Assembly (NCBI GenBank): GCA_028694645.1 | Contig: JAQVKM010000004.1 | Location: forward strand, 79,365 to 143,364 | DNA from: Bacilli bacterium | Lineage (GTDB): Bacteria > Bacillota_I > Bacilli_A > RF39 > UBA660 | Reading direction: 5' to 3' | DNA length: 64,000 nucleotides | Part shown: positions 1 through 64,000 of the stretch, one piece after another | Numbering within the stretch: the stretch's first letter is position 1 | How the letters are laid out: every line of letters begins with the position of its first letter | Program-made: the position numbers and the translations under genes | The notes under the pieces: generated by a model | What the model saw: only the letters and a program-made list of their open reading frames with translations | Told to the model about the DNA's origin: nothing | The model's database searches: none

Positions 1-1172
1 AAACTGGAGAAATTAATTTAGTTAGTGGAAAAACAATTAGAATCGTAAAAGAAGAAGTTTTAGGAAATGAAGAAAGAATATCTGTAAATCATCCTCAAGC
101 CGTAGCTTCATTACAAGTTGGAAATGTTGTATTACTTGAAAACGGGTTAATGAGCATTAAAGTTATATCAAAAGAAGAAGATGGTGTAACTTGTGAAATA
201 ATTAATGGTGGAGTTTTAGGAAACAAAAAAAGTTTAAGTGCTCCTGGTGTCAAATTAGATATTCCATTTGTTAGTGAACAAGATAAAGAAGATATTATTT
301 ATGCTTGTGAACATGAAGGAGATTTTATTGCACTATCATTTGTATCATCAGTAGAAGACTTACATGATGCAAAAAAAATAATTAATGAATGTAATAGTGA
401 TATCAAAATAGTTTCAAAAATTGAAAGCACAACAGGAATTGAAAATATTGATTCAATAATAGCAGAATCAGATGGTATTATGGTAGCTCGTGGAGATTTA
501 GGTGTAGAAGCTCCTATGGAAGAATTACCATATTTACAAAAAATGATTATTAAAAAATGTCGTGAACAAGGTAAATTTTGTATTGTTGCAACAGAAATGT
601 TAGAATCAATGAAAAAAAATGCTAGACCTACAAGAGCAGAAGTATCAGATATTTCAAATGCCGTTATGGATGGAACTGATGCAGTTATGTTAAGTGGAGA
701 AACAACAATGGGAAAATTCCCAATTGAAACCGTTAAATTTATGGCTGATATTTGTGAAAGTACAGAAAAATATTTAGAATATGCAATAAATATTAATAAT
801 GTTAAAAAAGATGTTGTTGGAGCTATAGCTAATAGTGTAGTAGAAGCTGCAAATTTATTAGATGCTAAATTAATAGTAGCAGCTACAATGAGTGGAGCAA
901 CAGCTAGATTGATTAGTAATTTAAAACCAAAATGTCCAATTTTAGCAACATGTACTGAAAGTAAAGTAGCTCGTTCTTTAGCTCTAAATTGGGGAGTATA
1001 CCCAGTTATAACAAAAGCTTATGAATCAACAGATGAAATAATAACAGATGGAAAAGAAAAAGCTAATAATTTTGTTAAATTAGAAAAAGAAGATGTTTTA
1101 TTAATAACAGGTGGATTTGTTACTACAGAAGATGCTAAAATTACAAATTTCATGAAAATTGAAAAAATATAA
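1..1172 (+). CDS. pyk: pyruvate kinase, C-terminal ~390 aa (5' end lies upstream of window)
   Basis: ORF is open in-frame from the window edge. Motifs MVARGDLGVE and DGTDAVMLSGETT match the PK barrel and C-terminal domain. Confidence 0.9.
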   Translation, partial: TGEINLVSGKTIRIVKEEVLGNEERISVNHPQAVASLQVGNVVLLENGLMSIKVISKEEDGVTCEIINGGVLGNKKSLSAPGVKLDIPFVSEQDKEDIIYACEHEGDFIALSFVSSVEDLHDAKKIINECNSDIKIVSKIESTTGIENIDSIIAESDGIMVARGDLGVEAPMEELPYLQKMIIKKCREQGKFCIVATEMLESMKKNARPTRAEVSDISNAVMDGTDAVMLSGETTMGKFPIETVKFMADICESTEKYLEYAININNVKKDVVGAIANSVVEAANLLDAKLIVAATMSGATARLISNLKPKCPILATCTESKVARSLALNWGVYPVITKAYESTDEIITDGKEKANNFVKLEKEDVLLITGGFVTTEDAKITNFMKIEKI

Positions 1173-1245
1173 TATAATATTAAAAAAGCTTTTATAAAAA
1201 GCTTTTTTTTGATAAAATATATATGTATATGAAAGGAATGATTAA

Positions 1246-3741
1246 ATGAAATTTTTTACTAAAATATTTGATCATGAATATAAAGAATTAGAAAAATTTA
1301 AAAAAATAGCAGATCAAGTAATGGAATTAGAATCAGTAATTGCAAAATTAACTGATCAAGAATTAAAAGAAAAAACAGAAGAATTTAGAAATAGATTAAA
1401 AAATGGGGAAACATTAGAAGATATCAAAGTAGAAGCTTTTGCCGTAGCTAGAGAAGCAGCTTATCGCGTAATAGGAGAAAAACCGTATTATGTTCAAATA
1501 TTAGGTGGACTTGCGATTCACTATGGTAATATAGCTGAAATGAAAACAGGTGAAGGAAAAACTTTGACTGCAACCATGCCAGCTTATTTAAATTCTTTAA
1601 CTGGACTTGGAGTTCATATAATAACAGTAAATGAGTATCTTGCTGGAAGAGATGCTTCTTGGATGGGAGAAATTTATCGTTTTTTAGGATTAACAGTTGG
1701 AATTAATTATAGAGAAAACACTCATAGCGAAAAAAGATTAGCATATGAATGTGATATCATGTATACAACAAATAACGAATTAGGATTTGATTATTTAAGA
1801 GATAACATGGTTGTTAAAGCAGCAGATAGAGTTCAAAGAAAATTAAACTTTGTTATAATTGATGAGGTTGATTCAGTTTTAATTGATGAAGCAAGAACAC
1901 CGCTTATTATATCAGGAGGACATGTTGAATCAGCTAATCTATATTTAGAAGCAGATCGTTTTGCTAAATCATTAAAAGAAAATGATGGATATATATATGA
2001 TGAAAAAACAAAATCTGTAACCTTAGATGATAAAGGAATTAAAGAAGGAGAAAAATTCTTTAAATTAAACAATCTATATGATATAAATAACACTAATTTA
2101 GTACATTATATTAATCAAGCTTTAAAAGCAAATTATGCTATGAAAGCCGATGTTGATTATGTAGTACAAGATAATAAAATAGTTATTGTTGATCAATTTA
2201 CTGGGCGTTTAATGGCAGGAAGAAATTTCTCAGAAGGATTACATCAAGCTATTGAAGCTAAAGAAGAAGTAACAATTCAAAGAGAAACTAAAACTTTAGC
2301 AACAATAACATTCCAAAATTTATTTAGAATGTATAATAAATTATCAGGTATGACAGGAACTGCAAAAACAGAAGAAGAAGAATTTAGAGAAATATATAAT
2401 ATGTATGTTATACAAATTCCTACAAACAAACCTGTTATTAGAAGTGACTATGGAGATTTAGTATTTGCTACTAAAAAAGGTAAATATAAAGCTATAGTTG
2501 AAGAAATAAAAGAAAAACATGCTAAAGGACAACCAGTATTAGTAGGTACTATAGCTGTTGAAACAAGTGAATTAATAAGTTCCTTGTTAAAAAAAGAACA
2601 CATTCCACATGAAGTATTGAATGCTAAAAATAATGCTAGAGAAGCAGAAATTATAGCTAAAGCTGGTGATAAAGGTGCAGTAACAATTGCAACAAACATG
2701 GCTGGACGTGGAACAGATATTAAGCTAACAGATGAAATTAAAGCTCTTGGAGGGCTTTGCGTTATTGGGACTGAAAGACATGAATCAAGACGTATTGATA
2801 ATCAATTAAGAGGACGTTCAGGTCGTCAAGGAGATCCAGGTTATTCACAATTCTGTGTATCATTTGAAGATGAATTAATGGTTCGTTTTGGAACAGATAG
2901 AGCTAAATCTTTATTAGCAAGAGCTGGATTTGGAGAAGACGCTTCAATTAGAGTTGGAATGTTGACTAAATCAATTGAATCAGCACAAAAAAGAGTTGAA
3001 GGTAATAATTTTGATATTCGTAAAACTTTATTACAATATGATGATGTTATTAATAATCAAAGAGAATATATTTATGATATTAGAAATCAAATATTAGATT
3101 CTGATTCAATTCATGAAAAAGTATTAGAAAATATGAATAACTTTATTAAACAATTAGTTGATAGTCATATTATGCCAGAAGGATATTTAACAGATAATGA
3201 TTTATCTGAGATAATTGAATTTACAAATGAAAATTTACTTAGAAAAAATCAACTAAGAATTGAGCAAATTAACAATAAATCTTCAGAAGAAGTTTCTCAA
3301 ATTATTTTTGAAATAGTAGTTGAGGAGTATAATGAAAAATTAAGTCAAATTCCTCAAGAAATAGCTAATGAATTTGAAAAAGCTATAACATTAAGAGTGA
3401 TTGATACACATTGGATGAATCACATTAATACAATGTCTCATTTAAGAGAAGGTATTGGACTTAGAAGTTATGCACAAGAAAATCCTCTTCGTGCCTATAC
3501 TACTGAAGGATTTCAATTATATGATGATTTATTAAATACAATTGATAAAGAAGTTACAATTTATTTGGTTAAATCTGAAATAAGACAAAATATTGAAAGA
3601 AAACAAGTAATAAAAGGAGAAGCTGTTATAGATAGTAATAAAACAAAAAAAGCATCACCTAAGAAAGTAGAAAAAGTAGGAAGAAATGAATTGTGTCCAT
3701 GTGGCTCAGGGAAAAAATATAAACAATGTTGTGGTAAATAA
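1246..3741 (+). CDS. secA: preprotein translocase ATPase SecA
   Basis: 831 aa with Walker A MKTGEGKT, DEVD helicase box and a C-terminal zinc finger CPCGSGKKYKQCCGK. Confidence 0.95.
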   Translation: MKFFTKIFDHEYKELEKFKKIADQVMELESVIAKLTDQELKEKTEEFRNRLKNGETLEDIKVEAFAVAREAAYRVIGEKPYYVQILGGLAIHYGNIAEMKTGEGKTLTATMPAYLNSLTGLGVHIITVNEYLAGRDASWMGEIYRFLGLTVGINYRENTHSEKRLAYECDIMYTTNNELGFDYLRDNMVVKAADRVQRKLNFVIIDEVDSVLIDEARTPLIISGGHVESANLYLEADRFAKSLKENDGYIYDEKTKSVTLDDKGIKEGEKFFKLNNLYDINNTNLVHYINQALKANYAMKADVDYVVQDNKIVIVDQFTGRLMAGRNFSEGLHQAIEAKEEVTIQRETKTLATITFQNLFRMYNKLSGMTGTAKTEEEEFREIYNMYVIQIPTNKPVIRSDYGDLVFATKKGKYKAIVEEIKEKHAKGQPVLVGTIAVETSELISSLLKKEHIPHEVLNAKNNAREAEIIAKAGDKGAVTIATNMAGRGTDIKLTDEIKALGGLCVIGTERHESRRIDNQLRGRSGRQGDPGYSQFCVSFEDELMVRFGTDRAKSLLARAGFGEDASIRVGMLTKSIESAQKRVEGNNFDIRKTLLQYDDVINNQREYIYDIRNQILDSDSIHEKVLENMNNFIKQLVDSHIMPEGYLTDNDLSEIIEFTNENLLRKNQLRIEQINNKSSEEVSQIIFEIVVEEYNEKLSQIPQEIANEFEKAITLRVIDTHWMNHINTMSHLREGIGLRSYAQENPLRAYTTEGFQLYDDLLNTIDKEVTIYLVKSEIRQNIERKQVIKGEAVIDSNKTKKASPKKVEKVGRNELCPCGSGKKYKQCCGK

Positions 3742-3786
3742 CTCGCAAACTCCGATAAAATAAGGGGAAACGCGAGTTTTTCTTTT
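3699..3786 (+). repeat. 88-bp direct repeat copy 1 (secA last 13 codons plus terminator)
   Basis: Identical base-for-base to 4641..4728. Confidence 0.9.
3741..3786 (+). terminator. putative secA terminator (short stem ACTCGC..GCGAGT plus T-run)
   Basis: Inverted repeat followed by TTTTTCTTTT. The stem is short with a long loop. Confidence 0.4.
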
Positions 3787-3893
3787 TATCAAAAAATAGC
3801 TCAAAATAAGAGCTAGAGCCACTTTAGATACCTTTTTCCGTTATTTTTGAAAGATAAAAAATATGATATAATTATTTATAGGAGTTGATAATA

Positions 3894-4472
3894 ATGAAAA
3901 TGGAAACAGAAATTACTGTATTAGTTAAGAGTACTTATAATGACCTAAAAAAGGAATTAGAAAAGAATGGCTTTCAAATAAAGGAGGAATATGAATTAAG
4001 GGATGACTATATGATTAATAATGATATTGACTTATCAAAATTATCAAAATTAGAAATTCTTCAAAATTGTATTCTGGTTAGAGATATAGTTAATATAAAA
4101 AAAGAATTACTTTATAAATATAAAAAGTATGCTTCTAATGGAGATATATTAGAACAAGGTAAAGTAGAATGTCCTGTTACGGATATTGATAAAGCTGTCA
4201 AATTTATGGAATCAATAAATTATAAAAAAATATTTAATATATATGATAAATGCATAGTGTTTGCAAATAGAGAAACTGAGCTAGTAGTACAATTAGTAAA
4301 TAATAAATATATTTTTATAGAAATGGAATCTGAATGTGAACATATAGATAGAAAATATGAATCTGCTGAAGAATTAAAGAAAGATTTAAATAGGTATAAT
4401 TTACCAATTGATAATTCCAATTATTTTGTAAAAAAAGCTGAATTAATATTAAGTGAAACATTAAAAATATAG
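3894..4472 (+). CDS. CYTH-like (class IV adenylyl cyclase / triphosphate tunnel) domain protein, putative
   Basis: ~190 aa. N-terminal ETEITVLV resembles the CYTH EIERKFLV strand. AGGAG RBS 9 nt upstream. Lies between the two 88-bp repeats. Confidence 0.4.
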   Translation: MKMETEITVLVKSTYNDLKKELEKNGFQIKEEYELRDDYMINNDIDLSKLSKLEILQNCILVRDIVNIKKELLYKYKKYASNGDILEQGKVECPVTDIDKAVKFMESINYKKIFNIYDKCIVFANRETELVVQLVNNKYIFIEMESECEHIDRKYESAEELKKDLNRYNLPIDNSNYFVKKAELILSETLKI

Positions 4473-4640
4473 TCTTTGCTAAAAAATTTCGAAAAAGTAT
4501 TAAAAGAGTATTTTAGATACCTTTTTAGATACCTTCTGGTCAAACTCTGGGGTGCTGTCGGAAGCTACCAAGTGCATTCAATAGCCCAAAAGAGCTACAA
4601 AATACTCTCAAGAACTCCCAAAAACCCCAAATTACAAGCT

Positions 4641-4728
4641 ATGTGGCTCAGGGAAAAAATATAAACAATGTTGTGGTAAATAACTCGCAAACTCCGATAA
4701 AATAAGGGGAAACGCGAGTTTTTCTTTT
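4641..4728 (+). repeat. 88-bp direct repeat copy 2 (relic secA 3' end LCGSGKKYKQCCGK* plus terminator)
   Basis: Identical to 3699..3786. The two copies diverge immediately outside. Confidence 0.9.
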
Positions 4729-4865
4729 GTGATAAAATATCTAAAAAATGACTTTAGATCCATTTAAGATCCACTAATTTAAAATAGGTAAAATAAGGGA
4801 AGATTTAAGTATAATAATAAAAAACAGTAATTTCATGTTATAATTATATATAGTAGAGGTGGGCA

Positions 4866-6068
4866 ATGATGGAAATAAAAGAAGTTTTATTAAATATTGA
4901 TGGGATGAATGAAAGATTTGCAACATTAATTTTAAAATATATAGATGCATATATAAATATGAGTAGTAATAAAGCAGTTGTTGCAAATAATATCGTGCAA
5001 CAAATAAAAAGAAATGTTACTGGAATAAGATTTAAAAGTTTAGATGGCGTTAGTGGTGCAGTTAGTAATTTAGGTACGGTTATAACATTGGATGATACAT
5101 TAGATGAAAGAAATCTAGACAATACTTTTTTACACGAATTTACTCATCTAATTTCTAGAAATGAATATATGGATGATAATGAGTTGATACAACCTAATTG
5201 TGGTTTTAAAGTTGGTCAAGATGATAGAATGGACTTTACTGCAGGCTTTAGATTGACGCAATGGGAAATTGATGGTAATAACTATGCTTATAATAAAGGA
5301 ATTGAAACTTTCGATGAATGGGTGACAGAGTGGTTAGCTAATAAAATGTCAGGTTTTCAAAATGTTGAAGTAAAAGAAGATGCTAATGGATTCTTTAGAA
5401 AAAAAATAAGTCATGGATATGATGGCTCAAATGTTATGAATTTATTAGAACTTGTTTATGGTAGTGGAAATATAGCTTATTTGATAACAGGATTTGATTT
5501 AACAGAAGAAGAAAGGAAGTCTGTTATTCCAATAAAAGAAATACACAAATTGAATCAGATGATTGATAGTGAATCAATATTGACTGAAGAAGAAAAAGAT
5601 ATATTTAAAAATCTTCAACCACCATATATGAAAACACCTAATATAACAGGGTTAATAACTTATTATATTTCTGAATATCAAAAACAAAATGACTTACAAG
5701 ACTATAATTTATATTTGCAAAAAATGCAAAATGTTTTAGTAAGAGCTTATAGCGTTAGCTTTGCTAACAGGATAAATGAATGTAATAGTATGAATGATTT
5801 AAGAAACATTTATAGAGATTTATCTATTATACAAAATTCAATGATTTGGACTGAGGATTTAAATAAGTTAACCTCTTTAGAAACTTTCCAAATATTTGAA
5901 AAAATGAAACAAGACTTTTCTTCTAGAACAACTATGTTAAATGCTAATATGGAAGAATTTTCAAGTTTATATTTATCTCCTTCTCAATTATTAGAAAAGT
6001 TTAGAAACGAAGAAACAAAAGTTCAAAGATTAAGTCAAACAAATGTAGAAACAGCACAGAAAAAATAA
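4866..6068 (+). CDS. hypothetical protein with HExxH zinc-metallopeptidase motif
   Basis: 400-aa ORF with GGTGGG RBS. HEFTHLISRNEYMDDNE contains HExxH plus a downstream Glu. Confidence 0.55.
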   Translation: MMEIKEVLLNIDGMNERFATLILKYIDAYINMSSNKAVVANNIVQQIKRNVTGIRFKSLDGVSGAVSNLGTVITLDDTLDERNLDNTFLHEFTHLISRNEYMDDNELIQPNCGFKVGQDDRMDFTAGFRLTQWEIDGNNYAYNKGIETFDEWVTEWLANKMSGFQNVEVKEDANGFFRKKISHGYDGSNVMNLLELVYGSGNIAYLITGFDLTEEERKSVIPIKEIHKLNQMIDSESILTEEEKDIFKNLQPPYMKTPNITGLITYYISEYQKQNDLQDYNLYLQKMQNVLVRAYSVSFANRINECNSMNDLRNIYRDLSIIQNSMIWTEDLNKLTSLETFQIFEKMKQDFSSRTTMLNANMEEFSSLYLSPSQLLEKFRNEETKVQRLSQTNVETAQKK

Positions 6069-6083
6069 AATAGTGGAGGTATT

Positions 6084-6518
6084 ATGGAATTATATAAAGG
6101 TAAGAATTGGAATGTTATTTTTGGAGATTGGTGTCAAGATCATCCGGGATATTGTATTATTGGTAATAATAAAGAATCATTAAGCGAATTAACTGCTGAA
6201 GATTGGGTAGAATTAGGGCAATTAGAAAAAGAGTTAGAAAGAGTATGTAAGAAAGTATTCGGAGCAACAATGTTTAATTTTTGTTGTTTAATGAATAATG
6301 CTTATAGAGATAAAGAAAAACCAAAAGTTCATTATCACTTTGTGCCAAGATATAAAAACGAATTAAAATTATTTGGAAAAGTATATAAAGATAGGCATTT
6401 TGGTTATAATTTTTGGAAATGGAATTTAAGTAAATTTAAATGTCAAAAAGACCCTTATACTCAAGAGGAAAGATTAAAAATATTTGAAATAATGAAAGAA
6501 GAATTTAATTTAAAATAA
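6084..6518 (+). CDS. HIT-like / nucleotide hydrolase-transferase superfamily protein, putative
   Basis: 144 aa. HYHFVPR resembles the histidine-triad motif. GGAGG RBS. Confidence 0.4.
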   Translation: MELYKGKNWNVIFGDWCQDHPGYCIIGNNKESLSELTAEDWVELGQLEKELERVCKKVFGATMFNFCCLMNNAYRDKEKPKVHYHFVPRYKNELKLFGKVYKDRHFGYNFWKWNLSKFKCQKDPYTQEERLKIFEIMKEEFNLK

Positions 6519-6536
6519 CATTAGGAGAGTGATTTA

Positions 6537-6705
6537 ATGACTACAATATATTTTATAAGGCATTCAGCACCTTTTGTTGAAATTGATAATTATCAAGATT
6601 ATGAAAATGTTTTATGGTCTGAATACAATAGAAATATGATTTTATCTGTAAAAGGGGAAGATGGATCTCTATCAAGTTTTCAGACACGTTTTTCTGACGA
6701 AATCA
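6537..6705 (+). pseudogene. small ORF interrupted by IS insertion (N-terminal fragment; C-terminal remnant ~7881..8063 in same frame)
   Basis: ORF runs into the IS inverted repeat at ~6681. The same frame reopens after the IS and ends at 8063. N-term IYFIRHS is reminiscent of a histidine-phosphatase RHG motif, but the total length is only ~100 aa. Confidence 0.35.
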
Positions 6706-7623
6706 TTAAGCTAAAGATAGCAAATAATTATTATACTTCTCATTAGGAGTCATATAATCTATTTTACTATGTATTCTTGTGTTATTGTACCAACTTTCAA
6801 TAAAATTAAACAATATAAGTTTTGTATTTTCTAAATTATCATAGCTACTTAAATTTACTTCTTCTTTTTTTAATATGGCATTGAAGCTTTCCATACTAGC
6901 ATTATCGTAGGGATAACCTTTTTTACTGTATGAATGTTTTATATTCAATATTTCTAACATTTCTTCAAGTCTGATAGATGTATATTGACTACCTCTATCA
7001 GAATGTAATATGCAATCATTTTCTCTATCTCTATTAATTACAGCTCTACTAAGAGCTGTAATAACAAGATAAGTATCTATTTTTTTGCCATATGTCCAAC
7101 CAATAACCTTTAAATCAAATAAATCAATAATCACAGCTAAGTATGTCCAACCTTGTTCTTTTGTATAAATATACGTTATATCTGAAACACATTTTAATCC
7201 TGGTTTATCCGCAGTAAATTCTTGGTTTAATAAGTTAGGATAATCTTTATTAATATTAGGACTTTTACTATTATGAGGTCTAAATTTTCTATTAATAATA
7301 CTTCTTATTCCAAGAAGTTTCATTCTTTTAGAAACTCTATTTTGACATGCTTTAATTCCTTTTTTCTTTAACAAAAAAGTTATTTTAGGTGCACCATATC
7401 TATTTTTAGAATTTTTATATATTTCTTTTATTTCTTCATCTAATATCTTATTGGCTTCTTTATACATATTAGTTTGATGGTTTATATGATAATAATAAAC
7501 TGATCTATTTACTTCTAAACATTTACATAAAAGTTTAATAGAATAAATTTCTTTATTTCTGTCTATAAATTTAAGTTTATCTTCTAATCTTTCGAGAATA
7601 TGGCGACTGCTTTTTTTAATATT
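6706..7623 (-). CDS. IS3-family transposase OrfB (DDE integrase core); frame open to 7623, first ATG at 7467
   Basis: Motifs LHSDRGSQYTS and YDNASMESFN. The upstream in-frame extension reads IKKSSRHILERL. Confidence 0.8.
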   Translation of the reverse strand, partial: NIKKSSRHILERLEDKLKFIDRNKEIYSIKLLCKCLEVNRSVYYYHINHQTNMYKEANKILDEEIKEIYKNSKNRYGAPKITFLLKKKGIKACQNRVSKRMKLLGIRSIINRKFRPHNSKSPNINKDYPNLLNQEFTADKPGLKCVSDITYIYTKEQGWTYLAVIIDLFDLKVIGWTYGKKIDTYLVITALSRAVINRDRENDCILHSDRGSQYTSIRLEEMLEILNIKHSYSKKGYPYDNASMESFNAILKKEEVNLSSYDNLENTKLILFNFIESWYNNTRIHSKIDYMTPNEKYNNYLLSLA

Positions 7624-7855
7624 TCATTTTCCAATTGAACTTTCTTAAGTTCTTTTTTAATTTATCAACTTCATCATTGGTAGTATTTTTACCTGATGGA
7701 GTAGTGATTTTTTGATATTTATTAATCCAATTTGTAATTGTACTATGTCCTACGCCATATTCTCTTTCAAGTTCACTTATTGTTTTTCCATTCTCGTATA
7801 ATTTTACTATAGTCCTTATATATTCTTCATCAAACTTATTATAACTTCTTGTCAT
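7616..7855 (-). CDS. IS3-family transposase OrfA (HTH); apparently truncated
   Basis: HTH region GKTISELEREYGVGHSTITNW. Ends at TAA immediately before an A7 run. Confidence 0.75.
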   Translation of the reverse strand: MTRSYNKFDEEYIRTIVKLYENGKTISELEREYGVGHSTITNWINKYQKITTPSGKNTTNDEVDKLKKNLRKFNWKMKY

Positions 7856-8181
7856 AGAACACCTTCCTTTTTCTAAGTAATATTATTATATCACTTCGTC
7901 AGATTTTTGTGTCCTAATACCTATTATAGATCCAAAAATAGATTCATTAGAAAAAGCAAAAAATGCTCCATGTATTTTTAATAACTGGGCTAACTTCTAT
8001 AAAGGTGAATTTGTTTCAAATACAATTTTAAATGCAAATTCATTTGATAAATTAATTAAATAAAAAATTACAATTTGTAAAATAGCCTAGATAACTTTTT
8101 AGATACAAATATTTGAAAACGAGTTATAAAATTGATATAATATAAATCAAATATAAATAGAAATTTGGCGGGAGATAATTT

Positions 8182-8433
8182 ATGGAAGATAAATTAATAT
8201 TACTTAATAATATTGATAAAGTACATACTACAAAAATGGGTATTAATAGAATTAAGAAAAATCTTGAATTAGATAGTAATGATGTCATTGAATACTGTAA
8301 AAATAAAGTTTTAGATAAAGGTTGCAATATATATAAAAAAGGAAAAAATTGGTATTGTGAAATCGATAATACAAAGATAACAATCAATTCATATAGCTAT
8401 ACAATTATAACAGCACATAAATTTAAAGGGTAA
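8182..8433 (+). CDS. DUF3781 family protein
   Basis: 83 aa. NIDKVHTTKMGINRIKKNL...KGKNWYCE...SYTIITAHK matches my recollection of the DUF3781 pattern. Confidence 0.55.
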   Translation: MEDKLILLNNIDKVHTTKMGINRIKKNLELDSNDVIEYCKNKVLDKGCNIYKKGKNWYCEIDNTKITINSYSYTIITAHKFKG

Positions 8434-8508
8434 AAATAAGATATTTTAAAATAAATTTTACATTATTATTTATTATTACATGATATAATGTAGCTAGGAG
8501 ATGATAGT

Positions 8509-8922
8509 ATGGGCAATAGAATGAACAAAGAAGAATTAATTGAATTGATTAAGACTTTAAAAATCGATAAAGAAGAATTTTGGGTTATATCTTCTGGAGC
8601 TTTAGTTTTAAGAGACATCTTTCCAAATGCTGGTGACTTAGATATAGCGGTTACAAACAAAGGTTTAGAACAATTAAAAAACAATTATAATTTAATTTTG
8701 AAAGATAATGGTTTTTACATTGTAAATGAAATGGTTGAATGTGTTTGTAATGGTGAAAAACAAAATTTACAATATCAGCCAGAAAAGGCAGGAGACTATT
8801 ATGTTCAAAATATAAATGAATATTTAAACTATTTGAAATCAAGTTCTAGAGAAAAAGATAAATCGAGAATTCCAATTGTTGAAGCATATATTGAAGAACA
8901 AAAAATAACTTATAATAAATAA
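8509..8922 (+). CDS. nucleotidyltransferase-fold protein, Lnu/LinA-like (possible lincosamide/aminoglycoside nucleotidyltransferase)
   Basis: 137 aa. FWVISSGALVLRDIFPNAGDLDIAV resembles the LnuA/LnuC FWVDGGWAVD...HDIDI motif. Confidence 0.45.
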   Translation: MGNRMNKEELIELIKTLKIDKEEFWVISSGALVLRDIFPNAGDLDIAVTNKGLEQLKNNYNLILKDNGFYIVNEMVECVCNGEKQNLQYQPEKAGDYYVQNINEYLNYLKSSSREKDKSRIPIVEAYIEEQKITYNK

Positions 8923-8930
8923 AATGAAAT

Positions 8931-8970
8931 AACTCGCAAACCAATATAAATAAAAGGCGTGCGAGTTTTA
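8931..8970 (+). terminator. putative terminator (ACTCGCA..TGCGAGT plus T-run)
   Basis: Same AACTCGCAAAC stem start as the secA terminator. Confidence 0.4.
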
Positions 8971-9075
8971 ATTTTATATATTGATATTTTATAAAAAATA
9001 TTAAGTAGATAAAATTAGCATACTTTACTAAATTACATTTTTAATATATAATTTGGTTATGAGGTTGTGATATTT

Positions 9076-10311
9076 ATGCCAGCATGCAAAACACATGAAG
9101 CAATAGCTAGAATAATAAACAAAGATTATAATATGGACGACATTTTATTAAGAGTTGGATCTGTTGCTCCTGATTGTTGGAGAAACGCAAAAGAATTTGG
9201 TTTTGAAGACAAATATTTAAGTCATTTTTGGGATTTTAGAAAATCAGGTATAGCAAATGATTATGATGAGTTTTATTTGAAATATTATAACGAAATAAAT
9301 AATCCATTTTATTTTGGATATTTATTACATTTAATCACTGATCAATATTGGAAAACTTATATTGATCCAAAATATGAAATAACGATAAATGGAATTAAAG
9401 GTTATAAATTAAGAGATGGAAGTTTTAAAGAAAATATAAAGGGAGAGTATTTTTATTATCATGATGATTCTATTTTACAGGTTCTTTTAGCTAATCATTT
9501 TGATTTAGGAGAATTACCAATTAATCAAGATGATTTAGCTAATTTTAAATGTAATATAGATGAATTAGATTTAACAGGGCTATTTGGAGAAAATTGTACA
9601 TTGGATTTTGCCAATAACTTTAAAAAACAAAAATTTAATGAAACATCACAAATTTTTGATTTAGACGTAGTTATAAAAGATCTATTCAAAACCTGCGATT
9701 TTATAAAAAAAGAGATAAAAAGACTTGAATTGATGAAAATTAAATATGATCAAAGCATTAAAATAGCTATTGATATAGATGATACAATGTTATCAACAAC
9801 GGAATTGCAAAGTTATTATGAGAATGTATTTCTAAATGAAAATCCTCAATACACAAGAAGTGATTTAGATTGGGGAAAAGAAGGATGTATTAAATTTTGG
9901 GATAAGTATAGGCCATTAATTGCATTTGGTAGTCCAAAAGAAAATGCAGATAAGGCTATAAAATGGTTTAAAGGAAAAGGCTATTTAACTGATGCATTAT
10001 CAGCTCGCCCGTTAAAAAATTATGCTCCATTAAAATCTGACTTAGTTCATCACTTGGATAAAAATGGATTATGCGTTGATCACATATATTTAGGATTTCA
10101 TTCAAAATCACAATTTTTAAAAGATCACAATTATGATATATTAATTGATAATGATATTAAAAATGTTGAACAAGCAAATTATGTAGGTGTAAGTGGCATT
10201 TTATATGGAGAATATAATCCAAATTATTTAGGATATCAAACGAATGATTGGGAAGAAATGCCTTTTTTAGTCCAAAAAATCATTAATAATAAAATAAAAC
10301 AATTGCAATGA
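9076..10311 (+). CDS. two-domain protein: N-terminal metal-dependent hydrolase-like domain fused to C-terminal HAD-family (5'-nucleotidase-like) domain
   Basis: C-terminal half has the HAD motif I AIDIDDTM. N-half has His/Asp clusters (HLITDQYW). GAGG RBS 11 nt before the ATG at 9076. Confidence 0.5.
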   Translation: MPACKTHEAIARIINKDYNMDDILLRVGSVAPDCWRNAKEFGFEDKYLSHFWDFRKSGIANDYDEFYLKYYNEINNPFYFGYLLHLITDQYWKTYIDPKYEITINGIKGYKLRDGSFKENIKGEYFYYHDDSILQVLLANHFDLGELPINQDDLANFKCNIDELDLTGLFGENCTLDFANNFKKQKFNETSQIFDLDVVIKDLFKTCDFIKKEIKRLELMKIKYDQSIKIAIDIDDTMLSTTELQSYYENVFLNENPQYTRSDLDWGKEGCIKFWDKYRPLIAFGSPKENADKAIKWFKGKGYLTDALSARPLKNYAPLKSDLVHHLDKNGLCVDHIYLGFHSKSQFLKDHNYDILIDNDIKNVEQANYVGVSGILYGEYNPNYLGYQTNDWEEMPFLVQKIINNKIKQLQ

Positions 10312-10378
10312 TATTAAATATTAAGTATAATAAGAGCAATTAGAAAAAATATAGTGATTATAGAAAGTAGGTATAAAT

Positions 10379-10840
10379 ATGGAAGGCCTTATATATAAAG
10401 AAGAAGACATATATAAAAAACTAAAAGAATTTAAATACAAATTTCCAATGACTGTTTGCTGGAGACTTAGAAAACATGCACAAATAATAGCTCTTCACTT
10501 AAATCCGGGAGAACATATAAAATATATATTTGCAGCTCAAAAAAATGATAACCCATTTGATATAATTTCAACATATGCTGTTGTTTTAACAAATAAAAGG
10601 ATTTTGTTAGCATCAAAAAGAATGTTGTTTGGATACTTTTTTACAGCTATTACACCAGATATGTTTAATGATATTGAAGTTAAAATGGGACTTATTTGGG
10701 GAAAAGTAGTTATAGATACAGTAAAAGAAGTTGTTACATTATCAAATATCCAAAGAGAAGCATTAGATGATATAGAAACAAATGTAACAGAATATATGAT
10801 GGATGAAAAACAAAAATATTTTGGAAAGAGTCGTTGTTGA
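10379..10840 (+). CDS. bacterial PH-domain (YokE/YdbT-like) protein, putative
   Basis: 153 aa. The pattern TNKRILLASKRMLFGYF...VKMGLIWGKVVIDT is typical of bPH_2. Confidence 0.4.
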   Translation: MEGLIYKEEDIYKKLKEFKYKFPMTVCWRLRKHAQIIALHLNPGEHIKYIFAAQKNDNPFDIISTYAVVLTNKRILLASKRMLFGYFFTAITPDMFNDIEVKMGLIWGKVVIDTVKEVVTLSNIQREALDDIETNVTEYMMDEKQKYFGKSRC

Positions 10841-10886
10841 TTCTTTTTTTTATGAAAATATGATATAATTTAGGCAAGGTGATATT

Positions 10887-11912
10887 ATGGAAAAGAAAAC
10901 AATATTAACAGGAATAAGACCAACTGGTAATTTGCACTTAGGTCATTACTTTGGTGCTGTAAAAAATTGGGTATTATTACAAGATGAATATGAGTCATAT
11001 ATTGAAATAGCTGATGTTCAAGGATTAACAGATAATTTTAACAATCCTGAAAAAGTAAAAATAAATGTTAAAGAATTAACTATGGATTTGCTAGCAGTTG
11101 GAATAAATCCTGATAAAGCAACACTTTTTATACAATCAATGATTCCAGAAATAGCAGAACTTACAATTTACTACTCAAATTTAGTAACAGTATCAAGACT
11201 TTTTCGTAATCCGACAGTTAAAACAGAAGTAAAGCAAAAAAAAGAATTGTTTGGAGAAAATGGAGAAAGTATTACATATGGTTTTCTTGGATATCCAGTA
11301 AGTCAAGCTGCCGATATCACAGCATTTAATGGGCAATTAGTTCCGGTAGGAGAAGATCAATTACCATTAATCGAACAATGTAGAGAAATAGTAAGAAAAT
11401 TTAATTCAATATATGGTGCAACATTAAATGAACCAGAAGCATTACTTAGCAAAAATGCTAGAATAAAAGGATTAGATGGAAATGAAAAAATGGGAAAAAG
11501 TTTAGGCAACGCTATTAATTTGATTGATAAAGAAGATGTGATTTCAAAAAAAATAATGAGTGCAGTAACAGATCCAAACAAAATTAAAAAAGATGATCCT
11601 GCTAATCCAGAAATTTGTATGGTATATTATTATCATAAATTAATGGAAAGTGAAAATATAGAAAATATATGTAGCGAATGTAAAAATGGTCTTAGAGGTT
11701 GTGTTGCATGTAAAAAAGAATTAATAAATGAAATGCTAGATTTTTTAAAACCAATTCAAGAAAAAAGAGAATATTATGAAAATAATCCAGAAATTGTAGA
11801 TCAAATATTAATTGATGGAACAAACAAAGCGAGAAACAAAGCTAAAAAAACGATAGAAGAAGTTAAAAACAATATGCGAATAAACTATTTTAAAAAAAGC
11901 AACATTTTATAA
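10887..11912 (+). CDS. trpS: tryptophanyl-tRNA synthetase with C-terminal Cys cluster
   Basis: Class I HIGH-like TGNLHLGH and KMSKS-like KMGKS. 341 aa. Confidence 0.9.
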   Translation: MEKKTILTGIRPTGNLHLGHYFGAVKNWVLLQDEYESYIEIADVQGLTDNFNNPEKVKINVKELTMDLLAVGINPDKATLFIQSMIPEIAELTIYYSNLVTVSRLFRNPTVKTEVKQKKELFGENGESITYGFLGYPVSQAADITAFNGQLVPVGEDQLPLIEQCREIVRKFNSIYGATLNEPEALLSKNARIKGLDGNEKMGKSLGNAINLIDKEDVISKKIMSAVTDPNKIKKDDPANPEICMVYYYHKLMESENIENICSECKNGLRGCVACKKELINEMLDFLKPIQEKREYYENNPEIVDQILIDGTNKARNKAKKTIEEVKNNMRINYFKKSNIL

Positions 11913-12078
11913 AAATGATTATATTTAAAATAAATATCAATATAATACCGACATTAATTTAAAAATATAATATAAATTGTAAAACAAAAATCAAATTTCT
12001 TACAATAAAATTATTTGATATTGAAAAAACAACAACAAATTTGATATAATGTTATAAGAATAAAAAGGAGCTGTAAAT

Positions 12079-12819
12079 ATGGAAAAAATTTTTGTGTATG
12101 ATGCAAGCGATAATAAAGTAGAAGTTGATCTTGTAAAATATTTTAAACATAAATATACTGAATATTTCATATATACGGTTCACGAAAAAGATGAAAAAGG
12201 TTATGTGAAATTATATGTTGTTAAAATAATGAAAGAATTAGGTATAACAGTAAGTCAAAATATTACAGAAGAAGATGATTGGAATTTATTGGAAAGCATA
12301 GTTAAACAAATGATAAAAGAAATAAAAAAAGATAAAATAAAATCATTTGTTGATTTAAATAGTGAAAAATTAAATAATATAAGAATTAAGAAAGCTCGCT
12401 TTTTTAAACTAGATCCTAAATTAGTAGAAATGTTAAATACAAATCAATTTGAAAAAGCCAATAAAGAAGAAACTGAAAAAATAATTAATGAAATGAAAAC
12501 AAATGATTTATTTGATAATCAAAATCAAGATTTTGAATTATTATATTTAAATATAAAAAAAGAAAAAGATACTTTGGATGTTGTGTTATCAAATATGTTA
12601 ATGAAATTAACAGAATATCGATTAAAATATGGAAGAATAGATATTAGTGAAAAAGAAATACCTAAAATAGAAATTAAAGATCTAAAAGAACCAATAAGTG
12701 AAGATGATTACGAAACTAAATATGTAAAAATAAAAAAAGAAAAAGAAGCGTTAGATGTTGTATTAGCCAATATGTTAATGCAATTAACAGAATATCGATT
12801 AAAATATGAAAATAAGTAA
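12079..12819 (+). CDS. hypothetical protein with internal 26-aa tandem repeat
   Basis: Extended -10 promoter plus AAAGGAG RBS. The unit IKKEK..LDVVL.NMLM.LTEYRLKY occurs twice. Confidence 0.6.
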   Translation: MEKIFVYDASDNKVEVDLVKYFKHKYTEYFIYTVHEKDEKGYVKLYVVKIMKELGITVSQNITEEDDWNLLESIVKQMIKEIKKDKIKSFVDLNSEKLNNIRIKKARFFKLDPKLVEMLNTNQFEKANKEETEKIINEMKTNDLFDNQNQDFELLYLNIKKEKDTLDVVLSNMLMKLTEYRLKYGRIDISEKEIPKIEIKDLKEPISEDDYETKYVKIKKEKEALDVVLANMLMQLTEYRLKYENK

Positions 12820-12820
12820 A

Positions 12821-12841
12821 AGAGTGAGAACTCTTTTTTTG
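12821..12841 (+). terminator. rho-independent terminator
   Basis: AGAGTgagaACTCT stem followed by T7. Confidence 0.6.
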
Positions 12842-12856
12842 TTAAAAATATTTAAC

Positions 12857-12885
12857 TTGACTATAATATATTAGAATATTATAAT
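12857..12885 (+). promoter_or_regulatory. sigma-A type promoter (TTGACT-17-TATAAT) for PFOR gene
   Basis: Consensus hexamers with 17-nt spacing ~30 nt upstream of the ATG. Confidence 0.5.
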
Positions 12886-12911
12886 ATACTTATATAGAAA
12901 GAAGGGAATAT

Positions 12912-15900
12912 ATGAAAAAAATAATGGATGGAAATAAAGCATGTAGTAGAGTTGCATATTTATTTACAGAAGTTTCAGGAGTATATCCAATTACACCATC
13001 ATCACCAATGGCAGAAAACATCGAAGAATTAAGTAGTGATGATGAAAAAAATTTGTTTGATGATAAAGTAAAAGTAATTCAAATGCAAAGTGAAGCCGGC
13101 GCAGCAGGAATGATGCATGGTTCTTTACAAGCTGGAGCTTTAACATCAACATATACAGCTTCACAAGGATTATTACTCATGATTCCAAATATGTATAAAA
13201 TTGCGGGGGAAATGTTACCGGGAGTTATGCATGTTGCAGCTAGAAGTTTATCGACACATGCTCTTTCAATATTTGGAGATCATCAAGATATATATGCAAC
13301 AAGACAAACAGGATTTGCCATTTTAGCTTCCTCATCAGTTCAACAAGTTGCAGATTTAACATCAGTAGCACATACGTCAGCTTTAAAATCATCATTACCG
13401 TTTTTACATTTTTTTGATGGTTTTAGAACATCGCATGAATTACAAAAAATCGAAATAATTGATAAAGATGATTATAAAAATTTACTTGACAGTGAAGATG
13501 TTAAAAAATTTAGAAATAAAGCTTTAAATCCTCTTAATCCTCAAACAAAAGGTACAGCTCAAAATGATGATATATATTTTCAAGCAACTGAAGTTAGAAA
13601 TAAGGATTATGAATCATTAGCTGATATAGTTAATTTAGAGCTGGAAAAAATAAACAAAATTCGTAATACTGAATATAAACCCTTCAATTATTATGGAAAC
13701 CCAACAGCTACAAAAATAATAATAGCAATGGGTTCTGTTTGTGAAACAATAAAAGAAACAATAGATAAATTAGATGATAGTATTGGTTTAATTGAAGTTC
13801 ATCTTTATCGACCATTTAGCAGTAAATATTTAAAACAAATATTACCACAAACAGTTAATAAAATAGCTGTTTTAGATAGAACAAAAGAAGCTGGATCAAG
13901 TGGAGAACCATTATATTTAGATATAGTTAATTGCTTAAAAGATTCAAATATTGAGATAGTTGGCGGAAGATATGGTCTTTCAAGTAAAAATACAACTCCA
14001 GCTATGATAAAAGCAGTATATGATATGTTAAATCAACCAAAAAACAATTTTACAATTGGTATAGATGATGATGTAACAAATTTAAGCTTAAAATATGATG
14101 AAAATTATATTTTAAAAAATAGCCGTGAAATATTAATATATGGATATGGGTCAGATGGAATGGTTACAGCAGCTAAATCTATAATTGAATTAATAGGAGA
14201 AAATACAGAACAATATGTTCAAGGTTATTTTCAATATGATTCAAAAAAATCAGGTGGAGTAACTGTTTCACATTTAAGGTTTAGTGATAAAGAAATTAGA
14301 TCGACTTATTATGTGGAAAATCCAAGTGTTGTGGTTCTAACAAAAGAAAGTTATTTAAATAATATAGATGTTTTAGAAAAAATAGAAGAAAATGGTATAT
14401 TTATACTTAATACAAATAAAAGTCCAGAAATATTGTGGCAAGAATTAAGTGAAAACATTAAAAATATTATTATAAAAAGAAAAATCAATTTATATACTAT
14501 AGATGCTAACAAAATAGCACAAAAAAATAATATTAAAAATAAAATTAGTTTAATTATGGAAACTGCTATTATTAAAATTACTGATTTATTAGAATACGAT
14601 GAATATGAAAAAGATATATATAATTACTTATTAAAAAAATTCAAAAATAAAGATTATAAAATAGTTGAATATAATATGAAAGCTATAGAAGAAACAAAAA
14701 ACGAAATTAAAAAAATTAATATTAATTATGAAGATGAAAAATCAAATTATGATAACAAAATGCTTAATTTTATGGAAATGGTTAATAATAGAAAAGGCGA
14801 TAATTTAAAAGTTTCGGCATTTTTAGATAAAAAAAATGGTACTTTTGAAGCTGGAACAAGCGATTATGAAAAAAGAATGATAAGTGAGAAAGTCCCTAAA
14901 TATTTAAAAGAAAACTGCATTCAATGTAATCAATGCTCATTTGTATGCCCTCATGGTGTAATTAGACCGTATATGTTGACAGAAGAAGAATATAATTTAG
15001 CTCCTTCTTATGTTAAAGAAAAATGTATTAAAGCATTAGATATTAATTATCCAAATCATTATTTTGTTATTGGAATTTCAATTAAAGACTGTACAGGATG
15101 TGGACTTTGTGTTAATGTTTGTCCAGGCAAAAGAGGTGAAAAAGCCTTAATGTTTGCAGATATTCTAAGCGAAATTGATAATAATTCAGATAAAGTATTT
15201 GAGTATTTATCAAATAACATAAAACCAAAAAACAATTTAAATTTAAATACAATTAAAGGAACACAGTTTAAAGAGCCAAAATTTGCATTTAGTGGAGCAT
15301 GCGCAGGCTGTGGAGAAACCCCATATATTAAACTATTAACGCAAATGTTTGGTGAAAGTATGATTATAGCTAATGCAACTGGATGCTCATCAATTTATGG
15401 TGCAAGTGTTCCATCAACACCATATAAAGTTCCTTGGGCATCTTCACTATTTGAAGACAATGCTGAATATGGATATGGGATTTTGATAGGTAATAATGTA
15501 ATTAGAGATAGAATAAAAAATATAATGAAAAAACCAACTCAAAATGAAAAAAACAATCAACTTTTTGAAGAATGGTTAAATAATATTAATGATTATCAAA
15601 TTACAAAAAAAGTATATGATGAATTAAACTATGATGATGTTTCAGAAGAGTTAATAAAATTAAAAGATTATATACCATATAGAATGGTATTTACAATAGG
15701 AGGAGATGGATGGGCTTACGATATTGGTTATGGGGGAATAGATCATGTTCTATCTTCTAATGACAATATTAATATTTTAGTATTAGATACTCAAGTATAT
15801 TCTAATACAGGAGGACAATCATCTAAATCAACACCAGAAGCTAGTATTGCAGTATTCAATTCCAAAGGTAAAAATCAAAATAAAAAAGATTTAGCCAAGA

Positions 15901-16328
15901 TGGCTTTAGCTTATCCTCATGTATATGTAGCTCAAGTTTCATTAGGATATAATGGAGCTCAATTAATAAAATCATTTAATGAAGCAGCAAAATATGACGG
16001 ACCATCTATAATAATTGCATATTCTCCATGTATTGAACATGGTATTGAAGGCGGAATGGAAAACAGTATTTACATGGAAAAGTTAGCAACAGAATCAGGG
16101 TATTTTCCAATTTTTAGATATAATCCACAAAATAAAAAATTTACTTTAGATAGTAAAAATGTTAATTTTGACTTATATAATGAATTTTTAAATAAACAAA
16201 GTAGATTTAAAATGTTAAAACAAATAAATCCAAATTATGCTGATGAATTAATAAAATTAAATATTGAAAATGCTAAGATAAGATATGAATATTATCAAAA
16301 ACTTGATAAGGAGAGTAACAATGAATGA
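12912..16328 (+). CDS. nifJ: pyruvate:ferredoxin (flavodoxin) oxidoreductase
   Basis: 1138 aa. Ferredoxin-type CxxCxxCxxxCP motifs are present twice. TPP-binding GGDGWAYDIGYGG. Confidence 0.95.
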   Translation: MKKIMDGNKACSRVAYLFTEVSGVYPITPSSPMAENIEELSSDDEKNLFDDKVKVIQMQSEAGAAGMMHGSLQAGALTSTYTASQGLLLMIPNMYKIAGEMLPGVMHVAARSLSTHALSIFGDHQDIYATRQTGFAILASSSVQQVADLTSVAHTSALKSSLPFLHFFDGFRTSHELQKIEIIDKDDYKNLLDSEDVKKFRNKALNPLNPQTKGTAQNDDIYFQATEVRNKDYESLADIVNLELEKINKIRNTEYKPFNYYGNPTATKIIIAMGSVCETIKETIDKLDDSIGLIEVHLYRPFSSKYLKQILPQTVNKIAVLDRTKEAGSSGEPLYLDIVNCLKDSNIEIVGGRYGLSSKNTTPAMIKAVYDMLNQPKNNFTIGIDDDVTNLSLKYDENYILKNSREILIYGYGSDGMVTAAKSIIELIGENTEQYVQGYFQYDSKKSGGVTVSHLRFSDKEIRSTYYVENPSVVVLTKESYLNNIDVLEKIEENGIFILNTNKSPEILWQELSENIKNIIIKRKINLYTIDANKIAQKNNIKNKISLIMETAIIKITDLLEYDEYEKDIYNYLLKKFKNKDYKIVEYNMKAIEETKNEIKKININYEDEKSNYDNKMLNFMEMVNNRKGDNLKVSAFLDKKNGTFEAGTSDYEKRMISEKVPKYLKENCIQCNQCSFVCPHGVIRPYMLTEEEYNLAPSYVKEKCIKALDINYPNHYFVIGISIKDCTGCGLCVNVCPGKRGEKALMFADILSEIDNNSDKVFEYLSNNIKPKNNLNLNTIKGTQFKEPKFAFSGACAGCGETPYIKLLTQMFGESMIIANATGCSSIYGASVPSTPYKVPWASSLFEDNAEYGYGILIGNNVIRDRIKNIMKKPTQNEKNNQLFEEWLNNINDYQITKKVYDELNYDDVSEELIKLKDYIPYRMVFTIGGDGWAYDIGYGGIDHVLSSNDNINILVLDTQVYSNTGGQSSKSTPEASIAVFNSKGKNQNKKDLAKMALAYPHVYVAQVSLGYNGAQLIKSFNEAAKYDGPSIIIAYSPCIEHGIEGGMENSIYMEKLATESGYFPIFRYNPQNKKFTLDSKNVNFDLYNEFLNKQSRFKMLKQINPNYADELIKLNIENAKIRYEYYQKLDKESNNE

Positions 16329-17172
16329 TGTAATAGTAATTGGAGCAGGCCCTGCTGGAGTATCTATCAGCTTATATTTAAAAAGAAGCAATAAAAAAGT
16401 GTTGGTTTTTGATTCTAAAGAAAGTAACTTATTCAAAGCACATCAAATTGAAAATTACTATGGAATAAAAAGTATTAGTGGAAAAGATTTATATCAAGAA
16501 GGAATAAATCAATTAAACAATTTAGAAATTCCAATTAAATTTGAGGAAGTTGTTAAATTAGAAAAAGAAGAAAACTTTAAAATATATACAAATAATGGTG
16601 AATACGAAAGTAAAGCAGTTGTAATAGCTACAGGATTAAAAAGAGGAAATTCTAATTTAAATGCAAAAGAATATGAAGGAAAAGGACTTAGCTATTGTGC
16701 AACATGTGATGGCTTTTTCTATAAAAATAAAAAACTCGCAGTTGTTGGAAATTCTAGTCTCGCATATGATGAAATAAAGTATTTAAAAAATATAACAAAT
16801 AATATAGTTTTATTAACAAATAATAAAGAACAAAAAGAAAATTTTAATGAACTAAATATTGAAATAGTTACTGATGAAATAAAAAATATAATCGGTGCTG
16901 AAAAAGTTCAAGGGATAATGCTTAAAAATGAAGAAGTTGTACAAGTTGATGGCATTTTCATTGCAGAAAGTTTATCCGCTACTGTTTTTAATAGGACTCT
17001 AGGATTAGAAATGAATAAGAATTATATTAAAGTTGATGATACATATCAAACAAACATAACAGGTTTATATGCTATTGGAGACATAATTGGTGAGCCTCTT
17101 CAAATTGGTAAGGCAGTAAGCGATGGAATAAAGGCGAGTAGTTTCATATCTAAATTCTTAAAAGAGAAATAA
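16321..17172 (+). CDS. trxB: thioredoxin-disulfide reductase-like flavoprotein
   Basis: FAD motif VIVIGAGPAG and redox CATCDG. AGGAG RBS 9 nt upstream of the ATG at 16321. Confidence 0.75.
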   Translation: MNDVIVIGAGPAGVSISLYLKRSNKKVLVFDSKESNLFKAHQIENYYGIKSISGKDLYQEGINQLNNLEIPIKFEEVVKLEKEENFKIYTNNGEYESKAVVIATGLKRGNSNLNAKEYEGKGLSYCATCDGFFYKNKKLAVVGNSSLAYDEIKYLKNITNNIVLLTNNKEQKENFNELNIEIVTDEIKNIIGAEKVQGIMLKNEEVVQVDGIFIAESLSATVFNRTLGLEMNKNYIKVDDTYQTNITGLYAIGDIIGEPLQIGKAVSDGIKASSFISKFLKEK

Positions 17173-17174
17173 AC

Positions 17175-17441
17175 ATGAAAAAAGATGTAAAAGAATTAAC
17201 AAGAATATTTGATGTTTTATCCAATGAAGTTAGATTATGTATTTTGCTAAAATTAATGAATGAAGAGGAAAAAAATGTAACATATTTACAACAATGTACT
17301 AATGTTTCACAATCTATGGTCTCACAACAATTAGCCAAATTAAAAGCACAAGGAATTATAACTTGCAAAAAACAAGGAAATGAAGTACATTATCGAATAA
17401 AAGATAATAAAATTAAAGATATGTTAAAAATGTTTGTATAA
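17175..17441 (+). CDS. ArsR/SmtB-family transcriptional regulator
   Basis: 88 aa with winged-HTH; LSNEVRLCILLKL...VSQQLAKLKAQGII. Confidence 0.75.
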   Translation: MKKDVKELTRIFDVLSNEVRLCILLKLMNEEEKNVTYLQQCTNVSQSMVSQQLAKLKAQGIITCKKQGNEVHYRIKDNKIKDMLKMFV

Positions 17442-17488
17442 TAAAGATACAAGTTAATTAAATGCTTATTTAAAATATAATAATATTA

Positions 17489-17512
17489 AAACTTACATAT
17501 GTAAGTTTTTTT
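17489..17512 (+). terminator. rho-independent terminator
   Basis: Perfect palindrome AACTTACATATGTAAGTT followed by a T-run. Confidence 0.65.
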
Positions 17513-17558
17513 AATATATTGAATGGCCATCACGCATAAAATTTAATGAGGTGAATAT

Positions 17559-18458
17559 ATGAAAAATGAAATACAATACTATTATGGTATTATTGCAGAT
17601 AATATTCGCCTATCAAATGATAACTATGAATTTGTATCAAATGAACAATATTATGTTTTATATCGTTGTGAAGAAACATATAATCTTGAAAAAATATATA
17701 ACATAAATCAATTATTAATAAATCAAAATATATATAACCATATAATAGTAAAAAATATTAATAATCAAATTATAACAATAATTAATAATAAAAACTATGT
17801 TTTAATGAAGATGTATGATGATATGAAAAAAAAAATAACATTAGAAGATATAATTAAATTTAACTATATAACTACATCTTTACAAAAAGAAAATGTAAAT
17901 TGGAAAAATTTATGGAGCAACAAGATTGATTATTTTGAACAACAAGTAAATCAAGCTGGAATAAAATATCCATTAATCAGAGAAAGTATAAGTTATTATA
18001 TAGGTTTAGCTGAAACAGCTATTTCATTAATGAACCAGATAAACAAAGTATCTTTTTGTATTTGCCATAGAAGAATAAATAAAGATAGTACATTTTTTGA
18101 TTTATTCAATCCATTTAATCTTATATTTGACACAAAAGTTCGCGATGTTTGTGAATATTTTAAAAGTCTTTTCTTTAATAAAGAAAGTGATAAAGAAAAA
18201 ATAATTTTATATATTTTAAATTATTTAAAATCATCTAATTTAGATATAGAAGAAATACAACTTTTCTTTATTCGCATGTTATATCATACACCATATTTTG
18301 ATCTTTATGAAAAAATCATTGATCAAAGTATTGAAGAAACAGAAATAACAACAATAATCAATTCAAACTTAGAATATGAAAAAATAATTAAAGATATATA
18401 TATTTATATAAGAAAAAAAAATATACTACCAGAAATAGAGTGGATAAAAAAAATATAG
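17559..18458 (+). CDS. hypothetical protein (possibly CotS/YutH-like kinase-fold spore-coat family; weak)
   Basis: 299-aa ORF with GAGGTGA RBS. No decisive motifs. Confidence 0.45.
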   Translation: MKNEIQYYYGIIADNIRLSNDNYEFVSNEQYYVLYRCEETYNLEKIYNINQLLINQNIYNHIIVKNINNQIITIINNKNYVLMKMYDDMKKKITLEDIIKFNYITTSLQKENVNWKNLWSNKIDYFEQQVNQAGIKYPLIRESISYYIGLAETAISLMNQINKVSFCICHRRINKDSTFFDLFNPFNLIFDTKVRDVCEYFKSLFFNKESDKEKIILYILNYLKSSNLDIEEIQLFFIRMLYHTPYFDLYEKIIDQSIEETEITTIINSNLEYEKIIKDIYIYIRKKNILPEIEWIKKI

Positions 18459-18460
18459 GC

Positions 18461-18706
18461 CTAACCTATATTTATAACTTCTATAACTGATGGAACTTCT
18501 TCTTTAATTGCCATTTCAATGCCATCTTTTAGTGTTAAACTAAGCATTTCACAATTTGCACAAGCGCCTTTCATTTTAATATATACAATATTATCTTCAT
18601 ATTTGATAAATTCAATATTACCTCCATCATTTACCAAAAAAGGTCTTAATTTATCAATTATTTCAATAATTTTAGTTGTATTTTCATTTATTAATTTTTC
18701 TTCCAT
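18461..18706 (-). CDS. NifU-like (Nfu) Fe-S cluster assembly domain protein
   Basis: 81 aa. GGNIEFIKYEDNIVYIKMKGACANCEMLSLTLK matches the Nfu C-terminal domain. Confidence 0.75.
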   Translation of the reverse strand: MEEKLINENTTKIIEIIDKLRPFLVNDGGNIEFIKYEDNIVYIKMKGACANCEMLSLTLKDGIEMAIKEEVPSVIEVINIG

Positions 18707-18800
18707 TTAAATCACCTAATACAATTATAACTTATAACATTGTTTTAGTAAACTCTTTTTATTTATTAATAATTATGTTATAATTCTTTTGGGTGGTGCT

Positions 18801-19181
18801 ATGAAGACATATGAAATAGGAAATACCATAAAAGTAACTGTTAGTGGAATGGAAACGTATGGTATTTTCGTTAAAACAAACGATGATTGGACAGGATTGA
18901 TTCATATATCTGAAATATCAACAAAGTATGTTAGAAATATTAGTGACTATGTTAAAGAAGATGAAATTATTAAGGCTAAAATAATAGATGTTGATAACGA
19001 TAAAAAGAAATTAACTTTAAGCATAAAAGATGTGCCATATAAGTTTAGAACAAAATATCATTCAAGTAAAATTATTGAAACTAAGCTTGGTTTTAAAACT
19101 TTAGCTTATAAGTTACCGTTTTGGATTGAAGAAAATTTAAAAAACAGTAAAAAAAAAATAAATTCTATTGACAAACAATAA
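18801..19181 (+). CDS. S1 RNA-binding domain protein (YugI / general stress protein 13-like)
   Basis: S1 fold GNTIKVTVSGMETYGIFVK...GLIHISEIS. GGGTGGTG RBS before the ATG at 18801. Confidence 0.8.
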   Translation: MKTYEIGNTIKVTVSGMETYGIFVKTNDDWTGLIHISEISTKYVRNISDYVKEDEIIKAKIIDVDNDKKKLTLSIKDVPYKFRTKYHSSKIIETKLGFKTLAYKLPFWIEENLKNSKKKINSIDKQ

Positions 19182-19215
19182 TGAAGATGGTATATTTATA
19201 ACTGTCTAGTGAAAA

Positions 19216-19292
19216 GGGCGATTAGCTCAGTTGGTTAGAGCACCTGCCTTACAAGCAGGGGGTCATAGGTTCGAGTCCTATATCGCCCACCA
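19216..19292 (+). tRNA. tRNA-Val(TAC)
   Basis: Cloverleaf with anticodon loop CTTACAA. CCA is encoded. Confidence 0.9.
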
Positions 19293-19296
19293 TTTT

Positions 19297-19372
<76 letters not shown>

Positions 19373-19379
19373 TTATTTT

Positions 19380-19463
19380 GGAAGGGTAGCGAAGAGGTTA
19401 AACGCGGCAGACTGTAAATCTGTTCCTTCGGGTTCGATGGTTCGAATCCATCTCCTTCCACCA
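19380..19463 (+). tRNA. tRNA-Tyr(GTA)
   Basis: Anticodon loop CTGTAAA. Long variable arm. CCA end. Confidence 0.9.
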
Positions 19464-19475
19464 TAATTTTTTTAT

Positions 19476-19551
19476 TGCCTCGTAGCCAAGTGGTAAGGCA
19501 CCACACTTTGACTGTGGCATTTCGCTAGTTCGAATCTAGCCGAGGCAGCCA
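19476..19551 (+). tRNA. tRNA-Gln(TTG)
   Basis: Anticodon loop CTTTGAC. CCA end. Confidence 0.85.
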
Positions 19552-19576
19552 TTTTGAAATATTTAAATAATAATAT

Positions 19577-19652
19577 GTCTCGTTAGCTCAGCCGGTAGAG
19601 CATCTGACTTTTAATCAGAGGGTCGTGAGTTCGAATCTCGCACGAGACACCA
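19577..19652 (+). tRNA. tRNA-Lys(TTT)
   Basis: Anticodon loop CTTTTAA. CCA end. Confidence 0.9.
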
Positions 19653-19655
19653 GAT

Positions 19656-19744
19656 GCCTGAGTGGCGAAATTGGTAGACGCACAGGACTTAAAATCCTGC
19701 GAGAGTCAAATCTCGTGCCGGTTCAAGTCCGGCCTTAGGCACCA
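19656..19744 (+). tRNA. tRNA-Leu(TAA)
   Basis: Anticodon loop CTTAAAA. Long variable arm. CCA end. Confidence 0.9.
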
Positions 19745-19756
19745 ATATGAATATAA

Positions 19757-19778
19757 TCGAACAAATATGTTCGGTTTT
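19757..19778 (+). terminator. terminator after first tRNA block
   Basis: CGAACAaatatgTTCG stem followed by GTTTT. Confidence 0.5.
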
Positions 19779-19832
19779 ATTTTGTTAATTTTAATAATGA
19801 ATAAAAAAAATATAAAAAATTAATAAAATCTA

Positions 19833-19861
19833 TTGAAAATATATAAAATAACTGATATAAT
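19833..19861 (+). promoter_or_regulatory. promoter TTGAAA-17-TATAAT (extended TGn) for second tRNA block
   Basis: Consensus hexamers ~45 nt upstream of tRNA-Ser. Confidence 0.55.
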
Positions 19862-19908
19862 CATATACGTACTCGTAAATCTTTATATTTTCGAGATTAC
19901 AATTATAT

Positions 19909-19997
19909 GGAGAAATACCCAAGTGGTTGAAGGGTCCGGTCTTGAAAACCGGTAGGTCGGAAACGGCGCTAGGGTTCGAATCCCTATTTCTCCGCCA
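19909..19997 (+). tRNA. tRNA-Ser(TGA)
   Basis: Anticodon loop CTTGAAA. Long variable arm. CCA end. Confidence 0.9.
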
Positions 19998-20005
19998 TCT
20001 AATAT

Positions 20006-20082
<77 letters not shown>

Positions 20083-20085
20083 AAT

Positions 20086-20161
20086 GGTCCCGTAGTGTAG
20101 CGGTTATCACGTCTGCCTGTCACGCAGAAGATCGCGAGTTCGATTCTCGTCGGGACCGCCA
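20086..20161 (+). tRNA. tRNA-Asp(GTC)
   Basis: Anticodon loop CTGTCAC. CCA end. Confidence 0.9.
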
Positions 20162-20170
20162 TTTATTTTT

Positions 20171-20246
20171 GGCTCTGTAGCTCAGTCGGTAGAGCAAGGG
20201 ACTGAAAATCCCTGTGTCGATGGTTCGATTCCATTCGGAGCCACCA
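20171..20246 (+). tRNA. tRNA-Phe(GAA)
   Basis: Anticodon loop CTGAAAA. CCA end. Confidence 0.9.
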
Positions 20247-20357
20247 TTTTATAAGAAAAGAACAATAAGTTCACTAAAAATATATTAAATAAGATTCCAA
20301 TAATGATTGTTGGTTTTTTTATTAAAAAAAATAAATTTAGAAAATTTTAAAAAAATA

Positions 20358-20386
20358 TTGCTAAAACAATAATATTGTGGTAATAT
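20358..20386 (+). promoter_or_regulatory. promoter TTGCTA-17-TAATAT with extended TG for tRNA-Arg/Pro
   Basis: Hexamers at the correct spacing ~40 nt upstream of tRNA-Arg. Confidence 0.5.
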
Positions 20387-20426
20387 TATACTTGTATTTG
20401 TTGAGTTTTCTCAACAATAAAGTATC

Positions 20427-20503
20427 GCGCTCGTAGCTCAGCTGGATAGAGTGTTTGGCTACGAACCAAAAGGTCAGGGGTTCGAATCCCTTCGAGCGCA
20501 CCA
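20427..20503 (+). tRNA. tRNA-Arg(ACG)
   Basis: Anticodon loop CTACGAA. CCA end. Confidence 0.9.
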
Positions 20504-20514
20504 TAATAATTTTT

Positions 20515-20591
20515 CGGGATGTGGCTCAACTTGGTAGAGCACTTGGTTTGGGACCAAGGGGTTGCAGGTTCAAATCCTGTCATCCCGACCA
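20515..20591 (+). tRNA. tRNA-Pro(TGG)
   Basis: Anticodon loop TTTGGGA. CCA end. Confidence 0.9.
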
Positions 20592-20601
20592 TTTAAAATT
20601 T

Positions 20602-20627
20602 AACTCTTATAAAATAAGAGTTTTTTG
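20602..20627 (+). terminator. rho-independent terminator after tRNA-Pro
   Basis: ACTCTTATaaaaATAAGAGT stem followed by T6. Confidence 0.7.
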
Positions 20628-20797
20628 ATGCTACAAAAAAAAAGTTTTTCTTAAAATGATCTTAATTTTTTTGAATTTTACAAAGGTTGAAGAGACAAGA
20701 AGTAATTAATGAAGATTTTACAAAAATATAGAATTATATACATTTTTTAAATATAATGTTATAATAAAAATTATTTCATGGAGTGATGCCATGAGAA

Positions 20798-20823
20798 ATT
20801 ATTATTATTATTATTATTATTAT
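20798..20823. repeat. (ATT)8 trinucleotide microsatellite
   Basis: Perfect ATT x8 in an otherwise ORF-free intergenic region. Confidence 0.9.
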
Positions 20824-20937
20824 GAATATAAAGTTATTGAAATATGGTGATATATTTTTAAATTCAAAAAAATGTGATGTGATTTGGCAATCATTATAAT
20901 AAAGATAATAAACTTTCATTCACTAAGAAAGGATAAT

Positions 20938-21414
20938 ATGATTAATATGACATATGACGAAGACGAGTTTTTACTTACCACTGAAGACAATGAATTTTTA
21001 ATAAAGAGAATAATTGAAATAGTTGATTTAAATAAACAAAGTGATGACTGTGTAACAATATTTTGTCATTACATTGATTGTAACATTGAAATATATTATG
21101 ATGGGTATATTTTAGATGGGTATATTTTCTTTATTGAAATTTGTAATCATAAGCAACCGTTATTAAAAAGATGCGTGAAATTTGCAAATAAATCTGAGAT
21201 GATAGCCTTAGCAGTTTTAATTTATGATAAATTTAAAGAAAATTTTGGAGAAGCTGGTTTTAGTTACAGAGATGATTCAATTGGCAGATGTTTTGCTTCT
21301 GGAAGTGTAAATTTTGATTTAGAAAAAGGTACTGGAATAAACTATGTTTGTTATGGAATAGATTATTGTGAATTTGTTAAAACAAATACAAAAGTTAAAT
21401 ATTTTATCAAATAA
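20938..21414 (+). CDS. hypothetical Cys-containing protein (upstream partner of radical SAM gene)
   Basis: AAAGGA RBS before the ATG at 20938 (the ORF track extends to 20884). ~158 aa with 8 Cys. No recognisable domain. Confidence 0.5.
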   Translation: MINMTYDEDEFLLTTEDNEFLIKRIIEIVDLNKQSDDCVTIFCHYIDCNIEIYYDGYILDGYIFFIEICNHKQPLLKRCVKFANKSEMIALAVLIYDKFKENFGEAGFSYRDDSIGRCFASGSVNFDLEKGTGINYVCYGIDYCEFVKTNTKVKYFIK

Positions 21415-21434
21415 ATATTACATATGGAGGATAT

Positions 21435-22268
21435 ATGAATAAAGAAATAATTAGTATATGCTATGAATTGAATAAAGAATGTAATCTTAAATGTGATTAC
21501 TGTATTACAAGTGATAATGAAAATAAACAAGTAGATTATAAATTAATTATAAAATATATTGTATCTTTAAATCCTAAGCGAATAGTAATATCTGGGGGTG
21601 AACCATTTCTTGATCCAGATTTAATAAAAAAATTAACAATTATTAGAAATTTATGTCCAGATACTTATATTTCATTGAGTACAAATGGGACAATAGATTA
21701 TAATTATAAATTAATAGCAAATATTGTAGATTGTGTTGATGTTAGTATACCAAGTTTATGCTCAGAAACTTACAAATTAATGAGAGGTAAAAATTTAATA
21801 TTAAATGTAAAACAAAATCTAGAAAAATTAAAAACAAATAGTTTTGATTTAAGATTAAGTTTTATGTTAACAAAAGTTAATAAACACGAGGTTCTAGATT
21901 TTTTAGATTATGCTAAAAATTTAGGAGTAGAAGAAGTTAGGATTGGAAGATATTTTCCTTTTCGTGGCGGAAATAAAAATTCAGCTAAATATGAGTTAAC
22001 ATCAGAAGAGATAGATGAAGTTATAAGTAATATTGATATTAAATTATATCCATTTAAAATAGTTTTCCCAATAGGTAATTTACAAATAATGAGTGATAGT
22101 TATCTTACTATTAACCATTTAGGTCAAGTTTCAACGCCTAAAAATGATGGAAAAAATATATTACTTAATTTAGATGAGAATATTTCATTCGATTCAAATT
22201 TAGATATAGGAAATCAAAGTGATATTTTTAAAAAAGTAAAGCTTAAAGAAAATAAGCAAAATAAATAA
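21435..22268 (+). CDS. radical SAM protein (single CxxxCxxC cluster, no SPASM extension)
   Basis: CNLKCDYC at residues 16-23 and ISGGEPFL at 53-60. 277 aa. Confidence 0.8.
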   Translation: MNKEIISICYELNKECNLKCDYCITSDNENKQVDYKLIIKYIVSLNPKRIVISGGEPFLDPDLIKKLTIIRNLCPDTYISLSTNGTIDYNYKLIANIVDCVDVSIPSLCSETYKLMRGKNLILNVKQNLEKLKTNSFDLRLSFMLTKVNKHEVLDFLDYAKNLGVEEVRIGRYFPFRGGNKNSAKYELTSEEIDEVISNIDIKLYPFKIVFPIGNLQIMSDSYLTINHLGQVSTPKNDGKNILLNLDENISFDSNLDIGNQSDIFKKVKLKENKQNK

Positions 22269-22413
22269 TAATTCAATAAAATATTATAAAAACATTATAT
22301 ACTTTTAAGGCTAGTATATAATGTTTTTTTGTTAATTGTCTAAACTCAACTAATAGTTTGTTGCTTTTTTAATTTAGTTAATTATATAATTATGATAATA
22401 GGAGGAAAAAAAT

Positions 22414-23328
22414 ATGGATTATCAAAAGATAGGAACATTAATTTCAAATTTACGAAAAGAAAAAGGATTCACCCAAAAAGAATTAGCAGATAAATTAGGA
22501 ATAACAGATCGTGCGGTTTCAAAGTGGGAAAGGGGACATGGATGTCCAGATGTCTCATTATTAGATGATTTATCAAGAATATTAGATATTTCTATAATTG
22601 AAATATTAAAAGGCAGAAAATTAGATACAGATGAATTAGTAAATAATAAAGATTTGATTGAATCAATGAATTATTCTAAAGAAAGTTTTAAAAACAGAAT
22701 AAGAAAATATGTTAATATAGCTGCAATATTTATAATAATATTTATAATATTGTCTCAAATATTTTATATGGCAAAAAGTTTTTATTATCTTAATATAAAA
22801 TATCCTAAAAGTTTTGATAGTGAGCAAATTCTAAATCAAGTAGAAGAATTTAATAAAAACATTAGTATAATTAAAGCAAATCAAGGTATTTTTAATGATG
22901 AAGAATATAATAAAATTTTAGATTATATATCAAAATTAGAAAAGAGAGAAAATCTTGAAAATAATGATTTTTATATTAATAAAACAAAATTTTCATATTT
23001 AGAAATAATTGAATTTTATCGTTTACATGATATAGGCATTAATTATACTTATTATTTTTATCAATCTGAATTTGATGATTCAATTTATGCCATTTTAAGT
23101 AAACATGATATTAGCAAAATACCAAATATAATTGATTATTATAATCGCTTCAATCAATTGCGCTCTGGTTATGAATTGCTTTTTGAACAAATAACAGTTC
23201 CATATTATAATAATAAAACTATACAATACTATTTTATGGATAGTATGTATATGTCAATTTTTTATGAATATTATAATGATAATATTTTGTTAAATGACAT
23301 AATAGAAGTTGGTGGTATAAGTGAATAA
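22414..23328 (+). CDS. XRE-family HTH transcriptional regulator with transmembrane segment and C-terminal domain
   Basis: N-term LISNLRKEKGFTQKELADKLGITDRAVSKWERG is a Cro/C1 HTH. A hydrophobic segment IAAIFIIIFIILSQIF follows. Confidence 0.75.
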   Translation: MDYQKIGTLISNLRKEKGFTQKELADKLGITDRAVSKWERGHGCPDVSLLDDLSRILDISIIEILKGRKLDTDELVNNKDLIESMNYSKESFKNRIRKYVNIAAIFIIIFIILSQIFYMAKSFYYLNIKYPKSFDSEQILNQVEEFNKNISIIKANQGIFNDEEYNKILDYISKLEKRENLENNDFYINKTKFSYLEIIEFYRLHDIGINYTYYFYQSEFDDSIYAILSKHDISKIPNIIDYYNRFNQLRSGYELLFEQITVPYYNNKTIQYYFMDSMYMSIFYEYYNDNILLNDIIEVGGISE

Positions 23329-23914
23329 ACGAGGAATATTAAAATTTGTCTTATTATTATTTTCCTCATTTGCAACTTTTAAATTTCTTATGAATGCAGA
23401 TGAAACAGGTTTTATAACTGTAAATGGGCACTTGTTATTTATTGGATTTGTTGTTGCTGGGACTATATTTATGTATTGTAAAAAGAATAAAATAAAGAAA
23501 TTTAAATTTGTATATGATGTTGTATTAATGTTAATGATGTTATTTGTTGGTTTATTCATTGCATACTTTATATATGCAAATATAGTTACCTTTTTTAATC
23601 CATCATATGAAATGGAATTTAATATATTTTTAATCGAAATATATCCAGTAATACTTTGGTTAATAATTTTATTTAGCATTGAAGATATTTTTAAAAAAAC
23701 CAATAAAACTAATGATTATTTAACAATTGCAATTTCAATTACAATAATAATATTAATTTTAAGATATTATATTGATCCAACAATGCCTCATAATGTTGAA
23801 AGTACAAGCTTATTTTCTAGTTGTGCTTACGAATATATGATACAAAATTTACCTTCCTTTATAATCATGTATATATTACTTTTAATTCACCATGCAATTA
23901 ACAAAGAAAAATAA
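23321..23914 (+). CDS. polytopic membrane protein, hypothetical
   Basis: Overlaps the previous gene by 8 nt. 5-6 hydrophobic helices. Confidence 0.5.
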   Translation: MNKRGILKFVLLLFSSFATFKFLMNADETGFITVNGHLLFIGFVVAGTIFMYCKKNKIKKFKFVYDVVLMLMMLFVGLFIAYFIYANIVTFFNPSYEMEFNIFLIEIYPVILWLIILFSIEDIFKKTNKTNDYLTIAISITIIILILRYYIDPTMPHNVESTSLFSSCAYEYMIQNLPSFIIMYILLLIHHAINKEK

Positions 23915-23980
23915 AATAATAATTTTACTTAATCGAAAAAAAGATGTATAATTAAATTACTTAGTAGATAGGAGGATATT

Positions 23981-24361
23981 ATGAAACTATATAGATGTAA
24001 TATTTGTGGAAACATAGTAGTAAAAATTGTTAATGGCGGAGGAAAACTTGTTTGTTGCAATGAACCTATGGAAGAACTAGTTCCAAAAACACAAGATATG
24101 GGAACAGAAAAACATTTGCCAGTAGCGACTATGGAAGATGGGAAATTAAATATTAAAGTTGGTAGTATTGAACATCCAATGGAGGAAAATCATTTTATTG
24201 AATTTATAGCAGTATATTATAATAATAAATATCAAATTAAAAAATTAAATTATACTGATAAACCAGAATGTACATTTATTATTGAGGAAGATGTAAGTGA
24301 GATAGAAATTTATGAGTATTGCAATATTCATGGATTATGGAAAACAGTAATAAATAAATAA
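23981..24361 (+). CDS. dfx: desulfoferrodoxin (superoxide reductase, 2Fe-SOR)
   Basis: 126 aa. N-terminal desulforedoxin-like YRCNICGNIV...CC. C-terminal neelaredoxin-like EKHLPV...H...C..H. Confidence 0.85.
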   Translation: MKLYRCNICGNIVVKIVNGGGKLVCCNEPMEELVPKTQDMGTEKHLPVATMEDGKLNIKVGSIEHPMEENHFIEFIAVYYNNKYQIKKLNYTDKPECTFIIEEDVSEIEIYEYCNIHGLWKTVINK

Positions 24362-24387
24362 AAGAAAGGCAAGCCTTTCTTTTTTTG
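24362..24387. terminator. bidirectional terminator between convergent genes
   Basis: AAAGAAAGGCaagcCTTTCTTT stem with a T-run. Confidence 0.6.
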
Positions 24388-24388
24388 A

Positions 24389-24649
24389 TTATTTTAATTT
24401 TGAGGCTAAGAATTTTTCAAAAGCAGGAAGTCCATACTCATTATTATAATAATTTGGGAATTCATTTAAATGAGCAAGAGCTATCTTTGCTGTTAGTAAT
24501 AAATTATCATTTGTTACATTTGTGTTTGGATTTATCAATCCATGTTCTAGTTCAATATTTATTCCGGTTAAAAAATCATTAATATTAAAATTATTAAAAT
24601 CAACATTTAAGATTTTAGAGATGTACAGAACATCATCTAAATTATACAT
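24389..24649 (-). CDS. small hypothetical protein
   Basis: 86-aa ORF convergent with dfx. No clear motif. Confidence 0.4.
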   Translation of the reverse strand: MYNLDDVLYISKILNVDFNNFNINDFLTGINIELEHGLINPNTNVTNDNLLLTAKIALAHLNEFPNYYNNEYGLPAFEKFLASKLK

Positions 24650-24746
24650 ATAATCACCATTACATTATATGAAAATTGAACATATAAATGAAAAAATAAT
24701 GATGTTAAATTTATTTAAAAAGTGTTATAATTGATATGGTGATAAT

Positions 24747-25253
24747 ATGGAAAATAGAAAAACAAAAAAAGAAATTGTAAAGATGCTTTTAAATCAAAAT
24801 ATTCAAGTTGAAAATGAAGATGAATTAATTGATTTATTACTTAATGAACATTTGGCTGTAGATGTTGATAAAGAAGATGAGGTAAATGCTAAATTAGGAG
24901 ATAAAGTATCAGATAAATTAACTTCTATGGCTGGAAGCTGGAGATTTATAATATGTTTTGGTTTATTTTTAGCTGTATGGATAATATTAAATATTACAGT
25001 ATTTGATAATGTTGATCCTTATCCATTCATTTTATTAAATTTATTATTATCTTGTTTAGCTGCCATTCAAGCCCCTGTAATAATGATGAGTCAAAATAGA
25101 CAATCAAAAAAAGATAGTTTAAGAAGCAGAAATGACTATAAGACTGACTTAAAAAGTGAATTAATTCTGGAAGAATTACATTATCAAATGGATGAAATTC
25201 TTGCTAATCAAAAGAAAATATTAAAAGAATTAGAAAAAAATAACATAAGCTAA
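24747..25253 (+). CDS. DUF1003 family membrane protein
   Basis: WRFIICFG...DPYPFILLNLLLS..AAIQAPVIMMSQNRQ fits the DUF1003 core. Confidence 0.6.
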   Translation: MENRKTKKEIVKMLLNQNIQVENEDELIDLLLNEHLAVDVDKEDEVNAKLGDKVSDKLTSMAGSWRFIICFGLFLAVWIILNITVFDNVDPYPFILLNLLLSCLAAIQAPVIMMSQNRQSKKDSLRSRNDYKTDLKSELILEELHYQMDEILANQKKILKELEKNNIS

Positions 25254-25305
25254 TGTTATTTTTTATTTAAAAAACATAAAATGAAATAAAAACACATATA
25301 TATCA

Positions 25306-25334
25306 TTGACTTTTACTGTATTTTTTTATATAAT
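25306..25334 (+). promoter_or_regulatory. promoter TTGACT-17-TATAAT for rplM-rpsI
   Basis: Consensus hexamers. Leaves a ~77-nt leader. Confidence 0.55.
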
Positions 25335-25419
25335 CTAAATTGGTACATTTTCTATATCCCACGAAATATGTGCTGGGAACACATGTTTCTGATATAAAAT
25401 ATAGAAAGGAAAATGTTTT

Positions 25420-25854
25420 ATGAAAAACACATATATGCAAAAAAAAGAAGAAATCGTACGTAATTGGTACGTAATTGATGCTGAAGGAAAAAATCTTGGT
25501 CGTGTAGCTTCAAAAGCAGCACACATCTTAAAAGGTAAACACAAACCAACATTTACACCACATATCGATTGTGGAGATAATATTATCATAATTAATGCCA
25601 AAAAAGTTAATTTAACTGGTAATAAGTTAGATGACAAAATTTATTATAATCATAGTGGATACACTGGTGGTTTAAGAGAAAGAACAGCAAGAGTTATGAG
25701 AGAAAGCTATCCAATCGAAATGATGGAAAGAGCTGTTAAAGGAATGCTTCCAAAAGGAAGATTAGGACGTCAAATGTACAAAAAATTATTTGTTTATGAA
25801 GGTAGTGAACATCCACACATAGCTCAAAAACCAATTGAGCTAAAGATGGATTAG
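25420..25854 (+). CDS. rplM: 50S ribosomal protein L13
   Basis: [17 protein letters not shown]...[11 protein letters not shown] is typical of L13. Confidence 0.9.
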
Positions 25855-25864
25855 GAGGTTTTGA

Positions 25865-26275
25865 ATGAAAAAATTATTTATTGGAACAGGTAGAAGAAAA
25901 TCATCTGTAGCACAAGTAAAAATGACATCAGGAAAAGGTATCATTACTGTTAATGGTAGAGATGTTAAAGACTTCTTCCCATATGAATTAAATATTATGA
26001 ATTTAAAACAACCATTAGTAGCAACTAATAATGAAAATACATTTGATATTACAGTTAAAGTAAATGGTGGAGGATTTTCTGGACAAACTGAAGCTATTCG
26101 TTTAGGTATAACTAGAGCTTTATTACAATATGATGAAGCAAACGAAGGTAGTGAAAATAGTTACAGAACAATTCTTAAAAGAGCAGGATTTGTAACTAGA
26201 GATTCTAGAAGCAAAGAACGTAAAAAACCAGGACTTAAAGCAGCACGTAGAGCACCACAATTCAGTAAAAGATAA
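25865..26275 (+). CDS. rpsI: 30S ribosomal protein S9
   Basis: C-terminus [17 protein letters not shown]. Confidence 0.9.
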
Positions 26276-26286
26276 TATGCATATAG

Positions 26287-26310
26287 AGCTAGATTTATTT
26301 CTAGCTTTTT
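26287..26310 (+). terminator. rho-independent terminator after rpsI
   Basis: AGCTAGAtttatTTCTAGCT stem followed by TTTT. Confidence 0.65.
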
Positions 26311-26375
26311 CTTTGTTTTATAAATATTTAGTTTATTAATATTCATATATTTGATATAATGTTAATGGTGATTTT

Positions 26376-27248
26376 ATGAAAAAAAGTAATAATTGGACAG
26401 ATTATAAAATATTAGATGCAGGTAACGGAGAAAAAATAGAAAGCTGGAATGGGATAATTTTAAGAAGACCTGATCCACAAGCTATATGGCCTGTCAATAA
26501 AACAAATATATGGAATAAATATGATGGATTTTATCATCGTAGTAATAAAGGTGGAGGAAACTGGGAATTTAATAAAAAATTACCTGAATATTGGACAGTA
26601 AAATATAATGATTTAGTTTTAAAAGTTAGCCCAACAAATTTTAAACACACAGGGTTATTTCCAGAACAAGCGGCAAATTGGGATTATATGATGGAAAAGA
26701 TAAAACAAGCAAATAGACCAATTAAAGTTTTAAATTTATTTGCATATACAGGGGCTGCTACAATGGCATGTTCAAGTGCAGGTGCAGAAGAAGTTATTCA
26801 CGTGGATGCAGCTAAAGGTATGGTTGATTGGGCAAAAGAAAATATGCATTTATCTAACTTAAATAATAATAAAATAAGATTTATTGTAGATGATTGTTTG
26901 AAATTTGTTTTGCGTGAAAAAAGAAGAGGAAATAAATATGATGCTATCATAATGGATCCTCCATCATTTGGAAGAGGACCTTCTGGTGAAATTTGGAAAT
27001 TTGAAGAAAGAATTTGTGAACTTATAGAAGCATGTTTAGATATATTAAGTGATAATCCTTTATTTTTCACCGTTAACGCATATACAACAGGAATATCAAA
27101 AACAGTTTTGGAAAATATACTAAAATTAACAGTATTAGAAAAATATCCAAATGGAAAAATTGAAGGTGATGAAATTGGATTGCCAATTGAAAATAACAAT
27201 TTGATATTACCATGTGGAATATATGCTAGATGGGATTCAAATAATTAA
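26376..27248 (+). CDS. class I SAM-dependent RNA methyltransferase (RlmI/YwbD-like)
   Basis: SAM-binding LFAYTGAATMA and the DPPSF motif. Confidence 0.6.
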   Translation: MKKSNNWTDYKILDAGNGEKIESWNGIILRRPDPQAIWPVNKTNIWNKYDGFYHRSNKGGGNWEFNKKLPEYWTVKYNDLVLKVSPTNFKHTGLFPEQAANWDYMMEKIKQANRPIKVLNLFAYTGAATMACSSAGAEEVIHVDAAKGMVDWAKENMHLSNLNNNKIRFIVDDCLKFVLREKRRGNKYDAIIMDPPSFGRGPSGEIWKFEERICELIEACLDILSDNPLFFTVNAYTTGISKTVLENILKLTVLEKYPNGKIEGDEIGLPIENNNLILPCGIYARWDSNN

Positions 27249-27326
27249 ATCAGCTACTAAATGTAGTTTTTTTATTTGTAAACAAAACCTTATCATGCTA
27301 TAATTATTTAAACAGGGGGATTAGTT

Positions 27327-27929
27327 ATGAATGAGTATATTAATATAATGGAAAAACAATTTATAGAATCAGGTTCAAAAGACGATTTTTCCAATTGGCT
27401 TAAAAAAATAGAAATAAATCTAGAAAGATATTATGTATTACTTAAATATATGGATTTGGATTTTGCTAAATCAATTATCGAACTTAATAAGGGTTCATAT
27501 AATAATCTTGCAAAGGTAATTGAAAAAAATAAAAAAATCATTGAAATAAGTCCATATGCAGATACAATTTCAAGCAGAAGAGCTATTCCAATTAAGGGGA
27601 AAATTATTGTTAATGAAATACCATCAATTATATCTATGAAAAATGAAAAAATAGATTTTATTATAAAAAACGAAATTTATTTAATGAATCTACCATTATC
27701 AATGGGTGAAAAAATAACAATTGAGGCTTTAATTGCATTTAAAAAAGATTTATATGTAGGTATATATGGATCAAATGATGATATAAATAAACAAATAAAA
27801 CTTAAAAAATTAAATGATTTAAAAGTAAGAATAAATTCTTTTAACTCAAATTTGGAAATAAAAGAAGAAAATATCTCAATCTATGATAGTTATACAAGTA
27901 TTATAAAAATAAAATCTAAAATACAATAA
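27327..27929 (+). CDS. hypothetical protein
   Basis: 200-aa ORF with GGGGGA RBS. No motif recognised. Confidence 0.45.
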   Translation: MNEYINIMEKQFIESGSKDDFSNWLKKIEINLERYYVLLKYMDLDFAKSIIELNKGSYNNLAKVIEKNKKIIEISPYADTISSRRAIPIKGKIIVNEIPSIISMKNEKIDFIIKNEIYLMNLPLSMGEKITIEALIAFKKDLYVGIYGSNDDINKQIKLKKLNDLKVRINSFNSNLEIKEENISIYDSYTSIIKIKSKIQ

Positions 27930-27986
27930 AAGATATATATCTTTTTTTATATTTATTAAATTTTAACATATAATTAATTAGGTGAT

Positions 27987-28652
27987 TTGATGCATAAATA
28001 TCAATTAACTGTTATTATAGTTTTTTTTATATTACTATATTCAACTAGTTATGTATATGCTAAAACAAGACAATTAGAGTTGCTTGGAAAAGTTATTTAC
28101 ATCGATTGTGGACATGGTGGAAGTGATCCTGGAGCAATGTATAAAGATATAATGGAAAAAGATATTAATCTCAAAATCGGTCAAAACTTAGAAAAAAAAT
28201 TAACAGAATTAGGTGCAATAGTTTATATGACAAGATATGGTGATTATGATTTATCAGTTACATATACAAATAATAACAAAAGAAGTGATTTATCAAGAAG
28301 AGCAAATTTAATAAATAGTTCTAAGGCAGATATGTTTATATCCATACATCTTAATGCTGAAAATACAGGACTATGGAAAGGGTCGCAAGTTTTTTATAAT
28401 AATAAAAATAAAAAAAATGAACTTTTAGCTCAAATTTTTCAAAATAATTTTAAAAAAATATTACATAGTAAAAGAAAATCAAAAATAAATAATGATTTGT
28501 ATTTGCTAAAACGAATAAAGCAACCAGGTATACTTCTAGAACTAGGGTTCTTAAGTAATGGAAATGATCGTTACTTATTAAAACAAGCTACTTATCAAGA
28601 TAAAATAGTTAATACAATAATATTAGGAATTAAACAATTTTTTGAATTATAA
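27987..28652 (+). CDS. cwlD: N-acetylmuramoyl-L-alanine amidase, CwlD-type (germination-specific)
   Basis: N-terminal TM, then VIYIDCGHGGSDPGA and ADMFISIHLNA (Amidase_3). Confidence 0.75.
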   Translation: MMHKYQLTVIIVFFILLYSTSYVYAKTRQLELLGKVIYIDCGHGGSDPGAMYKDIMEKDINLKIGQNLEKKLTELGAIVYMTRYGDYDLSVTYTNNNKRSDLSRRANLINSSKADMFISIHLNAENTGLWKGSQVFYNNKNKKNELLAQIFQNNFKKILHSKRKSKINNDLYLLKRIKQPGILLELGFLSNGNDRYLLKQATYQDKIVNTIILGIKQFFEL

Positions 28653-29306
28653 TACTTTATCACAAGATTCAACTTCTTTGTTTAATTCATTTGTTAATGA
28701 AAACTTCTTATTCAAAATTTCTTTTTTAAAATATTCATATTCTTTTTGAATACCAATAGTATATCCTTTTAATCTATTTAAAATAGTATTATTTAAATCA
28801 AATTCATTAAAATTTGGTTTATAATTATTATATTCTTCAAAATTAACTCTTCTATAAATAAAATTTCCTTTTTCTTTATATAAGCATAAATATACAACTT
28901 CTATTTGCTTGTCATTTATTTTTAAATTACCATTATAAATGATTGATTCATCATTTTTATTTCTAAAGTCAAATTGAGCTAAATCATCATATGTAGGGTT
29001 AATTTTTAATGCAACAAGACGTGTTTGAAAATCTAAATTAATGCATAAATCTTCAATAGAAGGAACTCCAGCAAAGAAAAACGTTTTTCTTTGACCATAA
29101 GATTTAAATACACCTGAACTTTTAAGATGCCCTGATTCCATTATTTTTTCGATATTATTTATATTTGTTATATGATATAGTCCTTCGTTAAAACATTTTA
29201 AAAAAAGGTCGTGATTATCCAATATTTTTTTGTGACTCATTTTTGTTAAATAAATAATTGGAGACATAACAATAGCCCCAATAAGTTTGTTACCTTCAAT
29301 ATCCAT
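28647..29306 (-). CDS. hypothetical protein (divergent neighbour of Abi gene)
   Basis: 219-aa ORF. No motif recognised. Confidence 0.45.
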   Translation of the reverse strand: MDIEGNKLIGAIVMSPIIYLTKMSHKKILDNHDLFLKCFNEGLYHITNINNIEKIMESGHLKSSGVFKSYGQRKTFFFAGVPSIEDLCINLDFQTRLVALKINPTYDDLAQFDFRNKNDESIIYNGNLKINDKQIEVVYLCLYKEKGNFIYRRVNFEEYNNYKPNFNEFDLNNTILNRLKGYTIGIQKEYEYFKKEILNKKFSLTNELNKEVESCDKVL

Positions 29307-29468
29307 AATTTACACACAATCTAATTATTATACAATAGTGAATTAGAATCCTTTCAACTTAAATTATTATTTTATATCAATTTTATTATAACATAATAGT
29401 TAATATTTATTAAAAATATTTCTAATTTTAAAGCGATATATGTTATAATTGATACAATAGGTGATAAT

Positions 29469-30404
29469 ATGAAAAAGAACAAAATATTTAAAACGTTAGA
29501 TGAACAAATTGAAATATTAAAATCTAAAGGATTAATAATAGAAGATGTAATTGAAACAAAAGAAATTTTATTTAGAGAAAATTACTTTTTTATAAGTGGA
29601 TATAGACATTTATTTATGCAATCTTATAATGATACACATTTTATAAGAGGAACAACGTTTGATGAATTATATGCAACTTTTCTATTTGATCGAAATATAA
29701 GAAATATTATATTTAAATATTTATTAACAGTAGAAAATAATATTAAATCAATATTAAGTTATCAAATGTCAAAGCAATATGGATATAGAGAAAAAGAATA
29801 TTTAAATCCAAAAAATTTCACACAAGATAATATTAAAGTAAGGCAAGTATATGATGTTTTAAATAAAATGCGTAGACAAATAAGAGTAAATGGGCGTCAA
29901 CATACAGCAACTAGTCATTATTTAAATAATTATGGATATATTCCAATGTGGATTTTAGTTAAAGTTTTATCATTTGGTATAATCTCTGAGTTATATAATA
30001 TTTTAAAGGTAGAAGATCAAATGAATATATCAGAATATTATAATTTGGATTCAGAATCACTGGGCATATATTTATCTTTGCTATCTAATTTTAGAAACTT
30101 ATGTGCACATGAAGATATTTTATATGATCATAGAACACAAAGAGGAATTCCAGATACAAAATATCATTATAAATTAAATATAGAAATGACTGATGATGAA
30201 TATAATTATGGGAAAAATGATTTATATGCTGTTATAATAATTCTTAAACAAATGTTAACTGAAGAAGAGTTTAGAGGGCTAACTTTTGAAATTGGATATG
30301 AAATAGATGTTCTAGATGGTAGAGTTGATACAGTTAAATTAAATTTAATATTAAATAAAATAGGATTTCCAAGCAATTGGAGAGATATTGAAGATATTGA
30401 TTAA
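29469..30404 (+). CDS. Abi_2-family abortive-infection protein (AbiD/AbiF-like)
   Basis: N-term KTLDEQIEILKSKGLIIED, NYFFISGYRHLF and mid-protein YIPMWILVKVLSFG match the Abi-like family pattern. 311 aa. Confidence 0.65.
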   Translation: MKKNKIFKTLDEQIEILKSKGLIIEDVIETKEILFRENYFFISGYRHLFMQSYNDTHFIRGTTFDELYATFLFDRNIRNIIFKYLLTVENNIKSILSYQMSKQYGYREKEYLNPKNFTQDNIKVRQVYDVLNKMRRQIRVNGRQHTATSHYLNNYGYIPMWILVKVLSFGIISELYNILKVEDQMNISEYYNLDSESLGIYLSLLSNFRNLCAHEDILYDHRTQRGIPDTKYHYKLNIEMTDDEYNYGKNDLYAVIIILKQMLTEEEFRGLTFEIGYEIDVLDGRVDTVKLNLILNKIGFPSNWRDIEDID

Positions 30405-30429
30405 AAAGATTGCAAAGCAATCTTCTTTT
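30404..30429 (+). terminator. rho-independent terminator after abi gene
   Basis: AAAGATTGCaaaGCAATCTT stem followed by a T-run. Confidence 0.6.
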
Positions 30430-30517
30430 TGTCTAACTATGTAAAATTTGAAATACTTTTGTTTTTTTAAAACAAAAAAATGATATAATATAATTGTAAA
30501 ATAATGGAGGTAATGCT

Positions 30518-32743
30518 ATGAAAGAATGGAATGAATTTGCTTGTGGGAATTGGTGTCATAAAATAGATGTAAGAGATTTCATCAATAAAAATTATACTTT
30601 ATATTTGGGAGATGATTCTTTTTTAGAATCAATATCAAATAAAACAAAAAATGTTTGGAATAAATGTAGTGAGCTTTTAAAAGAGGAATTGAAACATCAA
30701 GTCTTAGATATTGATGTAAATCATATTTCAGGAATTAATTCTTTTGAACCTGGATATATAGATAAAAATAATGAAGTGATTGTCGGTTTACAAACGGATA
30801 AACCATTAAAAAGAATGATTAATCCATATGGTGGAATGAGAATGGTAGAAAGTTCTTTAAAAGCATATAATTATAAATTAAATCCAGAAATAGAAAAATA
30901 TTTTAATCAATTTAGAAAAACTCATAATGATGGAGTTTTTGATGTATATACACCACAGATTAAATTGGCTCGCAAAGTTGGTTTATTAACAGGGCTTCCA
31001 GATGCTTATGGTAGAGGAAGAATAATTGGTGACTATAGAAGAGTTGCTTTATATGGTATTGATTATTTGATAAAATCTAAAGAAGAAGATTATGATAATC
31101 TTACAGGACCTATGATAGAAGATACTATAAGATTAAGAGAAGAAGTAATGACTCAAATTAGAGCATTAAATGAAATGAAAGAAATGGCTTTAAAATATGG
31201 TTATGATATTTCTAAACCAGCGTCTAATGCAAAAGAAGCAGTACAATGGTTATATTTTGGTTATTTAGCTGCAGTTAAAGAAAATAATGGTGCTGCTATG
31301 AGTTTAGGAAGAGTTGATTCATTTTTAGATATTTATATTGAAAGAGACATTAAAAATAATGTATTAAATGAAAAAGAAGCACAAGAACTTATAGACCAAT
31401 TTATAATTAAACTTAGATTAGTTAGACATTTAAGAACTCCTGATTATGATGAATTGTTCTCAGGAGATCCTACTTGGGTAACTTGTTCTTTAGGTGGTAT
31501 TAATTTGGATAATAAACCACTAGTTACTAAAAGTTCGTATAGAATTTTACATACACTAACTAATCTAGAACCAGCTCCAGAACCAAATATGACTGTTTTA
31601 TGGAGTAAAAATTTACCAGAGAATTATAAAAATTATTGTGCTAAAATGTCTATTGAAACAGATGCAATTCAATATGAAAATGATGATGTTATGAGACCAA
31701 TATATGAAGATGATTACGCTATTGCTTGTTGTGTTTCAGCTATGAAACTCGGAAAACAAATGCAATTTTTTGGAGCTAGAACTAATTTAGCTAAAGCATT
31801 ATTGTATTCTATTAATGGTGGAATAGATGAAATTGAAAATATTAAAGTAATTGATAATTTTGAAATAATGACAGATGATGTTTTGGATTATGATAAAGTT
31901 AAAACTCAATATTTCAAAATGCTAGAAAAAGTAGCAGAAATATATGCAAATACAATGAATATTATTCATTATATGCATGATAAATATGCTTATGAGGCTG
32001 GGCAATTAGCACTTCATGATACTTATGTTGAAAGATTAGTAGCTTATGGAGTAGCTGGTATTTCTGTAGTTGCAGATTCATTATCAGCTATAAAATATGC
32101 TAAAGTAAAACCAATTAGGAATGAAAATGGAATAGCTGTTGATTTTGAGATAGAAGGAGATTTTCCTAAATTTGGAAATGATAATGATGAAGTAGATCTT
32201 ATAGCTAAAGAAGTTTTAGAAAAAATGAATTTAGAATTATCTAAGCATGAAACATATCGAAATGCAATACCAACATTATCTGTATTAACGATAACTTCAA
32301 ATGTTGTTTATGGCGCTAAAACAGGATCAACTCCAGATGGAAGAAAAAAAGGAATTCCTTTTGCTCCTGGAGCAAATCCAATGCATGGAAGAGATACTAG
32401 TGGAGCATTAGCGTCTTTAAATTCTGTAGCAAAATTTAATTATGCTAGCTGCTGTAGAGATGGAATATCAAATACCTTTTCAATTGTTCCATCAACATTA
32501 GGTCATGATAAAAAAACACAAATTGAAAATCTAGTTTCGGTTTTAGACGGATATTTTATTCAAAAGGCACATCATTTGAATGTTAATGTTTTAACAAAAG
32601 AAATACTTATTGATGCAATGAATAATCCTGAGGCATATCCACTACTTACAATAAGAGTGTCTGGATATGCTGTACGCTTTAACAGATTAACAAAAAAACA
32701 ACAAGAAGAAGTTATATCTAGAACTTTTCATGGAAAAATGTAA
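30518..32743 (+). CDS. pflB: formate C-acetyltransferase (pyruvate formate-lyase)
   Basis: 741 aa. Glycyl-radical motif RVSGYAV near the C-terminus. Active-site CC. Confidence 0.95.
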
Positions 32744-33453
32744 TGACAAAAGGTAGTGTAGATTCAATTGAATCATTTGGATTAATAGATGGCCCAGGAA
32801 TAAGAATGGTTGTTTTTCTTAATGGATGTAAATTAAGATGTAGATATTGTCATAATCCAGAAATGTGGTTAAAAAAAGAAGACAATTATTTGCCAGAGGA
32901 TATATTAAAAAAAGCTATTAAATTAAAACCATATTTTAAAAAAAATAATGGTGGAGTTACTTTTTCAGGAGGAGAACCACTACTTCAAAGTCAATTTCTT
33001 TTAGAAACATGTAAATTACTTAAAAAAGAACAAATTAATATTACATTAGATACAGCGGGTGTCGGTAATGACTATGATGAACTACTTGATTATATTGATT
33101 TAGTACTATTTGACATCAAAGCTGTAAAGCCAGATGAATATAAAAAAATAACTAATTATGATATACAAAAGTCACTTGAATTTCTAAATAAATGTCAAGA
33201 AAAAAACAAAAAGTTATGGATTAGACAGGTTATTGTACCAGGTATTAATGACAATGAAGAAAGTATATATGAATTAAATAAATTTATAAAAACAATTAAA
33301 AATGTTAAAAAGATAGAATTATTACCATATCATACAATGGCAATAAATAAATATGAAAAATTAAATATTGAATATCCGTTATCTGGTGTTCCAGATATGG
33401 ATATTGATAAATGTAAACAATTAGAAGAAATAATAACAAAAAAGATATCTTAA
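32743..33453 (+). CDS. pflA: pyruvate formate-lyase activating enzyme (radical SAM)
   Basis: GCKLRCRYCHN CxxxCxxC motif. Translationally coupled to pflB. Confidence 0.9.
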   Translation: MTKGSVDSIESFGLIDGPGIRMVVFLNGCKLRCRYCHNPEMWLKKEDNYLPEDILKKAIKLKPYFKKNNGGVTFSGGEPLLQSQFLLETCKLLKKEQINITLDTAGVGNDYDELLDYIDLVLFDIKAVKPDEYKKITNYDIQKSLEFLNKCQEKNKKLWIRQVIVPGINDNEESIYELNKFIKTIKNVKKIELLPYHTMAINKYEKLNIEYPLSGVPDMDIDKCKQLEEIITKKIS

Positions 33454-33468
33454 TAAAGATATCTTTTC

Positions 33469-34275
33469 TTATAAGAATATAATTACTAATAAACCAACAA
33501 CTAAACAATAATATGAAAAATAAATTAGTTTACCTTCATTAACTATTTTTCTAAACCATTTTGTAGCATAATAAGTCATTATTCCTGCTACTATAGTAGC
33601 AAGCAAACAATAAATCCACATAATAGTTGAAATATTTGAAGCAACGACGTCTTTTATTTCTAATAATGTTGCTGCAAAACTAATCGGTATATACATCATA
33701 AAAGAGAATTTGAATGCATCATCTCTTTTTAATTTAGTAAACATTCCTCCAACAATAGTAGATCCACTTCTACTAACTCCTGGAAGTAATCCTAATATTT
33801 GAAAAGCACCAACTTTTAATGCATCTTTTGGCATCATCGTGTTAGATGTTTTTTTGCCATCAAAATTTCTAACTAGATATAATAAAGTAGCTGTTATTAA
33901 TAAAGAAACACCAACTATTTTAACATTATCCTCTAAAAAATCTAAAACTCCAAATTTTTTTACAAGTACACCAGCTAGACCAGCAGGAATACAACCTATG
34001 ATAACTAATAAACAATATTTAAAATCATTTTTATATTGATTTTCTTTAGTTTTTATATATTTAAAAAAGCTATTCAATAAATTAATAATATCTTTTTTAA
34101 AGAAAAACATTATAGCAATCAAACTACCAAAATTCGTTATAATCGCTAAAGTGTCAAAATCTATATTAGCTTGTAAAAGAGTTTTAAATATTAATAAATG
34201 TCCACTAGACGAAATAGGTAAAGCTTCTGTTAACCCCTGAACAAATCCTAAAAATAAATATTTAATTAATTCCAT
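33469..34275 (-). CDS. uppP: undecaprenyl-diphosphate phosphatase
   Basis: N-term FVQGLTEALPISSSGHL. 8 TM helices. Confidence 0.9.
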   Translation of the reverse strand: MELIKYLFLGFVQGLTEALPISSSGHLLIFKTLLQANIDFDTLAIITNFGSLIAIMFFFKKDIINLLNSFFKYIKTKENQYKNDFKYCLLVIIGCIPAGLAGVLVKKFGVLDFLEDNVKIVGVSLLITATLLYLVRNFDGKKTSNTMMPKDALKVGAFQILGLLPGVSRSGSTIVGGMFTKLKRDDAFKFSFMMYIPISFAATLLEIKDVVASNISTIMWIYCLLATIVAGIMTYYATKWFRKIVNEGKLIYFSYYCLVVGLLVIIFL

Positions 34276-34354
34276 ATTATCACCATAATTAATTATATAC
34301 TATATTTTATAAATAATAAATATAAAAATTAAATAAAATTAAATAGGTGATAAT

Positions 34355-34576
34355 ATGTTACTTCGAATTTTCTTTTTTTTAATAGGTTTTGGACTAACAA
34401 TAATTGGCTTTATATATATAATAAGTTACTTAAATTTAATATCAATTGGGTATAATTTTTCTGAATATGTAAACTTTATTATTAAAAGGGTTGAATGTTA
34501 TTATTCGATAATTGGAATAATAATTATAATTTTAGATATCTTTATACCAGGAGGTAATTATGAACTACATTTATGA
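34355..34576 (+). CDS. small membrane protein, hypothetical
   Basis: 73 aa with two hydrophobic helices. AGGTGA RBS. Confidence 0.4.
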   Translation: MLLRIFFFLIGFGLTIIGFIYIISYLNLISIGYNFSEYVNFIIKRVECYYSIIGIIIIILDIFIPGGNYELHL

Positions 34577-35189
34577 TATTCTACTAAATTTTAATGATGA
34601 GCCTTATGACTTTTATGATTGGAACGAATTAGATGAAATATTACATATCAGAAGAATTCCATTATATAAAATAAACTCTATTGATTTTTTTAATATAAAA
34701 AATAATATAATACAGTTTGACTCTAACTTTTTAAATGAAATAAAAAATAAAACAGAAATTTTTATAAATAAAAATATAAAAAAAATAGAGTATAGCTTTT
34801 TAATAACTGATGAATTAGAAGTAATGGCTATTAATATAAAAAAAAATAATAATGAATATTCCAAATTATTAATTGATGAAGAGATAGATATAATTGATGT
34901 AAGTAAAAAAATGAAAGAAAAAACAATTGATTATAAAATTATTAAAGAAAAACAAAAATTACCTCTTAAAACAAGAAAAGAAATTGAAATAACTAATTAT
35001 GTGAATAAGCAATTGCAGAGTATTTTTAAAGAAAAAAATATTCAAAAATTAAAATATTTATATTATGAAATATTTAATGAAAAAATAACTGAAAATAGCT
35101 TAATTAAAATAAAAGATGAATTTATTTTTAATTTAAATGATGAAAAAAAACTTTATGATATATTAAAATTAATGCATAATCATAAATAA
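34560..35189 (+). CDS. hypothetical protein
   Basis: 209-aa ORF with GGAGG RBS. Confidence 0.5.
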   Translation: MNYIYDILLNFNDEPYDFYDWNELDEILHIRRIPLYKINSIDFFNIKNNIIQFDSNFLNEIKNKTEIFINKNIKKIEYSFLITDELEVMAINIKKNNNEYSKLLIDEEIDIIDVSKKMKEKTIDYKIIKEKQKLPLKTRKEIEITNYVNKQLQSIFKEKNIQKLKYLYYEIFNEKITENSLIKIKDEFIFNLNDEKKLYDILKLMHNHK

Positions 35190-35237
35190 TGTATAAATTA
35201 AAAAAAAATAATAACAATAATATGTAGGAGGCAATAT

Positions 35238-35783
35238 ATGAAAAAAATATTAGTAATATTATCTATAGCAGTATTAATTACAGGATGTGGAGTTAAAAAT
35301 ATAATGAATACACCAACTAAAAAAGTGGAAATGTTTTTTGAAAATTATCAAACATTAAATGATGATGTGATGTCACAATTAAATACAACTGTTGATAATG
35401 AAGAAAGATTTAATGAACAACAAAAAGAAGATTATAAAAGTTTAATGAAAAGACATTATCAAAATTTAACTTATGAAATAAAAGATGAAGTAATTGATGG
35501 TGACACAGCTACAGTAACAGTTGAAATAAATGTCTTTGATTATTCAAAAGCTATGAAAGAGTCAGATGTTTATTTACAAAACAATAAGAATGAATTCTTA
35601 GATGAAAATCAAAATTATGATGAAAAATTATTTATGACATATCAATTAAATAAATTAATAGAGGTAAAAGATAAAGTTAAATTTACTTTAGAGTTAACAT
35701 TATCAAAAATAAATGATGAATGGAAAATTGATGATATAAGTGATGAAAATCAACAAAAAATTAACGGTATATTTAATTATTAG
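35238..35783 (+). CDS. putative lipoprotein
   Basis: Signal peptide with lipobox LITGC. Confidence 0.6.
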   Translation: MKKILVILSIAVLITGCGVKNIMNTPTKKVEMFFENYQTLNDDVMSQLNTTVDNEERFNEQQKEDYKSLMKRHYQNLTYEIKDEVIDGDTATVTVEINVFDYSKAMKESDVYLQNNKNEFLDENQNYDEKLFMTYQLNKLIEVKDKVKFTLELTLSKINDEWKIDDISDENQQKINGIFNY

Positions 35784-35827
35784 GACTATAGATGTCCTTT
35801 TTTTCATATAAATTAATAGGTGAGAAA

Positions 35828-36910
35828 ATGAAAAAACTCGTTTTTTTAATTATATTTTTAATATTAGTAATACCAAGTAATATAAAAGCAATAACAACAG
35901 AAGCTTCATCAGTAATTTTAATGGATATAAATAGCAAAAGAATATTATATGCAAAAAATATTCATGATGTGCGTAGTGTTGCATCTATATCTAAAATTAT
36001 GACCGCAATATTAACAATAGAAAATGTAGATATAAAAAAAAAAGTGATTATAAAAGATGAAATAGATAAATCATATGGTTCAGGAATTTATATAAAAAAA
36101 GAAGAACAATTGACAATAAAAGATTTATTATATGGACTTATGTTAAGAAGTGGCAATGATGCTTCTTATTCATTAGCTGTAAATACATTTAAAACAGAAG
36201 TTGAATTTGTTAAACAAATGAATATATTAGGCAAAAAAATAGGAATGAAAAATACTACTTTTAATAACCCAAACGGATTAGATGAGATAAAGGGAAATTA
36301 TTCAACTGCATATGATATGGCTTTACTTGGTAGTTATGCTTATCAAAATAAAGTATATAGAAAAATAACATCAACCAAAAAATATAAATTAAAAACGAAT
36401 ATGAATACTTATATTTGGTATAATAAAAATAAATTATTAACATCATATAAATATACAACAGGAGGTAAAACAGGATATACTAAAGTAGCTAAAAGAACTT
36501 TATTAACAACAGCAAGTCAAAATAATTTAAATTTAATAGTAGTAACATTAAATGATGGTAATGATTTTAATGATCATAAAAATTTATTTGAATATGGATT
36601 TAAAAATTATCAAAATTATAATATTTTAAAAAAAGGAAAACTAACAATTCAAAATAATTATTATAAAGATTATGAATTATATATAAAAGATGATTTTAAT
36701 TATCCTTTGTTACAAGAAGAAAAAAATGCTATAAAAATAGAATATGAAATGAAAAAAGTTAGAAAAATAAAAAATAATATGATTGTTGGTAAAGCTAAAA
36801 TATATTTAAATGAAGAATTAATTCATGAAAAAACAATATATGTAAAAGTTATTAAAAAAGAAACTTTTTTTAATAAAATAATTGATTGGATAATGAAACA
36901 TGATAAATAA
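35828..36910 (+). CDS. dacB: D-alanyl-D-alanine carboxypeptidase (sporulation-type PBP5)
   Basis: SxxK (SISKIMT), SGN (LRSGNDAS) and KTG (GGKTGYT) motifs. Followed by spmA and spmB. Confidence 0.8.
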   Translation: MKKLVFLIIFLILVIPSNIKAITTEASSVILMDINSKRILYAKNIHDVRSVASISKIMTAILTIENVDIKKKVIIKDEIDKSYGSGIYIKKEEQLTIKDLLYGLMLRSGNDASYSLAVNTFKTEVEFVKQMNILGKKIGMKNTTFNNPNGLDEIKGNYSTAYDMALLGSYAYQNKVYRKITSTKKYKLKTNMNTYIWYNKNKLLTSYKYTTGGKTGYTKVAKRTLLTTASQNNLNLIVVTLNDGNDFNDHKNLFEYGFKNYQNYNILKKGKLTIQNNYYKDYELYIKDDFNYPLLQEEKNAIKIEYEMKKVRKIKNNMIVGKAKIYLNEELIHEKTIYVKVIKKETFFNKIIDWIMKHDK

Positions 36911-37481
36911 AATTTGGTTCTTTTTTATAATAGTCGGTTCTTTATTTTGTTTATTTACAAATAATATAGAGCTTTTAAATAAAGAGATACTAAATAGTGC
37001 TAAAAGCTCTTTGGAAATGATAACGAAAATATTTCCAGTAATTGCCTTGTGGCTAGGATTAATGAATATTGCAACAAAATCAGGTTTATTAAAAAAATTA
37101 TCGCATCTTCTTTCTCCTGTATTGTATAAATTATTTCCAGAAATTCCTAAAAATCATGAATCAATTGACTTTATAGCTACTAATGTTATTTCTAATATGT
37201 TTGGGCTTGGTAGTGCAGCAACTCCTTCAGGACTAAAAGCAATGAAATCATTACAAACATTAAATAAAAAAAAAGATACTGCCTCAAGAAGTATGATTAC
37301 TTTTTTAGTTTTAAATACAAGTGGTGTAACATTAATTTCAACGACAATAATATCACTTAGAATTATGCATAATAGTAAAAATCCAACAGAAATAGTTTTT
37401 GCATGTATTTTAGCAACTTTTTTATCGACTTTGTCTGGATTAATTATGGATAGATTATTATCTAGAAAGAACAAAATATGA
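36900..37481 (+). CDS. spmA: spore maturation protein A
   Basis: 193-aa nucleoside-transporter/Gate-domain membrane protein in the conserved dacB-spmA-spmB order. Confidence 0.75.
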   Translation: MINKIWFFFIIVGSLFCLFTNNIELLNKEILNSAKSSLEMITKIFPVIALWLGLMNIATKSGLLKKLSHLLSPVLYKLFPEIPKNHESIDFIATNVISNMFGLGSAATPSGLKAMKSLQTLNKKKDTASRSMITFLVLNTSGVTLISTTIISLRIMHNSKNPTEIVFACILATFLSTLSGLIMDRLLSRKNKI

Positions 37482-38002
37482 TAAATATGATTTCTAATTT
37501 GGCATTACCTATTATAGTAATAACTATTGTTACATATGGTGTATATAAAAAAATAGATGTTTATGATGTTTTTATTGAAGGAGCTAAAGAAAGTTTTGAT
37601 ATGATTTTTACTATGTTTCCCTGCTTATTGGGAATGATATTTGCAGTAAATATATTTATATCAAGTGGCATATTAAATTATGCCTATATATTTTTAGAAC
37701 CTCTACTTAATTTTTTAAAAATTCCAGCACAAATAATTCCAATGATTATTATGAGACCAATATCTGGAAGTTCTTCATTGGTTATTTTAAATAACATTTT
37801 TCAAAATTATGGACCAGATAGTTTAATTGGTAAAATGGCATCAGTTATACAAGGATCAACCGATACTACTTTTTATATTTTAACTTTATATTTTGGAAGT
37901 ATTAAAATAAAAAAAATAAGATATTCTTTAATAGCAGGTTTATTTGCTGATTTAATAGGAATAACCTCAGCAATTATAATTGTTAATTACTTATTTGGTT
38001 AA
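37478..38002 (+). CDS. spmB: spore maturation protein B
   Basis: 174-aa membrane protein. Overlaps the spmA stop (ATGA). Confidence 0.75.
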   Translation: MINMISNLALPIIVITIVTYGVYKKIDVYDVFIEGAKESFDMIFTMFPCLLGMIFAVNIFISSGILNYAYIFLEPLLNFLKIPAQIIPMIIMRPISGSSSLVILNNIFQNYGPDSLIGKMASVIQGSTDTTFYILTLYFGSIKIKKIRYSLIAGLFADLIGITSAIIIVNYLFG

Positions 38003-38053
38003 AACCATAGCTTTTAATTGATATTTTTGATACAATAACTAAAGGTGATTTTA

Positions 38054-38764
38054 ATGGAAAGATTACAAAAAGTTATAGCAGCTTCTGGATATACTTCTAG
38101 AAGAAAAGCAGAAGAATTAATTTTAGCTGGAAAAGTTAGAGTAAATGGAAAAACAATATATGAACTTGGCACAAAAGTAAATGAAAGTGATGATATATTC
38201 GTTGATGGTAAATTAATTAATAAACAAATTAAAGAATATTATTTATTAAATAAACCAAGAAATGTAATAACTTCAACAACAGATGATAAAAATCGAGAAA
38301 CAGTTGTTGATTTAATAAAAACAACAAAAAGAATATATCCGGTAGGAAGATTAGATTATGATACTACGGGAGCATTACTTTTAACTAATGATGGAGAGCT
38401 AACTAATATATTGACGCATCCATCTAATAATGTTGATAAAGTTTATATAGCTAAAATTAAAGGATTAATCGGTAAAGATCAATTAAAAACTTTGGAAAGA
38501 GGAGTATTAATTGATAATGTTAAAACTAGCAGATCTAAAGCAAGAATAATGAAATACGATAAAAAAACAGATTCTTCAATAGTAGAACTAATAATTCATG
38601 AAGGAAGAAATCATCAAGTTAAAAGAATGTTTGAAGCTATTGGATATGAAGTTTTAAAATTAAAAAGAGAAAGATATGCATTTTTAGACTTAACTGGTTT
38701 AAAATCAGGAGAATACCGAAAATTAAATCCAAAAGAAGTTAAAAAATTATATAGTTTGAAATAA
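38054..38764 (+). CDS. rluB: 23S rRNA pseudouridine synthase (RluB/RsuA family)
   Basis: S4 domain at the N-terminus. Catalytic GRLDYDTTGALLLTNDG. Confidence 0.8.
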   Translation: MERLQKVIAASGYTSRRKAEELILAGKVRVNGKTIYELGTKVNESDDIFVDGKLINKQIKEYYLLNKPRNVITSTTDDKNRETVVDLIKTTKRIYPVGRLDYDTTGALLLTNDGELTNILTHPSNNVDKVYIAKIKGLIGKDQLKTLERGVLIDNVKTSRSKARIMKYDKKTDSSIVELIIHEGRNHQVKRMFEAIGYEVLKLKRERYAFLDLTGLKSGEYRKLNPKEVKKLYSLK

Positions 38765-38792
38765 TAAACGTAATATATTGGAGGAAGAATAA

Positions 38793-39716
38793 ATGAAAAA
38801 AAAGGGATTTACTTTAATAGAGTTACTAGCTGTTATAGTTGTATTAGCACTAATAGCGCTGATATCTGTACCACTTATTTTAGGCATAATTGAAAAAGCA
38901 AAAAAAGGAGCATTGACTTCTACTGCTAATGGATTATTAGAAAGTGCAACATTATATTATGCTAAAAATTTAGCTCAAGTATCTGAAAATCAAGTATTTT
39001 TATTTGATGAAACACATGAAGGAGAAACATTAACTGGTTTAAAACTATCATATAAAGGTGATTTTAATGGAACTGGAACACTTAGAATATATAAAGATGG
39101 AAAATCAGCAATTTGTATTCAAGAGGGAAATTATTTTGCACTGAAAAACGTAGAAGATACAAAAGTTATAACAGGAACAGGTTTATGTTCATATGATGAA
39201 ACAACAAATTCTTATTTGTCTATTAATTTAGTAAGCCAAGAAATTGTAGATGAATTACAATCTAGAATTAATGAGTTAGAAGCAGGCAAAGAAGCTGTTA
39301 CAAATGCATTAATAAATAAAGGTGTATCAATTACATTAGATGATGATTTAAATACTATTGCAGATATATTGAATAATACAACAATAGGTAAAAGAATGAT
39401 TAGTTTGGGAGCAGGGACAAGTTTTGATTTGAAAACAAATTATGCAACATATGGACTATCAGCTACTGACTATCAAAGTTTAACAGCAGATAACTTTATA
39501 ATTTCTGTACAAACAATAAATGCAAGTGGTTATTGTACAGAATTGAGTTGGTCTGGAAGTAGTTCAGCATCAGCAAATGTAAATAAATCATACAATAACA
39601 CTACAGGAGTTTTAACAGTATCAAATATCTCAGCATCAGGTGGATATAGCGGTAGTAAATATGGCTCTGGTGGATATGGAACAACACTTGTAATTAATAC
39701 GTATATAGTTTATTAA
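38793..39716 (+). CDS. type IV prepilin-like protein (class III signal peptide)
   Basis: MKKKGFTLIELLAVIVVLALIA prepilin cleavage/methylation motif. 307 aa. Gly/Ser/Tyr-rich C-terminus. Confidence 0.6.
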   Translation: MKKKGFTLIELLAVIVVLALIALISVPLILGIIEKAKKGALTSTANGLLESATLYYAKNLAQVSENQVFLFDETHEGETLTGLKLSYKGDFNGTGTLRIYKDGKSAICIQEGNYFALKNVEDTKVITGTGLCSYDETTNSYLSINLVSQEIVDELQSRINELEAGKEAVTNALINKGVSITLDDDLNTIADILNNTTIGKRMISLGAGTSFDLKTNYATYGLSATDYQSLTADNFIISVQTINASGYCTELSWSGSSSASANVNKSYNNTTGVLTVSNISASGGYSGSKYGSGGYGTTLVINTYIVY

Positions 39717-39718
39717 AA

Positions 39719-39756
39719 AAAAGAAGATTTAGATAATTCATAAATCTTCTTTTTTA
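39719..39756. terminator. bidirectional terminator
   Basis: AAGAAGATTTA...TAAATCTTCTT stem followed by TTTT. Confidence 0.55.
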
Positions 39757-39783
39757 TGTGAACTATTTAAGGTTCACTTAATA

Positions 39784-40002
39784 TTAAATTTCTTTTTCTT
39801 CGATATAAATAGCTCCAACTGGACAACCTTCTAAAGCATCTGTTACAGCTTCTTTATTCTCATCATTTAATTTTTCAAATTCATCATTAGTTTCTAAAGC
39901 TTTTGCATATCCGTTATCATCAAATTCAAAAACTTCACTAGCAATAGCAGTGCATGCACCACAACCGATACAAATATCAGTATTAACAATTATCTTTTTC
40001 AT
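39784..40002 (-). CDS. ferredoxin (single-cluster, Cys-x2-Cys-x2-Cys...Cys-Pro)
   Basis: 72 aa. CIGCGAC...CPVGAI. Confidence 0.8.
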   Translation of the reverse strand: MKKIIVNTDICIGCGACTAIASEVFEFDDNGYAKALETNDEFEKLNDENKEAVTDALEGCPVGAIYIEEKEI

Positions 40003-40103
40003 ATATTGCCTCCTAATAATATTATAAAAAAACTTATCAATAAATGCAAGTAATTGTTTAAAAAAATAAAATAATATGATATTATTATAGTGAGGTGATA
40101 GGT

Positions 40104-40907
40104 ATGACTAGTCGTATGGATAGATATTATAAACCAGAAACTAATATAAAAAAAAGAAGTCAAAAAAATGAACAGTTGTACCGTAATATATATGAAAATG
40201 CTGAATATAGTAATATCGAAGGAATAGCTACTATAGAAAAAGGCAACGAAATAGATATCAATAAAGTTAAAAACATGATTAAAAATAGAGAAGACTATTT
40301 AAAACAAAGAGAAATCAAGGGAATATTGTCTTCAACTAAAGAATCAGTTTCAATTAAAGAAATAGAAGATATTGAAGAAAAAAATTATGACATTAGAGAC
40401 ATATTAGATAAAGCTAAAATAAATAAAAATACGGAAGATAAATATCGTACTTTAAATAATACTAATTATGATATATTCAAAGACTTAAGAGATAAACGCC
40501 GTAAAGAAATAGAAAAAGAAGGCGAAACAGAAAACGAATTAAGAGAATTAATTGATACAATAACAAGTACAAGCGCTCTTAATAAAATGGAAGATAAAGA
40601 ATTAAGCCTAGATTTGCTTGATGATTTAAAATCAACTGGAAACACTACAATAACAGCTAAAGATTCAATTAAGGCTTTATTAGAAGAAGCTAGAAATTTA
40701 GATAAAGCTAAAGATCACACAAAACCAGAAATGGATAAATCTTTTTATACATCTAGTTTAAATTTTAAAGATGATGATTTTGAACAATTAGCTAATTTAA
40801 ATAACAATTTGAAAAAAAACAACGTTTTAATGAAAACAATATTATTTATTGTTTTAGCTTCAATAGCTTTAATAATTATAATATCTGTATTTAATATGAC
40901 TAAATAA
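40104..40907 (+). CDS. hypothetical protein with C-terminal transmembrane anchor
   Basis: GAGGTGA RBS. Charged, K/E-rich. C-terminal ILFIVLASIALIIIISVF. Confidence 0.5.
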   Translation: MTSRMDRYYKPETNIKKRSQKNEQLYRNIYENAEYSNIEGIATIEKGNEIDINKVKNMIKNREDYLKQREIKGILSSTKESVSIKEIEDIEEKNYDIRDILDKAKINKNTEDKYRTLNNTNYDIFKDLRDKRRKEIEKEGETENELRELIDTITSTSALNKMEDKELSLDLLDDLKSTGNTTITAKDSIKALLEEARNLDKAKDHTKPEMDKSFYTSSLNFKDDDFEQLANLNNNLKKNNVLMKTILFIVLASIALIIIISVFNMTK

Positions 40908-41001
40908 TAGACTTTTAAGTCTTTTTATTTTATTCATTTAAGATATACTTTTTTTAATAAAATAAATTTGATATAATTAATATAGTTAAGGAATTGATAA
41001 T

Positions 41002-42300
41002 ATGAATAAAATAAATGACTTTTTATTAAAAAACATAAATATAATAATTATAATATTTCTTTTTTTAGGTCCTTTATTTGATTTATTATCTTCATTATTT
41101 ATAAATGTATTTAAAATTGAATTTAATTTTATAATATTATTTAAAATATCATTTATGTTTCTTTCAATATACTATTTATTTTTTATAAGTAAAACTAAAT
41201 ATAAAAAAATAAGTATATTTTATATATTATTAATTTTATTATATAGTTTGATATATATAGTTATAACAATCTATACAAAAGATATATCAGTTTTATTATA
41301 TGAAATACAAAATTTAATAAGAAATTTATTTTTTCCTATATGTTTAATTTCATTAATTAATATTTATGAAGAAAAAAAGTTTGAAATAAATTATAAAGAT
41401 TTATCAAAAATACTGATTATTTATCTAATATTAATATTTATTCCAATGATAACTAAAACTAGTTTTAATAGTTATGCTTATAGTAAAGTTGGAAGTATTG
41501 GATGGTTTAATTCAACAAATGAAATTGGTGGAATATTATCAATTTTATTACCTTTTTTACTACTATATATTTTTACATTTAAAAAAAAGATTTATAAATT
41601 TATATCTTTAATCGTAATATTGTTTATTTACTTTTCATTAGGAAGTAAAGTACCAGTATTATCAATTATGATTATTACAAGCATATATTTAATTATTTAT
41701 ATATATAAAATAATTAATTCAAAATCATATCAAAAACTATTATATATAATTGTTGCTTTAATAATTGGATTAGTTTTATCATTTGTAATAATACCTAAAA
41801 CGTCTTTTTATAAAAATATAGTTATTCATTTAGAATTTTTAGAGGTTAATCAATTAACTGATTTATTTACAATAGAAAAAATAGATCATTTTGTTTTTTC
41901 ATCAAGAATTAAATTTCTTCAAGAAACAAGAGATAATTATATTAACGCTTCAAATATAGAAAAATTATTTGGGATAGGTTATATTGAACAATATGGAACG
42001 GATAATGCAAATATCAAAACAATTGAAATGGATTATTATGATATTTTTTATCGAAATGGAATAATTGGATTTATACTTATTTTTGCTCCTGTTATTTATT
42101 TGATTAAAAATTATTATAAGAAAATAAGTATAATTAAATTTGATTCAATAAAGAAAAATATAATGATTAGTTTGTTATTAATATTTATATTATCTTTATT
42201 CTCCGGTCATATATTAACAGCTCCATCTGTAAGTATTTATGCAATAATAGTTATGTTATATTTTAATCAGGAGGTTTTATGCAAACAGGATTCATTATAG
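41002..42300 (+). CDS. polytopic membrane protein, Wzy/O-antigen-polymerase-like
   Basis: 432 aa with ~10-12 hydrophobic helices. First gene of the glycan locus. Confidence 0.45.
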   Translation: MNKINDFLLKNINIIIIIFLFLGPLFDLLSSLFINVFKIEFNFIILFKISFMFLSIYYLFFISKTKYKKISIFYILLILLYSLIYIVITIYTKDISVLLYEIQNLIRNLFFPICLISLINIYEEKKFEINYKDLSKILIIYLILIFIPMITKTSFNSYAYSKVGSIGWFNSTNEIGGILSILLPFLLLYIFTFKKKIYKFISLIVILFIYFSLGSKVPVLSIMIITSIYLIIYIYKIINSKSYQKLLYIIVALIIGLVLSFVIIPKTSFYKNIVIHLEFLEVNQLTDLFTIEKIDHFVFSSRIKFLQETRDNYINASNIEKLFGIGYIEQYGTDNANIKTIEMDYYDIFYRNGIIGFILIFAPVIYLIKNYYKKISIIKFDSIKKNIMISLLLIFILSLFSGHILTAPSVSIYAIIVMLYFNQEVLCKQDSL

Positions 42301-43139
42301 TTAATTACAATGATTATAAAACAACACAAAAATTAATCAATAACATAATTGATTACAAAATTATAAATAAAATAGTAGTAGTTGATAATGCTTCTACTGA
42401 TGACTCATATCAAAAATTAATTAAAATAAATAATGATAAATTGATTGTTTTAAAAAACACAGATAATAAAGGTTATGGTTCTGGAATAAATGTTGGAGCT
42501 AAATATTTGAAAAAAATTTTTCATAATTGGAATATTATAATTAGTAATGCTGATATCATAATTAATGATGAAAATGATTTAATAAAATTAATTGATAATT
42601 TATCAGATGATAATATTGGTGTAATAGCTCCTGTAATTAATGAACATGGCACTTTAAATAGAGGCTGGATTATTCCATCTCCAAAGACTGATGTTTTATT
42701 AAACTTACCATATTTTTATAAACATTTTAAAAATAAATTATTACTATATAAAAATGATTATTATAAAAGCGATATGACTGAGGTAGAAGTTGTATCAGGA
42801 TGCTTTTTTTTAACTAAATTAGATATTTTAGAAAAAATCGATTATTTTGATGAAAATGTATTTTTGTATTATGAAGAAAATATATTGGCGTCTAAATTAA
42901 AAAAAATTAATAAAAAAACTTTTATTAATAATAAAATACAAGTTATACATGATCATTCTGTTACTATTGATAAAAGTATTAACAAAATAAGAAAATATAA
43001 AATATTGAAAAAAAGTCAATTTTATTTTCAAACTAAATATAATAAAGCTAATGTAATTGATAAATTTTTATTATATATATCTATTAAATTGGGCATATTT
43101 ATTCAATATTTGATTGGTATGAAAAGAGGTAAAAAATGA
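42279..43139 (+). CDS. glycosyltransferase family 2
   Basis: IIVNYND...VVDNASTDDS GT-A N-terminus. Confidence 0.75.
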   Translation: MQTGFIIVNYNDYKTTQKLINNIIDYKIINKIVVVDNASTDDSYQKLIKINNDKLIVLKNTDNKGYGSGINVGAKYLKKIFHNWNIIISNADIIINDENDLIKLIDNLSDDNIGVIAPVINEHGTLNRGWIIPSPKTDVLLNLPYFYKHFKNKLLLYKNDYYKSDMTEVEVVSGCFFLTKLDILEKIDYFDENVFLYYEENILASKLKKINKKTFINNKIQVIHDHSVTIDKSINKIRKYKILKKSQFYFQTKYNKANVIDKFLLYISIKLGIFIQYLIGMKRGKK

Positions 43140-43921
43140 AAATATCATTAATAACTGTTTGTTATAATTCTTCTAAAACAATTGAAGAAACTCTAAAATC
43201 AGTTTTAGAGCAAACTTATGATAACTATGAATATATAATAGTTGATGGTTTATCAAAAGATAATACACTAGAAATAATAAAAAAATTTGAAGATAAATTT
43301 AATGGCAAATTAAAATATATTAGCGAAAAAGATAAAGGACTTTATGATGCTATGAATAAAGGAATATTATTAGCAAAAGGAGATATTGTTGGAATTTTGA
43401 ATTCTGATGATATTCTAGCTAATAAACATGTATTTGAAAAAATAATTAGTAAATTTGATAAAGATATTGATGGGATTTATTCTGATTTAGTATTTTTAGA
43501 CGAAAGCACAATGAGCATTCCTACGAGAAACTTTATTGCAGGTAAAAGCTCTAAAAAATTAGGTTGGCATCCACCACATCCAACATTATATTTAAGAAAA
43601 GAAGTATATAATAAAATTGGGGTATTTGATTTAAATTATAGAATTGCAGCTGATTATGATTTTATGTTAAGAATGCTAAATAAAAAAGTTAATCTTTTAT
43701 ATATAAAAGAATACTTAATTAAAATGCGTTCTGGTGGAGTTAGTACTAATGGATTAAAAGGATATATAAAAAATTTAGAAGAAGCACACAATGTTTTGAA
43801 AAAAAATAACATTAAATTTAAATTGTTGAGTAGTTTTTTAAGAATTATTAAAACTTTTAAACAAGGTATAAGTGCTAAAATAAGTAAAACAAAAATATTA
43901 AAAAAACTTAACACATATTAA
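43136..43921 (+). CDS. glycosyltransferase family 2
   Basis: ISLITVCYNS...YIIVDGLSKDNT. DxD present as SDD. Confidence 0.8.
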   Translation: MKISLITVCYNSSKTIEETLKSVLEQTYDNYEYIIVDGLSKDNTLEIIKKFEDKFNGKLKYISEKDKGLYDAMNKGILLAKGDIVGILNSDDILANKHVFEKIISKFDKDIDGIYSDLVFLDESTMSIPTRNFIAGKSSKKLGWHPPHPTLYLRKEVYNKIGVFDLNYRIAADYDFMLRMLNKKVNLLYIKEYLIKMRSGGVSTNGLKGYIKNLEEAHNVLKKNNIKFKLLSSFLRIIKTFKQGISAKISKTKILKKLNTY

Positions 43922-43987
43922 TGTGTTTTTTTATGAAAAATTAATAAATTATGATATAATTGATATATATTATGGCAATTTTGCTTA

Positions 43988-44737
43988 TTGGAGGAATTTA
44001 TGATAAAAAATGATAATGCAATTGAAGTTAAAAATATGACTAAATGTTTTAAGATATACTCTGATAAACCAAGTACATTAAAAGAAAGATTGGTTTTTTG
44101 GAATAATAATAATAAAGAAATAAGAACAGTATTAAAACATATAAATTTAAATATTAAAAAAGGTGAAACAGTTGCTTTGATAGGAACTAATGGAAGTGGG
44201 AAATCAACTCTTTTAAAATTAATGACTAAAATAATTTATCCTACAAAAGGATCTATTAAAACTGAAGGTAAATTAACTTCATTACTTGAATTAGGAGCTG
44301 GATTTCATCCTGATTTTACAGGTAGGGAAAACATATATTTTAATGCTTCTATATTTGGCTTAACAAGAAAAGAAATCGAAAAAAGAATAGATGATATTAT
44401 TAAATTCTCAGAACTAGAAGAATTCATAGACAATCCAGTTAGAACATATTCCTCTGGAATGTATATGAGATTAGCTTTTTCTGTGGCCATAAATGTTGAT
44501 GCAGAAATATTATTAATTGATGAAATATTAGCTGTAGGAGATCAACATTTTCAAGATAAATGCTTTGATAAACTTCAAGAACTAAGTAAAAGCGAAAAAA
44601 CAATTGTTATTGTTAGTCATAGCTTGGATGCTATAAAAAAACTATGTAGTAGAGCAATTTGGATTTATGATGGTGAGCTTAGATTAGATGGTAAACCAGA
44701 AGAAGTAATAGAAGAATACTTGAGTATTTGTGGGTAG
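43988..44737 (+). CDS. polysaccharide/teichoic-acid export ABC transporter ATP-binding protein (TagH/Wzt-like)
   Basis: Walker A GTNGSGKST, signature YSSGMYMRL and Walker B LLIDE. Confidence 0.8.
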   Translation: MEEFMIKNDNAIEVKNMTKCFKIYSDKPSTLKERLVFWNNNNKEIRTVLKHINLNIKKGETVALIGTNGSGKSTLLKLMTKIIYPTKGSIKTEGKLTSLLELGAGFHPDFTGRENIYFNASIFGLTRKEIEKRIDDIIKFSELEEFIDNPVRTYSSGMYMRLAFSVAINVDAEILLIDEILAVGDQHFQDKCFDKLQELSKSEKTIVIVSHSLDAIKKLCSRAIWIYDGELRLDGKPEEVIEEYLSICG

Positions 44738-44745
44738 GTGTAATT

Positions 44746-45516
44746 ATGATAAAAAATTTATATGATTATAGAGAATTACTTAAGAGTAATGTAAAAAAAG
44801 AAATAAGAGGAAAATATAAAGGCTCTTTTTTAGGCGTGTTATGGTCTTTTGTAAATCCTCTTTTATCTGTATTAGTTTATGCAATTGTTTTTCCGATTAT
44901 CTTAAAACAAAGTCAAGATAATTATGTAACTTTCTTAATAATAGGAATATTACCTTGGACATTTTTTACAACTGTAATTAATCAAGGAACGTTTACTATT
45001 GTTGGAAATGCTGGAATCATTAAAAAAGTTTTTTTTCCAAGAGAAATACTGCCTATATCAGTAGTTACTAGTGGTTTAGTTAACTTTTTAATATCTTGTT
45101 TAATTATATTCATTTTCCTTATTTTTGGTGGAATAGGTTTTAGTTCATATATATTGTTATTGCCACTAATAATAATTACGCAATATATATTATCACTAGG
45201 GATTGTATTTATAACTAGTGCTATAAATGTTTATGTAAGAGATGCAGAATATATAATAAATTTCTTTATAATGATGTTGTTTTATGCAACACCAATATTG
45301 TATTCTTCAGAATTATTTGAAGGAACAAAATTTGCATGGATACTAAAATTAAATCCAATGGCATCTATTATTAATTCATATCGTGATATATTATTTTATC
45401 AACAAATGCCAGATTTAAAGACTATGTTAATTGTTCTAATAGGTAGTATTGCTTTATTATTTATTGGAATTCATGTATTTAAAAAATTAGAAAAAGGTTT
45501 TGCAGAAGAGGTGTAA
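44746..45516 (+). CDS. ABC-2 type transporter permease (TagG/Wzm-like)
   Basis: 6 TM helices. Immediately follows the ATPase. Confidence 0.75.
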   Translation: MIKNLYDYRELLKSNVKKEIRGKYKGSFLGVLWSFVNPLLSVLVYAIVFPIILKQSQDNYVTFLIIGILPWTFFTTVINQGTFTIVGNAGIIKKVFFPREILPISVVTSGLVNFLISCLIIFIFLIFGGIGFSSYILLLPLIIITQYILSLGIVFITSAINVYVRDAEYIINFFIMMLFYATPILYSSELFEGTKFAWILKLNPMASIINSYRDILFYQQMPDLKTMLIVLIGSIALLFIGIHVFKKLEKGFAEEV

Positions 45517-45517
45517 A

Positions 45518-47662
45518 GTGAAAAAATATGATTTTATTGGTATAAAAGAACAAACAATATATGGAGTTAAGAATCCATTATTACATATACAAGGAACAAT
45601 AAAATTAGAACATTATGATTTTATTGTTTATGCAGATACTGAAGAAATAAAATTTGAACTTACTATGCTAGGTGAAAAAGATAATTTCTTGTTAACTGCA
45701 AAATTACCAAACAAAACAAAAAATGTAAAAGTATTTATTAAATATGACGATAAATTAAAACTAATTAGCTCTTTAAATAATAAATTGCTAGGAAGATTAT
45801 ATAGAAAAATAAAAACTACTGCAAGAAGAATTTACTTAAAAATAAAATTGGCAATTATAATGATTTTTAGAGGAATTAAATTTTTATGGAGGGAACATCA
45901 TTTCTTAGTTCCACCAGCATTATGGAAAAAATATATTAAATATTATGTAGATAAAATTAAAAGTGGTATTGTGAATAATTTTTATGATCCATTTAGACAA
46001 AATGAATATTTAAATTGGATAAAAGAAAATGAGTGCGAAGAAACAATAATAAATTTTGAATATAATCCACTTATATCTATATTGATTCCAGTTTATAATA
46101 TTGGTGAAAAATATTTAACTGAATGTATTGAATCAATATTAAATCAATCTTATCAAAACTTTGAAATATGTTTAGTTGATGATGCATCAACTAAAGAAGA
46201 AACAATTAAAACTTTAAAAAAATATGAAGATAATTCTAAAATAAAAATAAAATATAGAGATAAAAATGGACATATTTCAAGAACAACAAATGATGCTTTA
46301 GAATTATCTAGTGGTGAGTTTGTAGCTTTAGTAGACAATGATGACTTATTATCAAAAAATGCCCTATATGAAGTTGTAAAAGTTTTAAATGAAAATAAAA
46401 ATCTAGATATGATTTATAGTGATGAAGATAAGATAGATTTTAAAGGTAATAGATGTGATCCTCACTTTAAACCTGATTTTTCTCCAGATACTTTACTTAG
46501 TTTAAATTATATATGTCATTTGGCTGTTTTAAGAAAAACTATTGTGGATGAAATTGGTGGATTTACAGTTGGACTTGAGGGAGCTCAAGATCATGATTTG
46601 TTTTTAAGATTTACCGAAAAAACAAATAAAATACATCATATATCAAAAATATTATATCATTGGCGTAAAATAGAAGGTTCTACTTCTGTTTCAATTGATA
46701 ACAAAAATTATGCAAATGATTTAGGCAAAAAAGCAATAGAAGAAGCACTTAAAAGAAGAAATATAAAAGGTCATGTTGAAAAAGATGTTAAAAGCACTTA
46801 TTATAAAGTTACATATGAATTTGAAAAAGAACCATTAGTATCTTTAATAATACCAACTAGAGATTATGCAGAAACATTAAAAACATGTTTAGATTCTATT
46901 TATGAAAAAACAACTTATAAAAATTATGAAATAATTATTGCAAATAACAATAGTGAAAAAAAAGAAACTTTTGATTTGTTTGATGATTATAAAAATAAGC
47001 ATGATAATTTTAAAGTTATAGATGTTAATACAGAATTTAATTATTCTCATATTAATAATGTTGCTGTAAAAGAATCAAATGGTGAGTATATAGTTTTACT
47101 AAATAATGATACTGAAATAATTACTGAAGATTGGTTAACAATATTAATCGGATATGCTTCACAATCACATATTGGAGCTGTTGGACCTAAACTGTTGTAT
47201 CCAGATTATTCTGTTCAACATGGTGGAGTTATATTAGGTTTAGGAGGAGTAGCATCACATGCGTATATTGGATCTTCAAGAGAAGATTTAGGTATGTATG
47301 GGAGATTATCTGTTCCATACAATTATTCAGCTGTAACAGCTGCTTGTTTAGCGATTTCAAGAAAAAAATTTGATGAAGTTAATGGTTTAGAAGAAGAATT
47401 AAAAGTTGCATATAATGATATTGACTTTAACATAAAACTATTACAAAAAGGATATTATAATGTATTTGTTCCACAAGTTGAAATAATACATTTTGAATCA
47501 AAATCAAGAGGATTAGATACAACTAGTGAAAAATATAAGAGATTTTTAATAGAATCAGATTATATGTATACTAAATGGAAATTGGATACAGATCGATTCT
47601 ATAACCCAAATTTCAGTAAAAAAGGATGGTTTGTCCTAGATAAAAAAAATAAAGAAAAGTAG
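45518..47662 (+). CDS. tandem two-domain family 2 glycosyltransferase
   Basis: Two GT-A modules (ISILIPVYN...LVDDAST and LVSLIIPTRD...). GTG start after a GAGGTG RBS. Confidence 0.7.
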   Translation: MKKYDFIGIKEQTIYGVKNPLLHIQGTIKLEHYDFIVYADTEEIKFELTMLGEKDNFLLTAKLPNKTKNVKVFIKYDDKLKLISSLNNKLLGRLYRKIKTTARRIYLKIKLAIIMIFRGIKFLWREHHFLVPPALWKKYIKYYVDKIKSGIVNNFYDPFRQNEYLNWIKENECEETIINFEYNPLISILIPVYNIGEKYLTECIESILNQSYQNFEICLVDDASTKEETIKTLKKYEDNSKIKIKYRDKNGHISRTTNDALELSSGEFVALVDNDDLLSKNALYEVVKVLNENKNLDMIYSDEDKIDFKGNRCDPHFKPDFSPDTLLSLNYICHLAVLRKTIVDEIGGFTVGLEGAQDHDLFLRFTEKTNKIHHISKILYHWRKIEGSTSVSIDNKNYANDLGKKAIEEALKRRNIKGHVEKDVKSTYYKVTYEFEKEPLVSLIIPTRDYAETLKTCLDSIYEKTTYKNYEIIIANNNSEKKETFDLFDDYKNKHDNFKVIDVNTEFNYSHINNVAVKESNGEYIVLLNNDTEIITEDWLTILIGYASQSHIGAVGPKLLYPDYSVQHGGVILGLGGVASHAYIGSSREDLGMYGRLSVPYNYSAVTAACLAISRKKFDEVNGLEEELKVAYNDIDFNIKLLQKGYYNVFVPQVEIIHFESKSRGLDTTSEKYKRFLIESDYMYTKWKLDTDRFYNPNFSKKGWFVLDKKNKEK

Positions 47663-47677
47663 AAAGGCAAATTTAAT

Positions 47678-49333
47678 ATGAAATTAACAAATAAAAAACA
47701 AATTTTTTATACTACTATTTTGCTGATAACTTATTTAATAATATTCTTTACAAATAATTATAATTATTTAGTTTTATTATTTTCAATAATTGCTATATTT
47801 TCATACTTAATAGGGACAAAAATTGATAGTGAAAAACTTGATAGGTTATTGGAATTTTTTGACAAAAAAAAAGTAACTTTTATCTTACAATTTATTATAT
47901 CATTGGTATTTGTAATTGGAATATATAAATTGGTGTATATTAGTTCATATAATAATTATATTTCAAAATATTATTTAATATTAACTTCGGTTTCTTTAGA
48001 AATTTTATGCATATTTTTATCCAGAAAATTAAAAAAAATAGCAATTGAAAAATTATTTATTTTAATTGCTATACCTATAGGGTTAGCATATTTAGTTTTT
48101 ATTATACCAAATCATGTGCCAGACGAGAATTGCCATTATTATTCAAGTTATAATTTTTCTAACGGAAACTTATTTTCAAATGAATTAAATGGCAATATTC
48201 CTAAGCAAATATTAATAAATGATATTAATAAGATAAATACATATAAAAATTTGGATGATGCTTTAAGATTAGAAGCAAATTATGATGATACAACAGATGT
48301 ATCAGTTTCAGCATATAATATATTTGTTTATTTTCCTGGGACTATTGGTATAGAAATAGGCAAAATACTAAATTTGCCAATATATTTAGGATTTTATTTT
48401 GCTAGAATATTGTGTTTTATAACTTATTTAATAATAGCTTATTATATTATTAAAATTTTGCCGGTAGGTAAAAATATTGCATTTGTATATATGTTGAACC
48501 CTATGATGATGCAACAATCAATTTCCTTATCGGCTGATAATTTGATTAATTTATATTGTTTACTATTTATAGCATATGTTATTAAATTAAAATATCAAAA
48601 AGAATATTTAAGTAAAAAAGAATTACTTGTTTTAGGTATATTGATGTTTTTAATAGCAATATCTAAATATGTTTATATTCCTATTGTCTTATTGTCTATT
48701 ATATTATTTTCAAAATCAAAAAAAAATAAGAAGAATTTAATTATTTTAATTATTGTTGCAATTATTTTATGTTGCCTAACATATGGGTATACATCCTTCT
48801 TTACAAAATCAACCCCAAATCCATATGTCATTGAAAACAATATAAGCACAACAGAACAATTAAAAAATATAATAAAGAGTCCATTAGTACTTTTGAAAAT
48901 GTATTATTATACTTTTATAAACTTAGGAGATTACTTCTTAGAAACTTTTATTGGAGCGAAACTAGGTTGGTTAAATATAGGTGTAAATGGATTAGTAATC
49001 AAGATATATATGATGCTGCTGATATTATCACCTTTTTTATTTAAAGAAGAAAATAGGTTAAATAAAAAAGAAAAATATTTATTTGTTGGTGTATCAATAG
49101 TTATTTTTTTACTAATAATACTTGGGTTATACTTATCTTGGACTGGTGTAGGACAATTAGTTGCTCTTGGTATACAAGGGAGATATTTTATACCTTTTGC
49201 AATATTGTTATTTATAGTATTATGTGATAAAAATAGATATCTAAGTTTTAAGAATGTTCTTAAAATAGAAACTTTTATATTGTTAGTATTACATAGCTCT
49301 GTTATAATGACAATAATTAATTTTTTTATATAA
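47678..49333 (+). CDS. large polytopic membrane protein (possible GT-C-fold glycosyltransferase)
   Basis: 551 aa with >10 TM helices. Adjacent to a GtrB-like gene. Confidence 0.45.
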   Translation: MKLTNKKQIFYTTILLITYLIIFFTNNYNYLVLLFSIIAIFSYLIGTKIDSEKLDRLLEFFDKKKVTFILQFIISLVFVIGIYKLVYISSYNNYISKYYLILTSVSLEILCIFLSRKLKKIAIEKLFILIAIPIGLAYLVFIIPNHVPDENCHYYSSYNFSNGNLFSNELNGNIPKQILINDINKINTYKNLDDALRLEANYDDTTDVSVSAYNIFVYFPGTIGIEIGKILNLPIYLGFYFARILCFITYLIIAYYIIKILPVGKNIAFVYMLNPMMMQQSISLSADNLINLYCLLFIAYVIKLKYQKEYLSKKELLVLGILMFLIAISKYVYIPIVLLSIILFSKSKKNKKNLIILIIVAIILCCLTYGYTSFFTKSTPNPYVIENNISTTEQLKNIIKSPLVLLKMYYYTFINLGDYFLETFIGAKLGWLNIGVNGLVIKIYMMLLILSPFLFKEENRLNKKEKYLFVGVSIVIFLLIILGLYLSWTGVGQLVALGIQGRYFIPFAILLFIVLCDKNRYLSFKNVLKIETFILLVLHSSVIMTIINFFI

Positions 49334-49447
49334 TATATTCATTAAATGATAAATAAAAAATATTAATTTATATTAAATTTAAACTAGAAACATCTAGTTT
49401 TTTTTATAACTTGTATGTTATAATTATAAAAGAAAAGTGGTGTTAAT

Positions 49448-50161
49448 ATGAATAAAATATTACTTATTATACCAGCGTATAATGAAGAAGAAAATATATT
49501 GAAAACTTACAAAACAATTACAAACTATTGTAAAAGAGAAAAAGTAAAATATGATGTCATCGTTATTAATGATGGTTCAACAGATGATACAAAAGAAATA
49601 TGTGAAAATAATAAAATTCCAACAATTAATTTAATTAATAATTTAGGAATTGGAGGAGCTGTTCAAACAGGATATAAGTATGCTTTTCAAAACAATTATG
49701 ATATAGCAATTCAGTTTGATGGAGACGGTCAACATGATGTAAGATATGTTGAGAAAATAATAGCTCCAATTCTAAAAAAAGAATCAGATTTAGTAATTGG
49801 ATCCCGTTTTATTGATAAAAATACTGATGGATTTAAATCAACACTATCAAGAAGAATAGGTATTAAATTAATTTCTTGGTTGATTAATATTGTTTGTAAA
49901 AAGAGAATATTTGATACAACCTCAGGATTTAGAGCTTGTAATAAAAAAATAATAGAGGAATTTGCAAATTCATATCCAGTTGAATATCCTGAACCAATAA
50001 CAACAGTAGAGGTTATAAAAAAAGGATATAACGTGAAAGAAGTTACAGTTAAAATGGCAGAAAGAATTGGTGGAGAATCATCAATTAAAGCATGGAAATC
50101 AGTTTATTATATGATTAATGTTTTTCTTTCAATAATAATAGTAGGGACAAGGAGGTATTAA
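49448..50161 (+). CDS. polyprenol-phosphate glycosyltransferase (GtrB/DPM1-like GT2)
   Basis: LLIIPAYNEEENI...VIVINDGSTDDT...QFDGDGQHD. Confidence 0.75.
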   Translation: MNKILLIIPAYNEEENILKTYKTITNYCKREKVKYDVIVINDGSTDDTKEICENNKIPTINLINNLGIGGAVQTGYKYAFQNNYDIAIQFDGDGQHDVRYVEKIIAPILKKESDLVIGSRFIDKNTDGFKSTLSRRIGIKLISWLINIVCKKRIFDTTSGFRACNKKIIEEFANSYPVEYPEPITTVEVIKKGYNVKEVTVKMAERIGGESSIKAWKSVYYMINVFLSIIIVGTRRY

Positions 50162-50162
50162 T

Positions 50163-50504
50163 ATGTCATTGAAAATAAAATTGGGGATGTTTTTCTTTTC
50201 AATAATTCTTGCATTATTTGTAAGTTACATATTAAAAAAAGAAAAAATGCCAGTTAAATATTCTATTGTTTGGTACCTAGCAGCATTTATTATATTATTG
50301 GCAGCAATTGTTCCAAACTTTTTAATATCAATATCAAGTTTTCTAGGTTTTGAAGCATTATCTAGTATGATAACTGGGCTAATGATAATTATTTTACTTT
50401 CAATTTCAATGGTGTTAACAGTAATTATATCGAATCAAAAAAGAACTATAGTTAAATTAATTCAAGAAGTGTCAATTATAAAGGGAAAAATAAATGAGGA
50501 ATAA
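50163..50504 (+). CDS. small membrane protein (DUF2304-like)
   Basis: 113 aa with 3 TM. Typical partner of GtrB-like genes. Confidence 0.4.
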   Translation: MSLKIKLGMFFFSIILALFVSYILKKEKMPVKYSIVWYLAAFIILLAAIVPNFLISISSFLGFEALSSMITGLMIIILLSISMVLTVIISNQKRTIVKLIQEVSIIKGKINEE

Positions 50505-51711
50505 AAATTTTTTTTGGAATATGATAGGCTCAACATTTAATGCATTTAATTCACTGTTTTTTATGGTTGTTGTAATAAGAATCAATGGCAGTGCTGATGC
50601 TGGTGTTTTTACATATTCATATTCAGTAGCTTGCCTCTTATATTATATTGGTATATATTTTGGAAGAACCTATCAAGTTACAGATACAAAAAAAGATTTC
50701 AGTGATAAAGATTATATATTCAATAGGTATATATCCATTTTTATAATGGTTATAATTTCAATAATATTTGTTGTAATAATGAAATTTGATAATTATAAAT
50801 CTTTAATTTTAATTTTATTAACTATTTATAGGGCAGTTGATGCATTAGCTGAAGTTTATTATGGTATTCTTCATAAAAATGAAAAATTGTATCTAGTTGG
50901 AATTTCTATGACATTAAAATCTTTATGTGGTTTAATATTATTTATTTTGGGTGATATTATATTCAAAAATATAATTTTAGCGTGTATATTTACCATATTA
51001 TTTAATTTAATTATTACAATTTTGAATGACAAAAGAAGGAGCAAAAAATATTTAGAAGAAGGAAATTCAAATTTTAAAAGTATTACAAGCATATATTTAA
51101 AATCATTTTTTGTATTTGCCTTTTCATTCTTGTCAATGTATATAGTGTCTGTTCCAAAATATTCAATGGTTAATTTACCGAATGAAGAACAGGCAATATT
51201 TGGAATAATAATGATGCCGGCAACTTTTGTTAGTTTGTGTGGATATTATATTATTAATCCATATTTAAATAAATTAACAGAATTTTATAAGAATAAAGAT
51301 AAAATAAATTTTGAATTGATTGTAAAAAAAATTTTACTATTTGTATTAGGAATTGGGGTGTTTGCTGAATTATGTGTATTTTCAGTAGCTATACCAATAT
51401 TAAATTTTGTGTTTAAAATAAATTTAAATGACTTCAAATTACAATTAGGAATAATAATTTTAGGTGCTGTTTTCTACACGGCAGGATTGGTATATTCAAA
51501 TGTATTGACAATATTCAGAAAGACCTTTGTTCAATTTATTATTTATGGTATAACTGCACTTGTTGGACTAGCTGTTTCTGTTGTTCTAATTTCTAATTAT
51601 TATCTGTTTGGAGGGACAATGTCATATTTTATTATAATGTCATTGCAATTATTATTGTATACAATAGTAACTAAAAGTATTATGAAAGAGGTTTTTAAAA
51701 ATGATAGATAA
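50494..51711 (+). CDS. Wzx-like oligosaccharide flippase (MOP superfamily)
   Basis: 405 aa with ~12 TM helices. Confidence 0.55.
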
Positions 51712-52285
51712 GATTGACTTAGTATTAAATGAACAAATAAACAATTTGAATGAATTGAAAAATAATAACTATAAAAATAAAATTATGGAAATCAGCAATT
51801 TGATTATTAATGCCATGAAAAATGGTAATAAAATTTTGATAGCTGGTAATGGTGGTTCAGCTGCAGATGCACAACATTTCGCAGCGGAATTAGTTGGAAG
51901 ATTTTGTTTAGAAAGAAAGGGACTACCGGCTATTGCATTAACAACCGATTCTTCTATTCTAACTTGTATGGGTAATGATTATGGATATGATTTTGTCTTT
52001 TCAAGACAAATTGAGGCACTTGGTAAAGCTGGTGATATTTTTATAGGAATATCAACAAGTGGAAATTCTAAAAATATTATTAATGCAACTTTAGAAGCAA
52101 ATAAAAATGGCATTATTTCAATATCTATGACAGGAAAAGATGGTGGAATAATTAAAGAAATAAGTGACTTTAATTTAAATTTTAATTATAAAGAAACAGC
52201 TAGAGTTCAAGAACATCACATAATGTCTATTCATTTAATTTGTGAGGCTGTAGAAAAAAAAATGAAGATATTTCAGGAGGGATAA
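51701..52285 (+). CDS. gmhA: D-sedoheptulose-7-phosphate isomerase
   Basis: SIS domain [19 protein letters not shown]...GISTSGNS. Confidence 0.8.
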
Positions 52286-52286
52286 A

Positions 52287-53516
52287 ATGAAACAAGGAAA
52301 TTATTTATCCAATAATTTTAGAAAAATATATGGTGTATTTCAGAAAAATTTATTCCTAAGAGATTTTAAAAATATTCTTTATTATGTTGATTTAATAATT
52401 CTGTTATTTATTGTTAAACCCAAAAAAATAAAATCACAAAAAAAGAAAATATTGGTTATTTATAATATGGCTTTTGGTGATGGCGTTATTTGGAGATGCA
52501 CATCTGTCCATTTAAACAAATTATACCCAAAGGAAAATTATGAGATAACTTTACTTTGTCAAAAAGGAATAAATAAATTGTATGAGAATGATGATACTTA
52601 CGATCATATTATTCCACTTGATTTTACGAAGGGAACTATTAGTTTGCCAGAGCGAATTAAAAACTTTAAAAAAATAAGAGAAGTATACTATGATTTAGTA
52701 ATTGACCCAATAGGAATAGTTGAGTGTACTACAAATGTTCTAATGACTAGAGCAGCTGTTGGAACAGAAAAAATTGGTTTAATTGATAAAGATGTTATTA
52801 TTCACTGTCCAAGACACATGACAAAAAAAATATATAATAAAATTATTGAAGTCAACGGCAAAGGAGTTTCTTTAATTGATTATTATGCAATATTTTTAAA
52901 GAAATTATCAAATGATAAATTAGATTTAAATGTTGGATATGAAAAAATAAAAACATATCCAACTAAAATAAAATTGCCAGAAAAATATTTTGTTGTATTT
53001 CCAAGTGCAAGTATGAAATTAAAAAGATGGGATATCTCCAAATACGTTGAATTATCTGGAAAAATACACGATAAAACAAAAATGCCAATTGTTTTAGTTG
53101 GTACAGTAGCTGATAAAGAAGCGATAGATCAATTCAAAAAGAATTTAAAAGTTCCCTTTGTTGATTTAGTTCAAAAAACAAATTTAAATGATTATATAAA
53201 TATAATTAAAAAGGCAGAGCTTGTTATAACTAATGACACTAGTGCTTATCATATCGCAGTAATTGAAGAAACCCCGGTTGCTATAATAACTGGTGGCTAT
53301 ACATATGATAGATATGTTGAATACAAATTTGAAAGAATGAATGAATTTAAAAAACCATGTATCATTGTAAATGAAATGAGCTGCTTCAATTGTGGAAATA
53401 GATGTCCTAATTTAAAAAAAGAGAACAGGAATTGGCCATGTTTAGAAAATATAACAGTTGATTTTGCTTGGAAAAAAATAGAAAAAATGATAAACGATGG
53501 AAAAATAGGAGAGTAA
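52287..53516 (+). CDS. glycosyltransferase family 9 (heptosyltransferase-like)
   Basis: C-terminal ITNDTSAYHIAV...ITGG matches the GT9 donor-binding motif. Confidence 0.6.
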   Translation: MKQGNYLSNNFRKIYGVFQKNLFLRDFKNILYYVDLIILLFIVKPKKIKSQKKKILVIYNMAFGDGVIWRCTSVHLNKLYPKENYEITLLCQKGINKLYENDDTYDHIIPLDFTKGTISLPERIKNFKKIREVYYDLVIDPIGIVECTTNVLMTRAAVGTEKIGLIDKDVIIHCPRHMTKKIYNKIIEVNGKGVSLIDYYAIFLKKLSNDKLDLNVGYEKIKTYPTKIKLPEKYFVVFPSASMKLKRWDISKYVELSGKIHDKTKMPIVLVGTVADKEAIDQFKKNLKVPFVDLVQKTNLNDYINIIKKAELVITNDTSAYHIAVIEETPVAIITGGYTYDRYVEYKFERMNEFKKPCIIVNEMSCFNCGNRCPNLKKENRNWPCLENITVDFAWKKIEKMINDGKIGE

Positions 53517-53517
53517 T

Positions 53518-54966
53518 ATGAATGTTGAAAAACTACGCGCAATAAATGATAAAAATATATTAGTTTTCGGTGATTATATGGTAGATAAGTATATTCTTGG
53601 AGATGTTAGCAGAATATCACCAGAAGCACCAGTTCCTGTTATACAAATGAGAGAAGAACAATGTAAAATTGGTGGAGCTGGCAATGTGATAAATAATATT
53701 ATTTCATTAGGTGCAAACGTAAAAGCTCTTGGTTGTGTTGGGGAAGATGAAGCCGGAAACTTCATAATTGATAATTTCAATAAAAATGATATTGATATTT
53801 TGCATTTTCGAAAAATGTCAAATATCAAGACTATATGTAAAACAAGAATTGTATCAAAAAAACAACAATTTTTAAGAATAGATGAGGAAAACATAAAGGA
53901 ATTACCATATGAATACTATGATTATTTAAATCAAAATATAGAAGATATTTTTAGTGAAATAAATCTTTTAATAATATCAGATTATGCTAAAGGAGCAGTT
54001 GTTGAAAAAACATCACAATTATTAATAAGAAAAGCCAAAGAAAAAAATATTCCTATAATTGTGGATCCTAAAGGCAATGACTACAGTAAATATTTTGGAG
54101 CAACAATTGTAACTCCGAATGTTAAAGAATTAAGTGACGTAGTTAAAAAAGAACTTTCAACAGAAGAGTCAATTATTATTGAAAGTGGTAAGTTATGTGA
54201 AAATTTTGGTTTTGACTATGTTATGTTGACGCGATCAGAAAAAGGTATAAGTTCAATTAATAAGGATTACGAGAAAAAAGATTTTCCTGCTGTTGCAAAG
54301 GAAATTATTGATGTTTCTGGAGCTGGAGATACAGTTGTTGCCACCATGGCATTAACAATGACATTGGGATTTTCAATTGAAGAAATGTGTAGAATTGCAA
54401 ATATAGCTGCATCAATCGTTGTATCAAAATTTGGAACTAGCACAGTGAATCTAAATGAATTAGTAAGCAATATATCAATTACAAGAGAGTTTAAATTATT
54501 AACTTCTGAAACAGCTGATTATATAATTGAATACTTAAGAGAAAATGGAAAAAAAATAGTTTTTACAAATGGGTGTTTTGATTTATTACATGCAGGTCAT
54601 TTATCCTCATTTAAAAAAGCCAAAGAATTTGGCGATGTTTTGATTGTTGCAGTCAATAGCGATTTATCTATAAAGAGAATAAAAGGAGAATTACGACCAA
54701 TAATAAAGGAAAAAGATCGTATTGAAATGCTTTGTGCATTAGAATGTATCGATTATGTGATTTTAATGGAAGATGATAATCCAATTGAATTATTAAAAAA
54801 ATTAAAACCAGATGTATCCGTTAAAGGAAAAGATTGGGAGAATAAAAATGTAGTTGAAAAACCAGTAATAGAAGAATATGGTGGAAAAATAGAATTTATA
54901 GATTTAGAATCAGGAATATCTACAACTACAATTATTGAAAGAATATTAAGAGCATATAATGAATAA
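53518..54966 (+). CDS. hldE: bifunctional D-beta-D-heptose 7-phosphate kinase / heptose 1-phosphate adenylyltransferase
   Basis: N-terminal pfkB-like kinase domain. C-terminal cytidylyltransferase-like FTNGCFDLLHAGH. 482 aa. Confidence 0.85.
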   Translation: MNVEKLRAINDKNILVFGDYMVDKYILGDVSRISPEAPVPVIQMREEQCKIGGAGNVINNIISLGANVKALGCVGEDEAGNFIIDNFNKNDIDILHFRKMSNIKTICKTRIVSKKQQFLRIDEENIKELPYEYYDYLNQNIEDIFSEINLLIISDYAKGAVVEKTSQLLIRKAKEKNIPIIVDPKGNDYSKYFGATIVTPNVKELSDVVKKELSTEESIIIESGKLCENFGFDYVMLTRSEKGISSINKDYEKKDFPAVAKEIIDVSGAGDTVVATMALTMTLGFSIEEMCRIANIAASIVVSKFGTSTVNLNELVSNISITREFKLLTSETADYIIEYLRENGKKIVFTNGCFDLLHAGHLSSFKKAKEFGDVLIVAVNSDLSIKRIKGELRPIIKEKDRIEMLCALECIDYVILMEDDNPIELLKKLKPDVSVKGKDWENKNVVEKPVIEEYGGKIEFIDLESGISTTTIIERILRAYNE

Positions 54967-55486
54967 AGTTATATTTTTAGATAGAGATGGAACTATTAAT
55001 TTTGATTCTGGTTATTTACATGAAATAGAAAAATTTAAGTTTTTACCGGGGGTTATTGATGGATTAAAATCTCTTCAAAATATGGGATTTAAGCTTATTA
55101 TTGTTACAAACCAATCTGGAATTGAAAGAGGATTTTTTAATGAATTTGACTATAAAATCTTAACTGATTATATGCTAAATGAATTAGAAAAAGAAGGAAT
55201 TAAAATAGAAAAGGTATATTATTGTCCTCATTTTTTTAGTAATTGTAATTGTCGAAAACCAAAATTAGAACTTTTTTATAAGGCAAAGGATGAATATGAT
55301 ATAGATTTTTCAAAGTCATATGCCATAGGAGATAAGAAAAGGGACTTGTCGATTTGCGAAAAAGAAAAAACAAAAGGAATACTTATTTCCTCTGAATTTG
55401 AGTCAATACAACTACAAGGGAATATAGCATTAGTCAAAAATTTTAAAGAAGCTGTTTTGCTTATACAAAAAAATGAAACAAATTAA
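54959..55486 (+). CDS. gmhB: D-glycero-D-manno-heptose 1,7-bisphosphate phosphatase
   Basis: HAD motif FLDRDGTIN. 175 aa. Confidence 0.8.
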   Translation: MNKVIFLDRDGTINFDSGYLHEIEKFKFLPGVIDGLKSLQNMGFKLIIVTNQSGIERGFFNEFDYKILTDYMLNELEKEGIKIEKVYYCPHFFSNCNCRKPKLELFYKAKDEYDIDFSKSYAIGDKKRDLSICEKEKTKGILISSEFESIQLQGNIALVKNFKEAVLLIQKNETN

Positions 55487-55504
55487 ATAATAATAAAAGT
55501 TAAG

Positions 55505-55545
55505 ACCACATGGTAATATAAATATTTACAAATGTGGTTTTTATT
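55505..55545 (+). terminator. terminator hairpin after gmhB
   Basis: CCACATGGTAA..TTACAAATGTGG stem followed by a T-run. Confidence 0.5.
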
Positions 55546-55579
55546 TATTTTTTATTGTATAATATGCATAGGTGGTAAT

Positions 55580-57496
55580 GTGAAAAAGAAATATAAATTT
55601 TTATTATTTGCTATTTTATTAATAGTGTTGAAACAAATTTTAATTAATAATTTGCCTATTTATGCAATTGGCAATAGTTCATGTGATGATCAATTAATGA
55701 TTATGATGGAGGCAAATTTATTAAAATTAAACTGGTTAGGAGATTTTAATAGTTTAACTTTAGTTAAAGGAATTTTTTTTCCATTTTTTCTTGCCGTTAA
55801 TGCCTTTTTGGGTATATCATATATAAATGGAATTACACTTTTTTACTCAATTGCATGTCTGATTTTTGTATATAGTATTAGAAAAATATTTCATAAAGAA
55901 TGGCCTATTTATTTAATATTTTTATTATTGCTATTTAATCCAATTATGTTTTCATTGGAAACAGCACAAAGGGTTTATAGGAATTCATTAACTCCGGGTC
56001 AAGTTTTATTAATTATGGCATCTATATTTGCTATGTTTATTAATAGAAAAAATAACAAGAATATATTATGGTGGTCTATATTTGGAGGAATATCATTAGC
56101 GACATTTTGGAATACTAGAGAAGATGCTATATGGATATTACCTTTTATTTTAGTTTTTACTATGATAATGATAGTAGAACATATTGTTACAAATAAAAAT
56201 AAATTTCAATTAAAAAAAATAATAATATTTATATTACCATTAATAATTCTTCAAACATTTAATATTGGTATTTCAACTATTAATTATATGAAATATGGTG
56301 TTTTTACGAGAGTTGATTTGAGTAATACTAATTTTAGTGAAGCTATTGAGGCGATATATTCTGTTCCAACTTATGATAATATAGAATATACTTCTGTTAC
56401 TAAAGAAAAACTTGAAAGACTATATGATATTAGTCCATCACTTAATAGCATTTCAGAAGAATTAAATGCTATTTCCATTTCAATGGATCAAAATGGTAGA
56501 ATTCCGAGTGATGAGCAAATAGAAGATGGATGGTTTTGGTGGGCACTAAGATTTGCAGCTGAAGCAAAAGGCTATTATGAGAATGCTATTAAAGCGGAGA
56601 ATTTTTTTGGAGATATAGTTAATGAAATAGAAACTGCACAAAAAAATGGTTTGATTGAAAAGCAGTCTACTATGCCATCAGCATTGATGAGCCCTTGGCG
56701 AGAAGGTTATTTAAAAAAATTATTTAATACTAGTCTTGAAATAATAAAATATACAAACAATTATACTGATGTTAATGCAATTGCTATGGAAAGTGTTGGT
56801 AGTTATAATTCAATTAAATTTTTCGAAATAGCTACCAATGATACAGCAATATATCCAGCTCAACTTTCAAATATTGAAGGATGGTATAGATATAATTATG
56901 AAGATTATTATATAATAGCAAATGTTAATAATGAAGCTTTAAAAAGAATAAATTGTAAAAAACAAGAAAATTGTGAAATAAATATAGATTTTAATATTAG
57001 CCAAAGTGATGAAACAATTAGTTTGAAAATATTTAATATAAATGATAGTTTGATTAAACAAATAAATATAGTTGACGATATAACATCTGAAATTGGAGAT
57101 AATTATTCTTATAATATTAATTTATCAAAAATTACTGATCCAAACATGCTTCAAAAAGAATTTTTGAATGTTTATGTTGGACGACTAAATATAATAGGAC
57201 TTCTTTATAAAAAAACAGGAATAATTTGTGGGATAATAGGACTTGTTTCATATATTGGAGTTACCATTATTGCTTTATTTAAAAATAAAAAAATTATAGA
57301 TAAATGGTTAATTTTGAGTAGTATTTTGGCTACATATTTGGTATTATGTATAGGAGTTTCATATAATCATATTTCATCTTGCCATTCCATTAGCTCTATG
57401 TATTTATCTGCTGCCTATTCATTAATAATAATTTTTTGGTCAATGTCTATATTTGTTTTGATTGATTATATAAAAGAAAAAAAATTAAATAATTAA
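55580..57496 (+). CDS. large polytopic membrane protein (possible GT-C-type glycosyltransferase)
   Basis: AGGTGG RBS then GTG. N-terminal ~10 TM helices, a soluble middle and a C-terminal TM pair. Confidence 0.45.
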   Translation: MKKKYKFLLFAILLIVLKQILINNLPIYAIGNSSCDDQLMIMMEANLLKLNWLGDFNSLTLVKGIFFPFFLAVNAFLGISYINGITLFYSIACLIFVYSIRKIFHKEWPIYLIFLLLLFNPIMFSLETAQRVYRNSLTPGQVLLIMASIFAMFINRKNNKNILWWSIFGGISLATFWNTREDAIWILPFILVFTMIMIVEHIVTNKNKFQLKKIIIFILPLIILQTFNIGISTINYMKYGVFTRVDLSNTNFSEAIEAIYSVPTYDNIEYTSVTKEKLERLYDISPSLNSISEELNAISISMDQNGRIPSDEQIEDGWFWWALRFAAEAKGYYENAIKAENFFGDIVNEIETAQKNGLIEKQSTMPSALMSPWREGYLKKLFNTSLEIIKYTNNYTDVNAIAMESVGSYNSIKFFEIATNDTAIYPAQLSNIEGWYRYNYEDYYIIANVNNEALKRINCKKQENCEINIDFNISQSDETISLKIFNINDSLIKQINIVDDITSEIGDNYSYNINLSKITDPNMLQKEFLNVYVGRLNIIGLLYKKTGIICGIIGLVSYIGVTIIALFKNKKIIDKWLILSSILATYLVLCIGVSYNHISSCHSISSMYLSAAYSLIIIFWSMSIFVLIDYIKEKKLNN

Positions 57497-57556
57497 TTAT
57501 TTACAAATGTGGTTTTTATTTTATATTTAATATATAATAATATTAGGTGATAAAAT

Positions 57557-58360
57557 ATGAAAAAATTTAGTATAATATTGCTAATAATAATTTTATTATT
57601 TATTACCACAACAAATATTAATGCAAAAAGTTTTATAACATTGCCAAATCAAATAAATTTGGTAGGTAAGAAAATATATCAAGAACAAAACAGATTTATT
57701 AAAATGAAAGAAAAAAACAATTTTTATTTTGAAAACAAAAATTTTTATAATTCAATTACGGGATTGCTAACTACAAATGGAAAAAAAATAATAGATATTT
57801 CCTCACATCAAAAAGATATAAATTGGGATATAACAAGAAGATTTGTTGATGGAGTTATATTAAGAATTGGATATGGCAGTAAAAATATTGATAAAAATTT
57901 TGAACAAAATATAATTGAAATAAAAAAATATAATATTCCTTATGGAATATATTTATATAGTTATGCTGAAAATAGATGGGATACTTTAGAAGAAAATAAA
58001 TTTATATTAAAAATTATAAATGATTATAATTTAAATCCTAAACTAGGAATATACTATGATATAGAAGAGTTTTATATGAACAATCAAAAAATTAAAATAA
58101 GTTCAGAAACTTATGATAAAATAATAGATGAATTTATAAGTTTCTTTCATAATAAAAGATACTTTAATATAGGAATATATACTAATAATAGATTTTATAA
58201 ATATAATATAAATAGAGAATCAAAAAAATATGTAAGATGGATAGCTCAGTACAATTGTTATTTTAATTGGCAAAATAATTTTAAAATTTGGCAGTTTACA
58301 GATAAAGGAGCCATTCCTGGAATAAGTACTAATGTAGATATAAATGTAATGTTTAATTAA
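57557..58360 (+). CDS. GH25-family muramidase (lysozyme), secreted
   Basis: Signal peptide. DISSHQKDINW and GVILRIGYGS match GH25 motifs. Confidence 0.7.
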   Translation: MKKFSIILLIIILLFITTTNINAKSFITLPNQINLVGKKIYQEQNRFIKMKEKNNFYFENKNFYNSITGLLTTNGKKIIDISSHQKDINWDITRRFVDGVILRIGYGSKNIDKNFEQNIIEIKKYNIPYGIYLYSYAENRWDTLEENKFILKIINDYNLNPKLGIYYDIEEFYMNNQKIKISSETYDKIIDEFISFFHNKRYFNIGIYTNNRFYKYNINRESKKYVRWIAQYNCYFNWQNNFKIWQFTDKGAIPGISTNVDINVMFN

Positions 58361-58416
58361 AATGCTTTATTTAAAGTATTTTTTTTAGTATAATGTAATT
58401 ATCAAGGAGTGGTTTT

Positions 58417-59343
58417 ATGGATAAAATAGCAGTACTAATACCATGCTATAATGAATCAAAAACGATAGAAAAAGTAGTAAAAGATTATAAAGAAGTATTG
58501 CCTGAGGCAACAATATATGTATATGATAATAATTCAAAAGATAAAACTGATGAAATAGCTTTATCTGCAGGAGCTGTTGTTCGTTATGAATATAAACAAG
58601 GTAAAGGAAATGTTATTCGAAGTATGTTTCGAAAAATAGATGCTGAGTGTTATATTATGATTGATGGAGATGATACATATCCAGCAGAAAATGCTAGAGA
58701 AATGGTAGATTTAATTTTAAGTGGTAAAGCTGATATGGTAATAGGCGATAGATTATCATCAACATATTTTACTGAAAATAAAAGACCATTTCATAACTTT
58801 GGAAATAAAATTGTAAGACTTTTAATTAATAAATTATTTAATAATAACGTTAAAGATATTATGACAGGATATAGAGCTTTTAGCTACGAATTTGTTAAGA
58901 GTTTTCCTATATTATCAAAAGGATTTGAAATTGAAACAGAAATGACTATTCATGCAGTTGATAAAAATTTTAAATTAGTTGAAATACCAGTTACGTATAG
59001 AGATCGCCCAGTTGGAAGCGTATCAAAATTAAACACTTATAAAGATGGTATGAAAGTTTTAAAAACAATTTTTAATTTGTTTAAAGAATATAAACCAGCT
59101 TCCTTTTTTAATATTGTTTCATTGATAATATTATTATTTTCATTGGCTCTTGGAATGCCCGTTATTATAGAATATTTAAAAACAGGATTAGTTCCAAGAT
59201 TTCCGTCATTAATTGTTTCTTGTATTTTGCTAGTTTTAACATTTATTTTATTTGCAACAGGAACAATATTGCAAGTTATTGTAAAAAAACATAAACAATT
59301 ATATGAATTATTTTTAAACAATTTATATAATAAAGAGAAATAA
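58417..59343 (+). CDS. polyprenol-phosphate glycosyltransferase (GtrB/CsbB-like GT2) with C-terminal TM helices
   Basis: IAVLIPCYNESKTI...YVYDNNSKDKT. Two C-terminal TM segments. Confidence 0.75.
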   Translation: MDKIAVLIPCYNESKTIEKVVKDYKEVLPEATIYVYDNNSKDKTDEIALSAGAVVRYEYKQGKGNVIRSMFRKIDAECYIMIDGDDTYPAENAREMVDLILSGKADMVIGDRLSSTYFTENKRPFHNFGNKIVRLLINKLFNNNVKDIMTGYRAFSYEFVKSFPILSKGFEIETEMTIHAVDKNFKLVEIPVTYRDRPVGSVSKLNTYKDGMKVLKTIFNLFKEYKPASFFNIVSLIILLFSLALGMPVIIEYLKTGLVPRFPSLIVSCILLVLTFILFATGTILQVIVKKHKQLYELFLNNLYNKEK

Positions 59344-59344
59344 A

Positions 59345-59752
59345 ATGAAAAATAAAATCAGAAATTTAAAAAATCAAAAATTATTAAAACAAATATTCAA
59401 ATTTGGAATAGTTGGTGGATTAGCTTTTATAATAGACTATGCTTTATTATTTATATTAACAAAAATAATAAAAATGTATTATTTAGATGCATCAATTATT
59501 TCATTTGTTGTTTCATTAATATTCAATTATATAGCTAGTATTAAGTTTGTTTTTGATGTTAAGAAAAAACAAACAATAAAAGAAATATTTATTTTTGTTT
59601 TATTAAGTGTAATTGGACTTGGAATAAATCAAGTAATATTATATATAACTGTTGATTTAATATTAATAGATGTTATGATTGGTAAAATATTTGCAACAGC
59701 AATAGTAATGATATGGAATTTTATAACAAGAAAAATATTTATTGAAAAATAG
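59345..59752 (+). CDS. GtrA-family membrane protein
   Basis: 135 aa with 4 TM. KFGIVGGLAFIIDYALLFIL. Confidence 0.7.
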   Translation: MKNKIRNLKNQKLLKQIFKFGIVGGLAFIIDYALLFILTKIIKMYYLDASIISFVVSLIFNYIASIKFVFDVKKKQTIKEIFIFVLLSVIGLGINQVILYITVDLILIDVMIGKIFATAIVMIWNFITRKIFIEK

Positions 59753-59897
59753 TTATCGCTTGATAACTTTTTGTTTGATTAAAAATTATCATTAAAAGTG
59801 TAAAAAAAAGTAAACAAATACATTGTAATGTTTGATAATTAAAACAAAAAGTGTTATACTAAAAATGTATAAGTATTAATGTAAGGTGGTGAAGGTA

Positions 59898-60089
59898 ATG
59901 AAAGAAGCTGCTGGAGAAGCAAATATGACTGTAGTAACTATCATCTTAATAGGGATTATAGTTGCAGTTGTAACACCAATAATCAACAGTATGATGACAA
60001 GCACAGAAAAAAAAGCTTGTTGTATGAACAATGGTGGAACTTGGGAAAATGGTGGATGTGTTGGAGCAAGTTCTGAATGTGAAGAATAA
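59898..60089 (+). CDS. small membrane-anchored Cys-rich peptide (pilin-like?)
   Basis: AGGTGG RBS. 63 aa. Short charged N-term, one TM helix, then C-terminal KKACCMNNGGTWENGGCVGASSECEE. Confidence 0.45.
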   Translation: MKEAAGEANMTVVTIILIGIIVAVVTPIINSMMTSTEKKACCMNNGGTWENGGCVGASSECEE

Positions 60090-60106
60090 TTAAGAGGTGT
60101 TAGATT

Positions 60107-60559
60107 ATGAGACAAGCTATTGGAAGTGTACCAATGTACAATATAATAATGGTTTTTATAGTAATAACTTTCGGTTTCTTGTCTGCAACCTTAAGTTATA
60201 TGAAAGCTTTTAAAGTGAATGGTAGAATTGCAAAAGCATTAGAAAATTATGAAGGCTATAATATTCTTTCAAATAACGAAATAACTGAAACTTTATCTAA
60301 TATAGGATATAAAATAGGAGATGCAAGTAGTTATTCTTGTCCAACAAGAGATAACAAAGCAGCCGTTCAAGCTATAACAGGTAAAAATCATGTTTATTGT
60401 TTGTATGAATTAGATTATTATCAAAATGGAACAACAAAAACAAGATATTTTAATTATGGTATTGTAAGCTATATTTTTATAGATCTTCCTATAATTGGTG
60501 AAACAATAAAAGTTCCAGTTTATTCAGAAACAGAAAAAATATTTAGATTTTCTGCTTAA
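60107..60559 (+). CDS. N-terminally anchored secreted protein, TadE/pseudopilin-like (paralog 1)
   Basis: 150 aa with N-terminal TM helix. Conserved CP.R.N...YC.Y pair shared with the next ORF. Confidence 0.5.
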   Translation: MRQAIGSVPMYNIIMVFIVITFGFLSATLSYMKAFKVNGRIAKALENYEGYNILSNNEITETLSNIGYKIGDASSYSCPTRDNKAAVQAITGKNHVYCLYELDYYQNGTTKTRYFNYGIVSYIFIDLPIIGETIKVPVYSETEKIFRFSA

Positions 60560-60574
60560 TTAGGAGTTGATTAA

Positions 60575-61033
60575 ATGAAAGAATCTATAGGAAATGCCTT
60601 TATAATGGGAATAGTTATAACATTTATAATTATTTTCATGATTTTTTTTGCAAGTTCATTAGCATACACTAAGGCTTTTAAAGCAAAAAACAAAATAGTT
60701 GAAATAATCGAAAAATATGATGATATTTTAAGTCAAAGTGCATCAGAAAATTCTGTTTTAATTAATGCAGTTGAAGCAGAAATAAATGAGACTTTGTCTG
60801 GTATGGGATATCGTATTAGCCCTACTTCTAATAATTGTCCATCTAGAAATAATGTTTCAGCTGTTAGAAAACAAGAAACAGCAAATTATGAATATTGTGT
60901 ATACAAATATACAACAACTAAAGGAAATTATTATGGAGTAACAGCTTATATGTATTTTGAAATTCCTATAATAGGGGTTGGACTTAGATTTCCAGTTTAC
61001 GGAGAAACTAAGATAAGTGGAATTTTAGGTTAG
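60575..61033 (+). CDS. N-terminally anchored secreted protein, TadE/pseudopilin-like (paralog 2)
   Basis: 152 aa. Same architecture and Cys pair as the previous ORF. Confidence 0.5.
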   Translation: MKESIGNAFIMGIVITFIIIFMIFFASSLAYTKAFKAKNKIVEIIEKYDDILSQSASENSVLINAVEAEINETLSGMGYRISPTSNNCPSRNNVSAVRKQETANYEYCVYKYTTTKGNYYGVTAYMYFEIPIIGVGLRFPVYGETKISGILG

Positions 61034-61043
61034 GAGGAATTAG

Positions 61044-62048
61044 ATGAACGTAATTATTGCTAACAAATATCAATCGATGCTAGAAACATTAGAAATTGAT
61101 GTTATAAAAAAACTAGAAGGTGAATTTGAAGTTGAAGATATAATAAATCAATTTCAAAATTTTTTCTTTCAAAGAATGATTTTGGATATCACAGCTATTA
61201 AAGATTATCGTGATATTAAAACCTTACAAAAATTATCTATTTCATTAGATATGGATAAAGTTATATTATTATTAGACGATTCATCTGAGGGAACTTCTAA
61301 TGATTATTTATCAAAATTGATTTCAATGGGAATATATAATTTTACTAAGAACATAGAAGGAATAATGTATTTATATAATAATCCTAATTCATATCGTGAT
61401 GTTGCACATATACAACAATTAGATATGACATCAGGAGAAGAAGTTATTATAGAAAAATATGAACAAGCAGTAGTTGGAACTAGAATTATTGGTATTAAAA
61501 ATGTTACTAAACAGTCTGGTGCAACAACATTATCTTATATGATAAAAAATCAGTTAAAACAAAATTATTCAGTAGTGGCTATAGAAGTAAATAAAAGTGA
61601 CTTTAGATATTTTGGTGATAAATCACTTATATCTACAACTAATTTTGAAATAGGAAATCAAATTTCAAAATATAGTGATAATGATGTTATTATTGTAGAT
61701 ATAAATGATTCAAAACAAGCAGAAGATTTATGTCATGATGTTATTTATTTAGTAGAACCATCTATCATTAAATTAAATAAATTGATGCTAGTTAATAGTG
61801 GAGCATTTAAAGATTTAGCTAAAAGAGATGCAAAAGTAGTTTTAAATCAAAGCTTATTAAATTCAAAAGATGTTTTAGATTTTGAATATGAGTCTGGAGC
61901 TAAAGTATTTTATAATATGCCACCACTTGATGAAAGAGAAAAAAGTATATTCGCTTTAAATTCGTTTTTAGTTAGATTAGGATTTAATAAGCAAAAAGAA
62001 GAACAACAAGAAAAAAAGAAATCGCTTTTAAGCTTATTTAGCAAATAA
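61044..62048 (+). CDS. TadZ/CpaE-like protein: receiver-like N-domain plus degenerate ParA/MinD-like ATPase domain
   Basis: IGIKNVTKQSGATTLS is a degenerate deviant Walker A. The N-terminal ~120 aa have a REC-like pattern. Confidence 0.4.
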   Translation: MNVIIANKYQSMLETLEIDVIKKLEGEFEVEDIINQFQNFFFQRMILDITAIKDYRDIKTLQKLSISLDMDKVILLLDDSSEGTSNDYLSKLISMGIYNFTKNIEGIMYLYNNPNSYRDVAHIQQLDMTSGEEVIIEKYEQAVVGTRIIGIKNVTKQSGATTLSYMIKNQLKQNYSVVAIEVNKSDFRYFGDKSLISTTNFEIGNQISKYSDNDVIIVDINDSKQAEDLCHDVIYLVEPSIIKLNKLMLVNSGAFKDLAKRDAKVVLNQSLLNSKDVLDFEYESGAKVFYNMPPLDEREKSIFALNSFLVRLGFNKQKEEQQEKKKSLLSLFSK

Positions 62049-62124
62049 AAGTTGACTTTTTTTATTAAATAAAGTATTATATGATTGTAATGTTTAATTG
62101 TTTTAAACAAAGAGGAGGTTTATT

Positions 62125-62487
62125 ATGTTAGATATTTTAACTTGTACAGTTGGTGGAGTAGGAATGAGCAATGAAGCTTATGTAATAATTCCAAAAATTA
62201 CTGTTATGGTAGTTAATGTTATTAAAATCGTTATACCAATAATGTTAATAATATTTGGTATGCTTGATTTAGCTAAAGCTGTAATGACTAACGATGAAAA
62301 AGAAATGAAGGGTGCTCAAACAAAATTAATGAAAAGAGCAATCTATGCCGTTTTAGTATTCTTAGTTATCGCAATTGTACAATTATTGTTTGGCGCATTA
62401 GCTGGTTCTGCAGATAGTGATAGTGTTGATGGAAGTACTATTCAAGGATGTATCAGTTGTTTTGTTTCACAAACAAAAGATTGCTAA
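62125..62487 (+). CDS. membrane protein with TM-(D.K..K.A...LMKR)-TM module and Cys-rich tail
   Basis: AGGAGG RBS. The module is shared with the next two ORFs. Confidence 0.45.
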   Translation: MLDILTCTVGGVGMSNEAYVIIPKITVMVVNVIKIVIPIMLIIFGMLDLAKAVMTNDEKEMKGAQTKLMKRAIYAVLVFLVIAIVQLLFGALAGSADSDSVDGSTIQGCISCFVSQTKDC

Positions 62488-62584
62488 TATTAATATAGAA
62501 ATTATATGGAATTTATTCCATATTTTTTTTTATTATGATATAATGTATTTGTAAAAAAATATTTTTTAGCGTGGAGTGATATTT

Positions 62585-63637
62585 ATGAAAAAAATTATGT
62601 ATACATTTATATTAGTACTATTAGGATTTACATCTTTTAGTCATGTGAAAGCAGCGGCAATGTGTTCAACAAGGAATATAGATAGTTCAAAATGGTCTTA
62701 TGTTGAGACGATAACAAATAACAATCAACAATATTCAACAGTTGAAACATCAACTGAAAAAAGGGTTTGTTGTACAACAGGTTCTGGACAGACTTTACAA
62801 TATTATTGTGACAAATATTCTATTGTAGAAAATTATACTGCTCCTGAAGTTGAGGAAGAAATTACTTCCAATGATTTAGGAACATATGATATGCAATGTA
62901 ATACTATTAAGGGATTAGATTCAGAATGGAAATTTGATAAATGTGTTTGGTATTATCCTGCTTCTGCACCTTCTAATAAAGAAGTAATGGGTGTAGAAAA
63001 AGTATACTGTACAGTAGTTGGCTCAGGAGCAACTCAAAGAAGTCAATGTGATTATTTTACTTGGGAAGGGGATTTTGATTTTACTCAAAAACCAAGTAAT
63101 GCTATAGATACACCATTTGGAGCATGTGGAAATGTTGGTAATGATTGGACTTTTAATTATGCTATAACAAGTTCAACAAACATAACAACACAAACAGATA
63201 ATAGTAAAGTATGTTGTAATCAAACAGGAACTGGTGCAGGGACAACATACTTGTGTGATGTTTATGTAGATACTGAATATTATAATGATAAAAATGGTGA
63301 TGAAGATGAAGATATAGATACTTCTGTATGTTCAATTTTAGGTGGAGAAAACAGTGATACAATATTAATTATTAGAGAAATATATAATTATTTTACATGG
63401 ATCATCCCAGTATTAATAGTTGTTTTAAGTATTTTAGATTTTGTTAAAGTAATAGGCTCTGGGGATGACAAAGACTTAAAAGCTGCTGGAAACAATTTAA
63501 TAAAAAGAATTATAGTTGGGGTTGCTTTTTTCCTTGTTCCTTTATTAGTTAAATTATTTATTAATATTAGTGGAATTACTGAAAATATTACTGATGGAGA
63601 TAGTATTGTTGCAATAATAAGTTGCGTTTTAAAATAG
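62585..63637 (+). CDS. secreted Cys-rich repeat protein with C-terminal TM-(DDKDLKAAGNNLIKR)-TM module
   Basis: Signal peptide. Two copies of a VCC..G.G...Y.CD.Y repeat. C-terminal module as in the flanking ORFs. Confidence 0.5.
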   Translation: MKKIMYTFILVLLGFTSFSHVKAAAMCSTRNIDSSKWSYVETITNNNQQYSTVETSTEKRVCCTTGSGQTLQYYCDKYSIVENYTAPEVEEEITSNDLGTYDMQCNTIKGLDSEWKFDKCVWYYPASAPSNKEVMGVEKVYCTVVGSGATQRSQCDYFTWEGDFDFTQKPSNAIDTPFGACGNVGNDWTFNYAITSSTNITTQTDNSKVCCNQTGTGAGTTYLCDVYVDTEYYNDKNGDEDEDIDTSVCSILGGENSDTILIIREIYNYFTWIIPVLIVVLSILDFVKVIGSGDDKDLKAAGNNLIKRIIVGVAFFLVPLLVKLFINISGITENITDGDSIVAIISCVLK

Positions 63638-63648
63638 GAGATGATTAA

Positions 63649-64000
63649 ATGAACGATAAAGTAGGATTAGATATTATTAGATCAATATCTTCTGTTTTAG
63701 ATAAAGCAGTGTATTGGATAATAAGTATTGCATATGAAATAATAACTGAATTAGCACAAATAGATATATTTAAAGATACAACTGTTAGTGATTTTTCAAC
63801 AAGAATATATACTTTAATTGGTTTATTTATGATATTTAAAATATCGTTTGTATTAATCAATTATGTAATTAATCCGGGAAATATAACGGATAAAGAAAAA
63901 GGTGGAGCTAATTTAATCAAAAGAATTGTAATTACTTTTGTACTTATTATAATGGCCCCACAACTTTTTTCATTAATGACAAGAGCACAAAATGCTATAT
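63649..64000 (+). CDS. membrane protein carrying the same TM-(DKEKGGANLIKR)-TM module (3' end beyond window)
   Basis: ORF is open to the window end. GGAG RBS. Confidence 0.45.
   Translation, partial: MNDKVGLDIIRSISSVLDKAVYWIISIAYEIITELAQIDIFKDTTVSDFSTRIYTLIGLFMIFKISFVLINYVINPGNITDKEKGGANLIKRIVITFVLIIMAPQLFSLMTRAQNAI

Follow-up and report, generated by a model that had tools for sequence, protein, structure and literature searches.

A candidate TadZ/CpaE-type organiser with a degenerate P-loop, encoded between pilin-like and T4SS genes in uncultured gut Bacilli

Introduction

TadZ serves as a hub for recruitment; its Walker A motif is atypical, and it binds ATP and has low ATPase activity (PMC6668835). 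Dimerisation that depends on ATP and localisation to a pole or hub also characterise TadZ/CpaE. Its Walker-A-like consensus reads K/RGGXGXS/T (bioRxiv 10.64898/2026.07.08.737194). E. rectale TadZ has lost both lysines; according to PMC10482377, which cites Xu et al. 2012, a lysine in an adjacent helix compensates, and the protein still binds ATP (also PMC6668835). The related CpaE consists of a REC domain, a ParA/MinD domain and a C-terminal amphipathic helix, and assembles into a ring of six dimers around CpaF (PMC13170226).

TadZ-like receiver domains are also found in other secretion loci (PMC11217815). In Bacillota, TsfV of a T7SSf variant and the Tad loci beside T7SSg/h provide a precedent for TadZ-like receivers or Tad genes within or beside another secretion system of monoderm bacteria. 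TsfV itself is an AAA+ ATPase with a TadZ-like receiver domain and does not have a MinD fold (PMC11217815).

Here we analyse a gene of a Bacilli bacterium that lies near the end of a window of 64,000 nucleotides (the whole stretch of DNA that was analysed). An earlier note on this DNA had read the gene product as a ParA/MinD-fold protein with a degenerate Walker A motif and a receiver-like N-terminal domain, akin to the TadZ/CpaE organisers that localise pilus machines. We compare the protein with E. rectale TadZ (PDB 3fkq), C. crescentus CpaE and the N-terminal domain of S. meliloti CpaE2 (4myr). We argue that the protein is probably a highly diverged TadZ/CpaE-type cytoplasmic organiser or membrane scaffold.

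Results

The open reading frame (61044..62048, + strand) encodes 334 amino acids plus stop, from an ATG start to a TAA stop, and is listed at NCBI as MAG hypothetical protein PHN42_03965, Bacilli bacterium. A Shine-Dalgarno sequence, GGAGGA (61033..61038, + strand), can be read directly 5 nt before the ATG. The start codon lies 10 nt past the stop of the preceding gene g, and GGAGGA overlaps the last base of that stop codon. Compared to a 90%-identical orthologue in locus L087 the dN/dS ratio is 0.084, the lowest value in the block. The reading frame is a genuine gene under strong purifying selection.

The family is large. Among 8000 candidates scored, 6207 are homologues at E<=0.001, and the family comprises 554 clusters at 50% identity from 287 species genomes. 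The hosts are all uncultured gut Bacilli/'Tenericutes' with small genomes, and members are everywhere annotated as hypothetical.

No sequence method links this family to TadZ/CpaE or to any other ParA/MinD family, which counts against an organiser of this type. The protein matches nothing in Pfam, NCBIfam, PHROGs or PADLOC. Searches of the PDB sequences by phmmer and with the family profile return no matches, and a family HMM run against all PDB sequences leaves 3fkq, 3ea0, 4lda, 4myr and 4dn6 unmatched at E<=10. When 52 family members are compared to Pfam and NCBIfam, only scattered chance-level Pfam matches appear. No Pfam ParA/MinD model detects the family above its threshold, AAA_31 being hit by one of the 52 at E 0.01. 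The alignment by hhalign of the family profile to the TadZ of a Ralstonia megaplasmid (L092 5412-6728) has a probability of 0.6%, a weak test with a single-sequence template. When the most distant members were used to build a profile for another database search, only the family itself was recovered and no annotated relative. Hence the comparison with TadZ/CpaE profiles that the earlier note had proposed does not place the protein there.

The AlphaFold2 model (pLDDT 92) bears out the ParA/MinD-fold reading, and the PDB chain with the most residues aligned to it is E. rectale TadZ (193). The model shows a receiver fold, a flexible linker, a MinD/ParA fold and a short basic-hydrophobic C-terminal tail. 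An atypical, REC-like receiver at the N-terminus followed by a C-terminal ParA/MinD(FleN)-class fold is the arrangement that characterises TadZ/CpaE. MinD, ParA, FleN-FlhG and BcsQ differ from the protein in lacking the extra receiver domain.

The receiver-like (beta-alpha)5 domain occupies residues 1-127 (61044..61424, + strand). The alternating hydrophobic pattern over about 120 residues, from which a CheY-like fold had been suspected, is five strands and five helices in the model (beta1 2-6, beta2 20-25, beta3 44-48, beta4 73-76 and a short beta5 at about 97-100). N7, G26, D48, T50 and N99 are invariant or nearly so. Asp48 (codon 61185..61187, + strand) sits at the end of the modelled beta3, at the position of the CheY phospho-acceptor Asp57, and is D in 82/82 aligned representatives. 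The conserved Asp that the earlier note had suggested looking for is thus present, which corrects its statement that there is no obvious phospho-acceptor context. After beta1 there is N7-K8 instead of an acidic pair (N in 80/81 representatives), after beta4 comes L77 and then P/D78 without the Thr/Ser of CheY-like receivers, and at beta5 N99-F-T101 offers no conserved Lys. The domain has retained the acceptor Asp and lost the remaining phosphorylation residues. Unlike in TadZ/CpaE, the pocket is not stripped down, because a conserved set of N7, D48, T50 and N99 remains.

Residues 128-142 form the flexible linker (61425..61469, + strand), with pLDDT below 50 at 128-138 and 140-142 and gaps in the alignment. 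Its length varies across the family and is much greater in members of 400-520 amino acids, which match in two stretches. The MinD/ParA-class (SIMIBI) P-loop fold follows at residues 143-315 (61470..61988, + strand). It has the Walker B Asp and the switch regions by which deviant-Walker-A proteins of the MinD/ParA class are recognised. After a variable charged linker the protein ends in the tail KKKSLLSLFSK (residues 324-334; 62013..62045, + strand), a possible membrane-targeting helix that may be the counterpart of the amphipathic helix of CpaE (PMC13170226). In the model residues 316-332 are helical (pLDDT 76-83), and tails of the type K/R...(I/L)F-G-(L/I)F-(K/R) occur in about 34/84 representatives. 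The hydrophobic moment of the tail is not above that of shuffled sequences, and neither is that of the E. coli MinD tail, so that this measure does not discriminate.

The P-loop is where the protein departs furthest from its putative relatives. The Walker A position (residues 149-164; 61488..61535, + strand) reads IGIKNVTKQSGATTLS, exactly as quoted before, and contains no GK[ST]. We set the register by counting back from helix 160-171, so that G159-A160-T161-T162 takes the place of G-K-T-T and T155 that of the signature Lys. All position counts are from 84 full-length representatives of the 50%-identity clusters. The Walker-lysine position 160 is A in 44, S in 30 and T in 6 representatives and never K. 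Therefore the missing lysine, already pointed out in the earlier note, is not a sequencing error; the loss is family-wide. The signature-lysine position 155 is T in 77/84, and where the glycine pair would be there is a variable residue followed by His (H in 54/84). Nearly invariant are G159 (79), T161 (76) and A158 (74). The family-wide loop is T-x-H-A-G-[A/S]-T-[T/S], in our protein T155-K-Q-S-G-A-T161. Neither of the two lysines nor the glycine pair is thus left in the P-loop.

The loss of Walker lysines is shared with TadZ/CpaE. In contrast to the TadZ consensus, the family motif T-x-H-A-G-[AS]-T keeps only the G-x-[ST] half and has neither the signature K/R nor GG. It also differs from the deviant Walker A, KGGxGK[ST], of MinD, ParA, FleN-FlhG and BcsQ, both lysines of which are missing.

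At T161, E181 and D219, which are Mg/phosphate-ligand positions, the family shows little or no variation. A switch-I-like segment, E181-V-N183-K-S-D186 (61584..61601, + strand), has an invariant E181, N or D at 183 and a nearly invariant D186; by its position it may be the analogue of MinD D38/D40. The Walker-B-like D219-I-N221 (61698..61706, + strand) follows at the end of the modelled strand 215-219, with D in 78/78 and N in 76/78 aligned representatives.

It is possible that the protein, rather than being the pseudo-ATPase of the earlier note, is still an active nucleotide-dependent switch, whose P-loop binds ATP-Mg and drives dimerisation and membrane cycling as in MinD. A basic residue elsewhere, for example K/R152 or K/R243, would then stand in for the lost lysines. 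Both positions are well conserved as K/R (68/84 and 70/84), T161, E181, D186, D219, N221, E238 and N268 are invariant or nearly so in the 84 representatives, and E. rectale TadZ is described, in PMC10482377 and PMC6668835, as binding ATP with low ATPase activity without either lysine. However, a variable residue and His have taken the place of the P-loop glycines, the signature position is Thr, and the conservation of the acidic residues could equally serve structure or an interface. We know of no P-loop NTPase that works with such a loop. On balance we lean slightly against an active switch, a sub-question that is compatible with either assignment of the protein to a machine. The family extends the known degeneration of the MinD/ParA P-loop to a loop with no lysine and no Gly-Gly in which Mg-ligand residues are still invariant. 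This makes it well suited to testing whether scaffolding of this kind depends on nucleotide.

Three pilin-like genes upstream and a T4SS cluster downstream run in the same direction as our gene, with only short gaps between them, and the pilin-like genes directly before it agree with the pilus-machine context that had been proposed. Gene f (59898..60089, + strand) encodes 63 amino acids, beginning MKEAAG/EANMTVVTIILIG..., with a Cys-rich C-terminus. Its start is probably ATG 59898 rather than GTG 59886 of the mechanical ORF list. It is found in 72/78 eligible loci by tblastn and, by jackhmmer, also in L090/L091. Gene e (60107..60559, + strand; 150 amino acids; 83/83 eligible loci) has the leader MRQAIG followed by a hydrophobic helix, and gene g (60575..61033, + strand; 152 amino acids; 84/85 eligible loci) is its paralogue at 38% identity. 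Gene e models as a T4P-type pilin with a long N-terminal helix and a sheet; the pilin matches themselves are weak. We rejected a VirB8-like identity of e and g because of this helix-plus-sheet model and because there are no NTF2/VirB8 matches.

Downstream lies a VirB2-like T4SS pilin of 120 amino acids (62125..62487, + strand), which matches PF18895 weakly (E 0.0095) and occurs in 69/71 eligible loci. By jackhmmer it groups with the pilin domain of the next gene, which encodes a secreted Cys-rich protein of 353 amino acids (62576..63637, + strand) with a C-terminal T4SS_pilin domain (PF18895, E 6.3e-7, 29.8 bits vs a cut-off of 26.6). The start of a VirB6/TrbL-like membrane protein (63649..64000, + strand) is cut by the window end. 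It is 47% identical by tblastn to residues 1-117 of a 686-aa protein in L001 that matches the NCBIfam conjugal transfer family MMCAP2_0566 (1.6e-8). VirB6 is present in 59/61 and VirB4 in 56/58 eligible related loci. VirB4 is split between two ORFs and most resembles the mycoplasma ICE type (Mbov_0397 model, 347 bits). Among the Pfam-annotated genes over about 10 kb in L001, L087 and L090 there is no relaxase, integrase or VirD4. The upstream neighbours in the window are housekeeping and glycan-synthesis genes; in L090 they include RNase J and DnaB/DnaI-type genes.

Most relatives have more of a tad locus. Their gene order is a CpaB-like gene (TIGR03177 6e-7, PF16976 2e-5), a TadA/VirB11-type ATPase (PF00437 94 bits; hhalign probability 99.1% to Ralstonia TadA), two consecutive platform-like polytopic membrane proteins of TadB-like topology, one small and two larger pilin-like genes, and then our gene. 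The platform-like proteins and pilins match no Tad model of Pfam or NCBIfam. A tad locus comprises a TadA/CpaF ATPase, a TadB/TadC platform, CpaB, an Flp pilin and TadE/F pseudopilins. Of the 62-68 eligible related loci, 55-60 have divergent counterparts of all of them immediately before our gene, and the ATPase module is adjacent in 57/65 (~88%).

Beside our gene this module is absent. Of the tad-locus genes, the 61 kb upstream within the window contain the three pilin-like ones but no homologue of the ATPase, the platform or CpaB, and no prepilin peptidase occurs among the part of the window ORFs that was scanned. Likewise, no ATPase/platform module is found within 8-10 kb upstream in L087, L007/L008, L026, L077 and the distant-clade L090/L091. 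In all these loci the T4SS genes are still downstream. The invariant partners are therefore the pilin-like genes and the T4SS rather than a Tad motor, and in the window the link to the T4SS cluster is as tight as that to the pilin-like genes.

Discussion

The neighbourhood resembles TadZ/CpaE loci in part. As in tad loci, most relatives encode a CpaB-like protein, a TadA-type ATPase, two platform-like and three pilin-like proteins alongside. In contrast to tad loci, the gene follows the pilin genes rather than preceding the ATPase, T4SS genes lie downstream (except in L036, judged within 10 kb), and the gene is kept where the ATPase module is not adjacent, as in the window. MinE, ParB or FlhF-type partner genes, which would be expected for MinD, ParA or FleN-FlhG, do not accompany it.

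The T4SS part is most like the chromosomal relaxase-less MPF_FATA T4SS of Patescibacteria (PMC12102498). Both have tandem PF18895 VirB2-like pilins, VirB6 and VirB4, both do without an annotated relaxase or VirD4 (here in L001, L087 and L090), and both lie among housekeeping genes and are conserved across many species of reduced-genome uncultured bacteria. Unlike the Patescibacteria, our host lineage is Bacilli/Mycoplasmatota-like, and its VirB4 is of the split mycoplasma-ICE type. Furthermore, the text of PMC12102498 contains no ParA/MinD or Tad term. The EssC-like FtsK/SpoIIIE ATPase gene that follows the homologue in L036 recalls a T7SS, and in this respect the locus resembles that of TsfV; elsewhere the neighbouring system is a T4SS.

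We propose that the protein is probably an organiser of the TadZ/CpaE type. By analogy with CpaE/TadZ, the MinD-like domain would homodimerise. Given the invariance of T161, E181, N/D183 and D219, dimerisation may still depend on nucleotide, though hydrolysis would be slight or absent. The C-terminal tail would hold the dimer on the membrane, and the receiver-like domain would serve as a protein-protein interface through its conserved, non-phosphorylatable pocket of N7, D48, T50 and N99. Together, dimer, tail and receiver would recruit the assembly ATPase and platform of a pilin-like filament, and perhaps also the neighbouring VirB4 machine, to a defined place on the membrane and position them there. 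The protein would act as a scaffold or a switch, not as a motor.

Such an identity would offer a way into a conserved locus, surrounded by housekeeping genes, in which pilin-like genes and a relaxase-less T4SS are joined. This locus is likely to determine attachment, DNA uptake or cell-cell interaction in bacteria that are uncultivated. It would also add to the emerging pattern that TadZ-like modules are common to different secretion machines in monoderm bacteria.

Alternatively, the protein may be a dedicated T4SS component, a ParA/MinD-fold adaptor functionally like Agrobacterium VirC1, and not part of a Tad-type pilus. Its task would be to dock or position VirB4/VirB6 or to recruit substrates, with f, e and g as T4SS surface or pilus subunits. 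The only invariant neighbourhood, f-e(-g)-target-VirB2-like pilins-VirB6-VirB4, fits this proposal, and the block is kept in loci without the CpaB/ATPase/platform module, including the window clade and a distant clade (~35% identity). The associated ATPase, where there is one, has a slightly higher score with VirB11 (107 bits) than with the TadA family (94 bits), and its best plasmid relatives are CpaF/VirB11 ATPases in pLS20-type conjugation operons. Yet no homologue of our family occurs in the pLS20-type and Paraclostridium conjugation regions where the most similar ATPase is encoded, gene e models as a T4P-type pilin and not as VirB8/NTF2 or VirB5-like, and L036 has no T4SS genes within 10 kb but the FtsK/SpoIIIE gene next instead. 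VirC1 consists of one ParA domain whose deviant Walker A is canonical; it has no receiver and is encoded with the relaxosome and VirD4. Our protein carries a receiver domain in addition, and its P-loop is degenerate. It is TadZ specifically that the two-domain architecture matches, and to our knowledge no T4SS has a component that combines REC with a MinD fold. We therefore regard a dedicated T4SS component as rather unlikely.

More speculative, and unlikely as it stands, is an extension of the organiser we prefer, in which the protein is the shared cytoplasmic hub of a composite contact apparatus, a Tad-like filament coupled to a relaxase-less T4SS of the mycoplasma-ICE type. A single TadZ-like scaffold, its nucleotide site remodelled beyond any known P-loop, would then serve both machines in host-dependent, reduced-genome RF39-like gut Bacilli. 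If true, this would account for the gene keeping its place beside the pilin-like and T4SS genes where the motor module lies elsewhere, and it would be a functional parallel to the pair of T4P and T4SS on which the epibiotic growth of Patescibacteria depends.

It is highly improbable that the protein is a partition ParA of a plasmid or ICE, or a response regulator controlled by phosphorylation. In favour are the ParA fold, the Asp that never varies at the acceptor position and the relationship of flanking genes to conjugation genes of mycoplasma ICEs. Against are the lack of a Walker lysine, of a ParB-like gene and, among the annotated genes of the three loci above, of a relaxase, integrase or VirD4; the upstream neighbours are housekeeping and glycan-synthesis genes in the window and include RNase J and DnaB/DnaI-type genes in L090. 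The receiver lacks the acidic pair after beta1, the Thr/Ser after beta4 and the Lys after beta5, and there is no DNA-binding output domain. Context and the lack of matches also led us to reject a partition ParA, together with phage and defence-system functions.

A scan for promoters and terminators gives counts at chance level. As hints only, two promoter-like sites lie at 59832-59860 and 62052-80.

The gene and its relatives

The ORF 61044..62048 (+) lies exactly where the earlier note had placed it and encodes 334 aa from an ATG start. A Shine-Dalgarno sequence (GGAGGA) lies 5 nt 5' of the ATG, and just 10 nt separate the ORF from its predecessor. The product is identical to the NCBI entry 'MAG: hypothetical protein PHN42_03965 [Bacilli bacterium]'. 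Compared with its 90%-identical orthologue in the related locus L087, the gene has a dN/dS of 0.084, the lowest of the five block genes. It is a genuine gene under constraint.

The protein has many relatives. Among 8000 candidates scored, 6207 match at E<=0.001, and a profile run against 1.84 billion cluster representatives picks up 554 clusters at the same cut-off (160 of them at E<=1e-30). None of 120 listed relatives carries a Pfam domain. The protein itself has no match in Pfam, NCBIfam, PHROGs or PADLOC, and the PDB, queried with the sequence and with the family profile, holds no relevant match. A Pfam scan of 52 diverse family members gives isolated chance-level matches only. The carriers are uncultured gut Bacilli/'Tenericutes', with one named member under Mycoplasmatota. 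The AT-rich, Bacilli-type cluster also occurs on MAGs labelled 'Muribaculaceae' or 'Ignavibacteriales' (L007, L009, L034, L037, L040, L041, L047, L052, L058, L075 and L078); these labels are probably binning or naming errors and not transfer to Bacteroidota.

A receiver-like domain joined to a MinD-type domain

We modelled the protein with AlphaFold2 from a 52-sequence alignment (32-54% identity to the query). The model has a mean pLDDT of 92.3 and consists of two domains separated by a disordered linker (residues 128-142). Foldseek relates the C-domain to HypB, ParA, MinD, BcsQ and dethiobiotin synthetase, all of the ATPase type (E 3e-5 to 1e-2). For a genuine TadZ encoded in a tad locus of Ralstonia, the best sequence match in the PDB is 3ea0, which ties the structural neighbours of our protein to the TadZ branch. 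Hence the ParA/MinD fold with a receiver-like N-domain, previously read from the sequence, is borne out by an independent model and structure search. The proposed kinship with the pilus organisers TadZ/CpaE is supported, with caveats: fold and architecture agree with it, but motif and sequence profiles do not. A tad-like gene set accompanies most relatives, but not the gene in the window.

The nucleotide site

Residues 149-164 read IGIKNVTKQSGATTLS and contain no GK[ST]. The missing GKT lysine is a correct observation: position 160 is A, S or T, and never K, in 84 full-length representatives. The neighbouring columns are well kept (T155 in 77 representatives, H157 in 54, A158 in 74, G159 in 79, T161 in 76). 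Because the same residues recur across the 84 representatives, the odd P-loop is characteristic of the whole family and does not stem from a sequencing error.

The register was set by counting back from the model helix that starts at residue 160. By this model-based count, G159-A160-T161-T162 stand where MinD/ParA have G-K-T-T, and T155 where they have the signature lysine. Both P-loop glycines are exchanged, for a variable residue and a His. The Walker-A-like consensus of TadZ is K/RGGXGXS/T (bioRxiv 10.64898/2026.07.08.737194), and in the TadZ of Ralstonia the motif is R-P-G-V-G-T-T; compared with the consensus, our family retains only the G-x-[ST] half.

Other positions are invariant or nearly so: T161, E181, N/D183, D186, D219-x-N221, E238 and N268. 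E181 and N/D183 follow beta2, at the switch-I position, and D219-x-N221 follows the next strand, at the Walker B position. By their place in the modelled secondary structure, the conserved residues would correspond to MinD T17, D38/D40 and D120.

Whether the protein is a pseudo-ATPase, as the earlier note had it, is thus a divided matter. Both lysines are lost, but the Mg/phosphate-type positions are invariant. Furthermore, the TadZ of E. rectale, as described in PMC10482377 (citing Xu et al. 2012) and PMC6668835, is without either lysine and nevertheless binds ATP, with a low ATPase activity remaining. Therefore 'pseudo-ATPase' is plausible but unproven, and we put the odds that nucleotide binding is retained at about even.

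The receiver-like domain and the C-terminal tail

The N-domain had been described as having no obvious phospho-acceptor context. A check for a conserved Asp corrects this: D48, at the end of beta3 where CheY carries Asp57, is invariant (82/82). After beta1, however, N7-K8 stand where an acidic pair is expected. Alignment and model contain no conserved Thr/Ser after beta4 and no Lys after beta5; N99 is invariant instead. Canonical phosphorylation is unlikely on this alignment and model, but the pocket (N7, D48, T50, N99) is conserved and is a maintained site rather than a decayed one.

At the C-terminus a variable charged linker leads to KKKSLLSLFSK, a helix in the AlphaFold2 model. About 34 of 84 representatives end in a tail of the type K/R...(I/L)F-G-(L/I)F-(K/R). 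The tail resembles the membrane-targeting helix of MinD/CpaE (PMC13170226), and this is resemblance only: in a hydrophobic-moment test neither it nor the E. coli MinD tail is separable from shuffles.

Pilin-like genes and a type IV secretion cluster

Three co-oriented pilin-like genes precede the ORF: f (59898-60089, 63 aa), e (60107-60559, 150 aa) and g (60575-61033, 152 aa). The family alignment places the start of f, the smallest and Cys-rich at its C-terminus, at ATG 59898 and not at GTG 59886. All three (59886-61033) share the leader M-[KR]-[EQ]-x-x-G, but have neither the Glu5 found in classical type IV pilins nor the Flp motif G/xxxxEY. No prepilin peptidase gene occurs among the window ORFs scanned. 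A 307-aa protein 20 kb away (38793-39716) begins with a prepilin methylation motif (PF07963, E 1e-6); the same genome therefore has a second, classical type IV pilin-like gene.

On the 3' side follow two tandem VirB2-like T4SS pilin genes, of which the one at 62576-63637 exceeds the PF18895 threshold, and the start of a VirB6-like gene. This cluster occupies 62125-64000 and runs on past the window end (cf. L087 11083-21002 and, in the related locus L001, 11075-20999). In L087 the pilins are followed by the VirB6-like gene, a 107-aa gene, a split VirB4 and cell-wall hydrolases. Taken over these loci, the cluster comprises a VirB6-like protein of the mycoplasma MMCAP2_0566 family, a 106-aa protein, a VirB4 divided into a TraC-like and a 594-aa ORF, and NlpC/P60 and glucosaminidase hydrolases. 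The L001 orthologue of the split VirB4 scores 347 bits on the NCBIfam mycoplasma-ICE model Mbov_0397. No relaxase or VirD4 is found among the annotated genes of L087 or of the cluster. The cluster lies amid housekeeping genes, is conserved in 56/58 related loci and resembles the co-opted chromosomal T4SS of Patescibacteria (PMC12102498).

Which partners are constant

We surveyed 80 species genomes and several metagenome contigs, counting only loci with a long enough flank. Gene e is present in 83/83 loci, g in 84/85, the VirB2-like pilin in 69/71, VirB6-like in 59/61 and VirB4 in 56/58. A module directly upstream contains a CpaB-like gene (55/62; TIGR03177, 6e-7), a TadA/VirB11-type ATPase (57/65; PF00437 94 bits, hhalign probability 99.1% against Ralstonia TadA) and the platform-like genes B (58/66) and C (60/68), polytopic membrane proteins of TadB-like topology with no sequence match. 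The module is absent from the 8-10 kb upstream in L087, L007/L008, L026, L077, L090 and L091, and from the 61 kb upstream in the window, where a 20-kb glycan-synthesis cluster takes its place. In the distant clade L090/L091 (~35% identity to the window protein) its place is taken by surface-anchored Cys/Thr-rich proteins (L090 3181-9197, L091 2917-8784; signal peptide, 195-1168 aa, Cys-rich modules, Thr-rich linkers, C-terminal membrane anchor); this clade also has an extra protein with a T4SS_pilin-like C-terminus.

On plasmids, the ATPase has its closest relatives in 'CpaF/VirB11 family' genes, which lie in conjugation operons of a Paraclostridium plasmid (L088, NZ_CP079739.1) and a B. subtilis pLS20-type plasmid (L089, NZ_CP071277.1). 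The order there is ATPase, 1-2 hypothetical proteins (~240-270 aa), a row of 47-85-aa ORFs and VirD4. The pilus-module-plus-T4SS layout thus has a counterpart on plasmids, in which a homologue of our protein is absent.

Which machine is served

Two separate platform genes and TadZ are hallmarks of Tad (PMC6668835). A CpaB-like gene, an ATPase, two platform genes, three pilin-like genes (one small, two larger) and a REC-MinD protein match the monoderm Tad gene content. CpaE dimers of Caulobacter form a membrane-associated ring encircling the CpaF motor (PMC13170226), and TadZ is an early hub that recruits other Tad parts (PMC6668835). From this gene set and these precedents we propose a dimeric, membrane-peripheral scaffold that would position the filament-assembly machine. 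The MinD-like domain would dimerise, the C-terminal tail would attach to the membrane and the receiver-like pocket may contact a neighbour or landmark. Fold, motifs and neighbourhood are what the analysis shows; from them we infer that the protein is built and works like TadZ/CpaE.

The main rival is that the protein serves the T4SS, or both machines together, since it is the pilin-like and T4SS genes, and not those of the motor, that invariably adjoin it. A precedent exists in TadZ-like modules or Tad loci attached to T7SSf-h in Bacillota (PMC11217815). Beside it we set L036 (1000-7272) from one related species, where a 72%-identical homologue, truncated at the edge of the contig, precedes a 1525-aa FtsK/SpoIIIE protein (PF01580 128.6 bits in two stretches, EssC-like in size and layout) and small proteins, with no T4SS genes within 10 kb.

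The family is not a categorically new system. A degenerate Walker A is not new either, because E. rectale TadZ already lacks both lysines. New are the degree of P-loop degeneration, the conserved non-canonical receiver pocket, a large gut-specific family wholly without annotation, and its position with pilin-like genes on one side and a relaxase-less MPF_FATA-type T4SS on the other. A dark-matter protein sequence gains a solid structural annotation, and with it come testable questions, about the machine that the protein serves and about nucleotide binding.

Other genes in the window

Within the glycan cluster (41002-59752), genes at 51701-55486 encode a pathway of the ADP-heptose type, here in a monoderm MAG: a GmhA-like SIS protein, a GT9 heptosyltransferase, an HldE-like PfkB and cytidylyltransferase fusion and a GmhB-like HAD phosphatase. 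They adjoin an O-antigen-ligase-like protein, several GT2 enzymes, an ABC-2 exporter and a DUF2142 protein. Directly 5' of the pilin-like genes (55532-59752) the window encodes a 654-aa polytopic membrane protein that matches no Pfam family, a GH25 muramidase, a GtrB-like GT2 and GtrA. The corresponding place in 14 related loci, between the platform-like genes and the pilin gene, is taken by a YfhO-family (GT-C) gene (cf. L001 6300-8723). These genes 5' of the pilin-like genes hint that the filament, or the envelope around it, is glycosylated. Elsewhere, the window carries an IS-type transposase (6706-7467, minus strand; rve integrase core and HTH_21) and an Abi_2 abortive-infection-like gene (29469-30404, plus strand).

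Follow-up and report, generated by a model that had tools for sequence, protein, structure and literature searches.

Close to the end of the 64-kb window analysed here (the whole stretch of 64,000 nucleotides), three consecutive genes encode proteins in which two hydrophobic helices are joined by a short charged loop. A sequence-only reading took them for a family of three paralogues sharing one membrane module, possibly a VirB2/TrbC-type pilin or a docking element. The three peptides which it quoted are all present in forward-strand ORFs at 62125, 62585 and 63649, and the products are named p1, p2 and p3 here (Table 1). Do these proteins share a module, and what is the function of this module in a bacterium with a single membrane?

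Table 1. Features at the downstream end of the window
Feature	Position	Strand	Basis
Flp-like small pilin, first of the cluster-opening genes here	59886-60089	+	tblastn to the L004 counterpart
TadE-like paralogue 1	60107-60559	+	tblastn to the L004 counterpart
TadE-like paralogue 2	60575-61033	+	tblastn to the L004 counterpart
TadZ-like gene (334 aa), directly upstream of the pilin-module array	61044..62048	+	position and degenerate Walker A (KQSGATT) only
Promoter-like site TTGACT-17-TATTAT in the 76-nt gap before p1	62052..62080	+	consensus scan only
p1, core pilin-like protein (120 aa), nearly bare module	62125..62487	+	ORF with AGGAGG ribosome-binding site
p2, pilin-module protein (350 aa, counted from ATG)	62585..63637	+	BLASTP to p1, PF18895
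p3, first 117 codons of a VirB6-like polytopic membrane protein, running off the window	63649..64000	+	

Layout of the genes and proteins

The ORFs over the final 4 kb of the window are co-oriented and have good ribosome-binding sites. Judged by its match to consensus, the promoter-like site ahead of p1 might serve the pilin genes as an internal promoter; the consensus scan finds such sites in the region no more often than in shuffled controls, and a terminator search of the same region returned none.

The protein p1 (the same sequence as NCBI PHN42_03970) consists of an N-tail with Cys7, a helix (17-55), a charged tip, a second helix (58-94) and a C-tail with the cysteines C109, C112 and C120. 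The AF2 model is a confident two-helix hairpin with the same helix limits and a pLDDT of about 90. The tip, DLAKAVMTNDEKEMKGAQTKLMKRA, is basic (6 K/R vs 4 D/E) and the tails are acidic. At ~38 residues each, the predicted helices of the module are longer than in the VirB2 pilins that we know of.

In p2 (NCBI PHN42_03975), a signal peptide (1-25) and an acidic ectodomain with 12 cysteines (~26-243) precede a C-terminal copy of the entire p1-like module, which comprises 107 aa (residues 244-350, nt 63314-63634). Just 6 homologues of p2 are found, because its ectodomain varies. The module had been described as attached to N-terminal regions of 120 aa, 353 aa and more, which misjudges the proteins: 120 aa is the total length of p1, nearly the module alone, and the hairpin of p3 occupies residues 43-119 of 652.

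A conserved module in p1 and p2

BLASTP aligns p1 with p2 at an E-value of 7e-13 (32% identity over 111 aa). This alignment extends beyond the loop and spans all of p1, including the N-terminal and C-terminal cysteines; on this sequence evidence, p1 is homologous to the last 107 aa of p2. The family of p1 itself comprises 84 homologues at 42-75% identity, in which D48, A52, K62, Q65 and F79 are invariant and C7, C109, C112, C120, K70 and R71 nearly so.

An HMM built from p1 and p2-type modules identifies 227 module ORFs in 88 loci. Across these, P38, D48 and K62 are each conserved at 96%, R71 at 97% and F79 at 90%, and the consensus reads C..G...P...VPILLIIFGMLDL.KAV...KEDEIKK.Q..FIKRLI.A..VFFV...C..CF. 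A HMMER profile search over 1.84 billion cluster representatives matches the module in 8,807 of them at E<=1e-3 and in 4,281 at E<=1e-10. Among the representatives the module is N-terminal, central or C-terminal in proteins of 100-536 aa. The bare module is the usual form in the 88 loci (138 of the 227 ORFs measure <=150 aa); N-terminal extensions are present in 79 ORFs and C-terminal ones in 10. Fusion partners include Cys-rich domains, Big_2, NlpC/P60 and esterases.

Relatives of p1 occur in 253 species-representative genomes. These are labelled as uncultured Bacilli, Bacillales, Tenericutes, Mycoplasmatota, Erysipelotrichaceae and Candidatus Pelethosoma, with some few Muribaculaceae, and most of them originate from gut or rumen.

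Relationship to T4SS pilins

The most specific assignment comes from p2, which passes the gathering score of the Pfam family PF18895 (T4SS_pilin) with 29.8 vs 26.6 bits; the match covers residues 259-325 and model positions 4-71 of 71. By comparison, p1 stays under the 26.6-bit threshold (16.4 bits, E 0.0095) and is tied to the PF18895 family solely via p2 (E 7e-13). Similar matches recur across relatives: 68 of the 84 p1 homologues match PF18895 below threshold (best E 7e-5), as do 77 of 150 distant module representatives (best E 3.6e-8). Many spurious sub-threshold matches of p1 to GPCR, MscL and AgrB models show that scores are inflated by hydrophobic bias.

Other searches were negative. 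Neither p1 nor p2 matches PF04956 (TrbC/VirB2) or an NCBIfam pilin-like model at E<=1. Against PDB sequences, the p1-family profile yields GPCR noise only and no pilin. Solved conjugative pilins are absent among the structural matches listed, and the module has no specific fold match. The relationship to VirB2 is thus indirect and runs through PF18895 and gene context. The pilin proposal of the sequence-only reading holds in part: p2 passes PF18895 and T4SS genes adjoin, but the TrbC/VirB2 family itself is not matched and no solved pilin is among the structural matches listed.

A fixed position within a T4SS cluster

The genes of p1 and p2 lie within a T4SS cluster beside virB3/virB4/virB6-type genes, and the T4SS identity of these neighbours is established. 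The gene order, drawn from 79 retrieved loci plus others, is fixed. Upstream, it comprises a ~1000-aa Cys-rich secreted protein, DUF5411, CpaB/RcpC, a T2SSE ATPase and two membrane proteins. These are followed by a Flp-like, two TadE-like and a TadZ-like gene and then by 1-6 pilin-module genes. Downstream are VirB6-like and VirB3-like genes, a split VirB4 (NCBIfam Mbov_0397-type match, E 5e-16), one or more wall hydrolases (NlpC/P60 or glucosaminidase), a lipoprotein and VirD4. Among the 79 retrieved loci, the cluster is confirmed in those carrying the flanking genes, roughly 70 in number.

Spacing is equally constant. The sequence-only reading had asked if the TadZ-like gene is invariably next to the module, and it is: the first module gene starts <300 bp from that gene in 74/74 non-redundant loci. 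A VirB6-like gene follows <300 bp after the last module gene in 68/71 loci. Between these borders, the array contains two genes in 43 of the 88 loci, four in 22, one in 12, three in 8 and five or six in 3.

The full length of p3 (652 aa) is known from an identical 5.1-kb contig (L001), in which the next gene after p3 encodes a two-TM protein of 106 aa and overlaps the start of a VirB4-type ATPase. A TcpE/ConC-type VirB3-like role for p1 was considered and dropped, because this distinct 106-aa gene is the VirB3-like one.

Upstream of the array, a complete Tad-like set is present in 58 loci, where CpaB/RcpC, the T2SSE ATPase and the two membrane proteins precede the Flp/TadE-like genes. In 8 loci, this window among them, ATPase and platform genes are not nearby; CpaB, TadA, TadB and TadC genes are absent from the 64 kb. 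The upstream genes of the relatives include RcpC (32.3 vs 28.8), CpaB (TIGR03177, E 1e-12) and T2SSE. The labels TadB, TadC, TadE, Flp and TadZ follow size and position and come without a significant family match. The assignment of the Flp/TadE-like genes is weak (Pilin_N E 0.004, without a TadE Pfam match). The TadZ-like protein is 71% identical to the L004 copy and has no match in Pfam, NCBIfam or PDB sequences, so its name stays positional.

The cluster is flanked by housekeeping genes (rhodanese/DedA/RmuC, SOD/PBP, ScpA/ScpB, YfhO). No relaxase, integrase or DDE transposase was seen among the recurrent neighbours and flanks, a survey which reaches ~2 kb past VirD4 and includes several cluster proteins without a family match. 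Neither a tRNA nor a GC break was seen at the cluster border. The source MAG, which carries the label "Bacilli bacterium", has a GC content of 24-28%.

Proposed roles: subunit of a conduit or membrane anchor

In our opinion, the probability is roughly 60% that p1 and p2 are paralogous VirB2-like subunits of the PF18895 type, which form the pilin array of a monoderm T4SS resembling MPF_FATA and mycoplasma ICE systems. In favour of this are the homology across the entire module, the conserved polar, charged and Cys positions, the PF18895 matches, the confident hairpin model, the place of the array between TadZ-like and VirB6-like genes, the T4SS genes downstream and the precedent of the pilin arrays in Patescibacteria. 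From the features described above we infer how topology, disulfides, polymerisation and ectodomain roles might fit together. Each module would enter the membrane as a hairpin of helices, its two ends exposed outside and its Lys/Arg-rich tip facing the cytoplasm. The basic tip, the acidic tails, the tail cysteines, the signal peptide and ectodomain of p2 and the occurrence of extensions at either end all fit this N-out/C-out topology. The conserved cysteines of the N- and C-tails could then form extracellular disulfides. As a bare module, p1 would be the major subunit. In p2, the same module is preceded by a signal peptide and by an ectodomain that is acidic, rich in Cys and variable, and this protein may act as a minor, surface-displaying subunit in adhesion or target recognition. 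The subunits would dock and assemble at the platform encoded directly downstream (VirB6-like p3, VirB3-like and VirB4 proteins), and assembly would produce a wall-spanning conduit or a short pilus-like structure through which a VirD4-coupled substrate passes. No PF18895 protein of a monoderm is known to form a pilus or polymer, and the Pfam family owes its name to annotation and not to a test. The missing match to PF04956 and to pilins among PDB sequences, the length of the helices and the sub-threshold score of p1 also count against a pilin.

Alternatively, the module could be a non-polymerising anchor or docking element which tethers diverse ectodomains (adhesin-like Cys-rich domains, Ig-like domains, wall hydrolases) to the membrane and perhaps to the T4SS, with p1 as an accessory protein comparable to TcpD/TcpE/ConC. 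The range of fusions fits this idea well, as the module is joined N- or C-terminally to unrelated domains such as Big_2, NlpC/P60 and esterase, and the docking element envisaged by the sequence-only reading agrees with these unrelated, also Cys-rich, ectodomains. Some orphan module genes lie away from the T4SS beside ValRS, EngA, LepA and SecDF, and those fused to Big_2 or NlpC/P60 likewise adjoin housekeeping genes. Taken by themselves, the enzyme fusions and the orphan copies fit a plain anchor equally as well as a pilin. That no solved pilin is among the structural matches listed is also in line with an anchor, and in Gram-positive T4SS small proteins with two TM helices are both common and essential. 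However, the VirB3-like slot is already taken by the 106-aa gene overlapping virB4. It is furthermore the bare module, the form of the ORFs of <=150 aa, which is best conserved, and an anchor without cargo would serve no purpose. Conservation is very high at the cytoplasmic tip of the hairpin, which suggests a specific contact with a machine, and membership in PF18895 also speaks for a pilin. We regard a pure anchor function as the main rival, though a less probable one than the pilin.

p3 is a VirB6-like protein

The third proposed copy of the module corresponds to a helix (43-74), a loop and a helix (86-119) near the N-terminus of p3. If a single ancestral module were common to all three genes, the VirB6-like protein could have in its N-terminal hairpin a built-in pilin-like domain, a ‘pilin mimic’ which nucleates assembly. 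Three observations favor this idea. BLASTP aligns p3 with p2 (E 2e-4) in a single pair over only 37 aa with an identical LIKRI; in hhalign, the families of p1 and of the p3 N-terminus pair up along the same KG..K.IK.. stretch (P 0.009, at a probability of just 4.5%); and the topology is alike, with a basic cytoplasmic loop between two helices.

Broader comparisons contradict a common origin. No significant BLASTP match connects p3 to p1, and the N-terminal hairpin of p3 does not match PF18895 at E<=1. On 120 N-termini of the p3 family, the module HMM reaches a median of 1.7 bits vs 3.3 bits when the sequences are reversed. None of the VirB6-like ORFs in the 88 loci, 77 of which carry one, is matched at E<=1e-3, and a ranking of all ORF segments in the window puts p3 in 22nd place (1.7 bits, E 3.1). 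The register K..A...L.KR, proposed as common to all three proteins, fits p1 and p2 but requires a one-residue gap in p3. The arginine which completes LIKRI in the window (R92) is replaced by asparagine in at least 90% of the orthologues, whose own motif is Y..NPD...DK.KG......N, and the ORF at 20998, soluble and unrelated, contains LIKRII as well.

Residues 1-350 of p3 instead align as a single unit with TrwI/VirB6. Its polytopic fold is TrwI/DotA-like and it is encoded before virB3-virB4, as expected of a VirB6/TrbL protein. All scores of p3 against this family (TrwI of R388, DotA, pLS20_p028, TrbL_4) are under curated cut-offs (conj_pls20_p028: 38.5, cut-off 150; TrbL_4: 19.7, cut-off 27), as is that against the Mbov_0396 model (35, cut-off 70); some orthologues carry a precomputed PF19597 match. 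In comparison with the VirB6 family, p3 has a large extracellular insert (120-224) and a ~300-aa coiled-coil C-terminal extension, which makes it an ‘extended VirB6’. In summary, p3 is VirB6-like and has no detectable relation to the pilin module. On the BLASTP and hhalign comparisons, the reversed-sequence control and the scans of loci and window, we reject it as a third paralogue, and a module common to all three genes is very improbable. Of the three-gene family, the pair p1/p2 stands. The likeness of the p3 loop would be explained by the positive-inside rule and local coincidence.

The sequence-only reading had named low-complexity hydrophobic similarity without conservation as the outcome that would refute it. 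That the likeness is of this kind, in an AT-rich genome and with no real family behind it, might be suggested by the spurious sub-threshold matches of p1. For p1 and p2 it is refuted by their BLASTP match, by polar, charged and Cys positions kept over hundreds of orthologues and by the thousands of matching representatives, and the fixed synteny argues likewise.

Comparison with known systems

PF18895 already models the module family, so the array does not constitute a new category. Like the Pfam family, a ~70-aa two-helix hairpin domain, the present module is a hairpin; in contrast to it, this branch has additional N- and C-tails with conserved Cys, and its charged tip is longer and highly conserved. 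Most of its members are below the Pfam cut-off and many have large ectodomains.

The pilins of diderms (VirB2/TrbC/TraA, PF04956; T-pilus, F-pilus) are also small hairpins of two hydrophobic helices with a basic loop, and their genes likewise lie upstream of virB3/virB4/virB6-type genes. Both termini of VirB2 are on the outer side. Unlike these proteins, p1 has no cleavable long leader and no outer membrane to cross, and its module has neither the sequence matches nor the specific fold match discussed above.

According to reviews, Gram-positive T4SS lack VirB2-type pilins, the sole exception being Patescibacteria (PMC12857230, PMC4027160). In that phylum, sets of 2-11 VirB2-like pilin genes of divergent sequence are arrayed near virB4, and in Southlakia epibionticum a 6-gene pilin array is essential. 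In both settings, the T4SS is monoderm and MPF_FATA-like, its pilin-like genes are tandem and divergent in sequence, the location is chromosomal and no relaxase lies nearby; type IV pilus genes are also important in Patescibacteria. The differences concern the host (low-GC Bacilli / Mycoplasmatota-like gut MAGs here), the VirD4 coupling protein, which is present here and not recognisable in Southlakia, and the Tad-like pilus genes, which here are contiguous with the T4SS cluster. By gene arrangement, the present array resembles those of Patescibacteria and may be the same kind of thing in another lineage.

The mycoplasma ICE genes Mbov_0395 (pilin-like), Mbov_0396 (TM) and Mbov_0397 (VirB4) provide a further parallel. 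The protein p3 matches Mbov_0396, the N-terminus of VirB4 matches Mbov_0397, and the order of pilin-like protein, TM protein and VirB4, as inferred from locus-tag numbers, is the same. The parallel does not extend to p1 and p2, which match no NCBIfam pilin-like model, or to the setting: the present locus, with its housekeeping flanks, is not on a recognisable ICE. Lastly, type IV filament and T4SS genes also serve one transfer system in the IncI R64 thin pilus and PAPI-1. Here, however, Tad-like and T4SS genes form one contiguous, co-oriented monoderm cluster, which in addition contains VirB2-like genes.

Implications

A wider proposal is that the array is part of a chromosomal machine, inherited vertically and without a relaxase, which joins a Tad-like type IV filament to a monoderm T4SS and occurs widely among uncultured gut Bacilli / Mycoplasmatota-like lineages. 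Such a machine would build a VirB2-like conduit or pilus for cell-to-cell interaction (uptake or exchange of DNA or nutrients, epibiotic or parasitic contact) and not for the spread of a mobile element, and would be the Bacilli counterpart of the essential T4SS and T4P pair of Patescibacteria. We advance this proposal tentatively, and the odds are against it. No description of a Tad-T4SS-pilin cluster in RF39-like Bacilli was found in the literature searched.

The locus places a PF18895-type pilin array in a fixed T4SS slot in Bacilli, usually joined to a Tad-like set and situated among housekeeping genes. Should the subunits not assemble, a large family (8,807 representative clusters) would still have been cleanly annotated, of which p1 is unnamed in any library. 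If they do assemble, the rule that monoderm T4SS have no pilus would be wrong more broadly than thought, the paralogues with variable ectodomains would become candidates for partner recognition, and the lifestyle of uncultured low-GC gut lineages would be open to experiment.

Cluster organization

In 58 loci, Tad-like and T4SS genes form a single contiguous cluster. Its first gene encodes a secreted cysteine-rich protein without a family match and is followed by a DUF5411 gene. The Tad-like genes, named from size and position, precede the pilin array, a run of one to six T4SS pilin-module genes; farther upstream, these 58 loci carry genes for CpaB/RcpC, for a T2SSE ATPase and for a pair of membrane proteins. 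ATPase and platform genes were not found near the cluster in eight loci (the window and seven others).

Coordinates of the features (L numbers denote loci of relatives; L001 is a contig identical to the end of the window)
Feature	Coordinates	Remarks
Secreted Cys-rich protein, about 1000 aa	L004 537-3518	First gene of full cluster; counterparts in other loci
Flp-like, two TadE-like and TadZ-like genes	window 59886-62048	Immediately 5′ of pilin array
Corresponding Tad-like region	L004 3515-9927	Similar in about 58 other loci
TadZ-like gene	window 61044-62048	
Split VirB4 region	L001 4601-5122; L002 13413-15745	
~370-aa family, examples	L045 8773-9858; L015 10374-11495	
Orphan pilin-module genes	L052 4469-6882; L048 9869-10696; L059 9887-10270	Away from any T4SS cluster
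Heptose set	window 51701-55486	SIS/GmhA-like, GT9 heptosyltransferase, HldE-like bifunctional kinase/adenylyltransferase, GmhB-like phosphatase
Polytopic membrane protein, 654 aa	window 55532-57496	

Among the cluster proteins, the TadZ-like protein is the most conserved (71% identity to the L004 copy), and it matched nothing in Pfam, NCBIfam or PDB sequences. Its Walker A motif, KQSGATT, appears degenerate, which suggests that the protein is a pseudo-ATPase.

In all loci, VirB4 is split into two ORFs, a TraC-like N-terminal part of about 182 aa, overlapped by the 106-aa VirB3-like gene, and a 594-aa ATPase. A further family of roughly 370 aa, found in 30 loci, combines a single N-terminal TM helix with a cysteine-containing ectodomain and lacks the pilin module. 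Its genes lie within the pilin array or directly 3′ of it; in L015, L047 and L084 the gene sits between the last module gene and the VirB6-like gene.

Orphan pilin-module genes

Orphan module genes adjoin ValRS, YfhO, EngA, LepA and SecDF; in some of them the module is joined to Big_2 and NlpC/P60 domains.

Envelope-glycan genes

Elsewhere in the window, the gene for the 654-aa protein lies amid envelope-glycosylation genes. L002, a relative whose gene order otherwise matches, lacks it; the difference is a lineage-specific indel. This very low-GC, monoderm-type Bacilli MAG also carries a heptose pathway set, which suggests that its surface glycans are heptosylated.

Follow-up and report, generated by a model that had tools for sequence, protein, structure and literature searches.

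A bimodular cysteine-repeat protein with a pilin-like hairpin beside T4SS genes in a Bacilli genome

A cysteine-rich, apparently secreted protein is encoded near the end of a 64-kb stretch of DNA from a Bacilli MAG (this whole stretch is referred to below as the window), and it raises the question of what such a protein does beside a secretion locus. An earlier reading of the sequence alone had pictured it as a disulfide-stabilised extracellular adhesin or tip-like subunit of the neighbouring locus. Our analyses are best explained if the protein is a bimodular pilin-like, pilin-anchored contact subunit of a monoderm T4SS, a reading to which we assign a probability of about 0.5; an adhesin or tip role within that system is one that we infer. 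The evidence for this reading, and for the alternatives to it, is discussed below.

The protein and its cysteine repeats

The open reading frame ending at 63637 is real, and its product is identical to PHN42_03975, which is labelled "hypothetical protein" in a MAG tagged Bacilli bacterium. This product comprises 350 aa when read from its start at ATG 62585, which has GGAG 8–9 nt upstream, whereas the 353 aa reported earlier are obtained only from an upstream GTG at 62576. The main features of the gene and its product (position in the window, strand, description) are:

62585..63637 (+): gene for the 350-aa bimodular protein (open reading frame list and translation; NCBI MAG protein PHN42_03975)
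62585..62653 (+): Sec-type signal peptide, aa 1–23 (MKK, hydrophobic core, putative cleavage at VKA/AAM; hydropathy)
62660..62824 (+): Cys repeat 1, aa 26–80, with C27, C62, C63 and C75 (self-alignment, 20-repeat alignment, AF2)
62894..63064 (+): Cys repeat 2, a variant, aa 104–160, with C105, C120, C142 and C155 (self-alignment, 20-repeat alignment)
63122..63271 (+): Cys repeat 3, aa 180–229, with C181, C210, C211 and C224 (self-alignment, 20-repeat alignment)
63272..63322 (+): acidic spacer TEYYNDKNGDEDEDIDT, aa 230–246 (sequence)
63329..63331 (+): Cys249, just ahead of helix 1 of the hairpin, invariant across all aligned pilin modules; candidate partner of Cys347
63359..63559 (+): match to PF18895 (T4SS_pilin), aa 259–325 (Pfam, 29.8 bits against a cut-off of 26.6)
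63623..63625 (+): Cys347 of the C-terminal tail, which the family conserves (module alignments)

The N-terminus does look like the signal peptide proposed by the sequence-only reading, its V-x-A site being kept in homologues (family alignment), and the protein is predicted to be exported and not cytoplasmic. The positive-inside rule and the signal peptide give a topology in which the repeats, Cys249 and Cys347 would lie outside and the loop of the hairpin inside. A lipoprotein reading was rejected, there being no lipobox and the Cys lying 3–4 residues past the V-x-A site, as was a sortase-substrate reading, there being no LPXTG in the sequence. LPXTG and adhesin domains of the PrgB/aggregation-substance type are absent from the protein (sequence; Pfam), the anchor of which is the hairpin. 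The acidic stretch noted previously, DKNGDEDEDIDT, occurs verbatim at aa 235–246; the tail that holds Cys347 (aa 329–350) is acidic as well. Cysteines number 14 in total, not the approximately 18 once claimed, and their density in the ectodomain is 5.8% as against 1.2% across 17 large open reading frames of the window.

Two copies of a cysteine motif had been described, and both are present verbatim, viz. KRVCCTTGSGQTLQYYCDKY at aa 59–78 (repeat 1) and SKVCCNQTGTGAGTTYLCDVY at aa 207–227 (repeat 3), but a middle, variant copy (EKVYCTVVGSGATQRSQCDYF, aa 138–158) had been missed. The repeating unit is also longer than the ~25 aa first supposed: it extends over ~55–78 aa, contains four Cys and opens with an upstream Cys and Trp, following the pattern C-x7-11-W ... 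(V)CC-x2-G-x-G ... C-D-x-Y. Pairwise alignments among the three repeats gave z = 6.5, 5.2 and 3.4 (500 shuffles each).

A phmmer search of 1.84 billion representative proteins with the ectodomain identified nine further clusters (E 7e-19 to 5e-5). Six of the nine are full-length, with a signal peptide, one to three repeats, a linker and a PF18895-type hairpin, and the other three are fragments with repeats only. The spacing of the cysteines, on the conservation of which the earlier interpretation had been made to depend, is retained in these clusters, since three positions never vary among 20 aligned repeats, viz. the opening Cys, the leading Cys of the CC pair and the Cys of C-D-x-Y. The CC pair keeps its second Cys in 18 of the 20; the exceptions are the middle repeats of the present protein and of P0007, both of which have gained a Cys five residues past the Trp, and the middle repeat of the L015 protein provides a third case of this variant. 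As the Cys has moved elsewhere in these repeats and has not been exchanged for His or Asp, the change looks like a rewiring of disulfides.

Other searches recovered few members of the family. When the full protein was the query, word-indexed protein searches yielded only proteins that share the hairpin; the repeat profile retrieved none, and the family alignment retrieved just 7. A genome scan with a narrower alignment found two loci, both lacking the Cys repeat, and five of the six hits in a degenerate-DNA scan of metagenomes were due to chance, L015 being the sole real one. No Pfam family covers the Cys repeat in scans of the protein and its family.

Structure prediction, which had been suggested as a check, was carried out with AF2. 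For a single repeat (repeat 1, with the 20-repeat alignment as input), it produced a three-stranded antiparallel sheet (pLDDT 85.3, pTM 0.66), the strands of which lie at the Trp, at the CC pair and at C-D-x-Y. In the register of these strands the invariant first Cys of the CC pair faces the Cys of C-D-x-Y, for which reason we propose a cross-strand disulfide between them; we also propose a second disulfide, linking the N-terminal Cys with the remaining Cys of the CC pair. A helical-bundle domain of the VirB5/TraC type was not found in the ectodomain by Pfam, and the ectodomain is predicted to consist of beta repeats. Foldseek retrieved no match in the PDB at E <= 0.001 for the model of the full protein, and no binding partner, adhesin-type fold or specific solved fold was matched for the ectodomain.

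The pilin-like hairpin and the T4SS locus

The C-terminal membrane module had been described as shared, and it is indeed common to the protein and to a 120-aa reading frame immediately upstream (32% identity, E 7e-13), in the form of a PF18895-type hairpin. The match of the longer protein to PF18895 (E 6.6e-7) spans profile positions 4–71 of 71 with a small margin over the gathering threshold, and that of the 120-aa paralogue is weak (16.4 bits). Among ten family sequences scanned, 3 are fragments without the C-terminal module and 5 of the remaining 7 match PF18895 at E <= 0.1. The hairpin consists of a helix, a short polar and net-basic loop (GSGDDKDLK...KR) and a second helix; hydropathy peaks lie at ~aa 266–294 and 306–329, and AF2 places helices at aa 258–292 and 295–328 (pLDDT ~80). 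A disulfide between Cys249 and Cys347 would join the two ends of the hairpin, and the 120-aa paralogue also has a Cys before helix 1 and a Cys in its tail. Extensions are found at either end of the hairpin among relatives (N-terminal in the present protein, C-terminal in P0004-6 and L005), which supports the placement of both ends outside the cell.

Comparisons with other pilin families gave little. Pfam detected no match to PF04956 (TrbC/VirB2) in the protein; the module alignment, compared by hhalign with three genuine VirB2/TrbC sequences from Ti-type plasmids, gave a probability of 0.2%, both profiles being shallow; the module profile found no pilin among PDB sequences, only GPCR noise; and tblastn of the hairpin module against 72,556 plasmids gave no match. 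The protein has no hit at E <= 0.1 to NF045849 or NF045848 (NCBIfam cut-offs 40 and 90 bits, respectively), and modules from L015, L004 and L006 match the Mycoplasma ICE families weakly (E 0.002–0.08, 12.6–17.8 bits).

The genes and signals that surround the protein in the window are:

59898..61033 (+): three prepilin-like genes (63, 150 and 152 aa) with MKE-x-x-G/hydrophobic leaders and paired Cys
61044..62048 (+): conserved 334-aa gene between the prepilin-like and T4SS pilin genes (90% identity in L002, 48% in L006)
62125..62487 (+): short 120-aa paralogous pilin-like gene, candidate major subunit (shared module)
62504..62531 (+): AT-rich hairpin ATATGGAA/TTCCATAT followed by a T-run, between the 120-aa pilin gene and the gene for the Cys-repeat protein (RNA fold)
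63649..64000 (+): start of a VirB6/TrbL-like gene that runs off the window (652 aa in the overlapping contig L001)

The window stops 363 nt past the Cys-repeat gene, the next gene beginning 12 nt downstream of it at 63649, and the genes farther downstream were read from the overlapping 5-kb contig L001 and from a syntenic 21-kb locus of a related organism, L002. Their order is a ~650-aa TrbL_4/VirB6-like protein, a 106-aa TcpE/VirB3-like protein, a TraC-like protein and a VirB4 ATPase, after which come NlpC/P60 and glucosaminidase wall hydrolases and a VirD4 coupling protein, the last being seen in L002. The TrbL_4 match is weak in L001 and reaches 26.3 bits against a cut-off of 27 in the L002 orthologue; TrbL_4 is on record for L006. 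Judged by its gene content, the neighbouring locus is a Gram-positive-type T4SS.

The connection with the neighbouring locus made by the sequence-only reading is strengthened by the homologues, which show that the protein is linked to the T4SS cluster evolutionarily as well as physically. Fusions of the Cys repeat with a pilin module occur at or <=2 kb from T4SS core genes (VirB6-like, VirB3/TcpE-like) in L006-L008 and in L015. In three independent contexts the fusion lies beside VirB6-like and VirB3-like genes, a VirB4 or a TraC-like N-terminal part being visible too, and a short hairpin paralogue accompanies it in the present locus and in L006-L008. Arrays of hairpin genes are present in relatives. 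In another MAG, L004, a related hairpin protein lies between sigE and sigG in a sporulation cluster and not in a T4SS locus.

The class III-like leaders of the locus belong to the three prepilin-like genes upstream, the Cys-repeat protein having a Sec-type V-x-A signal instead. In L006-L008 the same block is preceded by genes for an RcpC-like protein, a T2SSE ATPase and two membrane proteins, and from these genes the upstream block in L006-L008 is a Tad-like module; no T2SSE-type ATPase like that of the L006 block occurs within the 64-kb window. For the 334-aa neighbour, searches of Pfam, NCBIfam and the PDB gave no match. The three prepilin-like proteins contain 4, 2 and 2 Cys, and even counts are seen in each of the locus's five exported or membrane proteins (4, 2, 2, 4 and 14), whose cysteines all lie within predicted external segments.

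The 120-aa pilin gene has a strong ribosome-binding site (GAGGAGG) and a promoter-like site upstream (62052–62080). The RNA hairpin that follows it (-13.2 kcal/mol, z = -3.4) is possibly a terminator or attenuator; its G-C pairs are too few for a consensus terminator scan, which missed it, and TGATATAAT comes after it at ~62535–62543. The strong ribosome-binding site, the promoter-like site and the downstream hairpin with its T-run fit an arrangement of major and minor subunits. At 120 aa, the paralogue has the size expected of a small polymerising pilin subunit. The organism encodes PFOR, pyruvate formate-lyase (PFL) and a D-Ala-D-Ala carboxypeptidase, which indicate an anaerobe that makes peptidoglycan.

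Ectodomain replacement and inheritance of the locus

Comparison with L002 shows that the two modules of the protein have had different histories. The part of the gene without a counterpart in L002 is:

62609..63340 (+): segment without nucleotide similarity to L002, aa 9–252 (blastn breakpoints 62607/63341; protein comparison)

Opposite these 733 nt, L002 carries an unrelated ectodomain-coding segment of 814 nt. The flanks are collinear between the two species at 74–85% nucleotide identity, DNA identity being 84.7% as far as 62607 and resuming at 75.6% from 63341 onwards. The hairpin module has stayed 72% identical while the ectodomain was swapped between two collinear genomes. The hairpins closest to the one studied here, those of P0002 and P0003, are 72% and 49% identical to it and belong to proteins with unrelated ectodomains, and proteins that share the Cys repeat have hairpins only 26–40% identical to it. 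Hairpin relatedness and ectodomain relatedness hence disagree across the family. In the distant L006 lineage, where neighbouring proteins are 28–48% identical, the positional orthologue has the Cys repeat, so that the repeat is probably the original occupant of this position, displaced in the lineage of L002. We rejected the idea that the ectodomain is hypervariable in general, as the P0011 lineage is nearly invariant: its 25 sequence variants, encountered on >100 contigs, show only a few differing sites, none of which is a Cys.

Nucleotide homology between the window and L002 (74–81% identity) continues without interruption from genes of the heptose pathway and of glycosyltransferases into the T4SS locus, and no shift in base composition occurs at the locus. 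A recent ICE insertion was rejected on these grounds, the homology being continuous from chromosomal sugar-metabolism genes and the base composition steady, and the T4SS locus looks vertically inherited in this lineage, its downstream end lying beyond the sequences read.

Interpretation and relation to known systems

In the reading that we prefer, the predicted Sec signal peptide exports the N-terminus of the protein, the mature form of which carries three tandem four-Cys repeats, modelled as three-stranded beta-meanders, then an acidic spacer and, for the membrane, a two-helix hairpin that belongs to PF18895 ("T4SS pilin"). With the N-terminus out, the loop in and the C-terminus out, the repeats and both hairpin ends would be extracytoplasmic; the twelve repeat cysteines would form two disulfides per repeat, viz. 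a cross-strand staple and a tether from the N-terminal Cys, and Cys249 and Cys347 would tie the ends of the hairpin together. The hairpin would plug the protein into the T4SS as a minor subunit co-assembling with the 120-aa pilin, and the Cys-repeat domain would be shown to the surface of the target cell for mating-pair or host attachment, the ectodomain acting as an exchangeable cassette on a conserved anchor. The PF18895 match, the adjacent 120-aa paralogue, the T4SS gene order and the independent contexts support the pilin-like part of this reading, and the conservation of the cysteines, the relocated Cys, the even Cys counts and the AF2 model support the disulfide-stapled repeat. Against it stand the marginal PF18895 score, the lack of a profile link to VirB2/TrbC and of a PDB pilin match, the silence of the reviews on any VirB2-type pilus in walled Gram-positives, the related module in the sporulation cluster of L004 and the failure to match a partner or adhesin fold. 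A 25-kDa ectodomain may also be hard to pack into a filament when borne on a subunit, and the host is anaerobic (PFOR, PFL), so that the repeat disulfides are putative.

Alternatively, the protein may be a membrane-anchored accessory protein or adhesin that forms no filament, its hairpin serving as an anchor or as an element of the T4SS channel and its ectodomain crossing the wall as a cell-bound receptor or adhesin. Gram-positive T4SSs are reported to use surface adhesins and not pili (PMC4027160, PMC12857230), no sequence-profile link to classical VirB2 exists, the ectodomain is bulky (~226 aa) and the wall hydrolases of the locus imply a peptidoglycan layer to be crossed. We nonetheless consider this account somewhat unlikely, because a hairpin-only short paralogue with strong expression signals, the usual mark of a polymerising major subunit, is located next door, and because relatives have arrays of hairpin genes, as do Patescibacteria (PMC12102498). 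The clean replacement of the ectodomain between two species whose flanking DNA is 74–85% identical, and the discordance of module and ectodomain relatedness across the family, could instead point to a protein of self/non-self recognition or exclusion, whose variable ectodomain marks the surface so that the T4SS avoids or selects partners (cf. entry exclusion, receptor specificity). However, the near-invariance of the P0011 protein and the retention of one ectodomain type at this position in a distant relative are not the rapid turnover expected of a specificity determinant, and such a role appears quite improbable.

Metal binding is an alternative for the repeats themselves, the four conserved Cys of each repeat holding a metal ion (e.g., structural zinc) in place of disulfides and thereby forming a metal-stabilised or metal-binding surface module, and the anaerobic host, in which extracytoplasmic disulfides are less expected, is in its favour. 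A vicinal CC pair has poor geometry for chelation, however, and the Cys lost in two variant repeats is offset by a new Cys on another strand and not by His or Asp in its place; considering in addition that Cys counts are even in all exported proteins of the locus and that the prepilin-like proteins carry the classic two-Cys loop, we hold metal binding to be very improbable. It is extremely improbable that the protein is unrelated to the T4SS, i.e., a generic hairpin-anchored secreted protein brought alongside by chance or operon drift. The marginal Pfam score, and to a slight degree the protein between sigE and sigG in L004, speak for this, yet three independent lineages place Cys-repeat/pilin fusions upstream of VirB6-like and VirB3-like genes and a short hairpin paralogue is always beside the fusion.

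Returning to the pilin-anchored contact subunit, its nearest known counterparts are the VirB2-like pilin arrays of Patescibacteria (PF18895/PF04956; PMC12102498; Southlakia epibionticum, PMC10633639), which belong to the same hairpin Pfam family. Both systems are monoderm, chromosomal and of Gram-positive type, with VirB6, VirB3, VirB4 and wall hydrolases, and in both at least two divergent pilin paralogues adjoin the core genes. The present locus differs in its host (a Bacilli MAG), in the VirD4 of its syntenic relative and in the prepilin-like (Tad-type) genes that abut the cluster, and, unlike the pilins described in those studies (PMC12102498, PMC10633639), one of its paralogues bears a 226-aa Cys-repeat ectodomain.

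The classical pilins of diderms (VirB2/TrbC/TrwL/TraA) likewise combine a signal peptide with a two-helix hairpin and a short polar or basic loop, and their genes lie beside virB3/virB4-type genes. The Cys pair at the ends of the present hairpin would presumably mimic the head-to-tail cyclisation of TrbC/VirB2. The mature protein is, however, ~326 aa long as against ~70–100 aa in classical pilins, the cell has no outer membrane, polymerisation is putative and no sequence or profile similarity to VirB2/TrbC is detectable. Within the class Bacilli, hairpin proteins are found in conjugation loci of the wall-less Mycoplasma, viz. the ICE families NF045849 ("Mbov_0395 family pilin-like conjugal transfer protein") and MMCAP2_0566/Mbov_0396 (NF045848, NF045889). 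The longer of these, like the protein studied here, join a hairpin to an extension, but they lack the Cys repeat, and all hits of the relatives are far under the curated cut-offs. NCBIfam thus already curates "pilin-like" proteins for Mycoplasma ICEs.

Modular or variable pilins are known from other systems. PilB, a modular type IV pilin of Streptococcus sanguinis (PMC8179133), also carries a functional, adhesive module on the pilin module of a minor subunit, but it belongs to another superfamily of filaments, in which a class III signal peptide precedes one N-terminal helix, and by this comparison the parallel is functional and not homologous. The TrwL (VirB2) and TrwJ (VirB5) copies of the Bartonella Trw system are variable, surface-exposed pilus subunits with a proposed role in target-cell specificity (PMC12857230); their variation takes the form of tandem paralogues of whole small pilins in a diderm, whereas here a large ectodomain cassette is swapped on a conserved hairpin.

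Reviews describe VirB2-type pilins as absent from Gram-positive T4SSs, Patescibacteria excepted (PMC4027160, PMC12102498, PMC12857230); a VirB2-type pilus is unreported in walled Gram-positives, and in Patescibacteria it is only proposed (PMC12857230). The setting of the present protein is unusual, since Gram-positive systems are believed to lack pilins of this kind. The presence of VirB2-type-like hairpin genes in the T4SS of a Bacilli MAG, with flanks collinear with a related species, suggests that this trait is older or wider than thought. A fuller picture may be drawn, in which walled anaerobic Bacilli possess a vertically inherited chromosomal T4SS with a VirB2-type filament of the short pilin, which carries, as decoration or as a tip, an exchangeable disulfide-stapled module of Cys repeats and works with the adjacent Tad-like pilus. 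We regard this picture as a whole as unlikely; if true, a conjugative-type pilus that includes a modular adhesin pilin would be known for the first time from a monoderm other than Patescibacteria.

The hairpin family itself is already known. New, as far as the literature and databases searched show, are the Cys repeat, its fusion to the hairpin and its occurrence in the T4SS of a walled member of the Bacilli, next to prepilin genes. The grafting of a four-Cys repeat on a conserved hairpin, which bears another ectodomain in a sister species, presents a modular design for T4SS pilin-like proteins for which the literature and databases searched have no description, and if the module mediates cell contact, it would offer a handle on how walled monoderms find T4SS partners without LPXTG adhesins. 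For annotation, the Cys repeat further provides a small domain family that is new, all of whose members found so far are labelled "hypothetical protein" or are unnamed.

Prepilin-like genes and the Tad-like module

The type IV secretion system (T4SS) genes of the window are directly preceded by three prepilin-like genes, recognized by their MKE-x-x-G/hydrophobic leaders, and by one of the most conserved genes of the locus:

59898-61033, three prepilin-like genes
59898-60089, the 63 aa prepilin-like protein, whose C-terminal end carries CC-x11-C-x6-C
61044-62048, a 334 aa protein

In the locus of a more distant relative (L006, 2960-8459), genes for an RcpC-like protein, a T2SSE ATPase and two membrane proteins are followed by the counterparts of these three prepilin-like genes, and this block is a Tad-like module fused to the T4SS cluster. 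No T2SSE ATPase is found within the 64 kb of the window. The 334 aa protein, which has no match in Pfam, NCBIfam or PDB, shares 90% identity with its counterpart in the syntenic locus of a related species (L002) and 48% with that in L006, and a 346 aa homologue is present in another Bacilli MAG (L005). At the position of its gene, one might expect a TadZ/CpaE-like protein.

The CC-x11-C spacing of the 63 aa protein is identical to that in the Cys repeats of the 350 aa secreted protein encoded at 62585-63637. This spacing is retained in the L002 orthologue and not in the L006 orthologue, and the match to the Cys repeats may be a coincidence.

Related hairpin modules at other loci

Modules related to the C-terminal two-helix hairpin of the 350 aa protein are also encoded elsewhere:

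L005, 7901-10041, pilin-module array with four genes (158, 124, 177, and 135 aa)
L004, 7795-8988, 397 aa protein in which a signal peptide and a different ectodomain are combined with a related hairpin

In three of the four genes of the L005 array, which resembles the pilin arrays described for Patescibacteria, the hairpins are almost identical and the Cys-containing C-terminal tails differ. The L004 gene lies outside any T4SS locus, near ftsZ and flanked by spoIIGA-sigE and sigG-like genes. Its contig is labeled Muribaculaceae yet contains sporulation genes, and hence it may be mis-binned. The hairpin modules of L004, L006 (9566-9907) and a further locus, L015 (6475-6993), show weak, sub-threshold matches to the Mycoplasma ICE families NF045849 (pilin-like conjugal transfer protein), NF045848, and NF045889; these sequence matches hint at a wider hairpin superfamily in Bacilli and Mollicutes.

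Differences from the related species and other features of the window

Differences between the window genome and L002 concern the following proteins:

55532-57496, 654 aa polytopic membrane protein without a Pfam match
L001 (contig overlapping the window end) 2332-4290 and L002 11148-13097, VirB6/TrbL-like protein

The otherwise collinear L002 lacks the gene for the 654 aa protein and has only ~350 nt in its place; within 13 kb, this is the second point at which the two genomes differ in a surface-related feature. Conservation of the VirB6/TrbL-like protein is limited to the first ~400 aa, which are 66% identical. No match between the L001 and L002 proteins is seen over the C-terminal 250 aa, a region with much charged and coiled-coil-like sequence.

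Other features of the window are as follows:

51701-55486, heptose-type sugar-nucleotide gene set adjoining the locus
19216-20588, + strand, cluster of 12 tRNA genes

The heptose-type set encodes a SIS isomerase, a family 9 glycosyltransferase, a PfkB kinase/cytidylyltransferase-type protein and a HAD phosphatase, and many glycosyltransferases are encoded further upstream.
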